In this document: positions 1 to 64,000 of the stretch, piece after piece | Layout: every line of letters begins with the position of its first letter | Numbering within the stretch: position 1 is the first letter of the stretch | Assembly: GCA_050987995.1 (NCBI GenBank) | Contig: CP158804.1 | Coordinates: forward strand, 1,030,412-1,094,411 | DNA: 64,000 bases | Source: Ralstonia pickettii | GTDB lineage: Bacteria; Pseudomonadota; Gammaproteobacteria; Burkholderiales; Burkholderiaceae | Reading direction: 5' to 3' | Program-made: the position numbers and the translations under genes | Notes under the pieces: model-generated | Told to the model about the DNA's origin: nothing | What the model saw: the letters and a program-made list of their open reading frames with translations, nothing else | Databases searched by the model: none

Positions 1-381
1 GGCAGCCTTGGCGTCCTTCTTGCAGACGTCCTTTTCATTGCCCTTCTTGTCGTCGCACATTTCCTTGGCAACGTCATAGTCGCGGTCGGCCTTGGTCTTC
101 TCGGCCTTTGCCATCGACTTTTGCGTGCCGTCGCGGCGTGCTTCCGCCTGGGCCTTGGCCACGTCGCGGTCGCGCTTGGCTTCGGCCTTGCACACGTCCT
201 TGGCGTTGGCCTTCATCGCGTCACACTTGGCGGAGGCAGCCTTGTAGTCCGCGTCCGCCTGCTTCACCGCGGCGTCATAGTCCGCTTTGGATCCAGCAGT
301 CGTCGTTTGCGCCAGGGCAAAGCCCGCCGGGGCGGCCATCATCATCGAACACACTGCTGCGGTCAGCCATTTCTTCATCAT
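1..381 (-). CDS. Periplasmic Cys-containing repeat protein (partial; the gene continues beyond the left edge of the window)
   Basis: Reverse-strand translation from ATG(ATG) at 381/378 gives MMKKWLTAAVCSMMMAAPAGFALAQ, a signal peptide. It is followed by repeated D-Y-x-x-A-K/KDVCK-type units (…DYKAASAKCDAMKANAKDVCKAEAK…DRDYDVAKEMCDDKKGNEKDVCKKDAK…). A GGAG RBS sits 8 nt upstream. It is absent from the ORF track only because it runs off the window. Confidence 0.5.
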   Translation of the reverse strand, partial: MMKKWLTAAVCSMMMAAPAGFALAQTTTAGSKADYDAAVKQADADYKAASAKCDAMKANAKDVCKAEAKRDRDVAKAQAEARRDGTQKSMAKAEKTKADRDYDVAKEMCDDKKGNEKDVCKKDAKAA

Positions 382-713
382 GTCGAGCTCCTTTCCGGGT
401 GGATGCGTAAGGTACGCATGAGAGGCCGGCGGCTATGCTGCTGCTGGCCACGCCGTAAGTACAGAGTAGGTCCCGGGGAGTATGGGAAGCAGGCGAGGGG
501 CTCCGAAAGGCGCGTCAGACTATTCCGACATAACGGTTCGGGGGGCACACAGGGGCGCATGCACCTGGTTGCGGAGGGCGACGCAGGGGGCTTTCAGCGG
601 CCCATGTCTGCGATTCCAGACAGATGCCGCCACAGCGCTTTGCCCGGGGATGGAGGCGGTTCGCCGATGCAAGTGCTTCGGCAGGTGAAGCGGGGCATGG
701 CCCCCGCCTGTCA

Positions 714-3700
714 TCAAGCTGAAATCGACGGCGTCAACACGTTCTCGTCAGGCACCTCGCCCTCCTCGTCCGGCCAGTTGCGCCCCACCATCCATTCATA
801 CAGCGTCGGCAGCACGATCAGCGTCAGCACCGTGGCGGTGATCAGGCCGCCGATGATGACAATAGCCAGCGGGCGCTGCGTCTCCGAGCCGATGGCGCGC
901 GAGATCGCCATCGGGAACAGGCCCAGCATGGCCAGCAGCGCGGTCATCAGCACCGTGCGCAGCCGGTCCATCGAGCCGGTCAGCACCGTCTGGCGCACCG
1001 GCATGCCTTCGTCGCGCAGCTGGTTGAAGTAGGTCACCATCACCACGCCGTTGAGCACCGCCTGGCCGAACAGCGCGATAAAGCCGATCGCCGCCGATAC
1101 CGACAACGGGATGCCGGTCAGGAACAGCGCGAACACGCCGCCGATCAGCGCGAACGGGATGTTCGAGATGATCAGCGTGGCGCTCTTGAACGACTTGAAC
1201 GCGTTGAACAGCAGCAGGAAGATCACCAGCACCGACAGCGGCACCACGATTGCCAGCCGCGCCATGGCGCGCTCCTGGTTCTCGAACTCGCCCGACCAGC
1301 TGATCTTGACGTCGTCGGCCTTGACGTTCTTGGCCACCAGCGCCTGCATGTCCTTGACCACGCTGCCCATGTCGCGGTCGCGGATGAAGATGCCGATCGA
1401 GGTGGTGCGCTGGCCGTTCTCGCGGCTGATGTTCATCGCGCCGGAAGCGGCGCGGAAGCTCACCAGTTGCGACAGCGGCACCTGCGCCCCGTCAGCCGTC
1501 TGCATGAAGATGTTGGGCAGGTTGGGCAGCGCGCGCTCGGACGGCTTCAGGCGCACCGCCACGCTGAAGTGCTTCTCCCCTTCCCACAGCTCGGTGGCGG
1601 CCCTGCCGGCCAGCGCCGTTTCCATCAGGTCCTGCACGTCGGCCACGTTGATGCCGTAGCGCGCGGCCTGGGCGCGGTCGAACTCAAGCACGTACTGCGG
1701 CAATTCGCCGTCGCGGTCGATAAAGGCGCGCATTACGCCCTTGACCGACTGCACGTTGGCCAGGATCTGGTCGGCCACCCGCTTGTTCTGCTCGAGGCTG
1801 TCGCTCTGGACCTTGATCACGATCTGGCCCTTGATCTGCGAGATGCTCTCCAGGATGTTGTCGCGCACCGGCTGCGAGAAGTTGGGTTCGATGCCGGGGA
1901 GCTGGCGCAGGTTGCGGTCGATATCGCCGATGATGCGGCGCTTGTCGTAGCCGTCGCGCCATTGCTTCTCGGGCTTGAGGTCGACCAGGATTTCGACCGT
2001 GTTGATCAGCTTGGGATCGGTGCCGTCGTCGGGACGGCCCACCTTGGAGATGGTGGTGTTGACCTCCGGCGTCTTGCGGATCACGCCGCGCAACAGCCGC
2101 GCCTGCTCGCGCGCCTCGTCGATCGAGACCGAGGCCGGCAGGTCGAAGCTGACCCACATCGAGCCTTCGTCCAGCTCCGGCAGGAATTCACTGCCGAGGA
2201 ACTTGCCCACGCCCACGGTCGCCACCAGCAAACCCACCGCCACGCCGATCACCAGCTTCTTGTGGTCGAGCGCCCACGCCAGCATCGGCTCGTACACCTT
2301 CTTGCAGTAGCGCACCACGAAGTTGTCGTCATGCGCGATGTTCTTCTTCAGCAGCAGGTGGCACAGCAGCGGCACCACCGTCAGCGAGATGATCAGCGAG
2401 CCGATCAGCGCGCCCGTCACGGTATAGGCCATCGGCGCGAAGATCTTCCCTTCGTGCCGCTGCAGCGTGAAGATCGGGACGTGCGCAGCGATGATAATGA
2501 CCATCGAGAACACGGTCGGCCGGCCCACTTCGGTGGTGGCCAGCAGGATCGCATGCAGCCGCGCCCGGCTGTCCTGGATCTGCTGTTCCTTGAGCTCGCC
2601 CAGCCGCTTGAAGATGTTCTCGACCACGATCACCGCGCCGTCGACGATGATACCGAAGTCCATCGCGCCAAGAGACAGCAGGTTGGCGGGGATGCCGACC
2701 CAGGTCAGGCCGATGAAGGTCGACAGCAGCGCCAGCGGGATCACCAGCGCCACGATCGCCGCGGCACGCACGTTGGCCAGGAACAGGTACAGCACCGCCA
2801 TCACCAGCAGCGCGCCCTCGACCAGGTTGCCGAACACCGTGTGCAGGGTCTTGTCGATCAGCGTGGAGCGGTCGTAGTACGGCACGATCTTCACGCCCTT
2901 GGGCAGGATCTGGTCGTCCAGCAGCTCGATCTTCTTCTTAAGCGCTTCCAGCACCAGCGACGGGTTCTCGCCCTTGCGCATCACCACGATGCCCGAGACG
3001 ATGTTGTCCTCGTCGTCCTGCCCCATCATGCCCTGCGGCGGCGCGCTGCCGATCCGGACGTCGGCGATGTCCTTGACCAGGATCGGGGTGCCGTTGTTCT
3101 CCGCCACTACCACGTTGGCGATATCGGCCGAGGTGCGGAAGCTGCCCAGCGAGCGCAGCAGGAACTGCTGGCGCCCGTGCGTCACGGCGCCGCCGCCGGC
3201 GTTGGCGTTGGCGCGCTGCAGCGCGGTAAAGAGCTGCGACAGCGAGATCTTGGCGTCGCGCATGCGCGCCAGGTTGGGATTGACCTCGTACTGCTTGATG
3301 GTGCCGCCGATGGTGACCAGGTCGGCAATGCCAGGCACCTGGCGCAGGTTCTTCTCGACCACCCAGTCCTGCAGCGTGCGCAGTTCCTGCGGCGTATAAC
3401 CCTTGCCGGTCAGCCGGAAGCGGAAGATCTCGCCGATCGCGGTGGACAGCGGCGCCAGGTCGGGATGCACGCCCTCAGGCAGGTCCACGCTGCGCAGGCG
3501 CTCCAGGATCTGCTGGCGCGCGGTCACGTCGGTGGCCTTGTCGTTGAAGGTCACCATCATGAACGACAGGCCGAACTGCGTATGCGAGAACACGCGCACG
3601 GCGTTGGGCGTGCCTGCCAGCGCGGTTTCAATCGGGATGGTTACCTGGCGCTCCACCTCTTCGGCGGCGCGGCCCGGGTACAGCGTGATGACGTTGACCT

Positions 3701-3836
3701 GGATGTCGGAGACGTCGGGGAAGGCCTCGATGGGCAGGTTCTTGAAGGCGGCCAGGCCGCCGCCGACGAAGATAAGCAACCCCAGCCAGACAAAGAGCTT
3801 CTGGTGCAGGGCAAAGCTGACGATGCGCGAGATCAT
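714..3836 (-). CDS. Heavy-metal efflux RND permease (CusA/CzcA HME-RND family)
   Basis: About 1040 aa with 12 predicted TM segments. N-terminus MISRIVSFALHQKLFVWLGLLIF…LPIEAFPDVSDIQVNVIT and overall collinearity match CzcA/CnrA/CusA transporters. The start was chosen at the internal ATG at 3836 (ISRIV…) so that it lies just after the MFP stop. Confidence 0.9.
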   Translation of the reverse strand: MISRIVSFALHQKLFVWLGLLIFVGGGLAAFKNLPIEAFPDVSDIQVNVITLYPGRAAEEVERQVTIPIETALAGTPNAVRVFSHTQFGLSFMMVTFNDKATDVTARQQILERLRSVDLPEGVHPDLAPLSTAIGEIFRFRLTGKGYTPQELRTLQDWVVEKNLRQVPGIADLVTIGGTIKQYEVNPNLARMRDAKISLSQLFTALQRANANAGGGAVTHGRQQFLLRSLGSFRTSADIANVVVAENNGTPILVKDIADVRIGSAPPQGMMGQDDEDNIVSGIVVMRKGENPSLVLEALKKKIELLDDQILPKGVKIVPYYDRSTLIDKTLHTVFGNLVEGALLVMAVLYLFLANVRAAAIVALVIPLALLSTFIGLTWVGIPANLLSLGAMDFGIIVDGAVIVVENIFKRLGELKEQQIQDSRARLHAILLATTEVGRPTVFSMVIIIAAHVPIFTLQRHEGKIFAPMAYTVTGALIGSLIISLTVVPLLCHLLLKKNIAHDDNFVVRYCKKVYEPMLAWALDHKKLVIGVAVGLLVATVGVGKFLGSEFLPELDEGSMWVSFDLPASVSIDEAREQARLLRGVIRKTPEVNTTISKVGRPDDGTDPKLINTVEILVDLKPEKQWRDGYDKRRIIGDIDRNLRQLPGIEPNFSQPVRDNILESISQIKGQIVIKVQSDSLEQNKRVADQILANVQSVKGVMRAFIDRDGELPQYVLEFDRAQAARYGINVADVQDLMETALAGRAATELWEGEKHFSVAVRLKPSERALPNLPNIFMQTADGAQVPLSQLVSFRAASGAMNISRENGQRTTSIGIFIRDRDMGSVVKDMQALVAKNVKADDVKISWSGEFENQERAMARLAIVVPLSVLVIFLLLFNAFKSFKSATLIISNIPFALIGGVFALFLTGIPLSVSAAIGFIALFGQAVLNGVVMVTYFNQLRDEGMPVRQTVLTGSMDRLRTVLMTALLAMLGLFPMAISRAIGSETQRPLAIVIIGGLITATVLTLIVLPTLYEWMVGRNWPDEEGEVPDENVLTPSISA

Positions 3837-3849
3837 GTGGCGGCCGTCC

Positions 3850-5076
3850 TCACTTCTTCTCGGCCGCGCGCGCCGCGTTGACGGCGGTGGCATCGCGCAG
3901 GATGTCCTGCAGGTAGAGATTGCCTTCGGTGACCACGGTCTCGCCGTCCTTCACGCCTTCCAGGATCTCGCTGGTGCCGGGCATGGTCACGCCCACGCTC
4001 ACCTGGCGGCGCTCGAAGCTGTTGGCGGCGGTGCGCACGAACACGTAGTTGCGGTTGTCGGCCAGGAACACGGCCTTGGACGGCACCGAGATGCCCTTGA
4101 ACGACGCCGCCGGCAGCTTCGCGGTGACGAACATCTCGGCCTTGAGGCGGCGGTCGGGATTGGGCACTGCCAGGCGCACCTTGATGCTGCGCGCGGTCGG
4201 GTCGACATAGTCGGCGATCTTGACCACGGTGCCGGCAAAGGTTTCGCCGGGATAGGCGGCGGTGCTGAGCTGCACGCTGACGCCGGGCTTGAACAGGCTC
4301 AGGTCGGCTTCGCTGGCATCGACCTGGGCCCATAGCGTGGTGGGATCGGTCACCAGGAACAGCGGCGCGGCGGGCTGCTGGTCGGGGCGCAGTTCCATGC
4401 CGGGATTGATATTGCGCTCCACCACCAGGCCGTCGATGGGGCTGCGCAGCGCGAAGCGCTGGTTGACGCCGTCGCTTCCCGCTCCAGCGCCGTACTGGCG
4501 CAGCGCCGCCTGGGTGCGCTGCAGGTCGGCCGCGGCGCGCGCGGCGTCGGCCTGGGCCTGCTCCAGTTCCTTCTGCGCGATGATGCCGGCGCCATAGAGC
4601 TCGCGCTGGCGCGCCAGCGCCTTGGCTGCCACCGCGCTGTCGGCGGTGGCCTTGCGCGCATCGGCCTGGGCCACGCCGAAGTCGGGCGAGGTCAGGCTGG
4701 CCAATGGCTGGCCGGCCTTCACCGTCGCGCCTGGCTGCACCAGGATCTCGGTCACGCGTCCGGCAAAGGGCGTGGACACGCGCACGGTCTTGTCCTCGTT
4801 CCAGACCAGCCGGCCCGGCAGGTTCAGCATACGCTCGCCGCCGGTCTTGGCCACTTCGCCGGCGATGCCGGGCAGCGTCTTCACGGTGGCAGGGAACTGG
4901 ATGGTGTTGCCGGTGATCTTGGGCTCGTCATCGGGCTTGGGCGCTTCGGACTTGCCGCAGGCGGCCAGGGCCAGTGCGCACAGGGACACGGCACAGAGGG
5001 CGGAACGGCGGGCGGACAAGCCGGCGAGGAAGCCGAAGAAGCGTGGGCAGCAGGACATGCTAGACAGGAGAGACAT
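3850..5076 (-). CDS. Efflux RND periplasmic adaptor (membrane fusion protein, CzcB/CusB-like)
   Basis: Lipoprotein-like N-terminus (…LALAACGKSE). Coiled-coil and beta-barrel MFP architecture. It lies directly upstream of the RND pump on the same strand. Confidence 0.85.
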   Translation of the reverse strand: MSLLSSMSCCPRFFGFLAGLSARRSALCAVSLCALALAACGKSEAPKPDDEPKITGNTIQFPATVKTLPGIAGEVAKTGGERMLNLPGRLVWNEDKTVRVSTPFAGRVTEILVQPGATVKAGQPLASLTSPDFGVAQADARKATADSAVAAKALARQRELYGAGIIAQKELEQAQADAARAAADLQRTQAALRQYGAGAGSDGVNQRFALRSPIDGLVVERNINPGMELRPDQQPAAPLFLVTDPTTLWAQVDASEADLSLFKPGVSVQLSTAAYPGETFAGTVVKIADYVDPTARSIKVRLAVPNPDRRLKAEMFVTAKLPAASFKGISVPSKAVFLADNRNYVFVRTAANSFERRQVSVGVTMPGTSEILEGVKDGETVVTEGNLYLQDILRDATAVNAARAAEKK

Positions 5077-5111
5077 GAAGGAAGCGCGGCAACTGCGGTT
5101 TCTGGAGCGGT

Positions 5112-6542
5112 TCAGGGACGTGCCTGCGAGGTCGTCGCGGCGCCGGCAGTGGTAGAGGTCTGCAGCGCGGCGCGGTAGGCCGACAGCGCCTTGGCGTAAT
5201 CGCCCTGCGCTTCGACGGCGTCGAGCCGGGTCTGACGCAGCGCGCGGCGTGCATCGAGCAGGTCGAGCACGCCGGTGGCGCCCTTGCTGTAAGCGAACTC
5301 GGCGCTGCCGGCTACGCTCTCGGCGGCGGGCAGCACGTCCTCGCGCATCTGCCGCAGCGACTGGCGCGCGGTCTCGAGCTGGCTGCGCAGCCGGTCGATT
5401 TCGTTGCCGGCTTCGAGCAGCACGCGGTTGCGGTCGTCGAGCGCGGCGTAGTAGTCGACCTCGGCGCGGCGGGCCTCGCCGCCGTTGCTGTGGCGCACCG
5501 GCAGCGGGATCGACAGGAACACGCCGAAGCTGTTGCCGGTGCCGTAAGTATTGGTGGCGGAGACAGGATAGTGCTCGGCCTGTGCGCCCACCGTCACGTC
5601 GGGCACGCGTCCGGCGCGAGCCAGGTCACGCGCGGAGGCGGCGGCAGCCAGGCGCGCCTCGGCGGCGGTCACGTCGGGGCGGCGCTGCAGCGTATCGGGA
5701 TCGGCCTGGGGCACCGGCGTGTCCAGCGGCGGCCAGTCGGGCACGAGGCGGTTATCCGCCAGCGTGCCGGGCACGCCCATCGCCTGCGCCAGTTGCGCCT
5801 TGTCGCGGTAGTGGTCGGTCATGGCCTGGCGCATGTCGTTCTGCGCACGCAGCCCGTCGAGCTGCAGCTTGGTCACGTCGGCGCGCGCCACGTCGCCCGC
5901 CTTGAGCCGCGACTCACTGGCCTGGCGCGTGCGCTCGTAGAGCCCCAGCGTTTCCCTGAGCACGGCCACGCGCTCCTGGCTGACCAGGGCCTCAAAGAAG
6001 GCCTGCTCCACTGCGCCGGTCTGCTGTGCCACCACGGCCTGCACTACCTCGCCGGCCGCGGCGCTGGCCTTGCGTGCGGTATCCACGCGCAGGCCGCCCT
6101 TGTTGGCGGTCTCGATCACCTGGTCGACACGCAGCTTGGAATCGACCGTCTTGCTGCGCAGGTTGCCCGAGCCGACGCCGGCATGCGGGTTGATGTTCTC
6201 CACGCCCAGGCTGAGCACCGGGTTGGGCCGTTGCGAGGCGATCTGCACATCCGCCTGGCTGGCTTCGACGCCGCGGCGCGCGGCGATGATGTCGCGGTTG
6301 CAGCGCAGCGCGTCCAGGCGCGCCTGTGCCAGCGTCAGCGCGGCGCCGGCCGGCGGGGGCACGCAGGGCCCGGCGGCATCGGCGGAATCCACATAAACGA
6401 CGGGAGCAGCGGGAGCAGCGGAGGCCGCAGAAGCACCGGAAGCGGTGGCAGGCGGCGGCTCGGCGGCGCCGGCCGCGGGGCTGGTCAGGACCCCGGTCAC
6501 AAGCAGGGCCCCCACGGCGGCACGGGTGAAGACAAAAGGCAC
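5112..6542 (-). CDS. Outer-membrane efflux factor (CzcC/TolC family)
   Basis: 476 aa with a signal peptide and OMF duplicated-repeat architecture. It is the first gene of the C-B-A operon. Confidence 0.85.
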   Translation of the reverse strand: MPFVFTRAAVGALLVTGVLTSPAAGAAEPPPATASGASAASAAPAAPVVYVDSADAAGPCVPPPAGAALTLAQARLDALRCNRDIIAARRGVEASQADVQIASQRPNPVLSLGVENINPHAGVGSGNLRSKTVDSKLRVDQVIETANKGGLRVDTARKASAAAGEVVQAVVAQQTGAVEQAFFEALVSQERVAVLRETLGLYERTRQASESRLKAGDVARADVTKLQLDGLRAQNDMRQAMTDHYRDKAQLAQAMGVPGTLADNRLVPDWPPLDTPVPQADPDTLQRRPDVTAAEARLAAAASARDLARAGRVPDVTVGAQAEHYPVSATNTYGTGNSFGVFLSIPLPVRHSNGGEARRAEVDYYAALDDRNRVLLEAGNEIDRLRSQLETARQSLRQMREDVLPAAESVAGSAEFAYSKGATGVLDLLDARRALRQTRLDAVEAQGDYAKALSAYRAALQTSTTAGAATTSQARP

Positions 6543-6745
6543 GGTCAGTCAGGCTCGGTTCGAGTACGGTCTGCGGTAAACGACCGTGCCCGCCGAACGG
6601 TGCACCGGACCGATGAAATTCATCCGTCCGTGCACCCGCCACTGCGGTCGCAAAGCGGAGCTGTCTTGGTGCGCCCTCGCCTGCTGTCCCGATGCATGAA
6701 ATGCCATCCGGACACGATCTCCCGGCCGCATTCAAACCGAATCGC

Positions 6746-6774
6746 ATTACAAACGGCTTTCATATAGCTGACAA
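6746..6774 (-). promoter_or_regulatory. Candidate sigma70 promoter for the HME-RND operon (TTGTCA-N17-TGTAAT on the minus strand)
   Basis: The reverse complement of 6746-6774 reads TTGTCA gctatatgaaagccgtt TGTAAT. It sits in the only AT-richer stretch between the acyl-CoA dehydrogenase stop and the czcC-like start. Confidence 0.25.
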
Positions 6775-6889
6775 AAGCCTTTAAATACGTGAAAACCCCA
6801 TGTAATCGCAAAGTTCCGGAAAACGACTACCTGCGGCGAAGGGGATTCCCTACGTAGCCTTCGGAAACCTCCTAGGCGCCTACCCTGCC

Positions 6890-8047
6890 TTACGCTTTGG
6901 TGCGGTCGTCCAGCCCGAGGCTGCGGCCGATGATCTCCTTCATGATCTCGCTGCTGCCGGCGTAGATTCGCGAGATCCGGGCATCGGTGTACATGCGGCA
7001 GATGCGGTACTCCTCCATATAGCCGGCGCCCCCGTGCAGCTGCACACCCTCGTCCACCACCCGCCCCTGCAGCTCAGAAGTCAGCAGCTTGGCCGAGGCC
7101 GCGGTCTCCACCGTCAGCGTGCCGGCGTTGTGCTGCAGCACGCACTGGTCGACAAAGGTCTGCAACGCATCGAGCTGCGCGCGCAGGTCCGCCAGCTTGA
7201 AGCGCGAGTTCTGGAAGGTGCCGATGGCACGGCCGAAGGCCTTGCGTTCCTTCACGTAGTCCAGCGTGATATCGAACGCCACCTGCGCCGATGCCATGTA
7301 GCCGCAGGCGCCGATCAGCCGCTCCTCGGCCAGGTGGCGCGTCAGGTAGCGGAAGCCCTGGCCCGGCTCACCCAGCACGTTGGCCCTGGGCACCTTGACG
7401 TTGTCGAAGAACAGCTCCGAAGTGTCCTGCGAATGCAGGCCCATCTTGCGCAGCTTGCGCCCGCGCTCGAAGCCGGGCATGCCGCGCTCGACGATTAAAA
7501 GGCCCAGGCCGTGGCTGCGCTCGGGATCGGTGCGGGCGACCACCACCACGTAGTCGGCCAGCTGGCCGTTTGAGATATAGGTCTTGGCGCCGTTGAGCAC
7601 CCAGTGGTCGCCTTTATCGTCCGCGCGCGTGCGGATCCCGGCCAGGTCCGAACCGGTCTGCGGCTCGGTCATGGCGATGGCAAAGATCGCCTCGCCGCGC
7701 GCGGCCGCCGGCAGGAAACGCAGACGCTGCTCCTCGTTGCCGATGCGCCCGACATACGGCGCCACCAGCCGCGAGTGCAGCGTGCTGAAGAAGCCCGAAT
7801 CGCCATGGCGCGCGTTCTCCTCGATCAGGATCTGCTCGTAGCGGAAGTCCTCGACGCCGGCGCCGCCGTATTTCTCGTCGGCCCACATCAGCAGGTACCC
7901 TTGCTCGCCCGCCTTGCGGAACACCTCGCGGTCCACGCAGCCCTGCTCGCGCCAGCGTTCGCCGTGCGGGGCCACCTCGCGCTGGTAGAAGCGGCGGGCG
8001 GATTCGCGGAAGGCGTCGTGTTCGGCTTCGAAGATCAGGCGTTGCAT
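6890..8047 (-). CDS. Acyl-CoA dehydrogenase
   Basis: 385 aa with typical ACAD N-terminal, middle and C-terminal domains (…GSDLAGIRTRA…, …YAGSSEI…). Confidence 0.9.
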   Translation of the reverse strand: MQRLIFEAEHDAFRESARRFYQREVAPHGERWREQGCVDREVFRKAGEQGYLLMWADEKYGGAGVEDFRYEQILIEENARHGDSGFFSTLHSRLVAPYVGRIGNEEQRLRFLPAAARGEAIFAIAMTEPQTGSDLAGIRTRADDKGDHWVLNGAKTYISNGQLADYVVVVARTDPERSHGLGLLIVERGMPGFERGRKLRKMGLHSQDTSELFFDNVKVPRANVLGEPGQGFRYLTRHLAEERLIGACGYMASAQVAFDITLDYVKERKAFGRAIGTFQNSRFKLADLRAQLDALQTFVDQCVLQHNAGTLTVETAASAKLLTSELQGRVVDEGVQLHGGAGYMEEYRICRMYTDARISRIYAGSSEIMKEIIGRSLGLDDRTKA

Positions 8048-8280
8048 GGCGGGTCTCCTTGGTCTGGTGTTCGGGTCGGATGAGTGTCCGCCGGGCCGCG
8101 TCCATCAGATTCGTCGGAAAGGATGATTTTTCCATCACACCCAAAATGGACGGAGCTGCCGGGAAAGCCCGTTCAGTGCAATCATATTGATATTAATTAG
8201 CGATAACTTTCATTTACCGCCGGGCATGCTTCGTGCACATACTGAATCCACAGACACACGATTCGACGAGGGAGCGGGCA

Positions 8281-8520
8281 ATGGAAGTCATTCTCTGGAT
8301 TGCACTGGCGCTGGCACTGATCGCGCTCGGAGGAACCGTCACATGGTTGATCGGGACGCTGGTGCCGGAACCGGTCTTCGAGCGTGCGCAAAAGCATGGC
8401 CGCTTTGCCGGGCTCGAGCCGCGCCCGCCGCGCCGCGGTGGCCGGGGCCGGCGCGTGCGGCAATGGCGCCTGGTGGCCGTGCCCGGGCCCAGGGGGCAAC
8501 TGGTGCCAGTGCGGGCCTGA
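8281..8520 (+). CDS. Small hypothetical membrane protein
   Basis: MEVILWIALALALIALGGTVTWLIGTL… gives a single TM helix. A GAGGGAG RBS lies 6 nt upstream of the ATG at 8281. It fills the gap between two minus-strand genes. Confidence 0.3.
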   Translation: MEVILWIALALALIALGGTVTWLIGTLVPEPVFERAQKHGRFAGLEPRPPRRGGRGRRVRQWRLVAVPGPRGQLVPVRA

Positions 8521-8546
8521 GGCCGGCGGCCCTCATACTTCGAAAG

Positions 8547-9407
8547 CTACTGCGGGAAATCCCAGCGCTGAGACCAGTCGGATTCTTCGCGCACGATGTC
8601 GTGCAGGATGCGTACAGCATCCTGCGCCGGGCCCGTGGGGGTCGTGGCGCAGACGAGAAATACCGGATAGGAAAATTCGGACGCATCCTCCACGCGCGCC
8701 AGCACCCCGCTGTCCAGGTAGCTCTGCACCACGCGCGTCCGGAAATATCCGCTGCCGCCGAACTGCAGGATGTACTGCAGCGCCAGCGGTCCCAGGTTGA
8801 AGTACAGCGACGCGCGCGCATGCTCCGGCAGCACGCTGTCATGCTGGCGGCGGAACTCCGGTCCCCAGTCGACATAGACATAGCCGCCGTCGCGCTGCGT
8901 CGAGCGGATCAGGATCAGCTTCTCTTCCATCAGCGCCTCGACGTGCATGCCGGGTGCGTACTCCGGCTGGTAGACCAGCGCGGCGTCCAGCGTGCCTGAC
9001 TGAAGCTTGCGCTGCAGCGCCTCCCCTTCCCCCACTTCCGCACGCACCGCCTGCGCCGGCATCTGCTGGCGCAGGCGCGTGGTCCACAGCAGCACCAGCG
9101 GATTGCCCAGGCTGATCTCGGCGCCGAAGCGGAACAGGCTGGCCAGCCCGGCTGGCAGCGGCAGTTCGCGGCAGGCCGCTTCCCAGGTCTGCACCAGCTG
9201 GCTGGCGTAGCCAAGGAAGCGCTGCCCGTCGGGCGTCAGGCGTGCTCCGGCCTTGTTGCGGTCAAACAGACGGCAGTTGAGCTGCGACTCCAGGCTCTTG
9301 AGGCGGGCGGTTACTGCGGTCTGGGTGACATGCAGCTTATCAGCCGCCGCGAGCAGGCTGCCGCTGCGCACGACCTGCAGGAAAGTGCGGGCGAGTTCTA
9401 TGTCCAT
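8547..9407 (-). CDS. LysR-family transcriptional regulator
   Basis: The start was taken at MDIELARTFLQVVRSGSLLAAADKLHVTQTAVTARLKSLE, the LysR HTH. A C-terminal substrate-binding domain follows. Confidence 0.85.
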   Translation of the reverse strand: MDIELARTFLQVVRSGSLLAAADKLHVTQTAVTARLKSLESQLNCRLFDRNKAGARLTPDGQRFLGYASQLVQTWEAACRELPLPAGLASLFRFGAEISLGNPLVLLWTTRLRQQMPAQAVRAEVGEGEALQRKLQSGTLDAALVYQPEYAPGMHVEALMEEKLILIRSTQRDGGYVYVDWGPEFRRQHDSVLPEHARASLYFNLGPLALQYILQFGGSGYFRTRVVQSYLDSGVLARVEDASEFSYPVFLVCATTPTGPAQDAVRILHDIVREESDWSQRWDFPQ

Positions 9408-9538
9408 GGGTACTGCGAAGATTGGCCGGTGTGACGAATTGTAGGCACCAAAAATCGTGAAACGGCTGTACACACACGGATGTACTTGCGATGGAATGGT
9501 GCTATGCTCGTACCTACAGGATGTACATGGAAACCATA

Positions 9539-9775
9539 ATGCCTTTCACCCGGCTCTTCCGCAATGGCAACTCTCAGGCGGTTCGCATTCCCGCCGAGCT
9601 CGCCTACCCCGACACCGACATGCCACTGGAAATCGAACGTATCGGTGACGAACTGCGAATTCGACCGGCGCGCCGGCGCTTGACGGGGCTGCTCGACGCC
9701 TTCGCGGCTTTCCCGGACGACTTCATGGCGCATGGCCGTGACGACCAGACGCAGGCAGAGCGGGAGGGCTTCTGA
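9539..9775 (+). CDS. vapB: VapB antitoxin (AbrB/SpoVT-type)
   Basis: MPFTRLFRNGNSQAVRIPAELAY… is the classic swapped-hairpin antitoxin motif. Its stop overlaps the vapC start (ATGA). Confidence 0.8.
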   Translation: MPFTRLFRNGNSQAVRIPAELAYPDTDMPLEIERIGDELRIRPARRRLTGLLDAFAAFPDDFMAHGRDDQTQAEREGF

Positions 9776-10185
9776 TGGCCAGGTATATGTTCGACACGAA
9801 TATGTGCATCTACCTGATGAAGAACCACCCGCCGCAAGTATCGGAGCACTTTGCCCAATGCTTTGAGGGGGACATTGTGCTGTCGGCGATCACGCTGGCC
9901 GAATTGGAATACGGCGTCACCGTCTCGGGCGATCCCGAAGCTGCGCGGCGCGCCTTGCACGGTTTGATCGCACGGGTGCCGGTGCTGCCGCTGACCGCGG
10001 CAGCCGCGCGCGCTTATGGCCCGCTACGCGCGGCCACGCGCCAGCGTAAGGCCGACACTATGGACAGGCTGATCGCCGCCCACGCTCTTGCAGAAGACCT
10101 GACGGTGGTCACGCGCAACGTGCGTGACTTTGCGGCGTATCCGGGCCTGCGCATCGAAGACTGGACACAGCCGCCAGCGGGTTGA
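9775..10185 (+). CDS. vapC: VapC PIN-domain ribonuclease toxin
   Basis: MARYMFDTNMCIYLMK… with a PIN acidic residue pattern (D…E…D…D). 136 aa. Confidence 0.9.
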   Translation: MARYMFDTNMCIYLMKNHPPQVSEHFAQCFEGDIVLSAITLAELEYGVTVSGDPEAARRALHGLIARVPVLPLTAAAARAYGPLRAATRQRKADTMDRLIAAHALAEDLTVVTRNVRDFAAYPGLRIEDWTQPPAG

Positions 10186-10196
10186 ACTGCATAGTT

Positions 10197-10514
10197 TCAA
10201 CGCGCCGGCTGCTCCTGTCCCACCGGCCGCACCGCCGCTGGCATGGCAACCGGCACGGCGCCTGCCATGGGCGCCGCCGGCATGCTACGCGCCTCGCGCG
10301 GCAGCCTCAGCGGCGCGATGCCTTCCGGCTCTTGCAAGGCCACCCCATTGTCATAGCCGGTGGCAACAGCCTCCAGGTATCCGGGAGCAAACTTCTGTTC
10401 AGGCGTCACGGCCTGCAAGGCAGGCGCAGCCGCCTGCGGCGCCTCGGCCTGCGCGCAGGCCACGCTGTTGACGCATAAGCCAAGCACACGCAGCAGGACC
10501 ATGGCGCGGCGCAT
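10197..10514 (-). CDS. Small secreted Ala/Pro-rich hypothetical protein
   Basis: From the internal ATG at 10514: MRRAMVLLRVLGLCVNSVACAQA, a signal peptide, followed by a low-complexity A/P-rich tail. Confidence 0.3.
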   Translation of the reverse strand: MRRAMVLLRVLGLCVNSVACAQAEAPQAAAPALQAVTPEQKFAPGYLEAVATGYDNGVALQEPEGIAPLRLPREARSMPAAPMAGAVPVAMPAAVRPVGQEQPAR

Positions 10515-10599
10515 ATGGCGGAGGACGGCGTGCGGGCGCGGCGCGGCCTGCCCGCCCTGGCATTGGGATTGTGTATTCATCGGGGTTCTCCGGGGAGCC

Positions 10600-11234
10600 A
10601 TCGCTGGCGGGTGGAACAACGAGCTGCGGCGCCGCTCGCTGTCCATTGCGCAATGACCGTGCCATCGCCACAGGACCTGATGGGGCGCGGATTGCGGCAC
10701 TTTCCGGAGGTTGGGTGGTGGGGCCGGGCCGACGCTGGCGGGGGAATGTCGGGCCGCGCCCAACAGTCAGCTCGCCGCTGCTGCGCGAGTTGATGGAGGC
10801 GCTGGCCCACGACGGCACGCTGGGCGGGCGAGTGCAGCCGGCAGCTATGCGCCAGCCGGCTGGTGGAGGAGCTGGCTGCCGCGCGCACGCTGTCGCTCGG
10901 CCTGGCGCTGCCTGACCGGCGGCTGCAGGCTTTGTGTCACGCCCTGAGGGAAGATCCGGACTCAACACTGACGCTGTCCGAGCGCGCACACCGGTGCCAG
11001 CCAACCCACGCTGGCGCGCCTGTTCGAGAGCGAGCTGAAGACGAGCTTCGGCCACTGGCGTCAGCAACTGCGGCTAGCGCACGCGTCGACCTGATGTGCC
11101 GCGGCAAGCCGCTGGCGCATGCGGCCGAGACCGGCTACGCGCACGCCGGAGCGTTCTCGACCATGTTCCGGCGCACGCTCGGGCAGACCCCGCGCGACTT
11201 CATGGCGCGGCGGCGCGCCGCAACCGGGGACTGA
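10600..11234 (+). pseudogene. AraC-family transcriptional regulator, disrupted by frameshifts
   Basis: The C-terminal HTH (…ETGYAHAGAFSTMFRRTLGQTPRDF) is in one frame. The preceding conserved TLARLFESELKTSFGHWRQQLRLAHA reads in the +1 frame relative to it. Upstream pieces (LPDRRLQALCHALREDPDSTLTLSE…) are split across ORFs 10571-10915, 10711-10947 and 10863-11234. Confidence 0.55.
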
Positions 11235-11246
11235 GCGCTGGGGCGC

Positions 11247-12071
11247 TCAGGGCTTCACCGCGGCGGCCAGCACCGCCGGCATCGGTACCTCGAAGCCGCT
11301 ACCGCGCATATAGGCCGCCACCGTACCGCGCAGCACGGCGCGGATCTCGTCGCGGGCCTTGGGCGTCTGCGCGCGCAGCGTGGCCGCGGCGCGCACGGTG
11401 CCTTGCGCCAGCGCGTCGAACAACTGGTCGGGCGTGGAGAAGCGCCACACCTGGTGCACATGCCGGCAGGTGGGCGAGACAAAGCCCGCCTTCTGCAGCG
11501 CGCTGCGGCATTCCCCCGGATCGCTGAACAGGAAGAAATTCGGTCCGGCCGGGATATCGACCTCCATCGAGCCATAGGCGCGGATCGCGGCATAGACCGC
11601 GCCAAAGCCGACCGCGCGCTCGGGCGTGTCCCAGACCGTGAAGGCGATGCGCCCGCGCGGGCGCAGCACGCGGAAGGCCTCGCTCAGCGCGGCGTCAGGA
11701 TCGGACAGATGGCACATGCCGAAGCCGTTGACCACCACGTCGAAGCTGGCGTCCTCGAACGGCAGCGCCTGTGCGTCGGCCTGCTCGTACCGGACAGCGG
11801 GGTAGAGCTTGCGCGCCAGCTCCACCTGCGCCAGCGAGAAGTCGATGCCGACGGCATCGGCGCCGCGCCGCACCGCCGCCGCGGCGATATGGCCGGAGCC
11901 GCTCGCCACGTCCAGCACGCGCTGACCGCTGGCAGTGCGGGCCTCGTCCAGCAAGGCCTCGACCGATTGCTTGGTCACGTGCGACAGGTGTTCCTGGTAC
12001 TGGCTGACGACTTCCGGATCCTCCCAGCCAGCCAGCTCAAAGGCGCGAAACGAATCTTCGGTGTGATCCAT
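11247..12071 (-). CDS. Class I SAM-dependent methyltransferase (type 11)
   Basis: VLDVASGSGH… is motif I. Acidic motif II and a Rossmann-like fold follow. 274 aa. Confidence 0.85.
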   Translation of the reverse strand: MDHTEDSFRAFELAGWEDPEVVSQYQEHLSHVTKQSVEALLDEARTASGQRVLDVASGSGHIAAAAVRRGADAVGIDFSLAQVELARKLYPAVRYEQADAQALPFEDASFDVVVNGFGMCHLSDPDAALSEAFRVLRPRGRIAFTVWDTPERAVGFGAVYAAIRAYGSMEVDIPAGPNFFLFSDPGECRSALQKAGFVSPTCRHVHQVWRFSTPDQLFDALAQGTVRAAATLRAQTPKARDEIRAVLRGTVAAYMRGSGFEVPMPAVLAAAVKP

Positions 12072-12280
12072 GACCCCCTCCTCGGCATGGGTGTCCAGGC
12101 TGCCGGTGTGCCCGCGGGACCTGTGCCGCCGCGAGGACCCCGCGCCGCACGACCCCAGTCAGCCAAAGTATAGTCAGCGCCGCAGGCTCATAGTGCCCGC
12201 GCGCAGGTGGGAGGGCGGCGCGGATCGGCCCGGACACGCGGTCATGCTGACGGCGCCACTCGTTGCCGGGCTTCGCCTTG

Positions 12281-13624
12281 CTATTTCGCCCCGCTCACCC
12301 GCCACACGATATTGCCCACGTCATCGGCCACCAGCAGCCCGCCGCGCTTGTCGATCGCCACGCCCACCGGCCGCCCGCGGGCCTTGCCATCCTCGTCGAG
12401 AAAGCCGGTCAGCACGTCGAATGGCGCGCCGTTGGGCCGGCCCCTGCTGAACGGCACGAAGATGACCTTGTAGCCGGCCAGCGGCCTGCGGTTCCACGAA
12501 CCGTGCTGGCCCACGAACATGCCTTCCTGGAAACGCGCCGGCAGGCTGTTGCCGCCAGCGGCGACCAGGCCCAGCGCCGCGGTGTGGGCGCCCACCGCAT
12601 AGTCCGGCGCGATCGCACGGGACACCAGCTCCGGCGCCGGCGGCTTGACCCGCTCGTCGACGTGCTGGCCGTAGTAGCTGTAAGGCCAGCCATAGAAGCC
12701 GCCGTCGCGCACCGAGGTGATGTAGTCCGGCACCAGGTCGCTGCCGATCTCGTCGCGTTCGTTGACGGCGGTCCAGAGCATGCCGGTGACCGGCTCCCAC
12801 GCCATGCCGTTGGGGTTGCGCAGGCCGCTGGCGTAGATGCGATGCTTGCCGGTCTTCGGATCGACTTCCCAGATGGCCGCGCGCCCGGCCTCCTTGTCCA
12901 TGCCGTGCTCGGCCACGTTGCTGTTGGAGCCCACCGTCACGTACAGCTTGCTGCCGTCGCGGCTGGCGATGATGTTCTTGGTCCAGTGGTGGTTGAGCGG
13001 CCCGCCGGGCAGGTCCACCACCTTTTGCGGCGCTGCGGTGATCTGGTTCTGGCCGGGCTGGTACGGGAAACGCAGCACGGCATCGGTGGCGGCCACATAG
13101 AAGTCATTGCCGACCAGCACCATGCCGAACGGCGAGTTCAGGTCCTTCAGGAACACCGAGCGCTGGTCCGCCACGCCGTCGCCGTTGGTATCGCGCAAGA
13201 GCGTGATCCGGTTGGCGCTGGGCGTGCCGGCCCCGGCGCGCTTCATCACCTTCTTCATGATCCAGCCCCGGATACCCTTGCCGTCGTCAGGCTTGGGCGG
13301 GGCATTGCTTTCCGCGACCAGCACGTCGCCGTTGGGCAGCACGTAGACCCAGCGCGGATGGTCGAGCTTGTCGGCAAAGGCGGTCACCGACATGCCGTCG
13401 GCGGGCACCGGGCGCTGGCCCTCGGCCCAGCCGATGGCCGGCGCGATCTTGACGGTGGGGATGGCGGTCTTGTTGGGCGGGGGCAGCTGCGGCGTGGGGC
13501 CGAAGCCGGCTTCGGACGGCAGCTTGGCCGATTCGCCGCAGGCGGCCAGGGCGACAACAGCGCCCGTCAGCAAGCTGGCGCGCCACAGAGGCGAGACGGA
13601 TCGGGAAGGGGTGGGCATCGGCAT
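12281..13624 (-). CDS. PQQ-dependent sugar (sorbosone/glucose) dehydrogenase family lipoprotein
   Basis: Lipobox LAACG. Beta-propeller segments such as [13 protein letters not shown]…GDGVAD… match the soluble-GDH/sorbosone-DH fold. Confidence 0.75.
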
Positions 13625-13796
13625 GGTCCGGGCTCCTCAGGCATGGCTCGGCCGCGCCGTGCCACGCGGGCCCGGCGCGCCCGCCCTTGGACTATAGGAT
13701 GCGTGCCCGCCGGACCTCTGTAGGACGCCCGCGCAGCCGTCATGTAGGACAAACACGCACAGCTGCGCCGCGAACGCCGCCCCGCCGCGGAGGACG

Positions 13797-14522
13797 TCAG
13801 CCGCGGTGCGGCGTATCCAGCCCCTTGATCACGGCTGGTCGCTTGACGAAGGCCTCCAGCACGCGCGTGACGTGCGGGAAGTCCTGGATGCCTACCAGCT
13901 CGCCCGCCTCATAGAAGCCGACCAGGTTGCGCACCCACGGGAAAGTGGCGATATCGGCAATGGTGTACTCGTCGCCCATGATCCACGCGCGGCCTTCCAG
14001 CCGCTGGTTCAGCACGTTCAGCAGGCGGCGGCTCTCGGCCACATAGCGGTCGCGCGGGCGCTTGTCCTCATAATCCTTGCCGGCGAACTTGTTGAAGAAG
14101 CCCAGTTGCCCGAACATCGGCCCGATGCCGCCCATCTGGAACATCACCCACTGGATGGTCTCGTAGCGGCGCGCCGGGTCGGCCGGGATCAGCTTGCCCG
14201 ATTTGTCGGCCAGGTACAGCAGGATCGCGCCCGACTCGAACAGCGCCAGCGGCTTGCCGCCCGGCCCGTTGGGATCGAGGATGGCCGGGATCTTGTTGTT
14301 CGGGTTCAGCGACAGGAATTCCGGCGACATCTGGTCATTGGTGTCGAAGCGCACCAGGTGCGGCTCGTACGGCAGGCCGGTTTCTTCCAGCATGGTCGAC
14401 ACCTTGACGCCGTTGGGCGTCGGCAGCGAATAAAGCTGGATCCGGTCTGGATGCTGCGCCGGCCATTTGCGGGTAATCGGAAAGGCGGAAAGATCTGACA
14501 CAAGGCCTCCAGTTGCGTCCAT
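13797..14522 (-). CDS. Glutathione S-transferase, YghU-like (Nu class)
   Basis: Collinear with E. coli YghU: …IQLYSLPTPNGVKV…NPNNKIPAILD…ESGAILLYLA…GDEYTIADIATFPW… The start was set at the internal ATG at 14522; the GTG 7 codons downstream, which has a GGAGG RBS, is also possible. Confidence 0.8.
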   Translation of the reverse strand: MDATGGLVSDLSAFPITRKWPAQHPDRIQLYSLPTPNGVKVSTMLEETGLPYEPHLVRFDTNDQMSPEFLSLNPNNKIPAILDPNGPGGKPLALFESGAILLYLADKSGKLIPADPARRYETIQWVMFQMGGIGPMFGQLGFFNKFAGKDYEDKRPRDRYVAESRRLLNVLNQRLEGRAWIMGDEYTIADIATFPWVRNLVGFYEAGELVGIQDFPHVTRVLEAFVKRPAVIKGLDTPHRG

Positions 14523-14849
14523 TGCGCGATGGCCGCCGCGGGGCGCGGCACACCGGCTTGCAAAAAACCGGATGATAGCCCGGGCGCCGGAACTGTGCCG
14601 ACAAGGCCCGCGGCGCATGGCTTGCACCGGCAGCGCTGCCTGTCCGGCGAATGCCCACCGCCCTTCAAATCGGAATTGCCTGACCGCGTGACGCCGTAGT
14701 TCCGCGAATGTCCGCAATTTCGCCGAACGACGATTTTTCGGTTGACCGCCCGCTCATATAGTCGCGTCTCCTTCCAAGGAACCAGGCAGTGGCCGGCAAT
14801 TCGCCGCGTCTGGGATCAACCAACCCCATCGATATCTCATCCGCAAGCC

Positions 14850-15386
14850 ATGAACGCTAAGCTCTTCGCCGCCATCGCGGCGCTGACCGTTACAGTCCCG
14901 CAATTCGCCAGCGCTGCAAACGGTAACATCACCTTCAACGGCAAGATTACCCCGCAGACCTGCGTCATCTCCGGCAACGGCACGACTTCCACGGACTTCA
15001 CCGTCACGCTGCCCGAGGTGTCGGTGTCCACCCTGGACAGCGCCGGCAGGACCGCAGGCCGCACCCCCTTCTCCATCGGCCTGAACTGCACGCCCAGCAC
15101 GGGCTCGGTGCATGCGTACTTCGAACCTGGCGCCAATGTGGACACCGCGACTGGCCGCCTGAACGTGCTTCCCGGCGGCGCTACCAATGTGCAAATCGGC
15201 CTGCTGAACGCCGCCAATTCGTCGAAGATCAACCTGGGCGCTGCCGATGCCGCGCAGAACTCGATCGCCGTCCCGCTCGTCGGCGGCATTGCCACGTTGA
15301 ACTACTACGCCGAATACGTGGCCACCGGTATTGCCACGCCCGGCGCGGCCGAATCCAGTGTGATGTACACCATCGTCTACCAATAA
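14850..15386 (+). CDS. Fimbrial major subunit (type 1 / chaperone-usher pilin)
   Basis: Signal peptide MNAKLFAAIAALTVTVPQFASA. GKITPQTCVISG… Cys pair. C-terminal beta-strand YTIVYQ, typical of donor-strand pilins. Confidence 0.8.
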   Translation: MNAKLFAAIAALTVTVPQFASAANGNITFNGKITPQTCVISGNGTTSTDFTVTLPEVSVSTLDSAGRTAGRTPFSIGLNCTPSTGSVHAYFEPGANVDTATGRLNVLPGGATNVQIGLLNAANSSKINLGAADAAQNSIAVPLVGGIATLNYYAEYVATGIATPGAAESSVMYTIVYQ

Positions 15387-15469
15387 GCCGGCCGCACGCC
15401 ACCATGCCGGGACGGGCACCACGCCCGTCCCGTTCGCCTTGCTTTCCCCTCGCTTCGCCTCACAGAGAC

Positions 15470-16333
15470 ATGACCTCCATCCCCATGCGGCCGATGCTTG
15501 CGGCCGTGTTCTCGATCGGCATGGCCCTTTGCGCCGCCGTGCACGCATCGGTCGTGATCGGCGGCACGCGTGTCATCTACGATGCGCACGATACCGAAGT
15601 CACGATCAAGCTGACCAACGAGGGCAAGAGCCCGGCGCTGACGCAGGTATGGCTCGACACCGGCAATCCGAATGACGATCCCTCGACCATCAGCACGCCG
15701 TTCGATATCGTGCCGCCGCTCGCAAGGATCGACGCCGGCCGGTCGCAGACGCTGCGCATCATCCATACCGGCGCACCGATGCCGGCGGACAAGGAATCGC
15801 TGTTCTGGCTGAACGTGCTGGAAGTCCCGCCCAAGCCCCGGTCCGCCGGCGGCAACGACAGCCAGCTGCAGCTTGCATTCCGGTCCCGCATCAAGCTGTT
15901 CTACCGGCCGCGTGGCCTGGCCGGCGCGCCGGCGGACGCGCCCGCGCAAGTCCGCTGGCGCCTGGCCACCGCCGACGGCGCGCCCGCCATCGAAGCGCAC
16001 AACCCTACGCCCTACCACGTCTCGTTCACCGTGCTGGACCTGCTGGACGGCAAGGCCACCGGGAACACGCCAGCAGCACAGATCAGCGCCGACATGGTGG
16101 CGCCGGGTGAAGCGCGCCGCTTCCCGCTGCCGGCAGGCATGCAGATCCAGGCAGGCACGCGCATGCGCTACCACGCCATCAGCGACTACGGCGGCGACGT
16201 GGACGGACAGGTGAGCGTGGAAGCCGCAAGCTCGCCGGCCGCGCCAGCACCCTCGCCAGCACCCTCGCCGACGCCCACGCGGCAGCGCGAGGCCGGGGGC
16301 AGCCCCGTGGCCGTGGCGGCTCCACTGCCTTGA
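15470..16333 (+). CDS. Periplasmic fimbrial chaperone (PapD-like)
   Basis: MTSIPMRPMLAAVFSIGMALCAAVHA signal peptide. Conserved chaperone motifs (…RVIYDAHDTEVTIKLTN…SLFWLNVLEVPP…) followed by a Pro/Ala/Ser-rich tail. Confidence 0.85.
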   Translation: MTSIPMRPMLAAVFSIGMALCAAVHASVVIGGTRVIYDAHDTEVTIKLTNEGKSPALTQVWLDTGNPNDDPSTISTPFDIVPPLARIDAGRSQTLRIIHTGAPMPADKESLFWLNVLEVPPKPRSAGGNDSQLQLAFRSRIKLFYRPRGLAGAPADAPAQVRWRLATADGAPAIEAHNPTPYHVSFTVLDLLDGKATGNTPAAQISADMVAPGEARRFPLPAGMQIQAGTRMRYHAISDYGGDVDGQVSVEAASSPAAPAPSPAPSPTPTRQREAGGSPVAVAAPLP

Positions 16334-16510
16334 TTCCGGCGCGGCCGCCGTGCCGCCTCGCGGCGGCCCCCTTGCCGGGGCCGCCAGCAGCCATCCGGAG
16401 CGCCCGCACGCAGACGCAGGCGCCCTGACAACGATCCCCATCAACCCTGGAACGGACCGCCAGCCGGCGGCCCCGGGGCGCAGCCTTGCGCCTGCACAAC
16501 GCCCACTGGC

Positions 16511-19180
16511 ATGCCAAACCGAGAAGCTGAGTGCCGACCCGTCGGCTTGCGATTACGCCCACTGAGCGCCATTGCGCTGTCGCTGCTGGCCGCCCAGGCC
16601 CATGCAGTCCCTGGCGCCGCGGCGCAGGGCGCGGAGGTGGAATTCAACGAGTCGTTCCTGGAACGCTTCGGCACGAACCGGGCCGATATCAGCCGCTACA
16701 ACAAGGGCCATGGCGTGCCGGCGGGACGTTACCTGGTCGACCTGTATGTCAACGGCGCGAGGCAGGAGCGGCTGACCATCATGGTGCAGGCCGCCCCGCT
16801 CGAAGGCGGCGCCACGCGGCCCTGCTTCGACGCGGCGCTGGTCGAACACATCGGTGTGGATTTGGCCAAGGTGGCGGCACTCCGGTTCGGCCCCGGGGCC
16901 GAACCGGGCGCCACCACCAATCCCACCACCAATGCCACTGCCGACTCCAGCACCACAGCCCAGCCCGCCCCGCTGCCGGACGACGCCTGCCCGTCCCTGG
17001 CGCGCCTGGTCCCCGGCGCCAGCGCTACCTTCGACGGTGGCGAACAGCGGCTGGATGTCAGCGTTCCACAGCTGATGATGAAACGCAGCGCGCGCGGTGC
17101 CGTCGATCCCGCGCGCTGGGACGAAGGCGTGCCGGCGCTGCTGCTCAACTACGACGGCAACGCCTATCACAGCGAGATGCAGGGCGCGTCCTACACGAAA
17201 GGCTACCTGGGCATGCGCGCCGGCCTGAACCTGGGCGCCTGGCGCTTCCGGCACCAGGGCAGCCTGAACTACGACGGCAATGCCGGCACCCGCTACCAGA
17301 GCGTGCAGACCAACCTGCAGCGCGGCCTGCCCGCGCTGCGCAGCCAGCTGGTGCTGGGCGATGCCTTCACCGATGGCTCGGTGTTTGACAGCGTGGGCTT
17401 TCGCGGCGTGCAGCTGGCCAGCGACGACCGCATGATGCCCGAATCACAGCGCGGCTATGCGCCCACCATCCGCGGCGTCGCCGGCAGCAATGCCCGCGTG
17501 CAGGTGCGCCAGGGCGGCAATGTGCTGTACGAAACCACGGTCGCGCCCGGCCCGTTCGAGATCAACGACCTCTACCCGACCGGCTACAGCGGCGACCTGG
17601 AAGTGGTGATCACGGAGGCCGACGGCAGCACGCGCGTGTCGCGCGTGCCTTATGCTGCGGCGGTCAATGCGCTGCGCCCCGGCGTCACGCGCTTCGGCGT
17701 GACGGCCGGCCAGTACCGCAACCCCAGCCTGGACAGCCATCCACTGATGTTCCAGGGCACGCTCCAGCACGGCTTGTCCAACCTGCTGACCGGCTATGGC
17801 GGCGTGGCGCTGGCCGAAGGCTATGGCTCGGCCCTCGCCGGGATCGCGCTGAACACCCGCTATGGCGCGATCGGCGCCGACGTCACGCACGCGACCACGC
17901 GGCTCGCCAACATGCCTGACCGCAGCGGCCAGAGCCTGCGCCTGACCTACAGCAAGCTGATCACACCGACCAATACCAACCTGACGCTCGCCGCGTACCG
18001 CTATTCGACCAGCGGCTTCCTGGGCCTGGCCGATGCCATGGCGCTACGCGACCTCGACCAGCGCCAGTTCAGCTTTGCCATGGGCCCCACGCAGCGCGGC
18101 AGGCTGCAGCTGACGGTCAACCAGACCCTGCCCGGGCGCTGGGGTTCGTTCTACCTGTCCGGCTCGACCCAGACCTACTGGAACCGCAAGGGCTCGGATA
18201 CGCAGTTCGTGGCCGGCTACAACAACAGCATCGGGCGCATCAGCCTGGGCGTATCCGCATCGCGCCAGTTCAATATCAGCAGCGCACGCTGGGAAAACCG
18301 GGTGATGCTCAACCTCGGTATTCCACTGGGCAAGGCCGCGCACGCGCCATACTCGATGACCAGCGCGCAGACGGACTTCCACGGCGCCGCCAGCGTGCAG
18401 CAGGCGGTCACGGGCTCTCTGGGCGTGGACAACGCCTTTACTTACGGCCTGAACGCCGGTTACAACAACGACCGCCAGGGCGAGGCCGCCAGCCTTGGCG
18501 CCACCGCCAGCTATCTGTCGCCGGTGGCCACGCTGACCGGCAGCGCCAGCACCAGTCGCAACTACACCCAGGCAAGCGCCGGTATCTCCGGCGGCATCGT
18601 GGCCTATCCCGGCGGGGTCGCCTTCACCCCGCGGTACAGCGATACCGTGGCCGTGATTGAAGCCGGCAGCGCCGCCGGCGCCCGCGTGGTCAATAACAAT
18701 GGCGCGCGTGTCGACCCGTGGGGGCACGCGGTGGTGTCAGGGCTGAGGCCGTTTGCGCGCAATGACATCGAGATCGATCCGCGCGGCCTGCCGCTTGACG
18801 TGGAATTCAAGTCAACTACGCAGGCCGTGGTCCCGACCGCCGGCGCGGTCGTGGTGGCGCGCTTCGACACCACCAGCGCCGGGCGTGCCGCGGTGCTGCG
18901 CGCGCTCACGCGCGACGGCAGGCGGCTGCCGTTCGGCAGCAATGTGCTGGACAGCGACGGCAACACGGTCGGCACCGTCGGACAAAGCGGCCGCATCGTC
19001 GCCCAGGGACTGAAAGCGGACAGCGGCGAACTGGTGGTGCGTTGGGGCGAGGCCCCATCGGACCAGTGCCACTTTCACTATGCCCTGCCCATGGCGAAGC
19101 TGCAGCGCGGCAAGCCGCTGCCGCAGATCGAGGCCCGGTGTGAGGATCCCGCGGTCAAGGCAGGACGGGACCAGCGTTAG
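16511..19180 (+). CDS. Outer-membrane fimbrial usher (FimD/PapC family)
   Basis: 889 aa with the usher N-terminal domain, beta-barrel, plug and C-terminal domains (…GRYLVDLYVNG…). It is co-oriented immediately after the chaperone. Confidence 0.9.
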   Translation: MPNREAECRPVGLRLRPLSAIALSLLAAQAHAVPGAAAQGAEVEFNESFLERFGTNRADISRYNKGHGVPAGRYLVDLYVNGARQERLTIMVQAAPLEGGATRPCFDAALVEHIGVDLAKVAALRFGPGAEPGATTNPTTNATADSSTTAQPAPLPDDACPSLARLVPGASATFDGGEQRLDVSVPQLMMKRSARGAVDPARWDEGVPALLLNYDGNAYHSEMQGASYTKGYLGMRAGLNLGAWRFRHQGSLNYDGNAGTRYQSVQTNLQRGLPALRSQLVLGDAFTDGSVFDSVGFRGVQLASDDRMMPESQRGYAPTIRGVAGSNARVQVRQGGNVLYETTVAPGPFEINDLYPTGYSGDLEVVITEADGSTRVSRVPYAAAVNALRPGVTRFGVTAGQYRNPSLDSHPLMFQGTLQHGLSNLLTGYGGVALAEGYGSALAGIALNTRYGAIGADVTHATTRLANMPDRSGQSLRLTYSKLITPTNTNLTLAAYRYSTSGFLGLADAMALRDLDQRQFSFAMGPTQRGRLQLTVNQTLPGRWGSFYLSGSTQTYWNRKGSDTQFVAGYNNSIGRISLGVSASRQFNISSARWENRVMLNLGIPLGKAAHAPYSMTSAQTDFHGAASVQQAVTGSLGVDNAFTYGLNAGYNNDRQGEAASLGATASYLSPVATLTGSASTSRNYTQASAGISGGIVAYPGGVAFTPRYSDTVAVIEAGSAAGARVVNNNGARVDPWGHAVVSGLRPFARNDIEIDPRGLPLDVEFKSTTQAVVPTAGAVVVARFDTTSAGRAAVLRALTRDGRRLPFGSNVLDSDGNTVGTVGQSGRIVAQGLKADSGELVVRWGEAPSDQCHFHYALPMAKLQRGKPLPQIEARCEDPAVKAGRDQR

Positions 19181-19189
19181 CGCCATCCC

Positions 19190-19240
19190 AATGAAAAAGG
19201 CCCCGGCCTCTGCAAAGAGGCGGGGCCTTCTTCAATGCCG
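19190..19240. terminator. Candidate bidirectional terminator hairpin between the usher and acnB (convergent)
   Basis: aaaaaGGCCCCGGCCTCtgcaaaGAGGCGGGGCCttcttc is a GC-rich inverted repeat flanked by A/T runs. Confidence 0.4.
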
Positions 19241-19280
19241 GCCACCGCATCGCGGCGCCGGCCCGGCAGTGCGACAGTCC

Positions 19281-21872
19281 TTACACCGTCACGCCGTCGG
19301 CCACTTCCTTGAAGTCCTCGATCTGGTCGAAGTTCATGTACTTGTAGATCTTGTCGCCGTTGGCATTGAGCACGCCCATGTCGGCCATGTACTCTTCCTT
19401 GCTCGGGATGCGGCCCAGGCGCGAGCAGATCGCCGCCAGTTCAGCAGAACCCAGGTACACGTTGGTGTTCTTGCCCAGGCGGTTCGGGAAGTTACGGGTG
19501 CTGGTCGACATCACCGTGGCGCCTTCGCGCACCTGTGCCTGGTTGCCCATGCACAGCGAGCAGCCCGGCATTTCGGTGCGGGCACCGGCGGTGCCGAACA
19601 CGCCGTAGTGGCCTTCCTCGGTCAGTTGCTTCTGGTCCATCTTGGTCGGCGGAGCCACCCACAGCTTGACCGGGATATCGCGCTTGCCTTCCAGCAGCTT
19701 GGAAGCTGCACGGAAGTGGCCGATGTTGGTCATGCACGAACCGATAAACACTTCGTCGATCTTGGCGCCGGCCACGTCGGACAGCGTCTTGACATCGTCC
19801 GGGTCGTTCGGGCAGGCCACGATCGGCTCGTGCACGTCGGCCAGGTCGATCTCGATCACGGCGGCGTACTCGGCGTCGGCGTCCGGCTCCAGCAGCTTCG
19901 GATCGGCCAGCCAGGCTTCCATCCCCTTGATGCGGCGCTGCAGGCTGCGCGGGTCCTGGTAGCCCTGGGCGATCATCCACTTCAGCAGCGTGATGTTGCT
20001 GTTGATGTATTCGATGATCGGGTCCTTGTTCAGGCGCACCGTGCAACCGGCGGCCGAACGTTCTGCCGAAGCGTCCGACAGTTCAAACGCTTGCTCGACC
20101 TTCAGGTCGGGCAGGCCTTCGATTTCCAGGATGCGGCCCGAGAAGATGTTCGTCTTGCCTTGCTTGGCCACGGTCAGCAGGCCTTGCTTGATCGCGTACA
20201 GCGGGATCGCATTGACCAGGTCGCGCAGGGTCACGCCCGGCTGCATCTGGCCCTTGAAGCGGACCAGCACCGATTCCGGCATGTCCAGCGGCATCACGCC
20301 GGTGGCAGCGGCAAAGGCCACCAGGCCCGAACCGGCCGGGAAGCTGATGCCGATCGGGAAGCGGGTGTGCGAGTCGCCGCCGGTGCCGACGGTGTCGGGC
20401 AGCAGCATGCGGTTCAGCCACGAGTGGATCACGCCGTCGCCCGGGCGCAGCGAGATGCCACCGCGGGTGCTGATGAACTCAGGCAGCGTGTGGTGGGTCT
20501 TGACGTCGACCGGCTTCGGATACGCGGCGGTGTGGCAGAACGACTGCATCACCAGGTCGGCCGAAAAGCCCAGGCAAGCCAGGTCCTTCAGCTCGTCGCG
20601 CGTCATCGGGCCGGTGGTGTCCTGCGAGCCCACCGAGGTCATCTTCGGTTCGCAGTAGGTGCCCGGGCGGATGCCCTTGCCGTCGGCCAGGCCGCAGGCG
20701 CGGCCAACCATCTTCTGTGCCAGCGTGAAGCCCTTGCCGGTATCGGCCGGGTTCAGCGGCAGGCGGAACAGCGTCGACGGGGCCAGGCCCAGCGCTTCGC
20801 GCGCCTTGGCGGTCAGGCCACGACCGACGATCAACGGAATGCGGCCGCCGGCACGCACTTCGTCAAACAGCACGTCCGACTTGACCTTGAACTCGGCGAT
20901 CACTGCGCCGTCCTTCAGGGCCTTGCCTTCGTATGGGCGCAGCTCGACCACGTCGCCCATTTCCATCTTGGACACGTCCAGCTCGATCGGCAGTGCACCG
21001 GCGTCTTCCATGGTGTTGTAGAAGATCGGGGCGATCTTGTTGCCCAGGCACACGCCGCCGAAGCGCTTGTTCGGGATGAACGGGATGTCTTCGCCGGTGA
21101 ACCACAGTACCGAGTTGGTGGCGGACTTGCGGCTCGAGCCGGTACCGACCACGTCGCCCACATAGGCCACCAGGTGGCCCTTTTCCTTCAGCGATTCGAT
21201 GAACTTGACCGGGCCGCGCTTGCCGTCTTCTTCCGGCTGGAACGCAGCGCCGTCGCGCTTGTTCTTCAGCATGGCCAGCGCGTGCATCGGGATGTCCGGG
21301 CGGGTGGTGGCGTCCGGGGCCGGCGAAAGGTCGTCGGTGTTGGTTTCGCCCGGCACCTTGAACACGGTGATGGTCAGGCTTTGCGGCACTTCCGGACGGC
21401 TGGTGAACCACTCGGCGTCGGCCCAGCTTTGCAGCACGGCCTTGGCGTTGGCGTTGCCCTTGTCGGCCTTTTCCTTCACGTCGTGGAAGGCGTCGAACAT
21501 CAGCAGGGTCTTCTTCAGCGCCCCGGCGGCGACGGTGCCGACTTCGGCGTCGTCCAGCAGCTCGATCAGCGGCGAGATGTTGTAGCCGCCCAGCATGGTG
21601 CCGAGCAGTTCGGTCGCCTTGGCGCGGGTGATCAGGGCGCACTTTTCCTTGCCCAGGGCGACGGCGGCCAGGTACGAGGCCTTGACCTTGGCGGCGTCGT
21701 CCACGCCGGCGGGGACGCGGTTGGTGATCAGTTCGACCAGGTTCTGCTCTTCACCGGCAGGCGGGTTCTTCAGCAGTTCGATCAGCTCGGCCGTCTGCTT
21801 GGCGGTCAGGGGCAGAGGGGGGATACCAAGCGCGGCGCGCTCGGCCACATGTGCGCGATAGTTTTCAAGCAT
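19281..21872 (-). CDS. acnB: Aconitate hydratase B (bifunctional aconitase 2 / 2-methylisocitrate dehydratase)
   Basis: 863 aa. N-terminus [26 protein letters not shown]… and full-length collinearity with AcnB. Confidence 0.95.
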
Positions 21873-22359
21873 GGGAACCTGCTGAGTAATTAGGTTTAGA
21901 AAATCTCGTTACGTCGCGATTGTAGTCCGAAGCCGACCTCAGGTCAAATGTCTTATATCTTATATAAGAGTAAAAATCAGAAAAGCACGACAGATCAAAG
22001 ACTTGCATCGAACAGGTCATGCAGGCTTGCATAAAGGACTACCCGAGTAGCGTAGTAGGGAATGCCGGAGGGGCACACGATCCCGCGGCAAGGACCTCGC
22101 CCGGAGCGCACCCCACAGGGCCTCCACATCAGGCCCCGAAGATCCCCGAATCGCCCGGAAAGCTACGCCAGCACTCAAGTTCGCCCCGCGCCAAGCGTTA
22201 ACCAGCCTGCAGGCGCGCACCACGAAGCGCCCGCTGGCGTAGCCATGCCTGCCCCCTTTCCGCTCAAACGGCCAAGCTGAAAGGGTTTCCCCCTTTTTTT
22301 CGGCCCTTTGCTGGCCTGCGATTCCGGAAGAATGGCAGGCATTCCGATACAGGCTTCTC

Positions 22360-22854
22360 ATGGCGAACACGGCTTCCCCTTCCCCGACTGGCAGCAACTC
22401 AGGCAAGCGCGGTCGGCTGCTGCTGATCGGCGGCGGCGTGCTTGTCGTGGCACTGGGCGCCGGAGGGTTCGTGCTTGGCAGCGTGCTGAGCAATCGCCAG
22501 CCCGCCGCAGCCGCCGCACCGGCCGCACCGGTTATCCCGCCGCCGATCTTCGTGCCGCTCGATGCGTTCACCGTCAACCTCAAGAGCGAGGACGGCGACC
22601 GCTTCCTGCACACTGGCCTGTCGCTGAAGGTGGCCGATGCCGAGACCCAGGCCCGCCTGGCCCAGTACCTGCCGGAGGCCCGCAGCCGCATCCTGCTGCT
22701 GCTGTCGGCAAAGCAGCCGGCCGAACTGGCCACGGTCGAAGGCAAACGCAAGCTCGCCGCCGATATCCGCGACACCATCAGCAAGCCGTTCGCCAACGGC
22801 CTGCCGGCCCAGCGCGTGCTGGATGTGTTGTTCACCTCTTTCGTGGTGCAGTAA
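22360..22854 (+). CDS. fliL: Flagellar basal-body-associated protein FliL
   Basis: 164 aa. N-terminal TM segment, then …PIFVPLDAFTVNLKSEDGDRFLHTGLSLKV…. Confidence 0.85.
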   Translation: MANTASPSPTGSNSGKRGRLLLIGGGVLVVALGAGGFVLGSVLSNRQPAAAAAPAAPVIPPPIFVPLDAFTVNLKSEDGDRFLHTGLSLKVADAETQARLAQYLPEARSRILLLLSAKQPAELATVEGKRKLAADIRDTISKPFANGLPAQRVLDVLFTSFVVQ

Positions 22855-22913
22855 GCGCAAGCCAGGGCAGCACCGGTTTCATCCATAACGCCGCACAAGG
22901 GGCAGGACACTAG

Positions 22914-23933
22914 ATGGCCTACGACAAGTTCCTCTCGCAAGACGAGGTAGACGAGCTGCTCAAGGGCGTATCCGGCGAGGCCGATACGCCCAAGGCCAGC
23001 GAGCCTGCGCTCGATGAGGGCGCGGTGCGCCCTTACAACCTGGCGACGCAGGAACGCATCATCCGCGGCCGCCTGCACACGCTGGAAATCATCAACGAGC
23101 GCTTTGCGCGCTCGATGCGCACGGCGCTGTTCAATTTCATCCGCCGCGGCGCGGACATCACCGTGGGCAGCATCAGGATCGAGAAGTTCGGCGACTTCGC
23201 GCGCAACCTGCCGATGCCGACCAACCTGAACCTGGTCCACCTCAAGCCGCTGCGCGGCACGGCGCTCTTCGTCTATGACCCGAACCTGGTGTTCCTGGTC
23301 GTGGACAACCTGTTCGGCGGCGACGGCCGCTTCCACACCCGCGTGGAAGGGCGCGACTTCACCCAGACCGAGCAGCGCATCATCCAGCGCATGCTGGAGC
23401 TGACGCTGACCAGCTACGGCAACGCCTGGCGCACAGTACACCCGATCGAGACCGAGTACATCCGCTCGGAGATGCATCCCAAGTTTGCCAACGTCGCCAC
23501 GCACAACGAGGCCGTGGTGACTACCGCCTTCCATATCGAACTGGGCGCCGTCGGCGGGCAGCTCCATGTGTGCCTGCCCTACGCGATGATCGAGCCGCTC
23601 AAGGACCTGCTGATGAATCCGCTGCAGGACGAGAAGGAAGTCGACAAGGGCTGGGTCAACCAGCTGTCAACGCAGCTGCGCGCGGCCGAAGTGGAGCTGG
23701 TGGCCGAGTTCGCGCACCTGCAGAGCACCGTGGCCGAAGTGCTGGCGATGCGCGCCGGCGACGTGCTGCCGATCGAGCTGCCGGAGAAGGTCTTCGGCAA
23801 GGTGGACGGCGTGCCCGTGATGCAGTGCGGCTTCGGCACCATGAATGGCCAGTACGCGCTGCGGGTAGAACGAATGATCAATCACCAGGACGGCGATTCC
23901 CACCTGGACATTAAGGACACCGATTATGAGTGA
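22914..23933 (+). CDS. fliM: Flagellar motor switch protein FliM
   Basis: MAYDKFLSQDEVDELL is the CheY-P binding N-terminus. Middle and C-terminal SpoA domains follow. Confidence 0.95.
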   Translation: MAYDKFLSQDEVDELLKGVSGEADTPKASEPALDEGAVRPYNLATQERIIRGRLHTLEIINERFARSMRTALFNFIRRGADITVGSIRIEKFGDFARNLPMPTNLNLVHLKPLRGTALFVYDPNLVFLVVDNLFGGDGRFHTRVEGRDFTQTEQRIIQRMLELTLTSYGNAWRTVHPIETEYIRSEMHPKFANVATHNEAVVTTAFHIELGAVGGQLHVCLPYAMIEPLKDLLMNPLQDEKEVDKGWVNQLSTQLRAAEVELVAEFAHLQSTVAEVLAMRAGDVLPIELPEKVFGKVDGVPVMQCGFGTMNGQYALRVERMINHQDGDSHLDIKDTDYE

Positions 23934-24372
23934 GGGCATCCAGGACAAGCCGGTCGATCCGATGGACGACTGGGCCAGCGCACTGGCGGAACAGACCAGC
24001 GCCACACCTGCCGAGGTCCCCGCGGCCGCTCCGATGGCAGCACCCGCGGCCACCCCCGCCGCCGCCACCGTCTTCCAGCCGCTGGCCAGGGAAGCGCCGA
24101 GCGGTTTCCACAACGATATCGAGATGATCCTCGATATCCCGGTACAACTGACGGTGGAACTGGGCCGCACCAAGGTGCCCATCAAGAACCTGCTGCAACT
24201 GGCGCAGGGCTCGGTGGTGGAACTGGACGGGCTGGCGGGCGAGCCGATGGACGTGCTGGTCAACGGCTACCTGATCGCGCAAGGCGAGGTGGTGGTGGTG
24301 AACGACAAGTTCGGCATCCGCCTGACGGACATCATCACGCCGTCCGAACGCATCCGCAAGCTGAACAAATGA
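23926..24372 (+). CDS. fliN: Flagellar motor switch protein FliN
   Basis: C-terminal SpoA domain …[29 protein letters not shown]… There is a 4-nt overlap with fliM. Confidence 0.95.
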
Positions 24373-24878
24373 CGATGTTGAAGCGTCCCGTGCGTGGCGC
24401 CGCCCCGGCCAAGCGGTCGCGGGCGGCATGCGCGAGCCTGGCCGTGGTTGCGGCCATGCCTGCCGCCGCCCTGGCCGCTCCGGCCTCGGAAAGCGCGCAC
24501 GCCCCCGCTGTCAGCGGCGCGGCCAGCCTGGCGCAGGCCGGGCTCGGCCTCTTTGCCGTGATCGCGCTGATCCTCGGCATGGCGTGGGTGGCCCGGCGTG
24601 CCGGGCTGGTGCGCCAGGCCACCGGCGGCGTGATGAAGGTGGTCGGCAGCACCATGCTCGGCGCGCGCCAGCGGCTGGTGCTGGTCGAGGTGGGCGACAC
24701 CTGGCTGGTACTGGGCGTGAGCCCCGGCGAAGTCCGTCCGCTGCACAGCATGCCGGCCGGCAGCATCTCTGCCAACACCATGACCGCAGCGGGCACCACC
24801 GTAGCGCCGCAACCGCCGACCGGCGGCAGCTTTGCAGAAAGGCTGCTGCGTTCGATGCAGGACCAATTCAAGCAATGA
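24369..24878 (+). CDS. fliO: Flagellar biosynthesis protein FliO
   Basis: Single TM ([17 protein letters not shown]) with FliO-like topology. ATGA overlaps with both fliN and fliP. Confidence 0.8.
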
Positions 24879-25696
24879 CTCCCCCGCATGCCGCGCTGCG
24901 GTGCCATGGATGGCCCGCGCGCATCGCCACGGCCGCGCGCAGCTTCCCGATGCTTTCCCTGCTGGCGCTGATGCTGGCCATCGCCGTGCTGGCTTTGTCG
25001 CCGGTGCCCGCGTGGGCCCAGGCGATTCCGGGTGTCGTCAGCAAGCCGGCCCCCGGCGGCGGCCAGATCTGGTCGCTGCCGATACAGACGCTGGTGCTGC
25101 TGACCTCGCTGTCGTTCCTGCCGGCGGCGATGCTGATGATGACCGGCTTCACCCGCATCATCATCGTGCTGGGCCTGCTGCGCAACGCGCTCGGCACCGC
25201 CACCTCGCCGCCCAACCAGGTGCTGGTGGGGCTGTCGCTGTTCCTGACCTTCTTCGTGATGTCGCCGGTATTCGACCGCGTCTACAACGACGCCTACAAG
25301 CCGCTGTCGGAGAACAAGATCAGCCTGGAGGCCGCCGCCTCCAAGGCCGCCGAGCCGCTCAAGGCCTTCATGCTGCGCCAGACCCGCGAGAAGGACCTGG
25401 CGATGTTCGCGCAGATGGCCAAGGCGCCCGAGATGCAGGGCCCGGAGGAAGTGCCGCTCAGCATCCTGGTGCCCGCTTTCGTCACCAGCGAACTGAAGAC
25501 CGCGTTCCAGATCGGCTTCACCATCTTTATCCCGTTCCTGATCATCGACCTGGTGGTTGCCAGCGTGCTGATGGCGATGGGCATGATGATGGTGCCGCCG
25601 GCCACCATCTCGCTGCCGTTCAAGCTGATGCTGTTCGTGCTGGTGGATGGCTGGCAGCTGCTGCTGGGATCGCTGGCGCAGAGCTTCATGAACTGA
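24875..25696 (+). CDS. fliP: Flagellar export apparatus protein FliP
   Basis: From the ATG at 24875: signal peptide, then …[16 protein letters not shown]…[16 protein letters not shown]… The ORF-track entries 24428-25696 and 24832-25998 are run-on frames that contain it. Confidence 0.9.
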
Positions 25697-25728
25697 GGCG
25701 GCCTGCCTCACCCTCCATAACCCGAGCC

Positions 25729-25998
25729 ATGACACCGGAAACCGTAATGACCATCGCCACCCAGGCGATGAAGATGACGCTGCTGCTGGCTGCCCCACTG
25801 CTGCTGGTGGCGCTGGCCGCCGGCCTGGTGGTGAGCCTGTTCCAGGCCGCGACCCAGATCAACGAAATGACGCTGACCTTCATCCCCAAGCTGATCGCGC
25901 TGTTCGCCACCATGGTGCTGGCCGGTCCGTGGATGATCAACACCATGGTCGACTATATGCGCGAGGTGTTTCAGAGCATTCCCGCGCTGGCGCACTGA
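25729..25998 (+). CDS. fliQ: Flagellar export apparatus protein FliQ
   Basis: 89 aa: MTPETVMTIATQAMKMTLLLAAPLLLVALAAGLVVSLFQAATQINEMTLTFIPK…. Confidence 0.9.
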   Translation: MTPETVMTIATQAMKMTLLLAAPLLLVALAAGLVVSLFQAATQINEMTLTFIPKLIALFATMVLAGPWMINTMVDYMREVFQSIPALAH

Positions 25999-26052
25999 CG
26001 CCGGCTTGTCGTACCGCGCTGCCCTCTCCTTCCCGCTCCCGCACAGCCCGCC

Positions 26053-26838
26053 GTGATCGAAGTCACCTCAGCCCAGCTATACGGCTGGCTCGCGGCGTTC
26101 CTGTGGCCTTTCTTCCGCATCCTGGCGCTGATCGGCACCGCGCCGCTGTTCGGTGAATCCACCATCCCGCGCCGCGTCAAGATCGCGCTGTCGGCGATGA
26201 TCGCGATGGTGGTTTCGCCCACCATCGCGCAGGTGCCGGTGGTGCCGATGTACTCCTACGGCGGGCTGGTGATCATCCTCAATGAGGTCGGTATCGGCCT
26301 GGCCACCGGCTTTGTCATGCGGCTGGTCTTCGCCACCGTGCAGCAGGCCGGCGAAATCATCGGCCTGCAGATGGGCCTCTCGTTCGCCTCGTTCTTCGAC
26401 CGCGCCGCCGGCGGCCAGACCATGGTGCTGTCGCGCTTTCTCAATATCATCGCGGTGCTGCTGTTCCTGTCGCTCGATGGCCATCTGCTGATGCTCGGCA
26501 CGCTGGTCGACAGCTTCAACGGCCTGCCCATCGGTGGCACGCCGCTGTCCGCCGACGGCGCCATGGCGGTGGCCCGCGCCGGCGGCATGGTGTTCGCCTC
26601 CGGGCTGCTGCTGGCGCTGCCGATGATCGCCGCGCTGCTGACGCTGAACCTGGCCATGGGCATCCTGAACCGCGCCTCGCCGCAGTTGTCGATCTTCGCG
26701 GTGGGCTTCCCGGTCACGCTGTCCGGCGGGCTGCTGGTGCTGATGCTGGTGATGCCGCAGATGGGCACCTATATGCAGCATATGATCGAGGCGGGGCTGG
26801 AGGCGATCGGGTCGGTGCTGGGGCAGTTCGGGCGCTAG
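26053..26838 (+). CDS. fliR: Flagellar export apparatus protein FliR
   Basis: 261-aa polytopic membrane protein with typical FliR motifs. Confidence 0.9.
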   Translation: MIEVTSAQLYGWLAAFLWPFFRILALIGTAPLFGESTIPRRVKIALSAMIAMVVSPTIAQVPVVPMYSYGGLVIILNEVGIGLATGFVMRLVFATVQQAGEIIGLQMGLSFASFFDRAAGGQTMVLSRFLNIIAVLLFLSLDGHLLMLGTLVDSFNGLPIGGTPLSADGAMAVARAGGMVFASGLLLALPMIAALLTLNLAMGILNRASPQLSIFAVGFPVTLSGGLLVLMLVMPQMGTYMQHMIEAGLEAIGSVLGQFGR

Positions 26839-26857
26839 CGCGCCTGAGCGGGAATAC

Positions 26858-28087
<1,230 letters not shown>

Positions 28088-28163
28088 GGTCGCCCCTGGC
28101 TCTGTCGTCGCGGACTGCACGTTAGACGGCCAGTGCCAGCCAAGGATTCCCCTGCAGGAGGCC

Positions 28164-29129
28164 TTATCCCAGCAAGAAGCTGGCAAAAGCGCCCAGGTCG
28201 ACATTGCCCCCGGATACGATGATGCCCACGCGCTTGCCCTTCACATCGAGCTTGCCCTGCAGCACCGCGGCGGCGGCCAGGCAGCCGGTAGGCTCGACTA
28301 CGATCTTCATGCGGCCGGCAAAGAACTTCATGGTTTCGACCAGCTCCGCATCCGACACGGTGACGATATCCGTCACCAGTTCGCGGATCACGGCAAAGGT
28401 GTGGTTGCCCAGGAACGGCGTCTGCGCGCCATCGGCGATGGTGCGCGGGGTGTCGATGCGCACGATTTCGCCGCTGCGCAGGCTTTGCTGGCCGTCGTTA
28501 CCGGCCTCCGGCTCCACGCCGTAGACCGCGCAGCCAGGCGCCATCGCCTTCGCCGCGACCGCACAGCCCGACAGCAGCCCGCCGCCGCCCAGGCATACCA
28601 CCAGCATGTCGAGCGGACCGGTTTCCTCCAGCAATTCCTTGGCCGCCGTGCCCTGCCCGGCCATCACATGCGGATGGTCGTACGGCGGGATCAGCGTCAT
28701 GCCGCGCTCTGCGGCAATGCTCCGCCCCAGCGCCTCGCGGTCATCCTTGTAGCGGTCGAACAGTACCACCTCGGCACCATAGCCGCGCGTGGCCTCGATC
28801 TTGATCGCGGGGGCGTCCTGCGGCATCACGATCACGGCCTGCACGCCCAGCAGCCGCGCCGACAGCGCAATCGCCTGCGCATGGTTGCCCGAGGAGAACG
28901 CCAGCACACCGCCCGCCTTCTGCTGCGGTGTGAACTGGGCGATGGCGTTGTAGGCGCCGCGGAACTTGAAGGCGCCGATGCGCTGGAAGTTCTCGCACTT
29001 GAAGAAGAGTTGCGCCCCGGTGGCGGCGTCGGCGGTCGAGGAAGTCAGCACCGGGGTGCGGTGCGCGGCGTCGCGGATGCGGTCGTGGGCGGCGGCTACG
29101 TCGTTGAAGGTGATGGGCAAGGTGGTCAT
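28164..29129 (-). CDS. PLP-dependent threonine/serine dehydratase family protein (fold type II)
   Basis: From the ATG at 29129 (MTTLPITFNDVAAAHDRI…). PLP-lysine motif …CENFQRIGAFKFRGA…, then GNHAQAIA, and the glycine loop …VCLGGGGLLSG…. Confidence 0.8.
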   Translation of the reverse strand: MTTLPITFNDVAAAHDRIRDAAHRTPVLTSSTADAATGAQLFFKCENFQRIGAFKFRGAYNAIAQFTPQQKAGGVLAFSSGNHAQAIALSARLLGVQAVIVMPQDAPAIKIEATRGYGAEVVLFDRYKDDREALGRSIAAERGMTLIPPYDHPHVMAGQGTAAKELLEETGPLDMLVVCLGGGGLLSGCAVAAKAMAPGCAVYGVEPEAGNDGQQSLRSGEIVRIDTPRTIADGAQTPFLGNHTFAVIRELVTDIVTVSDAELVETMKFFAGRMKIVVEPTGCLAAAAVLQGKLDVKGKRVGIIVSGGNVDLGAFASFLLG

Positions 29130-29167
29130 GGCAGCATGGATGGCGGTTGACGCGGGGACGGGCCAGT

Positions 29168-30778
<1,611 letters not shown>

Positions 30779-30915
30779 GTCTATCTGTCTGGATAAATGA
30801 CGCGATAATCGTATCAGAATTTCGTGCGGCCGGGCGACGTACCCATGCACGATTCAGACATAACTTCCTTTTATTTCAAGCACTTAAGCGCTGTAGCCAG
30901 CTATGCGTCACCTGC

Positions 30916-30931
30916 TGGCACGCTCTTCGCA
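30916..30931 (+). promoter_or_regulatory. Sigma54 (-24/-12) promoter divergent from rtcR
   Basis: TGGCACGCTCTTCGCA has GG at 30917-30918 and GC at 30929-30930 (GG-N10-GC spacing), with one mismatch to TTGCA in the -12 element. Predicted TSS is about 30943. A possible IHF-like TTTCAAgcacTTA lies about 25 nt upstream. Confidence 0.55.
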
Positions 30932-31039
30932 ATATCCCTGCAGCCGGATGTCCCTCTGGCCCGCGAGCCAGGGTTCGAAACGCCCTGCTGGTGCGCCGCC
31001 GCCGAACCTGTGTTCGTCGCGACGGCGTATGCCGCCATG

Positions 31040-31205
31040 GACAGATGAAGGCGATTGGGGTGCGCGTGGTGTCTCGCCCGGGTTCGACTCCCGGGGCATC
31101 CCACACCGTTCGGTAGCTCATTGGGTAGAGCAGTCGGCTTCGGCCGACGTGTAGCGGGTTCGAATCCCGTTCGAACACTGTCCTGGTAAGACAGTTCTGT
31201 CGTGA
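31040..31205 (+). ncRNA. tRNA-like non-coding RNA (Y RNA-like / YrlA-type tRNA mimic) in the leader of the RtcR-controlled operon
   Basis: Core module 31107-31178:
- acceptor-like stem CGTTCGG/TCGAACA (6 of 7 pairs)
- D-arm GCTC-ATTGGGTA-GAGC
- the anticodon arm is replaced by a 6-bp hairpin capped with a UUCG tetraloop (GTCGGC-TTCG-GCCGAC)
- 5-nt variable loop
- canonical T-arm GCGGG-TTCGAAT-CCCGT
There is no anticodon and no encoded CCA. Further T-arm-like hairpins carrying GGTTCGA lie at 30968-30987 and 31077-31095. Confidence 0.5.
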
Positions 31206-31427
31206 AAGCAGTACCCGCCGGTGCGGGCAACGGTGGCGAAACGCCGATGCGTGGAGGCACCGAAGCCCGCCGCGCGCCGGGCCGGTCACGGTGCCGCGCG
31301 AACGGCCGGGAAGCCAGAGGGGGCCTTGCAGCAGTCCGCAACCCAACGGCGAACCCGCCCGTCCGCGTCGCGCCGCGATCCGCCCGGCGCGCGTACCCGG
31401 CGGTCATCGAAGAAGAAGGAAAAGAAA

Positions 31428-32573
31428 ATGTGGAAGCGTTATCTGGTCAAAAAGAATGAGCGTGCGCTGCTGCGGCGCGAGGGCGATTTCGTCAAGGTGC
31501 TGGAGCCGGGCGTATTCAAGGCGCTCGACCCTTTCAACCGCCTCGCGGTGGAAGCAGTGCGCATGGACGGCCCGCTGTCCGATACGGCGCTGGGCGACTA
31601 CCTGCGCAAGTCCGAGCCCGACGTGATGTCGCGTCACTTCGTGCAGATGGACCTTGGCGATGACGAAGCGGGCCTGCGTTACGAGGACAGCACGCTCGTG
31701 GAACTGCTGCCGCCCGGCACGCGCCGGCTGTACTGGCGTGGCGTGATCGATCATCGGCTGGAGCGGATCAGCCTGACCGAGGCATCGGCACTGCCGCCGG
31801 CCCTGGTGCTGCGCATGACGCAGCCGACGCTGCGCGCGCGGCCGGTGCAAGGGCTGGCCGGCGTGCTGCTGGCGCAGGTGCCGGCGTACAACGTCGGGGT
31901 GCTCAAGATCGACGGCAAGGTGGACCGCCTCCTCGAACCGGGCGTAATCGGTTTCTGGCGTTACAGCCGCGATGTGTCCGTGGAACTGGTCGACCTGCGC
32001 GTGCAGGCCGTGGAAGTGGCGGGACAGGAGATCCTGACCCGCGACAAGGTCGCGCTGCGGCTGAACCTGGCCGCGACGTGGTGCTACGTGGACGTGCTGC
32101 GCGCATGGTCCACGCTGCAAAAGCCCGCGGAACACCTGTACCGGGAGTTGCAATTCGCGCTGCGCGCGGCAGTAGGCACGCGCACGCTCGATGAACTGCT
32201 CGAGGACAAGCAGGTGATCGATACCACGGTCACGGCGCAGGTGCAAGCGCGGTTGCAAGGGACGGGGCTCGAACTGCGCAGCGTCGGTGTGAAGGACATC
32301 GTGCTGCCGGGAGACATGAAGACGATCCTGGCGCAGGTGGTGGAGGCCGATAAGGCCGCCCAGGCCAACGTGATCCGTCGCCGGGAAGAAACCGCCGCCA
32401 CCCGTTCGCTGCTGAACACGGCCAAGGTGATGGAAGAAAACCCGACCGCGCTGCGGCTGAAGGAGCTCGAGACGCTCGAACGGATCGCGGAGCGGATCGA
32501 CCGGATCTCGGTATTCGGCGGTCTCGACCAGGTGCTGAACGGGCTGGTCAGCATCAAGCCCGGCGCAACCTAG
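31428..32573 (+). CDS. SPFH (band-7 / slipin) domain protein
   Basis: From the ATG at 31428 (MWKRYLVKKNERALLRREGDFVKVLEPG…), with an AGGA RBS. Band-7 core …VALRLNLAATW…GLELRSVGVKDIVLP…, followed by a coiled-coil C-terminus. Confidence 0.75.
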   Translation: MWKRYLVKKNERALLRREGDFVKVLEPGVFKALDPFNRLAVEAVRMDGPLSDTALGDYLRKSEPDVMSRHFVQMDLGDDEAGLRYEDSTLVELLPPGTRRLYWRGVIDHRLERISLTEASALPPALVLRMTQPTLRARPVQGLAGVLLAQVPAYNVGVLKIDGKVDRLLEPGVIGFWRYSRDVSVELVDLRVQAVEVAGQEILTRDKVALRLNLAATWCYVDVLRAWSTLQKPAEHLYRELQFALRAAVGTRTLDELLEDKQVIDTTVTAQVQARLQGTGLELRSVGVKDIVLPGDMKTILAQVVEADKAAQANVIRRREETAATRSLLNTAKVMEENPTALRLKELETLERIAERIDRISVFGGLDQVLNGLVSIKPGAT

Positions 32574-32632
32574 CCAGTGACGGGCGTACCGGTATCGACA
32601 TCGATATCGGTACGCCACTATGAATTCAGGAA

Positions 32633-33862
<1,230 letters not shown>

Positions 33863-33903
33863 GGCAACGGGCGGCAGCGCGCAGGGCTGCCGCCCGATTG
33901 CCT

Positions 33904-35511
33904 TTAGATTTGGCGAGCACAATTGCCGAGCGCGGGGGCCTGCCCCGGTGACGGCAGCCGGAAGAACGCTACCACCTGGCTCAGCTCGCGCCCCTGCTCC
34001 TCCAGCGCGCGCGAGGCGATCGCCGCTTCGCTCACCAGCGCCGCATTTTGCTGCGTCACCTGGTCGATCTGCACGATCGCCTGGTTGACCTGCTCGATGC
34101 CGCGGGTCTGCTCCAGCGACGCCGTGGCGATCTCGTCAACGATACCGGTCACGCGCGCCACCGCCTGCGTCACCTCGGCCATGGTCAGGCCGGCCTCGCT
34201 CGCCAGCGCCGATCCGTCCTGCACCTGGCGCCCGGAGGCCTCGATCAGCTCCTTGATCTCCTTGGCCGCGCTGGACGAACGCTGCGCCAGCCCGCGCACC
34301 TCGCTCGCCACCACCGCAAAGCCGCGGCCCTGCTCGCCGGCACGCGCCGCTTCCACGGCCGCGTTCAGCGCCAGGATATTGGTCTGGAAGGCAATGCCCT
34401 CGATGATCCCGGTAATGTCCGCGATCTTGGCCGAACTGGCGCTGATGTCCTGCATGGTGCCGACCACGCGCTGCACCGTGCTGCTGCCACGCTGCGCCAC
34501 GTCGGCCGCGCTGCGCGCCAGTTCGCTGGCCTGGCGCGCGTTGTCGGTGTTCTGGCGCACGGTCTCGGTCAGTTCTTCCATGCTGGCCGCGGTTTGTTCC
34601 AGCGAGGCCGCCTGCTCCTCGGTGCGGCTGCTCAGGTCGGCATTGCCGCGCGCGATCCCGCTGGTGGACAGCGCGATATTGCCGCTGCTGGCGCGCACCT
34701 GCGTGACGGTGGCGGTGAGCCGCTCGTTCATCTCCCGCAGCGCCGCCAGCAGGCGGCCGGTTTCGTCGTGCCGGTCCACCTCGATACGCGCGCCCAGGTC
34801 GCCGCCGGCCACGGTATCGGCCACCTCCACGGCCCGCTGGATCGGCCGCGTGATCGCGCGCGTGATCAGCACCCCGCCGGCTGCCGCCACCGCCGCGGCC
34901 ACCAGTGAAATCAGGATCAGCAGGTTGCGCTGGCGCTGGTAGTCCGCCTCCAGCTTCTGCTCCATCTCCTTCTGCCGCGCCTTGGTGAAGTCGGCGTAGG
35001 CGTCGGTCGCCTTGATCAGCGCGGCCAGCAGGGGGCGGCACTGCTTGTCGATGCGGGATATGGCTTCCTCGACCTTGCGCTCCACGGCCAGGCCGACGAT
35101 GCCCGTTGCCACCGGGCCGTAGTCCGCCTCGACCTTCGCCACCGCTTCCACCAGCTTGCGTGCCTCTTCGCCGGCGCCGGACTGCCGCACCATTTCATTG
35201 AGCCGTGCCAGCCGCTCCTGCACGTCCTGGTGCGCGCGCAGCGCCTCGGCCTTCTCGCGCTCCAGTTCCGCCGCATCGGCGACCAGCACCAGGTTGCGCG
35301 CCGCGATCGCGCGCCGGTCCACGGCGCTGCGCACCTGCGCAGCCATCTCAGCGCGCGCGTTCAAGCCGTTGAGATAGTCGTTGAAGCCATCGGTGGCATC
35401 GCCCATCGCGTGCAGCGAAAACGCCGACACCACCAGCACCACACCCGCCAGCGTGCCGAACCCGGTCAACATCCGCGTGCGGATAGACAAACTCCTGAAA
35501 TCCATGATCAC
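33904..35511 (-). CDS. Methyl-accepting chemotaxis protein
   Basis: Two TM segments flank a periplasmic 4HB sensor region. HAMP domain, then the highly conserved MCP signalling domain (…[21 protein letters not shown]…). Confidence 0.9.
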
Positions 35512-35914
35512 TCCCCCTTACCGTCCAACCGGACGTTTGCGCATCACTGTTTGAATTGCCAACTGCATGCCGAATCGCGGCCTGCAACGCTGCGCGCCCG
35601 TTCCCTGCTGGTCGGCTCGGTGTCCCGCGCTCCGACAGGAGTGCATTGCCCCTGCGGCTGGCGCGTGTCCGTGCTCTGTGTTGCGGTGGCTAACGGCTGC
35701 GGATGGGTGAACTGTTCCCTACGAGAGTGGGGACATGGGTAGACAAAGTCGGTGGGGAGCGAAGGAGGAGTGCGGCAGCGGTCACAGCCTGTGATCGGCG
35801 AAACCGCGATGTGTTGCGCCGACGCGCGGGCCGCCCCTGCCACCCCACAAGGGGGGCGACGGCGCAGCCGCGACATGGCAGCATACGGTTCCCGTGACCT
35901 GCCAGGGAGACCCC

Positions 35915-37618
35915 ATGCTGAGCGGATTCGATGCACTTGTCGAGATGTCGATGGCGGAGTGGAAAATCCCCGGACTGGCACTGGCCGTCATCCGCGACGG
36001 CGAGCCCATCCTGCTACGGGGATACGGCATGCGCGACAGTTCCGCACCAGCGCCCGTGACAACCGCTACGCAGTTCCTGCTGTGCTCGCTCACCAAGTCA
36101 TTCACAGCCGCCGGACTGGGCCTGCTGGTGGATGAGCGCAAGCTTGACTGGACCACGCCCGTGCGCGAGATCATTCCCGGCTTCCGGCTGCACGATGCCG
36201 TCGCCACGGAACGCCTCACGGTGCGCGACCTGCTCTGCCACCATAGCGGCCTGCCGCGCCATGACTGGGTCCACGCGCCGGGCGACCTCGACACGCAGCA
36301 GATGATGGAGCGCCTGCGGCACCTGGCACCAAGCCGCGGCCTGCGCGAGAGCTGGCAGTACCAGAACCTCGCCTACGCGGTAGCGGGCCATGTGGCCGAG
36401 CGCCTGAGCGGACAGCGTTGGGAAGACTTCACGGCGCAACGGCTGCTGCAGCCGCTGGGCTTTACACGCTACAGCTTTTCGACTGAGGCGCTGGCGGCCG
36501 ATCCCGACCATGCGCACCCGCACGCGATGGACGGCGACGAGCGCCTGCGCGCCAGCTGGTCGCCGATCCGCGCGACACCAGCCGGCGGACTCAACGCCTC
36601 GGTGGAAGATCTGGCGAAATGGATGCGCTGCCTGCTGGATGCGGGCAAGGTCGACGGACATCCGCTGCTTTCCCCCACCATCGTGCGAGACATGATGACG
36701 CCGCAGGTCCATGTCTGCCGCGCGGAATTCCAGGAAGTTGGCGACGTGCATTACGGTTTAGGCCTGACGGTCGAGCACTACCGTGGCGACCGCACCGTCT
36801 CGCACTCGGGTAGCTGGCTTGGTTGGGCGACACTGATGACGCTGATGCCGGCACGGCGCCAGGGCATCGCCGTCCTGACCAACCGCGCCCCAAGCGCGGT
36901 GACTGCCTTGCTGACCTATTCCGCTCTGGACCAGGTATGCGGGCATCCGCCCATCGACTGGTTCAGCCGCCTGCGTGCCAGGCGGCACGAAATGCTGGCC
37001 CAGCAGCAGATCGACAAGGCAGCACAGCTGGCACGGCAGCATGCTGGCACCACCCCCAGCCACCCGCTGCCAGACTACGCGGGCACCTATTCCCACCCCG
37101 CCTACGGCCAGATCACCATCGAGACCGACAGCGATTCGCTTGCGTGGCACTGGCGCGGCATGTCAGGCCATCTCGCGCACCGCCACTACGATGTCTTCGT
37201 CACGCCCGAAAAGCCCGCCGAGATCCATCCCGACAATCTCGCCCTCACCTTCCTTTATGACCGTGACGGGACCATCGACCGCATCGCGGCTCCGCTGGAG
37301 CCGCTGGTCGACGATATCGTCTTTCACCGCGTGGCAGCGGGCGACGCAACCACCGCCGCCTTCCGCGCGCGCTGTGTGGGTGAGTACCGGCACAGCGCCC
37401 AGCGTATCGACGTCGAGTCCGATGCGGCCGGCGGGCTGCTGCTGACCATCGCCGGCCAGCCCCGGCGCCGCTTGCGGCCGCTCCACGGCCGGATGTTCGA
37501 GCTCGAGGACCTTCCGCGCATACGGGTCGAGTTTCGAATGCCTGGGCCGGATACGGTGGACGCGCTGGTATTTTCCCAGCCAAATGGCACGTTCCTGGCA
37601 ATGCGGGTCGTGGCGTAG
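35915..37618 (+). CDS. Serine hydrolase (class C beta-lactamase / D-aminopeptidase family, with a C-terminal beta-barrel domain)
   Basis: From the ATG at 35915 (GGGAGA RBS). The SxxK motif is SLTKSF. Length about 567 aa. Confidence 0.8.
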   Translation: MLSGFDALVEMSMAEWKIPGLALAVIRDGEPILLRGYGMRDSSAPAPVTTATQFLLCSLTKSFTAAGLGLLVDERKLDWTTPVREIIPGFRLHDAVATERLTVRDLLCHHSGLPRHDWVHAPGDLDTQQMMERLRHLAPSRGLRESWQYQNLAYAVAGHVAERLSGQRWEDFTAQRLLQPLGFTRYSFSTEALAADPDHAHPHAMDGDERLRASWSPIRATPAGGLNASVEDLAKWMRCLLDAGKVDGHPLLSPTIVRDMMTPQVHVCRAEFQEVGDVHYGLGLTVEHYRGDRTVSHSGSWLGWATLMTLMPARRQGIAVLTNRAPSAVTALLTYSALDQVCGHPPIDWFSRLRARRHEMLAQQQIDKAAQLARQHAGTTPSHPLPDYAGTYSHPAYGQITIETDSDSLAWHWRGMSGHLAHRHYDVFVTPEKPAEIHPDNLALTFLYDRDGTIDRIAAPLEPLVDDIVFHRVAAGDATTAAFRARCVGEYRHSAQRIDVESDAAGGLLLTIAGQPRRRLRPLHGRMFELEDLPRIRVEFRMPGPDTVDALVFSQPNGTFLAMRVVA

Positions 37619-37666
37619 CACGGCACCGCAAACGCTACAATCGGTTTCTTTCAGGTGGGCATATCA

Positions 37667-37753
37667 TGAGCTCTGCACTGCTTGTCATCGACTTCCAGGC
37701 CGGACTGGTCGGCACCGACACGATCGAGTTCAGCGCGCTCGCTCCGACTTAGA
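37667..37753 (+). pseudogene. N-terminal remnant of an isochorismatase-family hydrolase gene (28 codons, then stop)
   Basis: MSSALLVIDFQAGLVGTDTIEFSALAPT* resembles the isochorismatase/cysteine-hydrolase N-terminus (ALLVIDFQ). It lies immediately before the AT-rich junction. Confidence 0.3.
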
Positions 37754-37974
37754 TGCGCAAGCATTGCGCCGGTAGCGCCCGGTTATCCGGGCATGCATGC
37801 GTCGTTATATTTACGCGCACAATACGATTGCCGCTCAAAAATCGCCCAATATCCAAAGAAATCCCTCGCGCTGATCGTCAAGCTTCTCTGGTTCACGAAC
37901 GACTTTTCGCGCCGCGGCTTCCTCCTCTCGCCGGCCACACTGTCCGCGCCCTTTCAACATCCTGCCGAACGGGC

Positions 37975-38160
37975 GCGCGTTCTAGTTTTATTTTTATCTC
38001 TATTTATTAATATCTATATTTATTAAAATCAGAATTAAACCGATGTTAATAAGCGACTAGGGTTAGTACTAGGCATAGTCGATCAATTCATAGACCTATA
38101 TTAAGTCTCGCCGGACCAGCGGTTGCGCACTGGATAAACGACAACCTGTTAAACACAGGC
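37975..38160. other. AT-rich segment (well below local GC), probably the junction of a horizontally acquired island
   Basis: ttttatttttatctctatttattaatatctatatttattaaaatcagaattaaaccgatgttaataagcgactagggttagtactagg… is flanked by ~66% GC DNA. It contains the palindrome TAGTACTA. Confidence 0.5.
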
Positions 38161-38185
38161 GACAGGCAAATCCTGACGATCACGC

Positions 38186-39085
38186 ATGGATGCCCCGACG
38201 AAATTCGATGCTGCCGCGGCCCTTTCGGACCTTATCGGCCCGCGCTTGTCGCGCGACGCGAACGCCTTCCGGCTAAGCGCATCGGGTGAAGTCAGCCAGG
38301 GCGCATCGATGCAACGCCTTGGGCAACTGCTAGCGCTGGCGAGCCGCCATGTCCGGACCGGCGTGGCACTCGATCTCAGCCCGGAAGAACTTCGAGCGCT
38401 AAGCACGGGTGTTCCAGGTTGGGATCCGTCGCATTGGAGCCTGCTGGAATCGCTGCGCGTCGCCTTGCTGCTCGCCTCGCCGGACATGGAAGGCGACGCC
38501 TTCGCCATAGCGCTCGAACATTGCTTTCGTTTCGCGGACCACGGCGAGTCGTGCGCCCTGTATCGCGCGCTGGCACTGCTGCCGGGCGGCGAACGCTTCG
38601 TCTGGCGCGCCGGCGAAGGCTGCCGCAGCAATATGCGGTCCGTATTCGAAGCCATTGCGTGCGATTCGCCGTACCCTGCGAAGCATTTTAGCGACGTCGC
38701 CTGGCACCAGCTCGTAATCAAGGCGGTGTTCATCGACGTGCCGCTCTGGCGCATCGACGGCATCGACCGGCGGCTCTCTCCCGAGCTGGCCCGGATGGCG
38801 CTCGACCTCGCGGACGAACGGCGCAGCGCGGGCCGCAAGGTGCCGCCCCAGCTATGGCTTTGCCTCGGTCCTTACGGTGGCGAGCGCGGACTGCAGGCAC
38901 TGCGCAAGGAACTGGCGGAAGGCGATGCGCAGGGCCAGCGCGGCGCGCTGCTCGCCATCGCCCGGGCCGGTGACGCGTTGAGCGGCGAGCGCCAATGGCT
39001 GCGCACCGCGCTCGACACCCATGCTCGCTTTGTCGAACAAGCCCGCCAGTTACGCTTTACGCAGCATGCGCTTCGCTTTCTCTAG
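38186..39085 (+). CDS. eboA: EboA-like protein (first gene of the ebo cluster)
   Basis: 299-aa conserved hypothetical protein that leads a TatD / DHQS-like / TIM-barrel / phosphodiesterase / UbiA gene set. Confidence 0.6.
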   Translation: MDAPTKFDAAAALSDLIGPRLSRDANAFRLSASGEVSQGASMQRLGQLLALASRHVRTGVALDLSPEELRALSTGVPGWDPSHWSLLESLRVALLLASPDMEGDAFAIALEHCFRFADHGESCALYRALALLPGGERFVWRAGEGCRSNMRSVFEAIACDSPYPAKHFSDVAWHQLVIKAVFIDVPLWRIDGIDRRLSPELARMALDLADERRSAGRKVPPQLWLCLGPYGGERGLQALRKELAEGDAQGQRGALLAIARAGDALSGERQWLRTALDTHARFVEQARQLRFTQHALRFL

Positions 39086-39121
39086 CGACAAGAACAACGA
39101 GAACCACAAAAGGACCCCGCC

Positions 39122-40018
39122 GTGAGATTCTTCGATCCCCACATACATATCAGCTCACGCACCACCGACGACATGGAGGCAATGGCCGCCGCCGGCATCC
39201 GCGCGGTCATCGAGCCGGCGTTCTGGCTGGGCCAGCCGCGCACCAACGTGGGCAGCTTCTTCGACTACTACTCGAGCCTGACCGGCTGGGAGCGCTTTCG
39301 CTGCAGCCAGTTCGGCATCGCGCATTACTGCGCGATCGGGCTCAATTCGAAGGAAGCGAACAACGAGAAGCTGGCGCGCGAAGTCCTCGAGCTGCTGCCG
39401 CAATTCGCGCTGAAAGAAGGTGTCGTCGCCATTGGCGAGATCGGCTACGACGAGATCACTGCCGCGGAGGATTTTGCCTATCGCGCGCAGCTCGATCTGG
39501 CACGCGAGCACGACATGGTGGTGATGGTCCACACGCCCCATCGCGACAAGAAGAACGGCACGCTACGGTCGATTGACGTCGCGCGCGAGCACGGCATCGA
39601 TATGACGAAGCTGGTCATCGACCATAACAATGAGGAGACCGTGCGCGCCGTGCTCGACTCCGGCGCATGGGCCGCCTTTACCATCTACCCGAACACGAAG
39701 ATGGGCTCTGAGCGGATGGTCGAGGTCGTCCGGCAATACGGGCCGGAGCGGATCATCGTCGACAGCTCGGCGGACTGGGGCGTCAGCGACCCGCTGTCGG
39801 TACCGAAGACCGCGCACCTGATGCTCGCGCGCGGCATTCCCACTGCCGATGTCGAAGCGGTCACCTGGGGCAACGCGTTGCAGGCCTACGCGCAGTCGCA
39901 GCAGATCGATGTCGCTGCGCTGGACCAGACCCCGCGGCTCGATCAGCGGCAATTGTTCGCCGACAACTCCGTGCTGCGCGGACAAGCGCCGCGTGTCGAC
40001 GCGCCGGTACCGAACTGA
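39122..40018 (+). CDS. eboB: TatD-family metal-dependent hydrolase (EboB)
   Basis: GTG start at 39122, with an AAGGA RBS. MRFFDPHIHISSRTTDDME… His-motif TIM-barrel hydrolase. Confidence 0.8.
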   Translation: MRFFDPHIHISSRTTDDMEAMAAAGIRAVIEPAFWLGQPRTNVGSFFDYYSSLTGWERFRCSQFGIAHYCAIGLNSKEANNEKLAREVLELLPQFALKEGVVAIGEIGYDEITAAEDFAYRAQLDLAREHDMVVMVHTPHRDKKNGTLRSIDVAREHGIDMTKLVIDHNNEETVRAVLDSGAWAAFTIYPNTKMGSERMVEVVRQYGPERIIVDSSADWGVSDPLSVPKTAHLMLARGIPTADVEAVTWGNALQAYAQSQQIDVAALDQTPRLDQRQLFADNSVLRGQAPRVDAPVPN

Positions 40019-40103
40019 CCCGGCGCTGGTTGTCCTGCCGCTGGCGGCCACGCCCCGCTACCCACCCACGCCATTGCCTCGGTACGCGCCACAGGAGCAC
40101 CTC

Positions 40104-41287
<1,184 letters not shown>

Positions 41288-41291
<4 letters not shown>

Positions 41292-42412
41292 ACCACGACT
41301 ACCCGCTGACCTACTGCACCAACATTCACCCCGGCGATGCGTGGGCCGACGTCCGACGCAATCTGGAGGACCATTCGTTGCAGGTCAAGCGGGCCTGCTC
41401 ACCTGAGCACAGCTTCCCGCTCGGCTTGCGCCTTTCCGCGCCGGCCGCATTCGAACTCGACGGCGCGGAAATCCACCGCTTCGCCAACTGGTGCGAGGCG
41501 CGCGACTGTTACGTGTTGACGCTGAATGGCTTCCCGTATGGCGCGTTCCACGGCACCCGAGTAAAGGAAGCGGTCTATCTGCCTGACTGGCGCGATCCAC
41601 TGCGCGCCGCCTATACGAACCGGCTCGCCGACATCCTCGCACAATGGACGCCCCGCGGCCAGGCCCGTTCGATCTCCACCGTGCCGGTTGCATGCCGTAG
41701 TGGCTTTGCCGCCGAACACTGGACGCAGGTCAGGACGCATCTGCTCCACACCCTGACGCATCTTGCCCGTCTGCACGAGCATGGCGGTCCGCTGATCCGC
41801 CTCGCGCTCGAGCCGGAGCCGTACTGCGTACTGGAGCAGACCCGCGAGGTGGTCGAGTTCTTCGAACGGATGCGGTTCCCCGCGTCGGTTGCCGACTACA
41901 TCGGCCTGTGCTTCGACTGCTGCCACCAGGCAGTCGAGTTCGAGCAGCCGACCGACTGCCTCGCGGAACTGGAACGCGCCGGAATCCGCGTGGTCAAGGT
42001 CCAGGTGTCCTCCGCGCTGCGGGCCCGTGGCAACGCGATTGCGAACCTGCTGGCGTTCGACGAACCAACGTATCTGCATCAGGCCGTGCTGCGCACGCAG
42101 GACGGCGAACTGCTGCGCTTCTCCGATCTGCCGGGGCTGGCGCGCTGGCTCGAACGCGGCGAGCCGGCCGACGAGTGCCGCGTGCACTTTCACGTGCCGA
42201 TCTTTCTCGCAGAACTAGGCGAGGTCGGCACGACGCGCTTCTTCCTCGAGGACTGCCTGCCGCGTCTGGCGCCGGAGACGCCGCTTGAGGTCGAAACCTA
42301 CAGTTTTGGCGTGCTACCGCCGGCACTGCGTCTCGACTCGCCCGGCGCGTCGATCGCACGCGAACTGAACTGGGTCAGGGAGACACTCGATGCAGCGCAC
42401 GGCCGTCATTAA
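41288..42412 (+). CDS. eboE: Xylose-isomerase-like TIM-barrel sugar phosphate isomerase/epimerase (EboE)
   Basis: The GTG start overlaps the eboD stop (GTGA). VNHDYPLTYCTNIHPGD…. Confidence 0.7.
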
Positions 42413-43757
42413 CGTTGTCGGACTGACGAAGAAGCTGCTCGGGCCGCACACGCCGCACCTGTCGGCGCTGAGCAACGACGTCGCGGCAATCGATGCCGTA
42501 ACGCCCGCGCTGACCTGTTCGGCGCAGACGACCTACCTGACTGGCAAGCTTCCGAGCGAGCATGGCATTGTCGGCAACGGCTGGTACTTCCGCGAGCTGG
42601 ACCAGGTGATGCTATGGCGACAAAGCAACCGCCTGGTGGAGGCGCCGCGCATCTGGCATCTCGCGCGTGAGCGCGATCCGCGGTTCACCTGTGCCAACAC
42701 GTTCTGGTGGTACGCGATGGCGACAGACGCGGACATCACGCTGACACCGCGGCCGCTCTATTGCGCGAATGGCCTGAAGCTGCCGGACTTCTACACCCAA
42801 CCGGCGACGTTGCGGGAGCAACTGCGCCAACGACTCGGGCAGTTCCCCTTGTACGATTTCTGGGGGCCGCGCACCAGCATCCGTTCGAGCCGCTGGATCG
42901 CCGACGCGGCGCTCGAGGTCGAGGCGCGATTTGAGCCAACGCTGAACCTGATCTACCTGCCGCATCTCGACTACTGCCTGCAACGCCTCGGCCCGCAAGC
43001 CGATATCTCGACCGACCTGCGCGAGATCGATGCCGTCTGTGGCGACCTGATCGACAAGTTCCGGGAGCGCGGGGTACGCGTTGTCGTGCTCTCCGAATAC
43101 GGGATCGTGCCGGTCAGCAGGCCGGTGCATATCAACCGGGTGTTGCGCGACGCCGGGCTGCTCGCGATCAAACGCGATCTCGGCCGCGACTACCTCGACA
43201 CCGGTGCTTCGCGCGCATTTGCGGTGGCCGACCACCAGGTCGCGCACGTCTACGTCCGCGACCAGCGCGACATCGCCGCGGTCACCCGGCTTTTCGACGA
43301 CGTCGACGGCGTCGGCGAAGTACTCCACGACGCCGGAAAGCACCACTACGGCCTCGCGCATCCGCGCGCCGGCGAGATCGTGCTGCTGGCCGAACCGGAT
43401 AGCTGGTTCACCTACTATTTCTGGGCCGACGACGCTGCCGCGCCCGACTATGCGCGCACCGTCGATATCCACACCAAGCCCGGCTACGATCCGGTCGAGC
43501 TGTTCGTCGATCCGGGCATCCGCTTCCCCGCGCTGAAAGTCGGCGGCATTCTCGCGCGCAAGGCGCTCGGCATGCGCTATACGATGGATGTGATTCCGCT
43601 CGACGCGTCGCTGGTGCGCGGCTCGCACGGCATCCGCACGGCCAGCGACGAGGACGCGCCAGTGCTGATCAGCTCCGAACGCGGTCGCATTCCCGACGAC
43701 AAGCTGGCCGCGACCGAGGTCTGCTCGTTATTGCTCGAGCACGTGTTCGTCCAATGA
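42390..43757 (+). CDS. eboF: Alkaline-phosphatase-superfamily nucleotide pyrophosphatase/phosphodiesterase (EboF)
   Basis: 455 aa. …PALTCSAQTTYLTGKLPSEHGIVGNGWY… matches the type I phosphodiesterase family. Confidence 0.75.
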   Translation: MQRTAVINVVGLTKKLLGPHTPHLSALSNDVAAIDAVTPALTCSAQTTYLTGKLPSEHGIVGNGWYFRELDQVMLWRQSNRLVEAPRIWHLARERDPRFTCANTFWWYAMATDADITLTPRPLYCANGLKLPDFYTQPATLREQLRQRLGQFPLYDFWGPRTSIRSSRWIADAALEVEARFEPTLNLIYLPHLDYCLQRLGPQADISTDLREIDAVCGDLIDKFRERGVRVVVLSEYGIVPVSRPVHINRVLRDAGLLAIKRDLGRDYLDTGASRAFAVADHQVAHVYVRDQRDIAAVTRLFDDVDGVGEVLHDAGKHHYGLAHPRAGEIVLLAEPDSWFTYYFWADDAAAPDYARTVDIHTKPGYDPVELFVDPGIRFPALKVGGILARKALGMRYTMDVIPLDASLVRGSHGIRTASDEDAPVLISSERGRIPDDKLAATEVCSLLLEHVFVQ

Positions 43758-44512
43758 GCACGCTGCCCTTCCGTCCTGACTTCAACGCGGTACTGTCGCT
43801 GTGCCGCGTGAGCAACCTGCCGACTGTCTGGATGAACGTCCTGACCGCGGCCGTGCTCTCCGGCGCGGTATCGAACAGCGCCGGCAACGGGCCGGTTTCC
43901 CACTCCGCCTTGCTGGTCGTGCTGCTCGCGTTCGCATTGTCGTGCTTCTATTGCGGCGGCATGGCGCTGAACGACCTCTGCGACCTCGAGCACGACCGCC
44001 TGCACCAGCGCTACCGGCCGATTCCGGCCGGCCGCATCACGGCTGGCCATGCGCGCGCCGTCACCCTCGCGCTGTTCGCCTGCGCCCTCGCCTGCCTGCT
44101 GCCCGTGCCGCATCGCGCGGGGCTGGTCGCCGGCGTGGTGCTGCTTTTTGTCATCTGGGTCTACGACCACTTTCACAAACGCCACCCGTCGACCGTGTTC
44201 GCCATGGCCGGCGCCCGGCTGCTGGTCTATGTCGTCACCGCGTTCGCGCTGACCGGCGGGATATCCGCCGTGGTCGGAATCGCCGCCCTCGTCCAGGCCG
44301 CATACGTACTGCTGCTGACGGTCGTCGCGCGCCACGAAGGCCATACCGCTGCCGGGCGTTACCGGTGGCCGGTGATCCCGTGGATGCTTGCCGCGATGCC
44401 GCTCCTCGACGGCTTTGTGCTCGCCATGCTGGCACATCCCGCGTGGTTGCTCGCGGGCGTCGTCGGCATGGGACTGACCCGCGCGGGCCAGCGCTACGTG
44501 CGCGGCGACTGA
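43754..44512 (+). CDS. eboC: UbiA-family aromatic prenyltransferase (EboC)
   Basis: NDLCDLEHDRLHQ is the NDxxDxxxD Mg/prenyl-diphosphate motif. Polytopic membrane protein. ATGA overlap with eboF. Confidence 0.85.
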   Translation: MSTLPFRPDFNAVLSLCRVSNLPTVWMNVLTAAVLSGAVSNSAGNGPVSHSALLVVLLAFALSCFYCGGMALNDLCDLEHDRLHQRYRPIPAGRITAGHARAVTLALFACALACLLPVPHRAGLVAGVVLLFVIWVYDHFHKRHPSTVFAMAGARLLVYVVTAFALTGGISAVVGIAALVQAAYVLLLTVVARHEGHTAAGRYRWPVIPWMLAAMPLLDGFVLAMLAHPAWLLAGVVGMGLTRAGQRYVRGD

Positions 44513-44614
44513 CGGATGTAGTCAATCGTGGCCGCTTCCGGCACAGCGGCCCGACGTAGAGCCCAAGCCATGGTGCCGGTTGTGCATGAAGCCTCCAAAC
44601 CAACGAGGAGCACC

Positions 44615-45391
44615 ATGAGTCCATCCGCCCCCACCACCGTCAGCCTTACATCACGCTGGTTCATCCGACCGGGATGCGAACAGGCCGCCGACGCCGCGCT
44701 GCGCCAGCTCGCCGACGACGTCCTGCAGCACGAACCCGATACGCTGGCATACCTGGTCCATACGCCTTATGGCAGCGACCCCCGTCTGCAATCGCTGCCG
44801 CCCGCCGATCCGCTTTCCGTCCTGTTCTTCGAGACGTATCGCGACGCCGACGCTTTCCTGCGCCACGTCAACGGACCGGTGTTCACCGGCTTCGTGCGGC
44901 AGCATGGCGAACTGTTTGTCGCGGCGAACGGCGCACCTTTCACCTTCGTCGAGTTTCTCGAGACGCGCGCGGGTTTCGTGCGGACCGCGACGGCGGCCGC
45001 CTCCCTCGCCTCGCTGCCAGCCGATGCCGTCAACCAGCACCCGAGCGTGATGTTTGAAATCATTGCGAAGGACCAGGCCGTGCTGAAGACCTTCTACTGC
45101 AGCGTCTTTGGCTGGCAGTACCAGACCGGCTCAGCCGGCTTCGCGTACATCCCGTTCCAGGTGCAGACGTTGCCGCTGCTCGGCGGCATCGGCCAGACAG
45201 AGCCGAACACACCCGGCTACGAGCCGGGCAAGAACTTCTATCTTCGCGTTGACGACCTGGAAGCAGCGATCAACCGTGCATTGCAGAACGGCGGCAGCCG
45301 CTATGTCGATCCGGTCAGCGTCGATGGCTACCACTTCGCGATCATCAAGGATCCGGAAGGCAATCCGGTTGGCCTGATCAAGCCGTTCTAA
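44615..45391 (+). CDS. Fusion protein: antibiotic-biosynthesis-monooxygenase (ABM/Dabb) domain + VOC (glyoxalase/bleomycin-resistance fold) domain
   Basis: From the ATG at 44615 (GAGGAG RBS). The N-terminal ~110 aa form a ferredoxin-like ABM fold. The C-terminal …MFEIIAKDQAVLKTFYCSVFGWQ…HFAIIKDPEGNPVGLI is a VOC domain. Confidence 0.65.
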   Translation: MSPSAPTTVSLTSRWFIRPGCEQAADAALRQLADDVLQHEPDTLAYLVHTPYGSDPRLQSLPPADPLSVLFFETYRDADAFLRHVNGPVFTGFVRQHGELFVAANGAPFTFVEFLETRAGFVRTATAAASLASLPADAVNQHPSVMFEIIAKDQAVLKTFYCSVFGWQYQTGSAGFAYIPFQVQTLPLLGGIGQTEPNTPGYEPGKNFYLRVDDLEAAINRALQNGGSRYVDPVSVDGYHFAIIKDPEGNPVGLIKPF

Positions 45392-45434
45392 CGCGCCGCG
45401 GCAACCACGTCGCACCGCCAACAAGGAGGTACAT

Positions 45435-47351
45435 ATGAGCTACCTGAACCCACTGCGGCTGCATTTCGCGGGCCAGTTCCAGGCCAACGTGTCGACGGTC
45501 AACAACGACCCCGGACACTTCGACAACGCTGCGTTCGAACCAAGCTACCAGAAGCTCCAGGGACCGAACATGAATCCGCCCAATGGCTGGTTCAATCCGA
45601 CCGGCGACGCCTCGTGGCGGCTGCTCGGCTGCAAGGTCACGTCCGCGTGGCTGCCGTCGGGTGCCGCCAGTCCGACCGATCCGGTCCTGCAGTACCTGGT
45701 CGCCGACTCGGACGGCCGTGTCTGCGGCAAGATGGTCGATCTCGACAGTGAACAGCAGCTGGTATCCGAAATCTGGGGCTTGCAGGTGCGGATCACCGAT
45801 TCGAAGGGCAACACGCTGCTGCGCGGCAATTTCGACCCGGCGCCGTTCCTGGACATCTGGGACCGCGCGACCGGCCAGACCTCCGGCGATGTGATCGCGG
45901 GCGCGATGTATCAGTCCGTGCTGACCAGCCTGCAATGGGCCGACGTGTCGAACTCACCGTTCCTGGCCGCGCTGCAGGCCAGCGGCGACCGGCTCTCGAT
46001 CAAGTTCAACGTGGACGGCATCAATCTCGACTACACGTCACCGCAGTTCATGTGCGGACGAATTGCCGGCACGATCGGCCCCTCCGCGCCGGGCGAGCCG
46101 AAGAGTATGGTGATCGGCCGGCAGTTCATGACCGCCGCGGCGCAGGGTGGCAACTTCTTCAAGCCGAAAGGCGGCATCAACTTCTTCGCGGCGCAGGTCG
46201 ACAGCGCGTCCAGTTCGATCTTTCTCGACCTGGGCAACGCGCTGAGCACCGGCACCCCCGGCGGCGCACTGAATGACCTCGGCGACCTGACGCTCAGTGT
46301 CGCCACCTCGGGCGGCACGCTCACACTGGGGACCATCCCGTCCGCGGGGCAGAACGGCTACTCGGGCAACACGCCCTGGTACCAGACCACCGCCGGCGTG
46401 GTGCAGTTGCCGCTGACGGCCCAACAGCTCGCCGCGGTGAAAAGTGCACCGCTGACGTTGAGCGGAAACTCGGGCATCACGATCAGCGAATGGGACAGCG
46501 GCGTGTTCGTGCGCGCGGATACGTTCGTCTACCGCGCAAGTCCCGGCGACAAGCTGCAGGTACCCGTCTACGCGATGCAATGGGGCCAGCCGATGGTCGA
46601 GGCAACGCTGAGTGTGGTGCCCGATTCATCGCAACTTCAGCCGAGCAATATGATCCATCCGCACGATGTGCCCCCGGTCGCGACACCGCTGTCCGCGTTG
46701 AGCTTCGTCGATAATACGCAGCGGCCGCAGAAGGTCACCCCCCTTTCCGACGAATTCAACGGCACGCTGGTGACGGGCCAGAACGGCGTCGCGATGCTGT
46801 CGCTCGTTACCAGCGACCCGGGCACGCCGCGCTATTTCAACCACGGCAAGGAGTATGGCCTCGACGGCCAGGTGTACGGCATTCGCATCGGTTTTGCGGA
46901 TACGGGGACCTATAGCGGGCCGGAGAACCAGTGGAACTTCATCAGCATCCTGCTATGGAGCGACTTCAGCCCCGCGCAGCCGGTCACGTGGACGTCGGTG
47001 CAACCGATCTTCCAGCAATACGCGAACCTGTATCCGGTGATGGCGCGGTTTCTCGACATGGCCGACTACAAGCAGGTGGTGGCCAATGCATCGCTGCTGT
47101 CGCTCGCATTCGGCCTCGATCCGTCGGACCCGAACTCGATGCCGGTAACACGCGACCTGTCGCCCGCCAAGCGTGCCGCGATCCAGTCGTTCCTCGCCAA
47201 TCCCCAATTCGGCACTGGCGCGCCGCCTCCCGTTGCGCGCGCGCAGGCCGCCGCGCCCGCGTCGGATGCGATGCGTCCCGCGGCGCAAGGCGGCAAGGCG
47301 GCGGCAAGCGCACGCCGGCTGGTACTGCGCGGAATCTCGCGCACCCTTTGA
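45435..47351 (+). CDS. Large conserved hypothetical protein (638 aa), co-oriented with the ebo genes
   Basis: MSYLNPLRLHFAGQFQANVSTVNNDPGHFDNAAF… No family assignment could be made by eye. An AGGAGG RBS lies upstream. Confidence 0.6.
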   Translation: MSYLNPLRLHFAGQFQANVSTVNNDPGHFDNAAFEPSYQKLQGPNMNPPNGWFNPTGDASWRLLGCKVTSAWLPSGAASPTDPVLQYLVADSDGRVCGKMVDLDSEQQLVSEIWGLQVRITDSKGNTLLRGNFDPAPFLDIWDRATGQTSGDVIAGAMYQSVLTSLQWADVSNSPFLAALQASGDRLSIKFNVDGINLDYTSPQFMCGRIAGTIGPSAPGEPKSMVIGRQFMTAAAQGGNFFKPKGGINFFAAQVDSASSSIFLDLGNALSTGTPGGALNDLGDLTLSVATSGGTLTLGTIPSAGQNGYSGNTPWYQTTAGVVQLPLTAQQLAAVKSAPLTLSGNSGITISEWDSGVFVRADTFVYRASPGDKLQVPVYAMQWGQPMVEATLSVVPDSSQLQPSNMIHPHDVPPVATPLSALSFVDNTQRPQKVTPLSDEFNGTLVTGQNGVAMLSLVTSDPGTPRYFNHGKEYGLDGQVYGIRIGFADTGTYSGPENQWNFISILLWSDFSPAQPVTWTSVQPIFQQYANLYPVMARFLDMADYKQVVANASLLSLAFGLDPSDPNSMPVTRDLSPAKRAAIQSFLANPQFGTGAPPPVARAQAAAPASDAMRPAAQGGKAAASARRLVLRGISRTL

Positions 47352-47375
47352 TCACCCTCTTCGGAGATATCCAAC

Positions 47376-48428
47376 ATGATTCGCCTACAACGCTCCACGC
47401 TGAAAGGGCTGAGGTCCGATCAGCCGTCGCTGCCGGCCATGTACGCGGTGCTGAACCAGGCCATCGAACTCGAGCACGCGACCATTCCGCTCTACCTTTA
47501 CGCGATGTACTCGCTCGATCCGACCAGGAACAAGGCCATTTCGGACATCCTGTTTTCCGTGGTGATGGAAGAGATGCTGCATATGACGCTGGCGTCGAAC
47601 GTGCTGAACGCGCTTGGCGGAACGCCCGCCATCGGTGGGCAGTACTTCGTCCCGACCTACCCGGGTCCGCTGCCGGGCGGCGTCGAGCATGGCCTGACCT
47701 GCAATCTCGCGCCATTCTCGCCGGCCCAGCTCGACACCTTCCTCGATATCGAGCAGCCGGAAGATCCGCTCAACTTTCCGACCGCCCAGGCGTTCGCGCT
47801 GGACACCTCGATCACGATCGGCGAATTCTACGATGCCATCTCGACGGCAATCGGCGTGCTCGGCGATGGTGCGTTCGTCAACCCGCCGCGCAACCAGGTC
47901 GGCCCCAACCTGATGCAGGAAGCCGTGATCGTGCACAACGTGGCGACCGCGCAGCAGGCGATCCGCACGATCGTCGAGCAGGGCGAGGGGACGTCGACTT
48001 CCCCTGAGGAGGTGGTCGGAGATGGCTTCGCACACTACTACCGCTTCATGCAGATCAAGAACGGCAGGACGCTGGTGAAGAACCCGTCCGGCAATCCGGC
48101 GTATTCATATTCGGGCGAACCGATTAGCTTCGATCCAAGCGGCGTGTATGCGGTGCCGACCAATCCGAAGCTCGCGAACTATCCTCCCGGCTCGGCTCAG
48201 CGGCTTGCGTCCAACAACTTCAACTACACCTATACAAGCTTGCTTTCCGCCCTGAACACGCTGTTCAACGGCACCGCCACCTCCGCTCAGCTGAACATCG
48301 CGATCGGACTGATGATGTCGCTGAAGGGGCAGGCGAAGGCGATGATGTCGGGCATTCCGAACCCGGCCGTCCTGACCGGACCGAGCTTCGAGTACCAGCC
48401 GGTCGATCCGGGCAGCGCCGCTGCCTGA
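47376..48428 (+). CDS. Ferritin-like domain protein
   Basis: …AIELEHATIPLYLYAMYSL…EEMLHMTLASNVLNALGG… has the di-iron-carboxylate-like helix pattern of the ferritin-like superfamily. It lies 25 nt after the 638-aa gene. Confidence 0.65.
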   Translation: MIRLQRSTLKGLRSDQPSLPAMYAVLNQAIELEHATIPLYLYAMYSLDPTRNKAISDILFSVVMEEMLHMTLASNVLNALGGTPAIGGQYFVPTYPGPLPGGVEHGLTCNLAPFSPAQLDTFLDIEQPEDPLNFPTAQAFALDTSITIGEFYDAISTAIGVLGDGAFVNPPRNQVGPNLMQEAVIVHNVATAQQAIRTIVEQGEGTSTSPEEVVGDGFAHYYRFMQIKNGRTLVKNPSGNPAYSYSGEPISFDPSGVYAVPTNPKLANYPPGSAQRLASNNFNYTYTSLLSALNTLFNGTATSAQLNIAIGLMMSLKGQAKAMMSGIPNPAVLTGPSFEYQPVDPGSAAA

Positions 48429-49048
48429 GCGCGCGCGCGTCCCGCGGGGGCCCCGAGGATTGAAGCGTGCCGGCAAGGCGCGCTACAATCCGTACGCCTC
48501 TGTTCGCAGCTGATCCCGCTTGCCATACTGGCAAACACCCGATCCCGCCGCACCCACCAGTGCAACAACGCCGCCGCCACGTGCAGCAGCGCCACCGCCA
48601 GGAAGGAATAGGCCAGGAATGTGTGCGCGCTGCGCAGGTACGCAAACGCCACCACATCGGGATTCATCAGCGGCGGAAGCGCCCAGGCGCCGAGCATCGT
48701 TACCGGATACCCGCCCGCCGACAGCATCGCCCAGCCGACCAATGGCTGCAGGCCCATCAAGACGTACAGCGCCAGGTGGCTGGCGTGCGCGGCGCCGCGC
48801 TGCCAGCCCGGCAGGTCAGCCGGCGGCGGCGGCGCGCCCCGCACCAGGCGCGTGACCAGCCGCACCGCCCACAACGCCAGCAGCAACGCGCCCAGCGGCC
48901 GGTGGATCGCGACCAGCGTCAGGTGCAGGTCCGACACGGTGGCCACCATGCCGATGCCGATAAACAGCATGACGAAGATGCCGGCGGCCATGGTCCAGTG
49001 CAGCCATCGCTCCAGGCCGCTGTACCGGTTGGGGGATGTGCTTGTCAT
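48287..49048 (-). CDS. Cytochrome b561 family protein
   Basis: …RYSGLERWLHWTMAAGIFVMLFIGIGM… has the His-containing 4-TM b561 core. The ORF is about 70 aa longer than typical. It overlaps the ferritin-like gene by about 140 nt on the opposite strand. Confidence 0.7.
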   Translation of the reverse strand: MTSTSPNRYSGLERWLHWTMAAGIFVMLFIGIGMVATVSDLHLTLVAIHRPLGALLLALWAVRLVTRLVRGAPPPPADLPGWQRGAAHASHLALYVLMGLQPLVGWAMLSAGGYPVTMLGAWALPPLMNPDVVAFAYLRSAHTFLAYSFLAVALLHVAAALLHWWVRRDRVFASMASGISCEQRRTDCSAPCRHASILGAPAGRARAQAAALPGSTGWYSKLGPVRTAGFGMPDIIAFACPFSDIISPIAMFS

Positions 49049-50118
49049 TGTCCGGCTCCCGCGTGAATTTCGTGCTGCGCGTTCTCACTGCTGCGGCGGC
49101 GATATGACTCGGCATAGGCCGATGAGCGCGCCGCCAGCAGCGGATCGTCGGACGGACTGAGGCCGCGCGGCAGGATGGTGGGGTCGTAGTTGATATCGCG
49201 GCAGTTGCCGTCCTGCTGCGCGCTTTGCCGCTCCAGCACCAGCGTGCCGGCATCGATCTGCTGCCGCCCGGCGGGCCAGGCTTGCGTGGCATCGGCGGTG
49301 GGATCGCCGGGCTGCGCCACGGTGACCACCAGGTGCCAGCGCAGCGGGCCTTGTGCAAGCCGGCTGGCGAGGTCGCGCGCGAGGAAATCGGGTTGCGCGC
49401 CGGCCGCTGGTGCGGGACCGCCCTGCGCATCAGGCTCGAGCCGCCAGCGGATCGCGCGCTGCACGCCCGCGCCATCGGTGGCCACGAAGGCGTTGATGCC
49501 GTAGTACGCCGTGGTGGCGAAGCTGCCAGTCAGCGGATGGTTCTTGACCCATTGCCGGAACGGCTGCGTCTCCGGGTACTTGCTGAAGAATGCCGCCAGC
49601 CGCTGCGGATCGGGCTTGCCGGTGGCGAGATCGGGCCGCGCTGCCACCAGTTGCTCATAGAACTGCTGCGGCGTGCGCACCCCGAACACCGGCGTGGAGT
49701 TCATGGCGGTGCGCCATTGCTCGCCGTTTGCCAGCCGGAATTCCAGCGCCAGGCTGCGCACCGGGGCGGCGGCATCGGGCGCGGCCGGGTTGCCGCCGGG
49801 GATGGCCAGGCGGCCGGTCACCGGCGTGCGCACCGGCCCGAACACCGCCGCGCGCGAAACCGCCAGCGCCTTGCCATTGCCTTCGAAGTAGCCTTCGACG
49901 CAGACGCCCTTGGCATGGTTGCGGCGATATCCGGCGTGGATGCCGGCGTTGGCCTCGAAGGCATCGATGATCCTCGGCGCCGACAGACGCGCCGGCGTCA
50001 GCCAGCCGGCTGTCCAGGCAAAGCCGGCTCCGATCGTCCCGATCACCGCGGCAATGGCGGCCAGCCTGCATGGCAGGCAGGCGGGCCGGCCGGGCGGCGC
50101 TGCTTGGTGTCGTGTCAT
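49045..50118 (-). CDS. Catalase-related peroxidase (catalase-like haem protein, SrpA-type)
   Basis: …RRNHAKGVCVEGYFEGNG… is the catalase-core haem pocket, in a 357-aa protein with an N-terminal signal/TM segment. ATGA overlap with the b561 gene. Confidence 0.7.
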   Translation of the reverse strand: MTRHQAAPPGRPACLPCRLAAIAAVIGTIGAGFAWTAGWLTPARLSAPRIIDAFEANAGIHAGYRRNHAKGVCVEGYFEGNGKALAVSRAAVFGPVRTPVTGRLAIPGGNPAAPDAAAPVRSLALEFRLANGEQWRTAMNSTPVFGVRTPQQFYEQLVAARPDLATGKPDPQRLAAFFSKYPETQPFRQWVKNHPLTGSFATTAYYGINAFVATDGAGVQRAIRWRLEPDAQGGPAPAAGAQPDFLARDLASRLAQGPLRWHLVVTVAQPGDPTADATQAWPAGRQQIDAGTLVLERQSAQQDGNCRDINYDPTILPRGLSPSDDPLLAARSSAYAESYRRRSSENAQHEIHAGAGQ

Positions 50119-50227
50119 GGGCTCCTTCCGTCACTGGTTTGCGCGCGCTCTGGTCCGGGCGCGCTGAGCCCAATGTAGCCCGCAAGCGGGGCCGCAAACG
50201 ATGACGGCTTGATTACCGATCCGTAAT

Positions 50228-51631
50228 TCAGGCCGCGCCGCCACGCAATGGAAAGCTGAGCCGGAAGCGCGTCAGCGCCGCCGGTCGCGACTCCACCCCG
50301 ACCTTGCCCTGGTGCAGGTCCATGATGGTCTTGACAATCGCCAGCCCGATGCCCGAAGACGCGCCCGAATTTGCCCGCGCCGGATCGCAGCGGAAGAAAC
50401 GGTCGAACAGCTTGGGCAGATGCTCGGCGGCGATGCCGGGGCCCGGATTGCTGACGTCGATATGGACAAAGCCGTCCACTTGCTGCGCCGTCAGCACGAT
50501 CTCCTGCCCTGCCGGCGTATAGCGCACCGCGTTCGAGACCAGGTTGTTGAGCGCGCGTCGCAGCAGGCCGGTGTCGGCAAACACCTTGCCAGCGCCCTGC
50601 ACGCGGATCGATACCTGCTTGGCATCGGCCAGCAGCCCGAAGTAATCGGCCACCCGGCCCAGCTCCGACGCCAGGTCCAGCTCCACCACATGCATCGCCA
50701 CCCGCGCATTGTCTGCGCGGGCCAGGAACAGCATGTTCTCGATCATCCGGGACAGGCGCTCGTACTCCTCCACGTTCGATGCCAGCAGCGCCTGGTACTC
50801 GTCGGTGCTGCGCTCGGCGGACAGCGCCACCTGGGTCTGCCCCAGCAGGTTGCCCAGCGGCGTGCGGAAATCGTGTGCCAGGTCGGCGGAGAACTGCGAC
50901 AGCCGGTAATAGCTCTCATGCAGCCGCTCGATCATCTGCTGCAGCGCGTGCGCCAGCTCCTTGAGCTCGACCGGCAGCCGCGCCGGATCGATCGGCAGCG
51001 CCACGCTGGAGAACGTGACCGTGCGCGTGCCGGTGGCGATGCGGCGTAGCGGCGCCATGCCCGCGCGCACCGCCGCATAGCCGAGCAGTCCGACCGACAG
51101 CGAACCCAGCAGCGTCGCCCAAACCAGTTTCCAGCGGTACTCGCGCATCAGCGCGAAGCGCGAGCGCGCGACCTGCGACACCGTGACCTTCACCGGCGGG
51201 CCGCTGCCATGCGGGCGCGCCAGCAGCGCCACGCCGCGGATCTGGAAGCCCTCGGGGGTGCGCCACGCACGGATGGTGTCCGTTGCCAGCGCGGCGCCTT
51301 CATCCAGCGGCGCAACGTCCGGCACGGCCACGCCGTGGAAGTTGGCCTCGCTGATCAGGCTGCCGTCGACGGACTGCACCCGCAACGCATACTCATCATT
51401 GCCCGATACCACCCGCGCGATCTCGCGCCAGCGATGGGCGTCGCTGTCGAAGGGCTCGGCCAGCTCGTCGCGCACGCGCGTGGCCTTGCGCAGCAGTTCG
51501 GCGTCGTCGCGCGCCACCACCTGCATGGTCAGCGCCTTGTACAGATAGGTGCCGACGCCGGCAAACGCGATGCCCGCCACCAGCGCGAAGGCCAGTGCGA
51601 GCTGGACGGTCAGTGAGAGACGCGATCTCAC
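50228..51631 (-). CDS. Heavy-metal-type sensor histidine kinase (CusS/CzcS/CopS family)
   Basis: The GTG start overlaps the regulator stop (GTGA). Two TM segments, a periplasmic sensor region, HAMP, then HisKA (…[10 protein letters not shown]…) and HATPase_c domains. Confidence 0.8.
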
Positions 51632-52302
51632 TTGCGCCGGCTCTCGAGCACGTAGCCGATACCGCGCACGCTGTGGATGAGCTTGTTGCCGAAATGGTCG
51701 TCCATCTTGGCGCGCAACCGGCGCACCGCCACGTCCACGACATTGGTGTCGCTGTCGAAGTTCATGTCCCACACGTGCGAGGCGATCTGCGTGCGGCTGA
51801 GCACTTCACCGTTGCGGCGCGCGAGGAAATGCAGCAGCGCAAACTCGCGCGGCGTCAGGTCGATGCGCTGCCCCGAGCGCGCCACGCGATGGCGGATCAG
51901 GTCGATCTCCAGATCGTCTACCTCGATGCGATCGGCCTCGCGCAACGGACCGCGCCGTAGCAGCGTGCGCACACGCGCCAGCAGTTCGACAAAGGCGAAC
52001 GGCTTGGCCAGGTAGTCATCGCCACCCAGCTCCAGCCCGCGCACGCGGTCCTCGACTTCATCGCGCGCGGTCAGGAACAGTACCGGGGTCTGCTTGCGCT
52101 CGCGCAGCTCGCGCAAGACTTGCCAACCGTCCATGCCGGGCAGCATCACGTCGAGGATGACCAGGTCGTACTGGTGCTCGGTGGCACAGTGCAGGCCGTC
52201 CGCACCGGTCACGGCAACGTCCACCACGAAGGCCGACTCCGTCAGCCCCTTGCGCAGGTATTCGGCAGTCTTGGGCTCGTCTTCGATTACCAGGATCTTC
52301 AT
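51628..52302 (-). CDS. OmpR-family heavy-metal response regulator (CusR/CzcR/CopR-like)
   Basis: 224 aa. [36 protein letters not shown]…[27 protein letters not shown] matches CusR closely. Confidence 0.85.
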
Positions 52303-52475
52303 TGTCTTTCGTGTTCGGTTCTGCGCGGCCGGCACCGGGCACGGCCCCGAAAAGCATAACGCGGGGCCCCGGGGCCAAGGATGACAAAACGGTAATCGAA
52401 TCGTCAGCGTCCTGATGCGGGCCCGCTGCAAGGGACGGTGACGCCGCACGCAAGGGCTACGACGTGCCCAGCCCT

Positions 52476-52871
52476 TCACGCCGCATCTGGCTGCGTCGCG
52501 CGCCGCAGGTCTTCCCACTTCAAGACCGCATCGAGCGCCGGGCAAAGCGCCTGCCCCAACGGCGTCAGGCTGTACTCCACGCGCGGCGGCACCTCGGGGA
52601 ACACGGTGCGGCAGACCACGCAGTCCTTCTCCAGCTCGCGCAGCTGCTGCGTCAGCATCTTCTGCGACACCGCCGGGATCGCGCGCTCCAGTTCCGAGAA
52701 GCGCAGCACCGGCGTGGCGAACAGGTGGCAGAGGATCAGCATCTTCCAACGGCCCTCCAGCACCGCGAGCGCGCTCTCGATATCGCGCGCGGCGGAATAC
52801 GGCGTGTGCTGCGAATACTTACCTTCAGGTGCGCTTCCCACTTTCTCGTGCGTACTTGTCATCTCTTGCAT
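52476..52871 (-). CDS. HxlR-family (MarR-like winged-helix) transcriptional regulator
   Basis: …[55 protein letters not shown]… The start is uncertain; the ATG at 52871 or 52862. Confidence 0.75.
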
Positions 52872-53022
52872 CAATGAGGGATCCTTGTCGCGAACGGTTC
52901 GCCATGGCCGGACCGGGATACGTCGCGTTGCTGCCGTCATGGCAGGCGCATATTGTCCCCCTTTCCTGCAAGCCCATGCCATTCCACTTTCGCACCATCC
53001 ACGCCACCAGGAGCAGACTTCG

Positions 53023-53364
53023 ATGACCAATACCGCTTCCGGCATTGCCGCAGCCTATCTCGACGCCGTCAGCCGGCAGGACCTCGAACAGCAGCTTGCT
53101 TGCTTCCATGCGGACGCAACTGTCCGGGACGTGGGCGAGAGCAAGGTGCTGCAGGGCCATGACGCGATCCGCGCATGGTCTGCCGGCAATGCCAGCCAGT
53201 ACGCGTTGCGCGTGGAAGTGCGCGACAGCCGTTGTCCGGCAGAGGGGCAGGTAGTCGTGCGCACCCTCGTGCACGGCGCCTTCCCCGGCAGCCCGCTACC
53301 TTTCACCTATGACTTCATGGTGCGGGATGGCCGCATTGCGCAGCTCGTGATTGAGCAGCCGTGA
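53023..53364 (+). CDS. NTF2-like (SnoaL-type) small protein, divergent partner of the HxlR regulator
   Basis: 113 aa: MTNTASGIAAAYLDAVSRQDLEQQLACFHADATVRDVG…. Confidence 0.65.
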   Translation: MTNTASGIAAAYLDAVSRQDLEQQLACFHADATVRDVGESKVLQGHDAIRAWSAGNASQYALRVEVRDSRCPAEGQVVVRTLVHGAFPGSPLPFTYDFMVRDGRIAQLVIEQP

Positions 53365-53565
53365 GGTGACATGGTGTTCGAGGTCGGCCCGCACCTGCGC
53401 GGAATTTGCCCATGAGTGGGGATGTTCCTGACCGAGGTGATGCATCGGCATCAGCTAAAACTGCTTCGCGAACTGCGCGAGCCGTATCGCAAACCGGCAC
53501 CGACACAGCCGAGTCACAGAGAGCGGCCCGGCATACCTGCCCGGGCCGCTCCCCCATTCCCTTCC

Positions 53566-55689
53566 TTACGCCAACATCCTCACCTGCGGCTCCCGCTCCC
53601 ACTGCCGCGTCTTCGCCGCCGCAATAAAGCGCGCCGTATCGCTGGCCGGCACCACCCCGCCGTCCGGCTTCAGGTTCGCCTGCGTCAGCAACACATCCCC
53701 GCCCTCATCGACCGCGATCGCCTTCAGGTGCGCATAGGCAAAGCTGACGAAGTCGAGCGCGGCGCTTTCCTGCGCCAGCCGTGCCGCGCCGTCTTCGGAC
53801 AGCACCACGGCCACCGCATCAAACATCACCGATGGCGTACCCGCAAGCTGCCCGTCAGCCGGCAGCTTCGAGCCATCCGCCAGCGTTGCCCCACCTACCC
53901 TGGGCGCGACGATCTTCACCGTGGCACCGGCGGCGGTGGCGGCCTGCCGGATCGCTTCCACCGTGGCGCCATCGGAACCGTCGGAGACCAGGATGCCGAC
54001 CTCGCGTCCTTCCAGCGTGTCTTTCATCCTGCCGATGATCTGCAGCGCCGCGGACGGCGGCATGTCCTGCACCGGTGCGGCGGCAGGCAGCGGGTCGGGC
54101 AGCTGGTCGAGCGCCAGGCCGTCGGCCACGCGGCGGCCCAGGTCTTCATCGATATTGCGCAGGTGGGCGACCATGCGCTCGCGCACATGCACGTGCTCGA
54201 CCTTGGACAGCTCGAACACCAGCGCCGACGCGATATGCGCCTGCTCGGGCCGGGTCTGGCTGCGGAAGAACAGGCGCGCCTGGCTGTAGTGGTCGGCAAA
54301 GCGCTCGGCGCGGATGCGGCCCTTGTCGCCCTGCTCTGGCACCTGCGCGCTACGGAAGCCGAGGTCGGGGGCCTCGCGCGGTGAATCGTCGCCAAGCGAG
54401 TTGGGCTCATATGCCACGCGTCCCTTGGGCTGTTCCGTCTGCATATGGCCGTCGCGCTGGTGGTTGGCGAACGGGCACTTGGGCGCATTGACCGGGATCT
54501 GGTGGAAGTTGGGCCCGCCCAGTCGCAGCAGTTGCGTGTCGAGGTAGGAGAACAGGCGCCCCAGCAGCAGCGGGTCGTTCGAGAAGTCGAGGCCCGGCAC
54601 GATATTGGCCGGGCAGAACGCCACCTGCTCGGTCTCCGCGAAGAAGTTGTCGGGCCAGCGGTCCAGCACCATGCGGCCGATGATCTTCAGCGGCACAGTT
54701 TCTTCCGGGATGATCTTGGTGGCATCGAGATGGTCGAACGGGAACTTCGCCGCGTCGTCTTCCGTGAAGAGCTGCACGCCCAGCTCCCATTCCGGGAAAT
54801 TGCCCGACTGGATCGCGTTAAACATGTCGCGGCGATGGAAGTCCGGATCGGCGCCGGCGATCTTGACGGCCTCGTCCCAGACGGTGGACTGCAAACCCAG
54901 CTTCGGCCGCCAGTGGAACTTGACGAAGGTAGAGTTGCCCTGCTCGTCGAGCAGCCGGAAGCTGTGCACGCCAAAGCCTTCGATCATGCGCAGCGAACGC
55001 GGGATGGTGCGGTCCGACATGATCCACATCACCATGTGCATCGATTCCGGCGTGAGCGAGATGAAGTCCCAGAACGTGTCGTGCGCGCTTGCCGATTGCG
55101 GGAAGCCGCGGTCGGGCTCCATCTTGACCGCGTGGACCACGTCGGGGAATTTGATCGCGTCCTGGATAAAGAAGACCGGGATGTTATTGCCCACCAGGTC
55201 CCAGTTGCCTTCCTTGGTATAGAACTTGACCGCGAAGCCGCGCACGTCGCGCGGCGTGTCGACCGAGCCAGCGCCACCGGCCACGGTGGAGAAGCGCGCG
55301 AACACCGGCGTCTTCACGCCGACCTCGGTCAGGATCCTGGCAGTGGTGTATTGCGCCAGAGAATCTGTCAGTTCGAAGAAGCCATGCGCCGCCGTGCCGC
55401 GCGCATGGACGATCCGTTCCGGGATGCGCTCGTGGTCGAAGTGTGTAATTTTTTCACGAAGAATGAAATCTTCGAGCAAGGTCGGACCACGCGGATTGGC
55501 CCTGAGCGAGTTCTGGTTGTCCGCAACCGGGATGCCTTGATTGGTGGTCAGCGGTGGATGGCTGCCGCTCGCAGTCTGGTGCAGTTCGCCGGCATTACCG
55601 CGCTGGGCATCGCCATAGCCCGCGGGGGCACCTGCTGCTGCGTTGCCGGCACTGGTGTTTGCCGTGGGCCTTGCCTTTTTGTCGGGCAT
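53566..55689 (-). CDS. katE: Large-subunit catalase HPII with a C-terminal DJ-1/PfpI-like domain
   Basis: From the ATG at 55689 (GGAGATCGAT RBS). Catalase core (…RERIPERVVHARG…, FDHERIPER) and a ~150-aa C-terminal flavodoxin-like domain. Confidence 0.9.
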
Positions 55690-56039
55690 ATCGATCTCCT
55701 TTGCGCTGGTTGACTGGGCTGGATAGGCGACAGCAAATGCCGGGCCCGCGCGCCCGACAAATCGGGTTACGAAGGCAAATCGCCAAATGTGCAGCCTGTC
55801 CAACTTCCGTCGCGCAACCCGGACGGCACGCTGGCTGGAAAATCGACTCGTGACCGGCGCAGCCAGCCCGTCGTTCGCGCGGCGTTTTTCGGGGCGGCAA
55901 GGATGCGGTCAGCGATCCGGCGATGGTGGGATGTGATGGCTTGCGCGCAGGCTAGTCGCTGCGTGAAGTCGGGCGGTTTCGTCCATCGCGGGCGAAACAG
56001 CCCAGGCGCGCGGGGTTGCGCCGCCGCGCGCCTGCCGCG

Positions 56040-57542
56040 TCATTCCTCCTGGAACGCCTCCTCACGTTTGGCCTTGATCGACGGCAATGCCACCACCGCC
56101 ACCAGCGCCGCGGCAGCGACCAGCAGGCCCAGCGACAGCGGACGGGAGGTGAAGACGGAGAAATCCCCGCGCGACAGCAGCAAGGTGCGGCGGAAGTTCT
56201 CTTCCATCATCGGCCCCAGCACAAAGCCCAGCAGCAGCGGCGCCGGCTCGCAGCGCAGCTTGAGGAACACATAGCCGATCAGGCCGCAACTGGCCGCCGC
56301 GAACACATCGAACACCGTGTTGTTGACCGAGTAGACGCCGATGCTGCAGAACACCAGGATGGCCGGGTACAGGAAGCGGTAAGGCACGGTCAGCAGCTTC
56401 ACCCACACGCCGATCAGCGGCAGGTTCAGCACCACCAGCATCAGGTTGCCGATCCACATCGACGCGATCAGCCCCCAGAACAGCGCCGGATTGCTGCTCA
56501 TCACCTGCGGGCCGGGCTGGATGTTGTGGATGGTCATGGCGCCGACCATCAGCGCCATCACGGCATTGGGCGGGATGCCCAGCGTCAGCAGCGGAATAAA
56601 CGAGGTCTGCGCCGCGGCATTGTTGGCCGACTCCGGCCCCGCGACGCCTTCGATCGCACCCTTGCCGAACTCCTCCGGATACCTGGAGGCCTTCTTCTCC
56701 AGCGAATACGCCGCGAACGACGCCAGCGATGCGCCACCGCCCGGCAAGATGCCCAGCGACGAACCCAGCAACGTCCCGCGCAGCACGGCGGGAATCATGC
56801 GCCGGAAGTCTTCGCGGGTGGGGAACAGCTTGGTGATGCGATCGGTGAAGGTCTCGCGGTGTTCCTTCTGCTCCAGGTTGGCGATGATCTCCGCAAACCC
56901 AAACAGCCCCATGGCGAGCGCGGTGATGCTGATGCCGTCGGTCAGCTCCGGCACGTCGAACGAAAAGCGCGCGGCGCCCGAGTTCACATCGGTGCCGACC
57001 AGCCCGAGCAGCAGGCCCAGCACGATCATCGCCACCGCCTTGACCAGCGATCCCGACGCCAGCACCACGGCGCCGATCAGGCCAAGCACCATCAGCGAGA
57101 AGTATTCGGCGGGGCCGAACTTGAACGCCAGTTCCGACAGCGGCGTGGCAAACGCGGCCAGGATCAGCGTAGCCACGCTGCCCGCGAAGAACGAGCCCAG
57201 GCCAGCGGTGGCCAGTGCCACGCCGGCACGCCCGCGGCGCGCCATCTGGTAGCCGTCGAGCGTGGTCACTACCGCCGACGACTCGCCGGGCAGGTTGACG
57301 AGGATCGCCGTGGTGGACCCGCCGTACTGTGCGCCGTAGTAGATGCCGGCCAGCATGATCAGCGCCGCCACCGGCGGCAGCGTGTAGGTGATCGGCAGCA
57401 GCATGGCAATGGTAGCCAGCGGCCCCAGGCCGGGCAGCACGCCGATCAGCGTTCCCAGCACGCAGCCAAGGAAGGCATAAGCCAGGTTCTGCAGCGAAAG
57501 CGCGGTAGAAAACCCCAGCGCAAGATGACTGAGCAACTCCAT
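56040..57542 (-). CDS. tctA: Tripartite tricarboxylate transporter large permease TctA
   Basis: 500-aa polytopic protein. MELLSHLALGFSTALSLQNLAYAFLGCVLGTLIGVLPGLGP…. Confidence 0.9.
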   Translation of the reverse strand: MELLSHLALGFSTALSLQNLAYAFLGCVLGTLIGVLPGLGPLATIAMLLPITYTLPPVAALIMLAGIYYGAQYGGSTTAILVNLPGESSAVVTTLDGYQMARRGRAGVALATAGLGSFFAGSVATLILAAFATPLSELAFKFGPAEYFSLMVLGLIGAVVLASGSLVKAVAMIVLGLLLGLVGTDVNSGAARFSFDVPELTDGISITALAMGLFGFAEIIANLEQKEHRETFTDRITKLFPTREDFRRMIPAVLRGTLLGSSLGILPGGGASLASFAAYSLEKKASRYPEEFGKGAIEGVAGPESANNAAAQTSFIPLLTLGIPPNAVMALMVGAMTIHNIQPGPQVMSSNPALFWGLIASMWIGNLMLVVLNLPLIGVWVKLLTVPYRFLYPAILVFCSIGVYSVNNTVFDVFAAASCGLIGYVFLKLRCEPAPLLLGFVLGPMMEENFRRTLLLSRGDFSVFTSRPLSLGLLVAAAALVAVVALPSIKAKREEAFQEE

Positions 57543-57552
57543 CCCATGTCTC

Positions 57553-58014
57553 CTAGTTGGTGAAGATCGCAGGCCAGACTGGCATCTGCAAGTTGATGCC
57601 GTACACGAACGCCACCGTGCTGATCAGCACCAGGATCGCAGCATTGAGCATGGCGCCCTTCCAGGTGAACTCATGGCTGGCCATCGACGACACCAGCACC
57701 AGTGCGAGCACCGACAACACCATGCCAAGCGGCTTGAGCACCAGGCCGAACAGCACCACCGATCCGAGGATCCATAAGAGCGTCTTGATGTCCCACCGGG
57801 CCATCCGGTCCGCATCGCCTTCGCGCGACATCGAACCGAATGCCACCACGGCGCCAAGCAGCGCCAGCACGATGCCAAGCCAGAACGGAAAATAGCCCGG
57901 GCCCATCTTTGCGGCGGTGCCCATGGAGTAGCTACGGGCGACGAATGAAAAGCTGAGGCCGACGATGACGAACATCAGGCCGGAGAGAAGGTCGGTTTGC
58001 TTGCGTATGCGCAT
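57553..58014 (-). CDS. tctB: Tripartite tricarboxylate transporter small permease TctB
   Basis: From the ATG at 58014 (MRIRKQTDLLSGLMFVIVGL…). 4 TM segments, immediately upstream of tctA. Confidence 0.8.
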   Translation of the reverse strand: MRIRKQTDLLSGLMFVIVGLSFSFVARSYSMGTAAKMGPGYFPFWLGIVLALLGAVVAFGSMSREGDADRMARWDIKTLLWILGSVVLFGLVLKPLGMVLSVLALVLVSSMASHEFTWKGAMLNAAILVLISTVAFVYGINLQMPVWPAIFTN

Positions 58015-58282
58015 GCGGGGGCTCCTTGTGGCGCGCGCAGCGGGCGCTGCCGGCGTGGGGGCAGTCGCCAGCGCTGTCGCGTCGGTTTCGGGAGTCCCGA
58101 ACAATACATCATGTTGTGATGTATTTTTACGAAGACAAGGGTTATTCCCTACAAATTCGATGTTGAGTCAGGATCCTTGCGTCACGTCAGTGGCGAAGCA
58201 ATGTATGCAGACATGAAGGCCTGCGCCGACTTCCGGCATTCGTCATCGCCGTCCGCTCGATTCGCTGCGCCAGGCAGGCGTG

Positions 58283-59296
58283 TCAGTGCGACACGCCCGC
58301 CCCCGCTTTTTCTCGCCCCATGCTGTACCCGGCCGGCACCCATGCGTAGCCCTTGCCCTGGCGCCGCACATGCCCGAGGCCCGGGAAGGAGATATGCGCC
58401 GCGCCTACCCAATAGCCATTGGCCGCGGCATCGGCCATGGCGCGCTTGCGCATCTTCACCGCGGCGGTGGAATCCACATCGAAATCGATGGCGACGCCCG
58501 GCTCCGGAAACTGCACGTGTTGCGCATGAATGGTGTCGCCCCACAGCTGCAGGCGCTGGCCCTCGCTGCTGATCTCATAGAACGCGTGGCCCGGGGTATG
58601 GCCCGGCATGCGCACCGGACGGATGCCGGGGAACAGCTCCTGCTCGCCGTCGAAGGGCCGGACCTTGTTGGCCTTCAGGTAGGGCGCGAATACCGCCTCC
58701 GATTGCGCGAAGTTATGCCGCTGGCCGGCAGCCGCCCGGGCTGCATTGGCCGGGTTCAGCCAAAAATCGGCATCGCGGCGGTCGACGTAGACCACGGCGT
58801 TCGGGAATACGGCCTTGCCGTCGACCGCCAGCCCACCGGAGTGGTCGACGTGGATATGGGTCAGCAGCACCGCATCGATCTGTTCGGGCTGGTAGCCGGC
58901 CGCGCGGATATTGTCCGGCAGCTTGCCGCCGACGCCGGGACCGAACAGGCCGCCCGCGCCGGTATCCACCAGCACCAGGTGCTGGCCGGTGTTGATCAGG
59001 AAGGCGTTGACCGAGGTCTCGGGCTCGGTGGACTGGTAGCTGCGCGCTTGCAGCGACGCAATGTGCTTGTGCGACGCGTGCTTGAGCAGCTTGCCGATCG
59101 GCACGTTGACGGTGCCGTCCGACAGCGCCGTGATCTCGAACTTGCCGAGCTTCATCCGGTAGTAGCCGGGCGCCTGGGTGCCGACCTGCGGCGCCGCGGC
59201 GTGGACTGGCAGGGCCATCACCGACCAGAGCAACCCACCGACCAGCAGCGCGCGTTGCCACAGGGATGGCTCCGACGGGGAATGGAGAGTGTTCAT
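58283..59296 (-). CDS. MBL-fold metallo-hydrolase (secreted)
   Basis: From the ATG at 59296: signal peptide, then the HxHxDH motif (THIHVDHSGG). Confidence 0.8.
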   Translation of the reverse strand: MNTLHSPSEPSLWQRALLVGGLLWSVMALPVHAAAPQVGTQAPGYYRMKLGKFEITALSDGTVNVPIGKLLKHASHKHIASLQARSYQSTEPETSVNAFLINTGQHLVLVDTGAGGLFGPGVGGKLPDNIRAAGYQPEQIDAVLLTHIHVDHSGGLAVDGKAVFPNAVVYVDRRDADFWLNPANAARAAAGQRHNFAQSEAVFAPYLKANKVRPFDGEQELFPGIRPVRMPGHTPGHAFYEISSEGQRLQLWGDTIHAQHVQFPEPGVAIDFDVDSTAAVKMRKRAMADAAANGYWVGAAHISFPGLGHVRRQGKGYAWVPAGYSMGREKAGAGVSH

Positions 59297-59576
59297 ATGC
59301 TTGCCTCGAAATAAACCGCGAACGACAGCCCCGGAAGTCGTGGCTGTCGCGTCTTGTGCAGGATTGTGGCGGCCGCGACGGCATCGTTCAAATCGATTGG
59401 AATGATCGCCGGCATCGCCGCCGGCGATATCGCTCCTGATGGCGTTCCGGCCAGTGGCCCTCGCGTCATTCATTCCGCCACGGAAACTATCGCCCACAAA
59501 ACTTCACTAGGCCCGCTCAGGGCTGTCGCTGATACTCAACCACAGTTACACGACGACGATGACGAGGGGAGTCAGC

Positions 59577-60551
59577 ATGAGGAAGTCAGCAATACCAGTC
59601 CTGGCCGCGGGGATCTTCGGCGCGATACTGTTGGCGCCGGCGGCGGCGCAAGCGGCATGGCCGGAAAAGCCAGTCCGCCTGATCGTTCCGACCGCACCGG
59701 GCGGCGCACCGGACATCGTCGCGCGCCTGTTCGGCGACGCGCTGTCCAGGCGCCTGGGCCAGGCCGTGGTCGTCGAGAACCGGCCCGGCGCCGGCGGCAA
59801 TATCGGCATGCAGGCCCTGCTGGCCGCCCCGGCGGACGGCTACACGATCGGCTACGGCAACAACGCCACGTTATCGACCAACCGGTTCCTTTACAGCAAG
59901 CTGCCCTACGACCCCGACAAGCTGGTGCCCATCGTCGGCCTGGTCACGACCTTCAATATCCTTGCCGTCAACCCGTCGCTGCCGGTCAAGACCACCCAGG
60001 AACTGGTGGCCTACGCCCGTGCCAATCCGGGCAAGCTGTCGATGGGCTCGGCCGGCAACGGCACCACCAGCCATCTGGGCGGCGAGCTGTTCAAGGTCAT
60101 GGCCAACCTGAACATCACGCACGTGCCCTACAAGGGCAGCACGCCGGCGCTGCAGGACCTGGTCGGCAATAACGTGCAGCTGATGTTCGATAACGTGCCG
60201 TCGATCGGGCCATACGTGACATCCAACCGGGTGCGCGCACTGGCCGTCACATCGAGCAAGCGCTCGCCCCACTTTCCGGACCTGCCTACCATGGCGGAAG
60301 CCGGCCTGAAGGGCTACGACCTGACTGCATGGGCCGGCCTGGTCGCCGCGCCCGGCACCCCTGCCGAGGCCATCGAGCGGATCAACCGCGAAGTCAACGC
60401 CATCATCCGCGATCCGGCATTCCGGGCGCAGCTCGACAAGCTGTCGTTCGATCCGCTGGGCGGTACCGCTCGCGACTTCCAGGCGCTGATCGCGAGCGAG
60501 ACCGTCAAGTTTGGCGAACTGGTGCGCAAGAGCGGCGCCAAGGTCGATTGA
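59577..60551 (+). CDS. Bug-family / TctC tripartite tricarboxylate transporter substrate-binding protein
   Basis: Signal peptide. …WPEKPVRLIVPTAPGGAPDIVARL… is the hallmark Bug N-terminus. Confidence 0.85.
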   Translation: MRKSAIPVLAAGIFGAILLAPAAAQAAWPEKPVRLIVPTAPGGAPDIVARLFGDALSRRLGQAVVVENRPGAGGNIGMQALLAAPADGYTIGYGNNATLSTNRFLYSKLPYDPDKLVPIVGLVTTFNILAVNPSLPVKTTQELVAYARANPGKLSMGSAGNGTTSHLGGELFKVMANLNITHVPYKGSTPALQDLVGNNVQLMFDNVPSIGPYVTSNRVRALAVTSSKRSPHFPDLPTMAEAGLKGYDLTAWAGLVAAPGTPAEAIERINREVNAIIRDPAFRAQLDKLSFDPLGGTARDFQALIASETVKFGELVRKSGAKVD

Positions 60552-60561
60552 GGGGATCATT

Positions 60562-62019
60562 ATGCAAACGCAATACGACCTGCTCATCCGCAACGGCGAC
60601 ATCATCGACGGCACCGGCGCGCCGCGACGGGCGGCCGACGTCGGTGTGATGGATGGCGAGATCGTCGCCATCGGCAACCTCTCGACCGCCAGCGCGGACA
60701 CCGAAATCGATGCCACCGGCCTGATCGTGGCGCCTGGGTTTATCGACACCCACACCCACGATGACTGGATGGTGTTCCAGTCCCCCGACATGCTGCCCAA
60801 GGTCACGCAGGGCGTCACCACCATCATCGCCGGCAATTGCGGCATCAGCCTGTTCCCGCTGGTGACCGACAGCATCCCGCCGGCTCCGCTCGACATCATG
60901 CGCGGCGGCTACCGCTTCGATTCCGTGCGGTCCTACCGCGAATCCTTCGCAGCAGAACCGGCCGCGGTCAATGTCGCGGTGCTGGTGGGCCAGTCGACGC
61001 TGCGCGCCCGGCATATGGAGCAGCTCGGCATGCCCGCCAGCGATGCCCAGATCGAAGGCATGCGGCAGGACGTGGAAGACGCCCTGCGCCAGGGCGCCAT
61101 CGGCGTGTCCACCGGCACCTTCTATCCGCCTTCGGCCGCGGCGCCCGAGGATGAAATCGTGCGCATGTGCGAGCCGATGAAGCGGCTCGGCGGCGTGCTG
61201 GTTTCCCATATGCGCGATGAAAGCGACAACATCCGCGAGTCGATCGACGAGACCGCGCGCATCGGCAAGGCGTTGGGGGTATCGACCGTCATCTCGCACC
61301 ACAAGCTGGTGGGCAAGCAGAACCATGGTCGCAGCCGGCACACGCTGGCCCAGGTGCGCAGCCTGGCCGAAACCATGCCGCTCTGCCTGGACTGCTATCC
61401 GTACGCGGCCTCGTCGACCATGCTGCGGCCCGAGCGCGTGCATCAATGCGACCGCATCCTGATCACCTGGTCGGCTCCGCACCCGGAGGCCGCAGGGCGC
61501 TACCTGGAGGATCTTGCGCAAGAATGGGGGCAGACGCGCCACGAGGTTGCACGGCAGCTGGTGCCGGGCGGCGCGGTGTACTTCATCATGGACGAGGCGG
61601 ACGTGCGTGACATCCTGGCCTACCCCGACACGATGGTCGGCTCCGACGGCATTCCATCCGACGAAACGCCGCACCCGCGGCTGTGGGGCACGTTCCCGCG
61701 CGTGCTCGGCCTGTACTCGCGCGATCTGGGACTGTTCCCGCTGGAGCGCGCGGTCCACAAGATGACCGGGCTGCCGGCGCAGCGCTTTGGCCTGGAGCGG
61801 CGCGGAGAACTCAGGCCGGGCCATGTCGCGGACATCACCGTCTTCGATCCGGCAACGATCCAGGACCGCGCCACCTTCGACGATCCGCAGCAGCCCTCCG
61901 TTGGCGTGCGGCACGTGTTCGTCGCGGGACAGGCGACCCTCCGTGACGGTCAGCCGGCCAGCAGCCGCCCCGGGCGCTTCGTCACCTCCACACTGGTGAA
62001 GGCAGGCCCCGCCGGCTGA
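60562..62019 (+). CDS. N-acyl-D-amino-acid deacylase (D-aminoacylase), amidohydrolase superfamily
   Basis: From the ATG at 60562 (AGGGGA RBS). MQTQYDLLIRNGDIIDGTG…GFIDTHTHDD… metal-binding HxH motif. Confidence 0.8.
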   Translation: MQTQYDLLIRNGDIIDGTGAPRRAADVGVMDGEIVAIGNLSTASADTEIDATGLIVAPGFIDTHTHDDWMVFQSPDMLPKVTQGVTTIIAGNCGISLFPLVTDSIPPAPLDIMRGGYRFDSVRSYRESFAAEPAAVNVAVLVGQSTLRARHMEQLGMPASDAQIEGMRQDVEDALRQGAIGVSTGTFYPPSAAAPEDEIVRMCEPMKRLGGVLVSHMRDESDNIRESIDETARIGKALGVSTVISHHKLVGKQNHGRSRHTLAQVRSLAETMPLCLDCYPYAASSTMLRPERVHQCDRILITWSAPHPEAAGRYLEDLAQEWGQTRHEVARQLVPGGAVYFIMDEADVRDILAYPDTMVGSDGIPSDETPHPRLWGTFPRVLGLYSRDLGLFPLERAVHKMTGLPAQRFGLERRGELRPGHVADITVFDPATIQDRATFDDPQQPSVGVRHVFVAGQATLRDGQPASSRPGRFVTSTLVKAGPAG

Positions 62020-62033
62020 GCGCGCGGTCTGAC

Positions 62034-62942
62034 CTAGCGCTGGTTTGCCTCGGCGCTTTGCTCAAGCAGCCACGCGATGAAGGTTTGCATCGCGGGGCTG
62101 TCGCGCTTGTCCTCGGGGCAGATGAAGTAGTAGGCCTTGGGTGAGACGTAGGGCTCGTCGGACAGTCGCAGCAACCGGCCGGCATTGATGTCTTCGCCGG
62201 CCACGTAGTCCGGCAACAGCGCCACGCCCATGCCGCTGAGCGCGGCCTGCAAACCCATGGTCAGCAAGCCATAGCGCGAGCCGTCATCCGGGTGCGCCAG
62301 CTTGATCCCGGTCTGCTGGAGATAGGCTGGCCAGGCTTCCAGCGCGGCGATCTGGTGCAGCAACGGCAAGCGCTTCACGGCCCTGGCCAGCGTGGCACCG
62401 CCGGGCAGCAGCTCAGGGGCGCACACCGGATAGAGCACCAGCGGCATGACCTTCAGGCTGAAATGGCGCGGCGGCGGCCCCGCGCAATACATGATCGCGG
62501 CATCGAGACCGGTACTTTCCAGGTCGACCGGCCCTACCTTGGTCGTGACGTTCAGCTGGATATGCGGCTGTTCCTTGACGAACCTGAGGATGCGCGGCAA
62601 CAGCCAGATATTGCCCAGCGATACCGGCACCGACAGGTTCAGCCGCCCGCCCGCGGCGCGGCCCGACTGCACCTCCAGCGTCGCTTCCTCCAGCATCGCC
62701 AGCGCCTTGCGCACGCTCCTGAGATATTCCTCGCCCGCGGGTGTCGCCGCCACCGCGCCCTTGCGCCGGTTCAGTATGCGCGAGCCGAGGAAGGATTCCA
62801 GCTCCGTGATCTGCTTGCTGACCGCGCTTTGCGTCAGGCAAAGCTCTTCGGCGGCGCCGGTGACGCTGCCTGTGCGCGCCGTGGTCTCGAATGCAATCAG
62901 GTTGGCAAGCGCAGGCAAGTGGCGGCCGTTTGTACTTTTCAT
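62034..62942 (-). CDS. LysR-family transcriptional regulator
   Basis: From the ATG at 62942 (MKSTNGRHLPALANLIAFETTARTGSVTGAAEELCLTQSAVSKQI…). Confidence 0.85.
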   Translation of the reverse strand: MKSTNGRHLPALANLIAFETTARTGSVTGAAEELCLTQSAVSKQITELESFLGSRILNRRKGAVAATPAGEEYLRSVRKALAMLEEATLEVQSGRAAGGRLNLSVPVSLGNIWLLPRILRFVKEQPHIQLNVTTKVGPVDLESTGLDAAIMYCAGPPPRHFSLKVMPLVLYPVCAPELLPGGATLARAVKRLPLLHQIAALEAWPAYLQQTGIKLAHPDDGSRYGLLTMGLQAALSGMGVALLPDYVAGEDINAGRLLRLSDEPYVSPKAYYFICPEDKRDSPAMQTFIAWLLEQSAEANQR

Positions 62943-63101
62943 GGCGGTGGGGCGTGGCGGGAAGCCGACTTCGGTTTGGAGGGACCGTTCGCGTGCTGGC
63001 ATTGTCGTCCATTCATTCCGTGAAGGAAAGCAGGACGGACAAAACATCCATTGCCTGCCGGCATGGCCGCGCCAATACTGGCGGCATACCGCCTGATCGC
63101 C

Positions 63102-64000
63102 GATGACATCAATGCCTTCTGCTGCCCCACGCTTTCTGCCTGAACGCTTCGACGCTTTCGAGGCTTCCATCCAAGAACTCGCCACGGCCATGCGCGCCGG
63201 CCTCTTTTCCGCAGCAGGTCTGGTGGACTACTACCTCGCGCGTATCGCCGCCTTCGATAAATCGGGGCCGCGCATCAACGCGATCAGTTACGTCAATCCC
63301 GCTGCCTTGCACGAGGCGCATGCCCTGGACGAGGAACTGCGCGCGCACGGACCGCGCGGGCCGCTGCACGGCATTCCCATGGTGGTCAAGGACAATATCG
63401 ATACCCTCGGCATGCCAACCACTGCCGGCTGTGCGGCGCTGCGCCAGGCCTACCCCGACGCCGACGCAGCGTGCGTAGCGCGCCTGCGGGCAGCCGGCGC
63501 CATCGTGCTGGCCAAGGCCAATATGTCCGAGCTGGCCGCTTCCAACGGCCGCTTCGGGTACAGCTCCGCCAACGGCCTGACGCTCAATCCCTACCGTCTG
63601 TCGCGCAATGCCAGCGGGTCCAGCAGCGGCACCGGCGCGGCGGTGGCGGCGAACTTCGCGGCCTTCGGGCTCGGCACCGACTCCTTCGGTTCCGTGCGCG
63701 GTCCGGCTTGCGTGCATGCGCTGGCCGGCATGCGGCCGACGCATGGGCTGCTGGAAGCCGAAGGCGTACTGCCATTGGCAGGATCGTTCGATACCGTCGG
63801 ACCGCTGGCCCGTACTGCCGACGATGCTGCGATGGTCCTGGCGACACTGGCGCCGGGCTCAGGCTTCACCGGTCAGCCATCGTCGTTGGCCGGCCGCAGG
63901 CTGGGCATCGTGGCGGACTTCGCGGGCGGCAACGACGAGATCGATGCGCTCTTCGCGACGGCAATTGAAACGATGCGGGCAGCGGGCGCCGATACGATAC
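63102..64000 (+). CDS. Amidase (amidase-signature family), 3'-truncated at the window edge
   Basis: Open frame from the ATG at 63102 to the end of the window. …LHGIPMVVKDNIDTLGMPTTAGC…GGSSSGTGAAVAAN… is the Ser-cisSer-Lys signature region. It is divergent from the LysR gene. Confidence 0.8.

Follow-up and report, generated by a model that had tools for sequence, protein, structure and literature searches.

Tandem tRNA-like modules within a conserved structured leader upstream of an SPFH-rtcB operon in Ralstonia pickettii

In some bacteria, the gene for the RNA ligase RtcB adjoins a Band-7 gene and a predicted 'band 7-associated tRNA', designated b7a-tRNA, according to the summary given in 10.1101/312249, which cites Burroughs and Aravind (2016). 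As far as that summary describes it, b7a-tRNA is a single RNA that bears a strong likeness to tRNA, and the prediction has not been experimentally validated. Among the full-text papers searched, 10.1101/312249 alone mentions b7a-tRNA, and no Rfam family represents it. A second point of comparison is provided by the YrlA RNAs, in which the arms of a tRNA-like domain appear in the order V-T-AS-D (PMC4201824). This domain is a substrate for RNase P and for tRNA modification, and YrlA from Salmonella is a stable RNA (PMC4201824). Moreover, the D and T arms of YrlA have been proposed to constitute a factor-binding site (Wang et al., 10.1101/312249).

The stretch of Ralstonia pickettii DNA analysed here (hereafter termed the window) comprises 64,000 nucleotides and carries, in this order, rtcR, a sigma-54-type promoter, a leader, a Band_7 gene and rtcB (Table 1). 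Because the locus is composed in this manner, its core tRNA-like module agrees with the prediction of a 'band-7-associated tRNA' made by Burroughs and Aravind (2016). The explanation that we favour, and that we judge to be reasonably probable, is that this core module belongs to a structured leader of approximately 485 nucleotides under RtcR/sigma-54 control, in which two tandem tRNA-like modules are arranged that are probably released by RNase P to serve as partners of the SPFH protein and RtcB.

A 649-nucleotide intergenic region separates rtcR from the divergently oriented SPFH/Band-7 gene. The product of rtcR is a sigma-54 enhancer-binding activator that combines a CARF-like RtcR domain with an AAA+ domain. 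Nearly all orthologous loci from proteobacteria have the promoter sequence TGGCAC-N5-TCGC at an equal distance 5ʹ of the leader, and a scan of positions 30700 to 31500 revealed neither a sigma-70 promoter nor an intrinsic terminator. Because the position of the sigma-54 promoter is conserved across orthologous loci, transcription is predicted to start at about 30942-30943, which is probably the first base of the helix designated P1 below. The length of the leader given above is counted from this predicted start to the SPFH start codon, which lies 250 nucleotides 3ʹ of the core module. Single-sequence folding is uninformative for this GC-rich region, as the predicted fold of positions 30943 to 31200 is not significantly more stable than those of shuffled sequences (z = -1.44).

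Table 1. Features of the rtcR/SPFH-rtcB locus, numbered from the first nucleotide of the window.
Feature	Position	Strand	Basis or remark
rtcR	29168-30778	-	Pfam RtcR E = 9.7e-82, Sigma54_activat E = 2.2e-50
Sigma-54-type promoter (-24/-12), TGGCACgctctTCGCA	30916-30931	+	Pattern match
5ʹ domain, three-helix junction	30943-31052	+	MAFFT of 31 orthologues and RNAalifold
Hairpin forming the distal part of P2	30968-30987	+	Stem covaries, T-arm geometry fails
Module 1, truncated tRNA-like 'top half'	31057-31102	+	Covariance-model alignment, 49 loci
Inter-module spacer ACAC	31103-31106	+	A31103 at the discriminator position
Module 2, core tRNA-like RNA of the b7a-tRNA type	31107-31178	+	Rfam tRNA, ARAGORN
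Hairpin CUGUC-CUGGUAA-GACAG	31178-31194	+	Directly 3ʹ of module 2, conserved in orthologues
3ʹ leader domain	31208-31404	+	RNAalifold, 24 orthologues
SPFH/Band-7 gene, first gene of the operon	31428-32573	+	Pfam Band_7 E = 2.5e-27
rtcB (RNA 3ʹ-phosphate/5ʹ-OH ligase)	32633-33862	+	Pfam RtcB E = 9.8e-130

The initial annotation had marked three sequence elements upstream of the core module, namely two hairpins presenting a T-loop-like sequence (30968-30987 and 31077-31095) and a further CTGGC/GCCAG hairpin (30956-30971), and all three are present in the DNA at these positions. However, the bare heptamer GGTTCGA is not rare in the window, where it occurs 11 times against 6.8 expected (8 of 100 shuffles reach 11). 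Therefore, we scanned both strands for true T-arm geometry, which requires a 5-bp stem, a 7-nucleotide TTCRANN loop and a G:C closing pair, with the T-loop motif taken as U54-U55-C56-R57-A58-N-N closed by G53:C61. Only two sites in the resulting 128 kb of sequence have this geometry, 31078-31094 and 31154-31170, and approximately 0.35 would be expected per window on the basis of 200 first-order Markov simulations. The two sites lie 76 nucleotides apart on the same strand of a single intergenic leader. The first corresponds to CCCGGG-TTCGACT-CCCGGG (31077-31095), a canonical T-arm with a stem of 5-6 bp and a G:C-closed 7-nucleotide loop.

The geometry scan, together with the loop data described below, resolves the 'three T-loop-like elements' of the initial annotation into two true T-arms and one look-alike. 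The proposal that two additional T-arm-like hairpins precede the core module survives for 31077-31095, which is canonical and conserved, whereas the element at 30968-30987 is a real hairpin that lacks T-arm geometry. The more general suggestion that tRNA-like modules are arrayed in tandem in one leader is borne out by modules 1 and 2. In a GC-rich genome, the T-loop heptamer by itself is thus a poor guide, given that one of three such 'T-loops' is coincidental.

We compared SPFH orthologues in 80 genomes, with one genome included per species, and every one of them is preceded by the RNA leader region. This sample of 80 loci includes Burkholderia, Paraburkholderia, Pseudomonas, Rhodocyclales, Gallionellaceae, Methylococcaceae, Deinococcus, Chamaesiphon and alphaproteobacteria. 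Exactly two canonical T-arms are present in 60 of the leaders, spaced 68-77 nucleotides apart. Of the remaining leaders, ten have three T-arms, seven have a single one and three lack them. The sigma-54 promoter and the leader occur together in at least 60 orthologous loci distributed among Burkholderia, Pseudomonas, Rhodocyclales, Gallionellaceae and Methylococcaceae. The upstream tRNA-like element is short in Burkholderiales, Rhodocyclales, Gallionellaceae and Methylococcaceae, and two adjacent full-length tRNA-like RNAs are recognized by ARAGORN and Rfam in Pseudomonas, Deinococcus, the cyanobacterial genus Chamaesiphon and the alphaproteobacterial family Paracoccaceae. In Pseudomonas, the additional full-length tRNA-like RNA occupies the slot of module 1, with the 5ʹ domain on one side and the core module on the other.

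Module 1 consists of an acceptor-like stem (GGGGUGC/GCAUCCC, 31057-63 and 31096-102), a T-arm (31077-82 and 31090-95, with the loop UUCGACU at 31083-89) and, where D and anticodon arms would be, a 13-nucleotide insert (31064-76) with a conserved UGG. As a reduced copy, the module retains only the coaxial acceptor/T-arm stack, of 7 + 6 bp in the window and 6 + 6 bp in most relatives, together with the short insert. Because plain MAFFT misplaced gaps near the variable insert, we adopted a covariance model of modules 1 and 2 that was built from 19 diverse sequences and used to align 49 loci. In this alignment, whose fit to the model structure inflates pairing percentages, 98.2% pairing is seen in the acceptor stem and 97.5% in the T stem, with compensatory changes at five of six and four of six pairs, respectively. 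For neither measure do any of 500 shuffles reach the observed value, and pairing drops to 32-52% when the partners are slid by one to three columns. The same conclusion can be read from the unaligned sequences, where the acceptor appears as GGGCGC/GCGCCC, UAGUGC/GCACUG, GGGCAA/UUGCCC or AUGGCG/CGCCAU and the T stem as CCGGG/CCCGG, CCAGG/CCUGG, AUUGG/CCAAU or GCAGG/CCUGC. The check proposed in the initial annotation, alignment of orthologous loci in search of compensatory base changes, therefore supports the element at 31077-31095, with about 50 loci compared and 9 of the 12 pairs in the module 1 stems showing such changes.

The T-loop of module 1 (GGTTC.A..CC) is invariant in the alignments. 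Nevertheless, it is not indispensable, because a few lineages (loci L037, L052 and L064) have replaced the T-arm with a plain hairpin. A hairpin within the insert is weakly supported (74.5% paired), and the UGG or AGG inside it is always present. This conserved UGG/AGG is what suggests that the insert may stand in for the D-loop nucleotides G18G19 that dock on the T-loop. The spacer between the modules ranges from 0 to 5 nucleotides among orthologues. In eight diverse loci (L004, L010, L043, L049, L055, L058, L059 and L065), N-CCA follows directly after the module 1 acceptor, whereas the window has ACAC at this location. A G3:U70 pair, as in the identity element recognized by AlaRS, is present in the module 1 acceptor of 8 of 47 distinct sequences and is thus not conserved.

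These data bear on the idea that the elements are non-functional, whether left over from the decay of an earlier tRNA gene array or GC-rich hairpins that contain GGTTCGA by chance. The abundance of the heptamer in the window, the chance nature of the T-loop likeness at 30968-30987 and the truncation of module 1 relative to full-length copies in other lineages would each suit this explanation. However, compensatory changes preserve the pairing of the stems in beta- and gammaproteobacteria alike, the T-loop of module 1 is invariant, and the only two canonical T-arms of the window adjoin each other. We consider the explanation highly improbable overall, and it is refuted for 31077-31095 and for the stem of 30968-30987. 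The initial annotation had proposed the decayed remains of a tRNA array, an idea that is in part appropriate given the full-length copies in Pseudomonas, Deinococcus, Chamaesiphon and alphaproteobacteria. To speak of decay would mislead, however, since purifying selection clearly acts on the truncated module.

Module 2 begins 4 nucleotides 3ʹ of module 1 and is the sole element called by standard RNA-gene tools in the 64 kb window. It scores 45.2 bits with the Rfam tRNA model (threshold 29), and its complete cloverleaf includes a T-loop as well as the nucleotides U8, A14 and G18G19. In the anticodon arm, a UUCG tetraloop closes a stem of 6 bp, and for this reason ARAGORN reports 'tRNA-???' with a 2-nucleotide anticodon. 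All four arms are supported among 47 distinct sequences; the D and T stems are almost invariant, and the acceptor is approximately 92% paired in the same model-fitted alignment. Among relatives, the 'anticodon' is represented by tetraloops, CAU, GAU, AAU, ACG, CCG and others. Burkholderia has tetraloops, and the 7-nucleotide loops that occur elsewhere carry varying triplets. Module 2 is a near-complete tRNA mimic that has no usable anticodon.

It is extremely improbable that the modules are functional decoding tRNA genes, such as a tRNA pair co-transcribed with the operon. Although module 2 exceeds the Rfam tRNA threshold and some relatives receive an Arg, Met or Ile anticodon from ARAGORN, the loop in the window has four nucleotides and the anticodons change among close relatives. 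In addition, neither a D arm nor an anticodon arm is present in module 1, and no CCA follows module 2.

The 5ʹ domain was examined through an alignment of the first ~110 nucleotides of the leader from 31 loci, which was made with MAFFT and fitted to no structure. The resulting three-helix junction is formed by P1 (30943-53 and 31039-52), P2 (30963-74 and 30982-92) and P3 (30993-31028), and it includes the invariant junction strings CYGGUGC (30988-94) and GYAUGCCGCC (31027-36). P2 is 95.2% paired among the 31 orthologues with compensatory changes at 6 of 10 pairs. The two parts of P3 are 94% and 83% paired, and 9 of its 11 pairs exhibit compensatory changes. Sliding the partners in the helices of this domain reduces pairing to 32-46%. 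P1 forms in every sequence despite differences in the bases involved, and its mean duplex energy is -11.9 kcal/mol for cognate strands versus -7.2 kcal/mol for non-cognate strands. No Rfam family matches this domain.

The hairpin at 30968-30987 is contained within P2. Covariation in its stem is evident at column pair 34:50 (AU in 14 sequences, GC in 13) and at 35:49 (GC in 18, AU in 9, UA in 4), and it supports a register that extends from C30969-G30987 to G30973-C30983 and U30974-G30982. In this register, the loop comprises the 7 nucleotides UCGAAAC, or 9 nucleotides if the U-G pair does not form. Among orthologues the loop is 5-9 nucleotides in length and variable in sequence, being TTCGAAACG in the window, TTCACAAAG in most Burkholderia, CTCCAG in Pseudomonas and TTAGCA in Methylococcaceae, with GTGAAA and others also found. 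Because the loop varies in both length and sequence, the occurrence of GGTTCGA here is coincidental. A T-arm is ruled out by this variability and by a geometry that departs from G53-[UUCRA]-NN-C61. Rather than a tRNA mimic, the hairpin is a real conserved helix of an independent 5ʹ domain, and orthologue covariation thus substantiates the stem that had been marked in the initial annotation. The same cannot be said of the CTGGC/GCCAG hairpin, which is 69.7% paired over the 31 orthologues and does not outperform shuffled partners, since 457 out of 500 shuffles do equally well. Its pairing also competes with the covariation-supported P2.

Two additional structures are present on the 3ʹ side of module 2. 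The stem of the hairpin that directly follows it is found among orthologues as UGUCC/GGACA, UGCCC/GGGCA or CGGUC/GACCG (the latter with a U-G pair if the first strand is CGGUCU), with covariation judged by eye. The 3ʹ leader domain starts with the motif GCAGUACCC and continues with nested long-range helices over approximately 200 nucleotides. Of its 30 predicted pairs, 23 show compensatory changes among the 24 orthologues. The outer helix, CCGCCGG/CCGGCGG (31215-21 and 31397-403), is replaced by GGCUGGU/ACCAGCC in Methylococcaceae. No Rfam family matches this domain, and a search of Rfam at permissive E-values with the leader of the window and three diverse orthologous loci yielded nothing above threshold except tRNA. 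Matches to CRISPR-DR28, HOTTIP and miRNA-like palindromes (the latter in locus L044) were dismissed as chance or unrelated repeats.

The initial annotation had also suggested a multi-module Y RNA similar to YrlA or YrlB. Under this arrangement, the T-arm at 31077-95, an AS hairpin and the D-arm at 31114-31 would form a YrlA-type permuted fold with a flanking Ro60-binding stem. The order of a T-arm, about 19 nucleotides and a D-arm matches V-T-AS-D (PMC4201824), the D-arm and T-arm sequences are identical to those in the YrlA consensus, and full-length matches below threshold extend across the tRNA-like junction in a Pseudomonas locus (L044, 42 bits) and in L049 (27 bits). However, the gathering score of 69 is not reached by any of these sequences, as the window scores 16.9 bits (31077-31131) and the best relative 42 bits. 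We tested the permuted fold explicitly on the 49-locus alignment and ruled it out, because the AS hairpin, which would lie between the T and D arms, shows 43.7% pairing and not one compensatory pair. The nucleotides concerned pair instead in two separate acceptor stems (98% and 92% in this model-fitted alignment). Furthermore, the Ro-binding motif GNCGAAN0-1G does not occur within 30943-31427. Membership in YrlA was taken to require a Ro60/TROVE (rsr) gene within ~4 kb on the same strand, and none was found among the eight ORFs that were compared with Pfam in the 24.4-37.6 kb interval, outside the ORF at 28164-29336. The eight ORFs encode FliP, Bac_export_1, RtcB, RtcR, Band_7, RtcB, MCP and a beta-lactamase-family protein. 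We therefore regard a YrlA-type Y RNA as very improbable and reject this part of the initial annotation. The weak resemblance to YrlA arises because the D and T arms of module 2 have essentially the YrlA consensus sequences.

Structured, conserved with covariation, associated with SPFH and rtcB genes and devoid of a decoding anticodon, the two modules invite a functional interpretation. Under the explanation that we favour, the RtcR/sigma-54 promoter would drive transcription of the structured leader ahead of the SPFH-rtcB operon. The acceptor/T-arm stack of tRNA is recognized by RNase P and by the CCA-adding enzyme. In each module, this stack and the elbow would constitute the recognition element for RNase P, TruB/TrmA and the CCA-adding enzyme. 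Because RNase P recognizes these features, cuts would be expected at approximately 31056/57 and 31106/07. The products of such cuts would be the 5ʹ domain, a minihelix RNA of ~46-50 nucleotides and a tRNA-like RNA of ~72 nucleotides, and the N-CCA present in eight loci is consistent with a released, tRNA-like 3ʹ end for module 1. By analogy with the association between Y RNA and Ro60, the released RNAs may then partner with the SPFH scaffold and the RtcB ligase as a scaffold, guide or decoy.

The main rival to partner RNAs of this type is an exclusively cis-acting role. The modules would in this case provide RNase P/RNase E processing or stability signals without yielding any trans-acting RNA product, or would serve as a sensor that couples SPFH translation to RNA damage. 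Both modules reside within a long 5ʹ untranslated region, always on the coding strand and upstream of the SPFH gene, and the helix that closes the 3ʹ domain ends ~13 nucleotides before the SPFH ribosome-binding site. Furthermore, tRNA-like structures act as RNase P processing signals elsewhere, as exemplified by MALAT1/mascRNA. However, the D and T stems of module 2 are near-invariant and are shared with YrlA, which suggests recognition by a specific factor over a generic processing signal, and the analogous YrlA of Salmonella is a stable RNA (PMC4201824). Both of these points are still compatible with a dual role. On balance, we judge a purely cis-acting leader to be unlikely, although it deserves far more weight than the decoding, decay or Y RNA explanations.

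The RNA partner of SPFH/Band-7-RtcB repair systems has so far been predicted and is otherwise uncharacterized. Our findings reveal that the predicted tRNA-like RNA is normally accompanied by a second T-arm module, which can be full-length or an acceptor/T-arm minihelix, and that the pair of tRNA-like modules, placed under an RtcR/sigma-54 promoter, has a further structured and conserved domain on either side. Testable targets emerge from this architecture, including the two sites at which RNase P is predicted to cut, the RNA species that would be expected and specific bases to mutate. In addition, the near identity of the D and T arms of module 2 and YrlA points to a putative binding factor shared by RtcB operons of the Ro60 type and the SPFH type.

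The full ~485-nucleotide leader is conserved with covariation from Burkholderia to Methylococcaceae. From 5ʹ to 3ʹ, a three-helix domain is followed by the minihelix, the full tRNA mimic, a hairpin and, last, the nested domain of about 200 nucleotides. More tentatively, we can envision the entire leader as a large structured RNA not described before, or as several RNAs processed from it, which would form an RNA-repair RNP with an SPFH cage and RtcB. In this speculative arrangement, which is possible but falls well short of probable, b7a-tRNA would be one piece of a larger assembly and module 1 would be a CCA-ended minihelix in some lineages.

Comparisons with known systems place the two modules differently. 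Module 2 shares with b7a-tRNA, as the latter is summarized in 10.1101/312249, an adjacent Band-7/SPFH gene, RtcB in the neighbourhood and a strong resemblance to tRNA. Module 1 resembles tRNA in part, through its acceptor and T-arm. Relative to the same summary, this locus adds a second, truncated acceptor/T-arm module and a three-helix 5ʹ domain. The truncated module and the flanking domains appear to be a novel variation on, or an addition to, a type of RNA that is known but not yet validated. When compared with canonical tRNA (RF00005), module 2 retains the tertiary-contact nucleotides and the cloverleaf noted above, but has a UUCG tetraloop in place of an anticodon loop and has no CCA, whereas module 1 is without D and anticodon arms and falls below the threshold of the tRNA model.

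Module 1 also shares a reduced fold dominated by the acceptor/T-arm stack with tRNA minihelices and with mascRNA/MEN-beta (RF01684). The mascRNA model of Rfam aligns end to end on module 1 (31059-31100), with a score of 22.7 bits that is far below the gathering score of 42.5 (E = 0.05 in an 801-nucleotide search). However, mascRNA is a eukaryotic family that, unlike module 1, keeps a D-like arm and a short anticodon-like arm, and the likeness is a resemblance of design, not homology. Finally, the leader resembles YrlA (RF02553) in carrying an rtcB-operon-associated tRNA mimic with no decoding function, and the YrlA D-arm (UAGCUCA..GGUAGAGC) and T-arm (GCGGGUUCGA..CCCGC) are essentially the sequences of module 2. 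Recognition by tRNA-processing enzymes is likely for both YrlA and the leader modules. However, YrlA has a circular permutation in which the acceptor is closed and the ends exit via the anticodon stem into a Ro-binding helix, whereas the leader modules adopt the ordinary topology of tRNA and are repeated in tandem.

The number and the order of the T-arm modules differ between phyla. In Deinococcus (locus L063 of the orthologous SPFH loci) and Chamaesiphon (L067-L077), the leader carries two full-length tRNA-like RNAs together with a third canonical T-arm hairpin, GAUGG-UUCGAKU-CCAUY, which lies farther downstream than both of them. Three other loci, L037 (Pseudomonas paraeruginosa, at about 2120-2148), L052 and L064, retain module 1 in the same position as a plain hairpin that lacks the T-loop. 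These plain hairpins show that the module spans a gradient from a full tRNA-like RNA, through a minihelix, to a simple stem.

At eight loci from diverse lineages (L004, L010, L043, L049, L055, L058, L059 and L065), an N-CCA sequence directly follows the module 1 acceptor stem, immediately 5' of module 2, the core tRNA-like RNA; the window reads A-CAC at that place. At the N-CCA loci, RNase P cleavage at module 2 would therefore leave a minihelix ending in CCA. Of 47 distinct sequences, 8 carry G-U as the third pair (columns 3:49 of the alignment) of the aligned 6-bp module 1 acceptor, accompanied by an A at the discriminator position, a combination that resembles the G3:U70 identity element of tRNA-Ala. 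In the window (31059/31099), an extra G31057-C31102 pair makes it the fourth acceptor pair of module 1. Members of the Burkholderia cepacia group do not share this acceptor G-U consistently.

The leader also includes two conserved domains, which are listed below with a second rtcB gene.

Conserved leader domains and the rtcB paralogue in the window
Feature	Position	Strand	Remark
Three-helix 5' domain, conserved	30943-31052		First base at the predicted sigma-54 transcription start
Large 3' leader domain, conserved	31208-31404		Opens with GCAGUACCC
Second rtcB paralogue	26858-28204	-	77% identity to the operon rtcB

Two segments of the 5' domain, CYGGUGC (30988-94) and GYAUGCCGCC (31027-36), are invariant even when the AT-rich Methylococcaceae are included, and a search of Rfam with this domain matched no family. 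The 3' domain folds into nested long-range helices comprising 30 pairs, 23 of which exhibit compensatory changes. Its outer helix pairs 31215-21 with 31397-403, and the SPFH ribosome-binding site lies ~13 nt beyond the end of this helix. This domain is possibly a translational control element, or a piece of a larger RNA. In L033, L040 and L064, its opening motif, GCAGUACC, is tandemly duplicated (GCAGTACCGCAGTACCC) just 3' of module 2.

The rtcB paralogue is located downstream of rtcR, with an ORF (28164-29336) in between, and no tRNA-like RNA was found beside it in the window.

The Rfam model for YrlA, a Y RNA, yielded full-length matches below its threshold of 69 bits in L044 (2116-2220, 42 bits) and L049 (2124-2226, 27 bits), both of which cross the junction of two tandem tRNA-like RNAs. 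The permuted topology of YrlA, in which the 3' half of one tRNA precedes the 5' half of the next, matches such a junction, which hints that YrlA could have originated from tandem tRNA-like RNAs.

Follow-up and report, generated by a model that had tools for sequence, protein, structure and literature searches.

General features of the locus

The window analysed here is a 64-kb stretch (64,000 nucleotides) of Ralstonia pickettii DNA; the features discussed are listed in table 1. A sigma54-type promoter and a leader of approximately 490 nucleotides (nt) lie between the gene for the activator RtcR and a cluster encoding an SPFH/Band-7 protein and the RNA ligase RtcB, and promoter and genes are placed as in the original prediction. 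Operons of this kind, for RNA repair by RtcB under RtcR, respond to tRNA damage, antibiotics and toxins. The product of the divergent gene scores 838 bits against the NCBIfam equivalog RNA_repair_RtcR (cut-off 650). The SPFH protein has stomatin-type matches among PDB sequences and is 99% identical to a "slipin family protein" of C. necator, the homologues returned being all 77-99% identical. No transmembrane segment was predicted for it (hydropathy maximum of 1.44), no RNA-binding domain was recognisable in a Pfam scan, and the net charge is about neutral, charge and hydropathy being uninformative. Its AlphaFold model has a mean pLDDT of 54, with values below 50 over most of residues 1-146. 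A literature search returned nothing relevant on rtc data from C. necator or on SPFH-RtcB structural work.

Table 1. Coordinates of the genes and leader elements, numbered from the first nucleotide of the window
Feature	Position	Strand	Evidence
RtcR, sigma54-dependent activator with CARF-type N-terminal domain, divergent	29168..30778	-	Pfam RtcR and Sigma54_activat
Sigma54-type promoter TGGCACGCTCTTCGC (TGGCAC-N5-TCGC; GG at 30917-18, GC at 30929-30)	30916..30930	+	motif match
5' leader domain: two helices, then motif AUGCCGCC (31029-31036)	30963..31036	+	RNAalifold, 18 loci
Module 1, miniaturised tRNA-like unit	31057..31102	+	MFE fold, weak mascRNA-type match
Module 2, b7a-type tRNA-like cloverleaf with UUCG tetraloop at the anticodon position	31107..31178	+	ARAGORN, Rfam, MFE fold, covariance model
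Hairpin CUGUC/GACAG with 7-nt loop, abutting the acceptor stem and beginning at the discriminator base	31178..31194	+	folds independently
3' leader domain: conserved GCAGUA and three nested long-range helices	31208..31403	+	RNAalifold, 22 loci
SPFH/Band-7 ("slipin family") protein, 381 aa	31428..32573	+	Pfam Band_7, 2.5e-27
RtcB RNA ligase, 409 aa	32633..33862	+	Pfam RtcB, 9.8e-130

The window was scanned for TROVE/Ro domains. None was found in 29 larger candidate open reading frames (ORFs) across the 64 kb, in agreement with the earlier statement that the window has no Ro (Rsr/TROVE) gene. This set includes 27 of the 32 ORFs with at least 300 aa and a GC3 of at least 0.80, the other five, of about 300-330 aa, lying outside it. 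Among the ORFs scanned in the window there is also no nuclease gene linked to the tRNA-like element.

Anatomy of the tRNA-like element

Module 2 is the only tRNA-like gene that ARAGORN identified in the 64-kb window. Its acceptor stem joins CGUUCGG (31107-31113) to UCGAACA (31171-31177) by six pairs, with a C1·A72 mismatch and a G7·U66 wobble. The D arm (31116-31131) reads GCUC / AUUGGGUA / GAGC, and the T arm (31154-31170), which follows a 5-nt variable loop (GUGUA, 31149-31153), reads GCGGG / UUCGAAU / CCCGU. The position of the anticodon arm (31133-31148) is taken by GUCGGC / UUCG / GCCGAC, a 6-bp helix closed by a tetraloop. The call made by ARAGORN is "tRNA-???" with a 2-nt "anticodon", and the Rfam tRNA model (RF00005) scores 45.2 bits (gathering score 29; E = 2.1e-6 over the whole window). 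Folded in isolation, the 72 nt adopt the same cloverleaf as the minimum free energy (MFE) structure, at -29.7 kcal/mol (z = -3.0), and none of 200 shuffled sequences was as stable. The cloverleaf of the original prediction, with all its structural details, is thus borne out by ARAGORN, the Rfam tRNA model and the MFE fold.

The element shares with a canonical elongator tRNA the full cloverleaf, the length of the variable loop, a score above the RF00005 threshold and the elbow nucleotides, since U8, A14, G18, G19, A21, G53, U54, U55, C56, A58 and C61 are all present. In contrast to a decoding tRNA, it lacks the 7-nt anticodon loop, U33 and a 3-nt anticodon; C and A are mismatched at position 1:72, the discriminator C (31178) is not followed by an encoded CCA and is the base at which a hairpin starts, and the whole element lies inside an mRNA leader. 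The earlier conclusion that the structure cannot decode and encodes no CCA therefore stands, with UUCG on a 6-bp stem in place of an anticodon loop. Module 2, in which the stack of acceptor and T arm is kept along with the D arm and the elbow, is best explained as tRNA-derived, with the L-shape preserved and decoding given up. The tetraloop cap separates the tRNA shape from the anticodon, and no function of the element can rest on decoding or on cleavage of an anticodon loop.

Conservation and linkage to the SPFH gene

A family covariance model and alignment were built on 37 elements found next to SPFH orthologues, and module 2 scores 79.6 bits against the model. Over the 37 sequences the cloverleaf is 93.9% paired, two-sided changes occur at 15 of its 21 pairs, and the covariation score is 0.509, compared with 0.163 in shuffles. 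The D stem, G18 and the core of the T arm (G52, G53, U54, U55, C56, A58, C61 and C62) are invariant in the family, and G19, A14 and A21 nearly so. Pair 1:72 is unpaired in 25 of the 37 sequences. The only fast-evolving part is the loop at the anticodon position, which is unconserved, varies from 4 to 7 nt and presents many "anticodons" across taxa. In all Burkholderia and Paraburkholderia loci a closing pair surrounds a GNRA tetraloop at this place, the equivalent in module 2 being C-UUCG-G.

Of 80 loci searched with the covariance model, 73 have a relative upstream of their SPFH homologue (37.9-91 bits, with at least 61 bits in 72 of them), and they are spread over several phyla including Proteobacteria, Cyanobacteria and Deinococcus; in the remaining loci the element is degenerate or lost at contig ends. 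The original prediction had made its case depend on conservation of the fold in orthologous loci, and the fold is conserved there with compensatory changes. These data also bear on the possibility that the element is a decaying tRNA pseudogene or the functionless remnant of an integration site, as its destroyed anticodon loop, mismatched 1:72 pair and missing CCA might suggest. However, it occupies the same position in these 73 loci, with compensatory changes and an invariant D arm, and decay would not place thermodynamically special tetraloops across a clade. Since covariation preserves the stems, unlike decay, this reading is refuted and its probability is close to nil.

The element is kept in loci of Deinococcus, Chamaesiphon and Rhodobacterales that have neither RtcR nor RtcB within 3 kb on each side; in three such loci whose ORFs were scanned, the neighbouring genes are unrelated. 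Furthermore, the family covariance model found no tRNA-like element beside the second rtcB paralogue of the same window. The linkage of the tRNA-like unit is thus to the SPFH gene rather than to RtcB or RtcR. The same two observations weaken the roles first proposed for the element, as a ligand sensed by RtcR or a substrate of RtcB.

Alternatively, the element may be a tRNA decoy or sensor for anticodon nucleases, with a tRNA body that binds tRNA-targeting toxins. The tetraloop form could then be an uncleavable competitive inhibitor and the 7-nt-loop form a possible sacrificial substrate, whose fragment with a 2',3'-cyclic phosphate could feed back on the CARF domain of RtcR. RtcR is indeed activated by tRNA fragments that carry a 2',3'-cyclic phosphate at the end, and the uncleaved tRNA-like domain of YrlA has been suggested as a competitive nuclease inhibitor (PMC7790460). 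Rapid evolution confined to the anticodon-position loop, with its many "anticodons", is what would be expected under conflict. Nevertheless, because the element persists beside SPFH in the loci without RtcR/RtcB (3 kb on each side), feedback on RtcR cannot be its core function. The fixation of GNRA or UUCG in a whole clade looks like selection for a stable cap and not like mimicry of a target loop, and the ORFs scanned in the window include no linked nuclease. We consider a decoy rather unlikely.

Comparison with YrlA RNAs

The original prediction described the element as a Y RNA-like module of the YrlA kind. Both are tRNA mimics associated with RtcR-controlled rtcB operons, both can dispense with the anticodon loop, and the D-arm and T-arm sequences match almost letter for letter. 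In YrlA the architecture is permuted, with the T arm first, then a closed acceptor stem-loop and then the D arm, and the RNA ends form the Ro-binding stem; the molecule carries the Rsr-binding motif GNCGAAN0-1G and its gene adjoins rsr (PMC4201824). Its tRNA-like domain is modified by TruB and DusA, and in M. smegmatis YrlA is cleaved by RNase P and receives CCA (PMC4201824).

Module 2 differs from YrlA in arm order, RNA ends, motif and neighbouring gene. Its arms follow the order of an ordinary tRNA (acceptor 5' strand, D, anticodon position, T, acceptor 3' strand), without the YrlA permutation, and its ends lie at the acceptor. No copy of the motif GNCGAAN0-1G was found in 30900-31430; the + strand of the window has 70, which gives a chance expectation of about 0.6 for the leader. 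The Rfam YrlA model (RF02553) matches the leader with only 16.9 bits against a gathering score of 69 (E of 1.4), over model positions 30-81, the matched stretch running from the T arm of module 1 into the D arm of module 2. It is an artefact, because the T arm of one tRNA-like unit precedes the D arm of the next, a known false-positive mode. No TROVE gene lies within a few kb, either among the neighbours or among the larger coding-like ORFs scanned in the 64-kb window. Score, topology, motif and the lack of a Ro gene in the window together rule out a YrlA or Y RNA identity for module 2. What survives of the parallel is a reasonable functional analogy, already drawn in the literature (in the account of bioRxiv 10.1101/312249) and in keeping with the matching D and T arms.

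Module 2 might still be a YrlA-type Y RNA whose Ro/Rsr partner is the product of a gene elsewhere in the genome. The D and T arms do fit the YrlA consensus (UAGCUCA..GGUAGAGC; GCGGGUUCGA.UCCCGC), and exchanges in which b7a-tRNA adjoins Rsr, or YrlA adjoins Band-7, are occasionally on record in that same account (10.1101/312249). Against this stand the unpermuted arms, the leader free of the Rsr-binding motif, the low score from a match that bridges two units and the larger ORFs of the 64 kb free of TROVE, and we regard such an RNA as highly improbable.

Membership of the b7a-tRNA class

The features of module 2 are those of b7a-tRNA (for band 7-associated tRNA), a class predicted by Burroughs and Aravind in 2016, as related in the passages on it in bioRxiv 10.1101/312249. 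According to these, b7a-tRNA is a predicted non-coding RNA with strong resemblance to tRNA, its gene adjoins a Band-7/SPFH gene and RtcB, and it is a proposed counterpart of YrlA in RNA repair, which in this 2018 account was without experimental confirmation (10.1101/312249). Our literature search found no experimental test of the class later than that account.

Module 2 resembles tRNA by the Rfam score, the ARAGORN call and the MFE cloverleaf. It lies on the same strand directly upstream of the Band-7/SPFH gene, ending 250 nt before the start codon at 31428, with RtcB nearby together with RtcR, which often accompanies it. It is also homologous to the elements beside other SPFH orthologues, as seen in its family score and in the counterparts at 73 of 80 loci. 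All the context features are shared and nothing tested contradicts the assignment, the class definition being taken second-hand from 10.1101/312249. Module 2 thus belongs to the b7a-tRNA class as summarised in that source, and is a real element of a kind already described; what had been presented as a new Ro-independent Y RNA-like element corresponds to this predicted class. The tetraloop cap, which all the Burkholderia-like loci share, the degenerate mini-tRNA upstream and the 5' and 3' leader domains supported by covariation are possibly undescribed.

The gene PA4581.1 of P. aeruginosa PAO1, annotated as "tRNA-Arg4", likewise lies between a divergent rtcR (PA4581) and the SPFH-rtcB cluster (on the PA4582 side). 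It encodes no CCA, has an atypical D loop and was detected by qRT-PCR (PMC13637947). The counterpart in a P. paraeruginosa locus (L037) scores 81.5 bits with the family covariance model. In Pseudomonas the element still has a 7-nt loop, which is read as an Arg anticodon, and it is therefore annotated as a tRNA gene, whereas the UUCG tetraloop of module 2 leaves no anticodon to assign.

Architecture of the leader

The sigma54 promoter would place the transcription start near 30941, with module 2 beginning approximately 165 nt into the leader. Of 27 loci checked with the search motif TGGC[AG][CT][AG]-N4-T[CGT]GC, 25 have a sigma54 promoter at 161-208 nt upstream of the tRNA-like unit, and such a promoter is also present in nearly all RtcR-linked loci. 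The helices of the 5' leader domain (30963-30973/30983-30992 and 30993-31004/15-28; RNAalifold, 18 loci) are both 95.6% paired, with two-sided changes at 5 and 6 pairs, and each position of the motif AUGCCGCC is found in at least 90% of the sequences, being invariant or nearly so. The signature of this domain co-occurs with the sigma54 promoter and is absent in RtcR-less loci. Translation of a leader peptide from the conserved AUG within AUGCCGCC (31029) was considered and rejected, because related loci show 1-nt indels just downstream (L055 versus L059) and the pattern of conservation is that of paired RNA.

Module 1 consists of a 7-bp acceptor-like helix (GGGGUGC/GCAUCCC), a 13-nt linker where the D and anticodon arms would be, and a T arm (31077-31095) with the loop UUCGACU; the mascRNA-type match is weak, at 22.7 bits (E of 0.05). 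Its T stem, 88.7% paired, shows changes that are compensatory. For the closing helix the MAFFT register gives only 66.7% pairing, but most per-sequence folds recover it, so that its cross-species support is qualitative. In Pseudomonas, Chamaesiphon, Deinococcus and Rhodobacterales this position holds a full second tRNA-like unit. On the other side of module 2, the stem of the abutting hairpin varies between lineages with complementarity kept (UGUCC..GGACA, UGCCC..GGCA, CGGUC..ACCG and CCAGC..GCUGG).

The 3' leader domain opens with GCAGUA (31208-31213), of which positions 1-3 and 6 are found in at least 90% of the sequences, and continues with the helices P-a (31215-31221/31397-31403), P-b (31274-31279/31385-31390) and P-c (31294-31305/31359-31370), stopping 12 nt upstream of the Shine-Dalgarno sequence AAGGA (31416-31420). 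It is 92.8% paired, with two-sided changes at 20 of 22 pairs and a covariation score of 0.667, compared with 0.216 in shuffles (0 of 500 reaching it) and at most 0.119 when slid. Rfam holds no family for either the 5' or the 3' domain, as judged by searches of the window at E up to 10 and of eight related loci at gathering scores. A switch noticed by eye, pairing AUGCCGCC with the 3' strand of P-a (GGCGG), was discarded: in Methylococcales P-a has covaried to GGCUGG/CCAGCC without any change in AUGCCGCC, so the alternative pairing lacks conservation. The tRNA-like units travel with SPFH, and the 5' and 3' leader domains follow RtcR/sigma54 control instead, being found only in operons so controlled.

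This arrangement invites a purely cis-acting explanation, in which the units are processing or stability signals and the leader is cut by RNase P, RNase Z or RNase E recruited to them; the SPFH-rtcB mRNA would owe its 5' end and half-life to this cut, with the excised tRNA-like piece as a by-product. Co-transcribed tRNA-mRNA units cut by RNase P are established bacterial biology, as in the tRNA-tufB operon. In favour of this, the units belong to the leader, share the strand of the genes and keep a fixed distance to the start codon (247-325 nt), other conserved structured domains flank them, and neither a sigma70-like promoter nor an intrinsic terminator was found in the leader between the units and the genes. 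However, a minihelix of acceptor and T arm would suffice for such a signal. The family instead shows no variation across phyla in the D stem and at several elbow positions, and covariation maintains the anticodon stem, which argues that the whole L-shape is functional. In RtcR-less loci the tRNA-like units are about 430-940 nt from the SPFH start, so that the geometry of unit and gene is variable. In addition, with its frayed 1:72 pair and a hairpin directly at the 3' end, the element would probably be a poor context for RNase P or RNase Z. A purely cis-acting signal is, in our view, decidedly unlikely.

It is possible, though doubtful, that the tRNA mimic belongs as one module to a larger RNA, the structured leader of about 490 nt, in which two tandem units are bracketed by the 5' and 3' domains. 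Such a composite could be a cis-regulatory RNA, or one for ribonucleoprotein assembly, specific to RtcR-controlled repair operons. If so, expression of SPFH and RtcB might, for example, depend on whether the tRNA-like units are processed, bound or damaged.

Proposed role

The best explanation, which we favour by a little over even chances, is that module 2 is a tRNA-derived RNA that acts with the SPFH protein, as its partner, in RNA repair. The leader, with module 2 as the second of two tandem units, would be transcribed from the RtcR/sigma54 promoter ahead of SPFH and rtcB, so that the RNA would be made along with the repair proteins upon RtcR activation. It would then fold into the L-shape and probably be recognised by tRNA-processing and tRNA-modifying enzymes, as YrlA is. 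As the dedicated partner of a soluble SPFH oligomer, it may form a ribonucleoprotein scaffold or cofactor that handles damaged tRNA-like substrates and feeds RtcB where this ligase is present. A simple model in which the RNA is made only with the operon fits badly with P. aeruginosa, because the level of tRNA-Arg4 does not rise there under strong induction of the Rtc proteins (PMC13637947).

Two further points weigh against a role as SPFH partner: linkage of genes does not establish physical interaction, and the SPFH protein is about neutral in charge and has no recognisable RNA-binding domain.

A possible analogy is the vault particle, with its major vault protein (which presumably carries a Band-7-like domain), TEP1 with a TROVE module, and vault RNA, in that an SPFH-type shell protein would be combined with a small structured RNA. 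The vault differs in being eukaryotic and in having an unrelated RNA that is not tRNA-shaped, and a shell of the bacterial SPFH protein around RNA is hypothetical. TROVE and vault RNA are described in 10.1101/872010.

The comparison of loci, in which the tRNA-like units follow SPFH even where RtcB and RtcR are missing and the flanking leader domains follow RtcR/sigma54, yields concrete hypotheses on binding partners that can be tested. It also bears on annotation, as such elements are named tRNA genes in some genomes (for instance tRNA-Arg4 in P. aeruginosa), although decoding is improbable.

Structure and genomic context of the element

The tRNA-shaped RNA upstream of the SPFH gene (the element, or module 2) is real and well beyond chance, with three independent detectors in agreement. 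ARAGORN reports it as "tRNA-???" with a 2-nt anticodon, and as the sole tRNA-like gene of the window. With the Rfam tRNA model it reaches 45.2 bits, where the gathering score is 29 (E 2.1e-6 over both strands of the 64 kb), and the MFE structure of the element folded alone is the cloverleaf (z = -3.0; none of 200 shuffles was equally stable). Every part of the structure put forward in the original prediction is borne out by the sequence. Six pairs make up the acceptor stem, which also shows a C1·A72 mismatch and contains a G·U wobble. The D arm reads GCUC/AUUGGGUA/GAGC, and a UUCG-capped helix of 6 bp (GUCGGC/GCCGAC) stands in place of the anticodon arm. A variable loop of 5 nt and a T arm of GCGGG/UUCGAAU/CCCGU follow, and the 3' end has a discriminator C with no CCA after it.

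Features of the element's region and of the surrounding window
Feature	Position	Strand	Remarks
Second RtcB paralogue	26858-28204	-	downstream of rtcR, beyond the ammonia-lyase-like gene
threo-3-hydroxy-L-aspartate ammonia-lyase-like gene	28164-29336	-	between rtcR and the second RtcB paralogue
RtcR	29168-30778	-	divergent; NCBIfam equivalog, 838 bits vs cut-off 650
sigma54-type promoter	30916-30930		TGGCAC-N5-TCGC
5' domain	30963-31028 (to 31036 with motif)	+	two helices with 95.6% pairing in each; compensatory changes
Module 1, miniature tRNA-like unit	31057-31102	+	7-bp acceptor-like helix, short linker, T arm
The element (module 2)	31107-31178	+	tRNA-shaped
Hairpin	31178-31194		abuts acceptor end of the element; covaries between lineages
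3' domain	31208-31403	+	~190 nt, three nested long-range helices
SPFH/Band-7 protein	31428-32573		downstream of the element
RtcB	32633-33862		downstream of the SPFH gene
Methyl-accepting chemotaxis protein	33904-35511	-	convergent
Coding-like ORF, 638 aa	45435-47351	+	GC3 0.85; no Pfam match at E <= 1e-5

Neither a sigma70-like promoter nor an intrinsic terminator was found between the sigma54 promoter and the SPFH gene, so the simplest view places the element within a leader of ~490 nt. Of 27 related loci, 25 have kept the sigma54-type promoter, which precedes their tRNA-like unit by 161-208 nt. The SPFH protein of the window has 99% identity to a Cupriavidus necator "slipin family protein", a match that probably reveals the host species. 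As stated in the original prediction, the window shows no Ro gene: a scan of the 29 larger candidate ORFs along it turned up no TROVE/Ro protein. The larger ORFs scanned in the window also gave no RtcA-type match, in contrast to the P. aeruginosa cluster PA4582-PA4585. The rtcB gene is apparently the last of the operon, the next being that of the chemotaxis protein, and the region at 26858-29336 (-) is bordered by the flagellar genes fliM and fliP.

Conservation of the fold and loss of decoding

Comparison was made across 80 loci, each with a gene for an SPFH-protein relative, taken from one-genome-per-species contigs of Burkholderia, Paraburkholderia, Pseudomonas, Rhodocyclales, Gallionellaceae, Methylococcales, Deinococcus, Chamaesiphon and Rhodobacterales. 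In most loci of the beta- and gammaproteobacteria, ARAGORN placed a tRNA-like gene ~250-330 nt before the SPFH gene; loci outside these classes have it farther upstream, and such genes are often paired in tandem. In an alignment of 37 SPFH-proximal units the D stem, G18 and core T-arm positions are invariant and G19 nearly so, with compensatory substitutions in the acceptor, anticodon-position and T stems. The cloverleaf is paired in 93.9% of cells, both sides change in 15 of its 21 pairs, and its covariation score is 0.509 versus 0.163 for shuffled alignments (0/500 reach 0.509) and at most 0.117 for slid partners. When the loci were searched with a covariance model built from this alignment, 73 of the 80 gave a counterpart, on the same strand as SPFH, at 37.9-91 bits (72 of them at 61 bits or more). 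By the original prediction's own account, a fold not kept in orthologous loci would count against it; the covariation and these counterparts show that the fold is kept. A purely cis-acting processing signal, one of the two main rivals to the favoured mechanism, would not account for a D stem that is invariant or for covariation in the anticodon stem.

The seven loci without a counterpart comprise four with degenerate units (L023, L028, L033 and L064), one from which the unit is absent (L061) and two cut by a contig end (L009 and L072). The four degenerate units, all from Burkholderiaceae (in L023 at 2690-2760, in L028 at 2725-2792), have lost the D arm and kept the tetraloop-capped helix and the T arm; they are apparently degenerating, or pared to a smaller functional core.

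The sole free part of the element across loci is the anticodon-position loop. Distant taxa have a canonical-looking 7-nt loop (CU-NNN-AA) with many "anticodons" (CAU, GAU, AAU, UAU, GUU, UGU and others), in Pseudomonas it measures 4-7 nt, and all Burkholderia/Paraburkholderia loci have a GNRA tetraloop (GAAA, GCAA or GCGA) flanked by a closing pair. The element of the window has C-UUCG-G at this position, with a similar UUCG cap in Pararobbsia; the tetraloop cap is thus a feature of the whole clade and no oddity of this genome. Because only this loop varies freely and the terminal acceptor pair is mostly unpaired (25 of 37 sequences), we conclude that the L-shape is under selection and decoding is not. 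The tetraloop form is of value in that it cleanly splits the tRNA shape from the anticodon.

Linkage to the SPFH gene

Searches of the SPFH loci with the window's RtcR and RtcB (tblastn) showed that nearly all loci of the beta- and gammaproteobacteria have both next to SPFH; L057 and L061 lack the two, and L023 lacks RtcB. Neither was found within 3 kb of SPFH in the Deinococcus, Chamaesiphon and Rhodobacterales/Rhizobiales loci, which still carry tandem tRNA-like units. Neighbours in the three such loci whose ORFs were scanned are unrelated genes, e.g. CheA/CheW, Ffh and ValRS. The covariance model found no tRNA-like element at the second rtcB paralogue. Since the units persist without RtcR and RtcB and are absent from this paralogue, the element is tied to the SPFH gene rather than to RtcB or the RtcR promoter. 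The other main rival has the RNA acting towards anticodon nucleases as a tRNA decoy or as a sensor, a role suggested for YrlA by Hughes et al. (PMC7790460); the fast-evolving anticodon-position loop fits it, but the clade-wide stable tetraloop and the loci without RtcR do so more poorly.

Relation to YrlA and b7a-tRNA

[quoted passage not shown] The YrlA match was rejected at 16.9 bits versus 69, its alignment joining the T arm of module 1 to the D arm of the element; tandem tRNAs are a false-positive mode for YrlA of exactly this T arm-to-next-D arm type (Chen et al. 2014, PMC4201824). In YrlA the T arm comes first, followed by a closed acceptor stem-loop and then the D arm, whereas the element has the normal tRNA order, and the GNCGAAN0-1G Rsr-binding motif of YrlA (PMC4201824) is absent from the window's leader. 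Nevertheless, the D arm (UAGCUCA..GGUAGAGC) and T arm (GCGGGuUCGA..CCCGC) of the YrlA consensus (RF02553) occur as almost the same sequences in the element's family (31077-31131), and on this likeness a shared partner or a common origin is plausible despite the different topology.

The element is biologically meaningful but no new class. Its match is b7a-tRNA ("band 7-associated tRNA"), a family predicted in 2016 and described by Wang et al. in their Discussion (bioRxiv 10.1101/312249) as thought functionally redundant with YrlA and without experimental validation. Rfam has no dedicated family for b7a-type elements, which match the tRNA model only, and in at least one model organism a family member carries a tRNA annotation. 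This P. aeruginosa counterpart, PA4581.1 (tRNA-Arg4), lies between rtcR and PA4582, lacks CCA, has an unusual D loop and is seen by qRT-PCR (PMC13637947).

In the best-supported reading, the RNA, by its fold an L-shaped, non-decoding tRNA mimic, would be made along with the operon. It would probably be handled by tRNA-processing and tRNA-modifying enzymes, by the precedent of YrlA: TruB and DusA modify that RNA, and in M. smegmatis RNase P cleaves it and CCA is added (PMC4201824). It would then join the soluble SPFH oligomer as partner, or scaffold, in an RNA-repair ribonucleoprotein. The level of tRNA-Arg4 in P. aeruginosa is unchanged on induction of the Rtc proteins (PMC13637947), a caution against a simple co-transcription model. 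No RNA-binding fold was found in the SPFH N-terminal region, for which only close homologues and a low-confidence model were obtained.

Modular architecture of the leader

Module 1, 4 nt upstream of the element, has no D or anticodon arm. In Pseudomonas, Chamaesiphon, Deinococcus and Rhodobacterales a complete second tRNA-like unit occupies this slot, so the ancestral arrangement was probably a tandem pair. Directly after the two helices of the 5' domain lies AUGCCGCC, invariant or nearly so, for which no pairing partner was identified; a leader peptide at this motif is ruled out by 1-nt indels in relatives. The 3' domain, ending 12 nt before the SPFH Shine-Dalgarno sequence, is paired in 92.8% of cells, with both-side changes in 20 of 22 pairs and a covariation score of 0.667 (0.216 shuffled; at most 0.119 slid). 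Neither domain matches an Rfam family. Their sequence signatures occur together with the sigma54 promoter in RtcR-linked loci; the RtcR-less loci lack these signatures and have retained the tRNA-like units alone. The leader thus has a modular build, its tRNA-like units going with SPFH and its flanking domains with RtcR, sigma54 and RtcB, and this covariation-backed architecture may be undescribed so far. In RtcR-less loci a third T-arm-like hairpin (e.g. GAGAUGGUUCGAUUCCAUCAUC) follows the two tRNA-like units (~2530-2560 in L063, ~2640-2670 in L067, similarly in L074 and L078), and the SPFH protein there, of 508-509 aa, has an N terminus ~130 aa longer.

Follow-up and report, generated by a model that had tools for sequence, protein, structure and literature searches.

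A nine-gene block containing an ebo cluster

The window, i.e. the whole 64,000-bp stretch of Cupriavidus necator DNA analysed here, carries nine closely packed + strand genes at 38186-48428. The initial annotation described them as a complete ebo cluster followed by three co-oriented extra genes, and this description holds. The strand is unbroken, and HMMs recovered EboA, EboE and the TatD, DHQS-like, phosphodiesterase and UbiA families. Adjacent genes either overlap (4 bp for eboD/eboE, 23 bp for eboE/eboF, 4 bp for eboF/eboC) or are separated by 24-102 bp, and a plausible ribosome-binding site precedes each of the nine starts. Scans for promoters and terminators found no such sites above chance inside the block, and an Rfam scan of 37000-49500 gave no match. 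The nine genes are most likely co-transcribed; a separate promoter for the seventh gene, encoding an ABM-VOC fusion, is possible because the 102-bp gap lies directly before it. Three starts are likely later than those of the longest ORFs: eboD at 40104, eboE at 41288 and the ABM-VOC gene at 44615.

The two proteins assigned as EboA and EboE both exceed the cut-offs of their HMMs. EboA (38186..39085, 299 aa) is matched by NF035938 EboA_domain at 154.8 bits (cut-off 50) and falls under the cut-off of the stricter subfamily model NF035937 (183.5 vs. 320 bits); its homologues at two related loci, L161 and L162, have PF28008 EboA. EboE (41288..42412, 374 aa), a xylose-isomerase-like TIM barrel, scores 414 bits with NF035939 TIM_EboE (cut-off 250), and its GTG start codon lies in the 4-bp overlap with the eboD stop. 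EboB, EboD and EboF have no dedicated models in the HMM libraries and were assessed by family and synteny. EboB (39122..40018, 298 aa) is a TatD-family hydrolase (PF01026, 54.3 bits), 55-97% identical to the TatD genes of other ebo clusters. EboD (40104..41291, 395 aa) is a DHQS-like sugar-phosphate cyclase matching NF004852 (527.7 bits, cut-off 333), PF01761 and PF24621; its start was set by the 395-aa gene call in L161 and by the ribosome-binding site. EboF (42390..43757, 455 aa) belongs to the type I phosphodiesterase / nucleotide pyrophosphatase family (PF01663, 195.1 bits).

The sixth gene (43754..44512) encodes a short UbiA prenyltransferase of 252 aa. Its assignment as EboC stands as to family (PF01040, 69.9 bits) and NDxxDxxxD motif (NDLCDLEHD here), but not by the dedicated EboC model NF035940, with which it scores only 76 bits (cut-off 250); the score with SCO3242_trans is 81 bits (cut-off 260). 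Alignment attributes the small size to a clade-wide deletion of ~55 aa relative to EboC proteins of 292-300 aa, and the protein is the positional orthologue of EboC. The terminal position of the UbiA gene had been considered unusual, yet the order ABDEFC is already tabulated for Paraburkholderia sacchari, another of the Burkholderiaceae (Yurchenko 2016, PMC5133447). In its six families, co-orientation, close packing and gene order the cluster resembles known ebo/EDB clusters; it differs from them in the short EboC and in the three extra genes that continue the same operon-like block.

That the ebo product is still undefined, as had been stated, is out of date. EboD was reported as a mannose-6-phosphate cyclase in 2024, recent literature has the pathway start from a cyclitol and end in a prenylated aromatic metabolite, and a 2026 preprint (10.64898/2026.05.21.724671) ties ebo to thallusin. 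Genes 1-6 form an ABDEFC-type ebo cluster, whose product would be of thallusin type.

Boundaries and transfer of the block

BLASTN homology with two related genomes (L001 and L002) is confined to exactly 37972-48436, a block of 10.46 kb with nine genes on one strand, beyond which the flanks are unrelated. Homology starts at 37972 and 38010 in the two comparisons and stops at 48436 and 48434. The left end (37972..38185, + strand) is an AT-rich leader and probable promoter region; GC content falls to 16% at 38000-38049, confirming the AT-rich junction noted previously upstream of eboA. AT-richness is restricted to ~130 bp, and the leader is kept only among the three Cupriavidus-type copies. A truncated isochorismatase-like gene had been proposed next to it: the 28-codon ORF at 37666-37752 (MSSALLVIDFQ...) does resemble one, but has no Pfam match. 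The right end (48429..48436, no strand assigned) falls within a long ORF on the - strand (48287-49048); the cytochrome b561 domain of this ORF stops before the boundary. The genes flanking the block are those for a beta-lactamase-family hydrolase and this cytochrome b561.

The same nine genes in the same order were found in Burkholderia sp. MSMB1589WGS, Paraburkholderia pallida, Pseudoduganella flava and one metagenome contig (L081), each in different surroundings, and the flanks of the L161 and L162 copies differ. The order is held across four genera at only 56-68% protein identity. These comparisons point to 37972-48436 being inherited and transferred as one unit among Burkholderiales.

The earlier proposal of a probable genomic island survives in the sense of a discrete block occurring in different contexts, but the block has neither deviant composition nor features of island ends. 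The "visibly different codon usage" is not borne out: the nine genes have a GC3 of 0.76-0.88, vs. 0.81-0.90 for most flanking ORFs checked, and two of the seven flanking ORFs read 0.66 and 0.73. The composition-based argument for an island was dropped, GC3 of the block being like that of its flanks. A repeat search at the ends gave no convincing direct or inverted repeats flanking the block, and no integrase, transposase or tRNA target lies at the borders, the sole tRNA-like element being 7 kb off, at 31107. A search for an empty site among other C. necator contigs, using the exact flanking protein, returned the same strain only.

A split relative of VioB, RebD and StaD

VioB, RebD and StaD (iminophenyl-pyruvate dimer synthase, chromopyrrolic acid synthase) are hemoprotein oxidases of ~1000-1200 aa that join two aryl-pyruvate imine units, the step by which tryptophan units are coupled on the way to violacein and rebeccamycin. 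The eighth and ninth genes of the block encode the two halves of a homologue of these enzymes. The eighth (45435..47351) had been called a 638-aa unknown protein, and by itself it indeed has no Pfam or NCBIfam match even at E ≤ 10, the VioB equivalog TIGR04492 included, while a PDB sequence search with its profile returned noise only. By hhalign, however, it aligns to residues 1-658 of RebD/StaD (E 9.8e-10), placing it as the N-terminal half. The ninth gene (47376..48428, 350 aa) had been taken for a separate ferritin-like enzyme; the ferritin-like four-helix bundle is real (PF12902, 199 bits), but the protein is better read as the second half of the split oxidase, since its residues 9-344 align to RebD 661-1039 (hhalign probability 99%, E 8.1e-18). 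Reversed controls gave E 0.45-0.6. The RebD and StaD records were drawn from a plasmid collection with an approximate VioB bait, a sequence that itself supports no conclusion.

Several further features agree with this assignment. Matches of the NCBIfam VioB model are collinear, and the shared order comprises an N-terminal MSxxxxPRLHFxG, a beta-rich body, a helical 'MPxxRDL' segment, the PF12902 bundle and a C-terminal extension; the 638-aa protein is beta-sandwich-rich with its helical part C-terminal. The ferritin-like protein shares residues E33, E66, H69, E126, E204 and H220 with its relatives as far as RebD/StaD. In Polyangium, Chloroflexota, Solirubrobacteraceae, Symploca and Amycolatopsis the two halves are naturally fused in a single chain. 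Of the top 150 cluster representatives, about 18 have lengths of 872-1068 aa, and fused relatives (870-1070 aa) match VioB, RebD and StaD in size. The differences from these enzymes are (i) the division into two genes (638 + 350 aa) 24 bp apart, (ii) an identity of only ~21-28%, with the ferritin-like protein scoring 17.3 bits against TIGR04492, far under the cut-off of 1250, (iii) loci that lack an adjoining FAD amino-acid oxidase, RebC/VioE or P450, and (iv) a VOC or ABM-VOC protein as partner. Unfused N-terminal halves also end in an additional conserved tail, GGKAAxxARRLVL, which is missing from the fusions; we considered this tail as an encapsulin cargo signal and dropped the idea, the motif being different and no shell gene lying nearby. 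We infer that the two halves associate physically and act as an oxidase.

The partner itself is encoded by the seventh gene (44615..45391, 258 aa), whose start was placed according to the gene calls in L161 and L162 and the ribosome-binding site GAGGAG. Its annotation as a fusion of an ABM monooxygenase and a VOC domain was correct, with PF03992 (32.3 bits) and PF18029 Glyoxalase_6 (29.2 bits) both above the Pfam cut-offs, which relates it to the cofactor-free ABM monooxygenases and to the VOC (glyoxalase / extradiol dioxygenase) superfamily. The searchable literature describes neither this fusion nor its fixed place upstream of a split VioB-like pair, and on PF12902 it offered one tangential paper. 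The ABDEFC order being already known, what is new at this locus is the identity of the 638-aa and ferritin-like proteins as two halves of one VioB/RebD/StaD homologue. It turns two "unknown" extra genes into one candidate split oxidase in a tractable host.

The ferritin-like fold raises the question of whether this protein and its partner serve instead in metal handling or protection from oxidative stress, through Fe or Mn oxidation or storage. The E/ExxH/E/E/H set is conserved, and the nearest solved structures are PDB 3hl1, the structural genomics target CC_0557 of Caulobacter and best match in both sequence and fold (hmmsearch E 1.2e-18, Foldseek E 4.6e-11), followed by bacterioferritin and Dps. 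TonB receptors and MntP occur among the neighbours of homologous genes elsewhere, as does TMEM165/GDT1 in Mycetohabitans. We nonetheless regard this role as highly improbable. The match to ferritin/Dps cages is weak (Foldseek E > 0.2); homology extends beyond the four-helix bundle over a whole biosynthetic oxidase; pairing or fusion with the ~600-aa beta-rich half is obligate; and the pair is usually accompanied by an ABM/VOC protein.

Distribution of the module and its possible roles

The family to which the pair belongs comprises 1,356 cluster representatives from at least eight phyla. Of 79 species-level loci, 77 have the ferritin-like gene immediately 3' of the 638-aa gene, the two often overlapping by 4 bp, and 38 have an ABM-VOC or VOC-alone homologue immediately 5' of it; the VOC domain occurs without ABM in a third of loci. 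The ABM/VOC protein and the split pair form an autonomous, widespread module, of which genes 7-9 are one instance, with ABM::VOC as the usual partner of the pair. This does not fit the initial idea of the three genes as ebo accessories, for 73 of the 79 loci have no ebo gene within 10 kb. Co-conservation with ebo, in an unchanged gene order, is true of the block in Cupriavidus, Burkholderia, Paraburkholderia and Pseudoduganella and on one metagenome contig, but not of ebo clusters at large: the module is present in only one of 80 metagenomic ebo loci, and it is missing from the ABDEFC clusters L083, L084, L086 and L088, for which enough downstream sequence is available.

Where the two do meet, they do so in four architectures, distributed over two phyla and, in the tree of the 638-aa protein, three clades. 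The module follows eboC in the present block, follows eboB in Massilia aquatica, precedes eboD in Mycetohabitans, and in the cyanobacterium Symploca is a fused gene between eboD and eboE, accompanied by three further PF12902 genes. With ebo in ~2.7% of genomes, a rough estimate of chance adjacency within 10 kb is ~0.01 of 79 loci, compared with six observed. The module was recruited beside ebo on several occasions.

In the reading that we prefer, and whose chances we consider about evenly balanced, ebo (ABDEFC) and the oxidative trio form a transferable unit in which the trio oxidises an aromatic intermediate or product of ebo. The module, probably co-transcribed with ebo, would catalyse an oxidation, be it C-C coupling, hydroxylation or ring opening, and the outcome would be a lineage-specific derivative of the ebo product. 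That the three genes make or tailor the ebo cargo, as first suggested, is a plausible hypothesis for this lineage. The thallusin preprint (10.64898/2026.05.21.724671) includes an oxidative rearrangement of saccharoquinoline that has no assigned enzyme, and for this open step the module counts as a candidate; according to the same preprint, core ebo genes suffice for thallusin in other phyla, without genes of the module type.

Alternatively, the trio could be functionally independent of ebo, its aromatic substrate being either common or imported, and merely co-travel in a Burkholderiales mobile block. Most module loci (73 of 79) have no ebo and nearly all ebo loci (79 of 80) have no module, which suits this view, as does Pseudomonas cichorii, where the trio stands by itself. 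In Ramlibacter the pair lies downstream of the genes for a VTT/DedA protein and a TonB-dependent receptor, all on one strand. Neighbouring TonB receptors occur at 21 module loci and neighbouring VTT proteins at 19, and such apparent units hint that the role of the module may have nothing to do with ebo. We still consider independence somewhat unlikely, given the repeated linkage to ebo through four junctions, the Symploca fusion inside an ebo cluster, and the maintenance of nine-gene order in four genera at such modest identity.

A third possibility starts from the RebD/StaD/VioB homology along the whole length of the pair: the split enzyme might act on tryptophan-derived indole-3-pyruvate or its imine, giving indole monomers and dimers, and be directly responsible for the indole chemistry reported for the Pseudomonas EDB cluster. 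That cluster consists of six ebo homologues and three further genes, and E. coli carrying it produces tryptophol and indole derivatives along with novel indole dimers (review, PMC12904256); cyanobacterial ebo is tied to scytonemin, also an indole-derived dimer (Klicki 2018, PMC6282210). Among Pseudomonas plasmids, none was found to carry eboE. Against this reading, a search seeded with a Pseudomonas homologue gave only the P. cichorii, P. capsici, P. serbiensis lineage, with no Pseudomonas fluorescens protein among the close homologues. Signal peptides are described for some EDB ORFs outside ebo (PMC6282210), but inspection of the N-termini found none on the three proteins here, and one ABDEFC metagenome cluster is followed instead by a signal-peptide protein. 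Searches of the window and 85 module loci for RebO, StaO, RebC and RebP (tblastn, E ≤ 1e-5) gave no homologues; the canonical substrate supply of VioB/RebD/StaD is thus missing, as no RebO/VioA-type tryptophan oxidase, RebC or RebP was found, which counts against the preferred reading as well. With the score so far under the VioB equivalog cut-off as well, we judge a direct role in indole formation quite improbable.

A bolder reading would make the split VioB-like oxidase, with ABM-VOC, a missing oxidative enzyme of ebo-type pathways, performing the rearrangement or coupling from saccharoquinoline to a thallusin-type product, or forming the EDB indole dimers directly. We think this rather unlikely. 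If true, it would explain why ebo recurs beside aryl-pyruvate dimer chemistry, i.e. scytonemin, the EDB indoles and the present locus. The late oxidative steps of ebo and the extra genes of EDB-type variants are an active field, with the EboD activity of 2024 and the thallusin preprint of 2026. Apart from ebo, the searches expose a large split or fused VioB-like family in soil bacteria, and its chemistry is probably wider than bisindole synthesis, because these proteins lack the tryptophan oxidase partner.

The ebo block as a transferable unit

HMM searches mostly bear out the six ebo gene families that the initial annotation had recognised at the head of a block of nine co-oriented genes (window 38186-48428, forward strand). 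These are eboA (EboA domain, 154.8 bits, cut-off 50), the TatD gene eboB, the DHQS-type cyclase gene eboD (start 40104; NF004852, 527.7 bits, cut-off 333), eboE (start 41288; 414 bits, cut-off 250), the type I phosphodiesterase gene eboF (195 bits) and the UbiA gene eboC, whose product bears the motif NDLCDLEHD. The three genes said to follow on the same strand are there as well: an ABM and Glyoxalase_6 fusion (ABM-VOC, 44615-45391), a gene for a 638-aa protein (45435-47351) with no match in any HMM library searched, and one for a PF12902 ferritin-like protein (47376-48428; 199 bits). The starts given for eboD, eboE and ABM-VOC rest on ribosome-binding sites and on gene calls in relatives. Genes are spaced as in an operon, with overlaps of 4 bp (twice) and 23 bp (once) and gaps of 24-102 bp, and terminator- and promoter-like sites in the block interior are not above chance.

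The ebo part is ordinary, of known kind and arrangement. Its UbiA-last order had been thought unusual, but ABDEFC is already an explicit alternative arrangement in Yurchenko et al. 2016 (PMC5133447), tabulated there for Paraburkholderia sacchari. The UbiA protein falls below the EboC model cut-off (76 vs 250 bits) because EboC is short throughout the ABDEFC clade, 235-258 aa in our alignment against 292-300 aa in other arrangements; the Asp-rich motif is kept, and the ~55 absent residues amount by our own estimate to roughly two transmembrane helices. The shortness does not come from a frameshift. That the short form defines a clade is one thing the analysis adds; the exact island boundary is another.

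When the whole window was compared by BLASTN with Burkholderiaceae bacterium 16 and Cupriavidus sp. amp6, each gave one alignment (37972-48436 at 89% and 38010-48434 at 86%), and nothing in the flanks aligned to either genome. The nine genes occur in identical order in Burkholderia sp. MSMB1589WGS, Paraburkholderia pallida and Pseudoduganella flava, and a metagenome contig that starts within eboD keeps the order down to the ferritin-like gene; the three extra genes are thus co-conserved with ebo elsewhere. Surroundings differ among these carriers, in which the 638-aa protein is no more than 53-68% identical. The window itself stems from Cupriavidus necator: C. necator database entries reach an identity of 99% for that protein and 100% for the ferritin-like one, and a protein flanking the block has an exact counterpart in assembly GCA_047459755.1. 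Given these differing surroundings and unaligned flanks, the block is a discrete, transferable unit, which sharpens the earlier genomic-island claim. Integrase, tRNA target and terminal repeats were not found at its borders. The AT-rich junction reported at the left is confirmed, with 16% GC across 50 bp, and from BLASTN extent and GC profile it is part of the block itself. The supposed truncated isochorismatase-like gene is a 28-codon ORF with no Pfam match, a resemblance at most, and the supposedly different codon usage is not seen, GC3 being 0.76-0.88 in the block vs 0.81-0.90 in most flanking ORFs. Directly to the right, on the reverse strand, lie a cytochrome b561 gene, missing from the assembly's own annotation, and a catalase-related gene (357 aa; together 48287-50118). 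The block boundary falls inside the long b561 ORF, which extends 150 bp into the block and therefore takes its C-terminal tail from island sequence; the b561 domain is nevertheless complete.

A split VioB/RebD/StaD-type protein

The main gain is that two 'unknowns', the 638-aa and ferritin-like proteins, can be recognised as one split VioB/RebD/StaD-type protein, a putative oxidase, in a large, uncharacterised, mobile module of which we found no description in the searchable literature. The 638-aa protein has >1,100 close homologues (~60% identity) in many phyla, and exhaustive search gave 1,356 50%-cluster representatives, 470 with E <= 1e-30. The ferritin-like gene lies directly downstream in 77 of 79 species-level genome loci, often with a 4-bp overlap, and an ABM-VOC or VOC-only gene directly upstream in 38. 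Five lineages have both proteins fused into a single chain of 900-1000 aa, and ~18 of the top 150 cluster representatives are 872-1068 aa long.

The ferritin-like protein matches the NCBIfam VioB model at positions 634-846; in the natural fusions the first 27 residues match model positions 1-27, and residues 504-619, before the PF12902 domain, match 517-638 (E 1.5e-11). A VioB sequence, used as bait only, retrieved actual RebD/StaD genes for comparison from plasmids of Streptomyces clavuligerus and Nocardiopsis flavescens and from Pseudonocardia pBCI2-2, where the gene sits inside a rebeccamycin-type cluster. In profile-profile alignment, residues 1-600 of the 638-aa family align with RebD 1-658 (probability 96.5%, E 9.8e-10, 553 columns) and residues 9-344 of the ferritin-like family with RebD 661-1039 (probability 99%, E 8.1e-18), while reversed-sequence controls gave E 0.45-0.6. 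By these collinear matches to the VioB model and the RebD/StaD profiles, the two genes encode the N and C halves of a split protein of this type. A metal-storage role is unlikely, because the homology covers a biosynthetic oxidase along its full length.

Residues conserved in both families include E33, E66, H69, E126, E204 and H220 of the bundle and, in the N half, S2, R8, H10 and the segment M569-P570..R573-D574-L575. In AF2 models the N half is rich in beta-sandwich (pLDDT 77.9) and the C half is a four-helix bundle (pLDDT 87); only generic or uncharacterised structural neighbours turned up, the best being 3hl1. No homologue of RebO/VioA-type oxidases, RebC or RebP accompanies the module in the window or at 85 module loci. 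Unfused N-half proteins end, after a disordered linker, in GGKAAxxARRLVL(Q) (window 47236-47351), with G619, G620, K621, A624, R627 and R628 invariant; this tail is absent from the natural fusions and may serve to dock the ferritin-like half.

A second, divergent 638-aa paralogue lies upstream of the main pair at six loci (L007, L019, L028, L031, L063, L068), often near genes for a TonB receptor, VTT and an unknown secreted protein; its tail differs (GGKTAxILQY...).

Linkage of the module to ebo genes

Ebo genes lie within 10 kb of the module at only 6 of the 79 loci, just one of 80 metagenomic ebo loci carries the module, and several ABDEFC clusters with sufficient downstream sequence lack it; the module is therefore autonomous. 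Among its other recurrent neighbours, a TonB-dependent receptor gene is found at 21 loci, a VTT/DedA gene at 19 and a gene for an unknown secreted protein at 12; DJ-1/PfpI, PQQ propeller and MntP genes also recur. In P. cichorii the trio is free-standing. The main rival to a functional coupling, that the module works independently and merely co-travels with ebo, is possible, if the less probable account. The linkage is not random: from ebo carriage of ~2.7% of genomes (preprint 10.64898/2026.05.21.724671), we estimate that chance adjacency would give ~0.01 cases in 79 loci, and ebo-linked copies fall in three separate clades of a rough neighbour-joining tree.

Module-ebo junctions are of four kinds. 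(i) In the window block the module follows eboC. (ii) In Massilia aquatica it follows eboB; that genome has two copies of the pair (L010 and L055), of which one adjoins a rearranged ebo cluster, F(-)-D-E-C-A-B-trio, and the second lacks ebo in its vicinity. (iii) On Mycetohabitans endofungorum plasmid NZ_CP132742 (L160) it precedes eboD, with an unknown secreted protein between eboD and eboE and a TMEM165/GDT1 transporter next after eboF. A LodA/GoxA CTQ-dependent oxidase and a LodB-like flavoprotein are encoded 4.4 kb upstream of this module-plus-ebo block (L160 regions 3562-6623 and 10065-22007 in all); PF12902 genes adjoin fungal lodA-like genes (2015 paper). (iv) In the cyanobacterium Symploca sp. 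SIO1C2 a fused gene lies between eboD and eboE. There the ebo region (L077 675-20626) is interleaved with four PF12902 proteins (1234, 521, 948 and 326 aa), of which the 948-aa one is the fused form and adjoins the genes for the other three and one whose 762-aa product is hit by the N-terminal portion of the VioB model. The region also holds a VTT/DedA gene; eboA, eboB and eboC were not found within 10 kb.

Possible roles of the module, and a nearby RNA-repair locus

The view that the ebo product is undefined is outdated: according to a review, EboD cyclises mannose-6-phosphate, and a May 2026 preprint (10.64898/2026.05.21.724671) connects thallusin with the core ebo genes and derives it from three precursors: a cyclitol, L-aspartate and farnesyl diphosphate. 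There EboC farnesylates hydroxyquinaldic acids, and no enzyme is assigned to the final oxidative rearrangement to thallusin. Best supported, at roughly even odds, is a coupling in which a recruited oxidative module has been joined in this block to an ebo pathway of ABDEFC type; in this lineage ABM-VOC and the split VioB-like putative oxidase would then modify an aromatic compound, either an intermediate or the product of the ebo enzymes.

The split enzyme might instead use indole-3-pyruvate-type substrates and be the source of indole chemistry in EDB, the Pseudomonas variant of ebo, in which a 2026 review (PMC12904256) counts six ebo homologues and three further genes without known function. 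This would account for the tryptophol, indole derivatives and 'novel indole dimers' obtained from E. coli with the Pseudomonas cluster. Some non-ebo EDB ORFs have signal peptides (Klicki et al., PMC6282210), whereas inspection of the N-termini of the trio proteins found none, so the indole proposal stays improbable. The extra gene meant in EDB descriptions may be of another type, seen after eboC in a metagenomic ABDEFC cluster without the module (L083:9239-10006): its 255-aa product has a signal-peptide or lipoprotein-like N-terminus and no Pfam match.

Elsewhere in the window, an RNA-repair locus (29168-33862) comprises, in order, rtcR (29168-30850, reverse strand; PF06956 plus a sigma-54 domain), a tRNA-like element (31107-31178; Rfam tRNA, 45.2 bits; no anticodon assigned by ARAGORN), an SPFH/Band 7 gene (31221-32573) and rtcB (32633-33862). 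Located between rtcR and rtcB, the tRNA-like element could have a regulatory function or be an RNA of the Y-RNA type.
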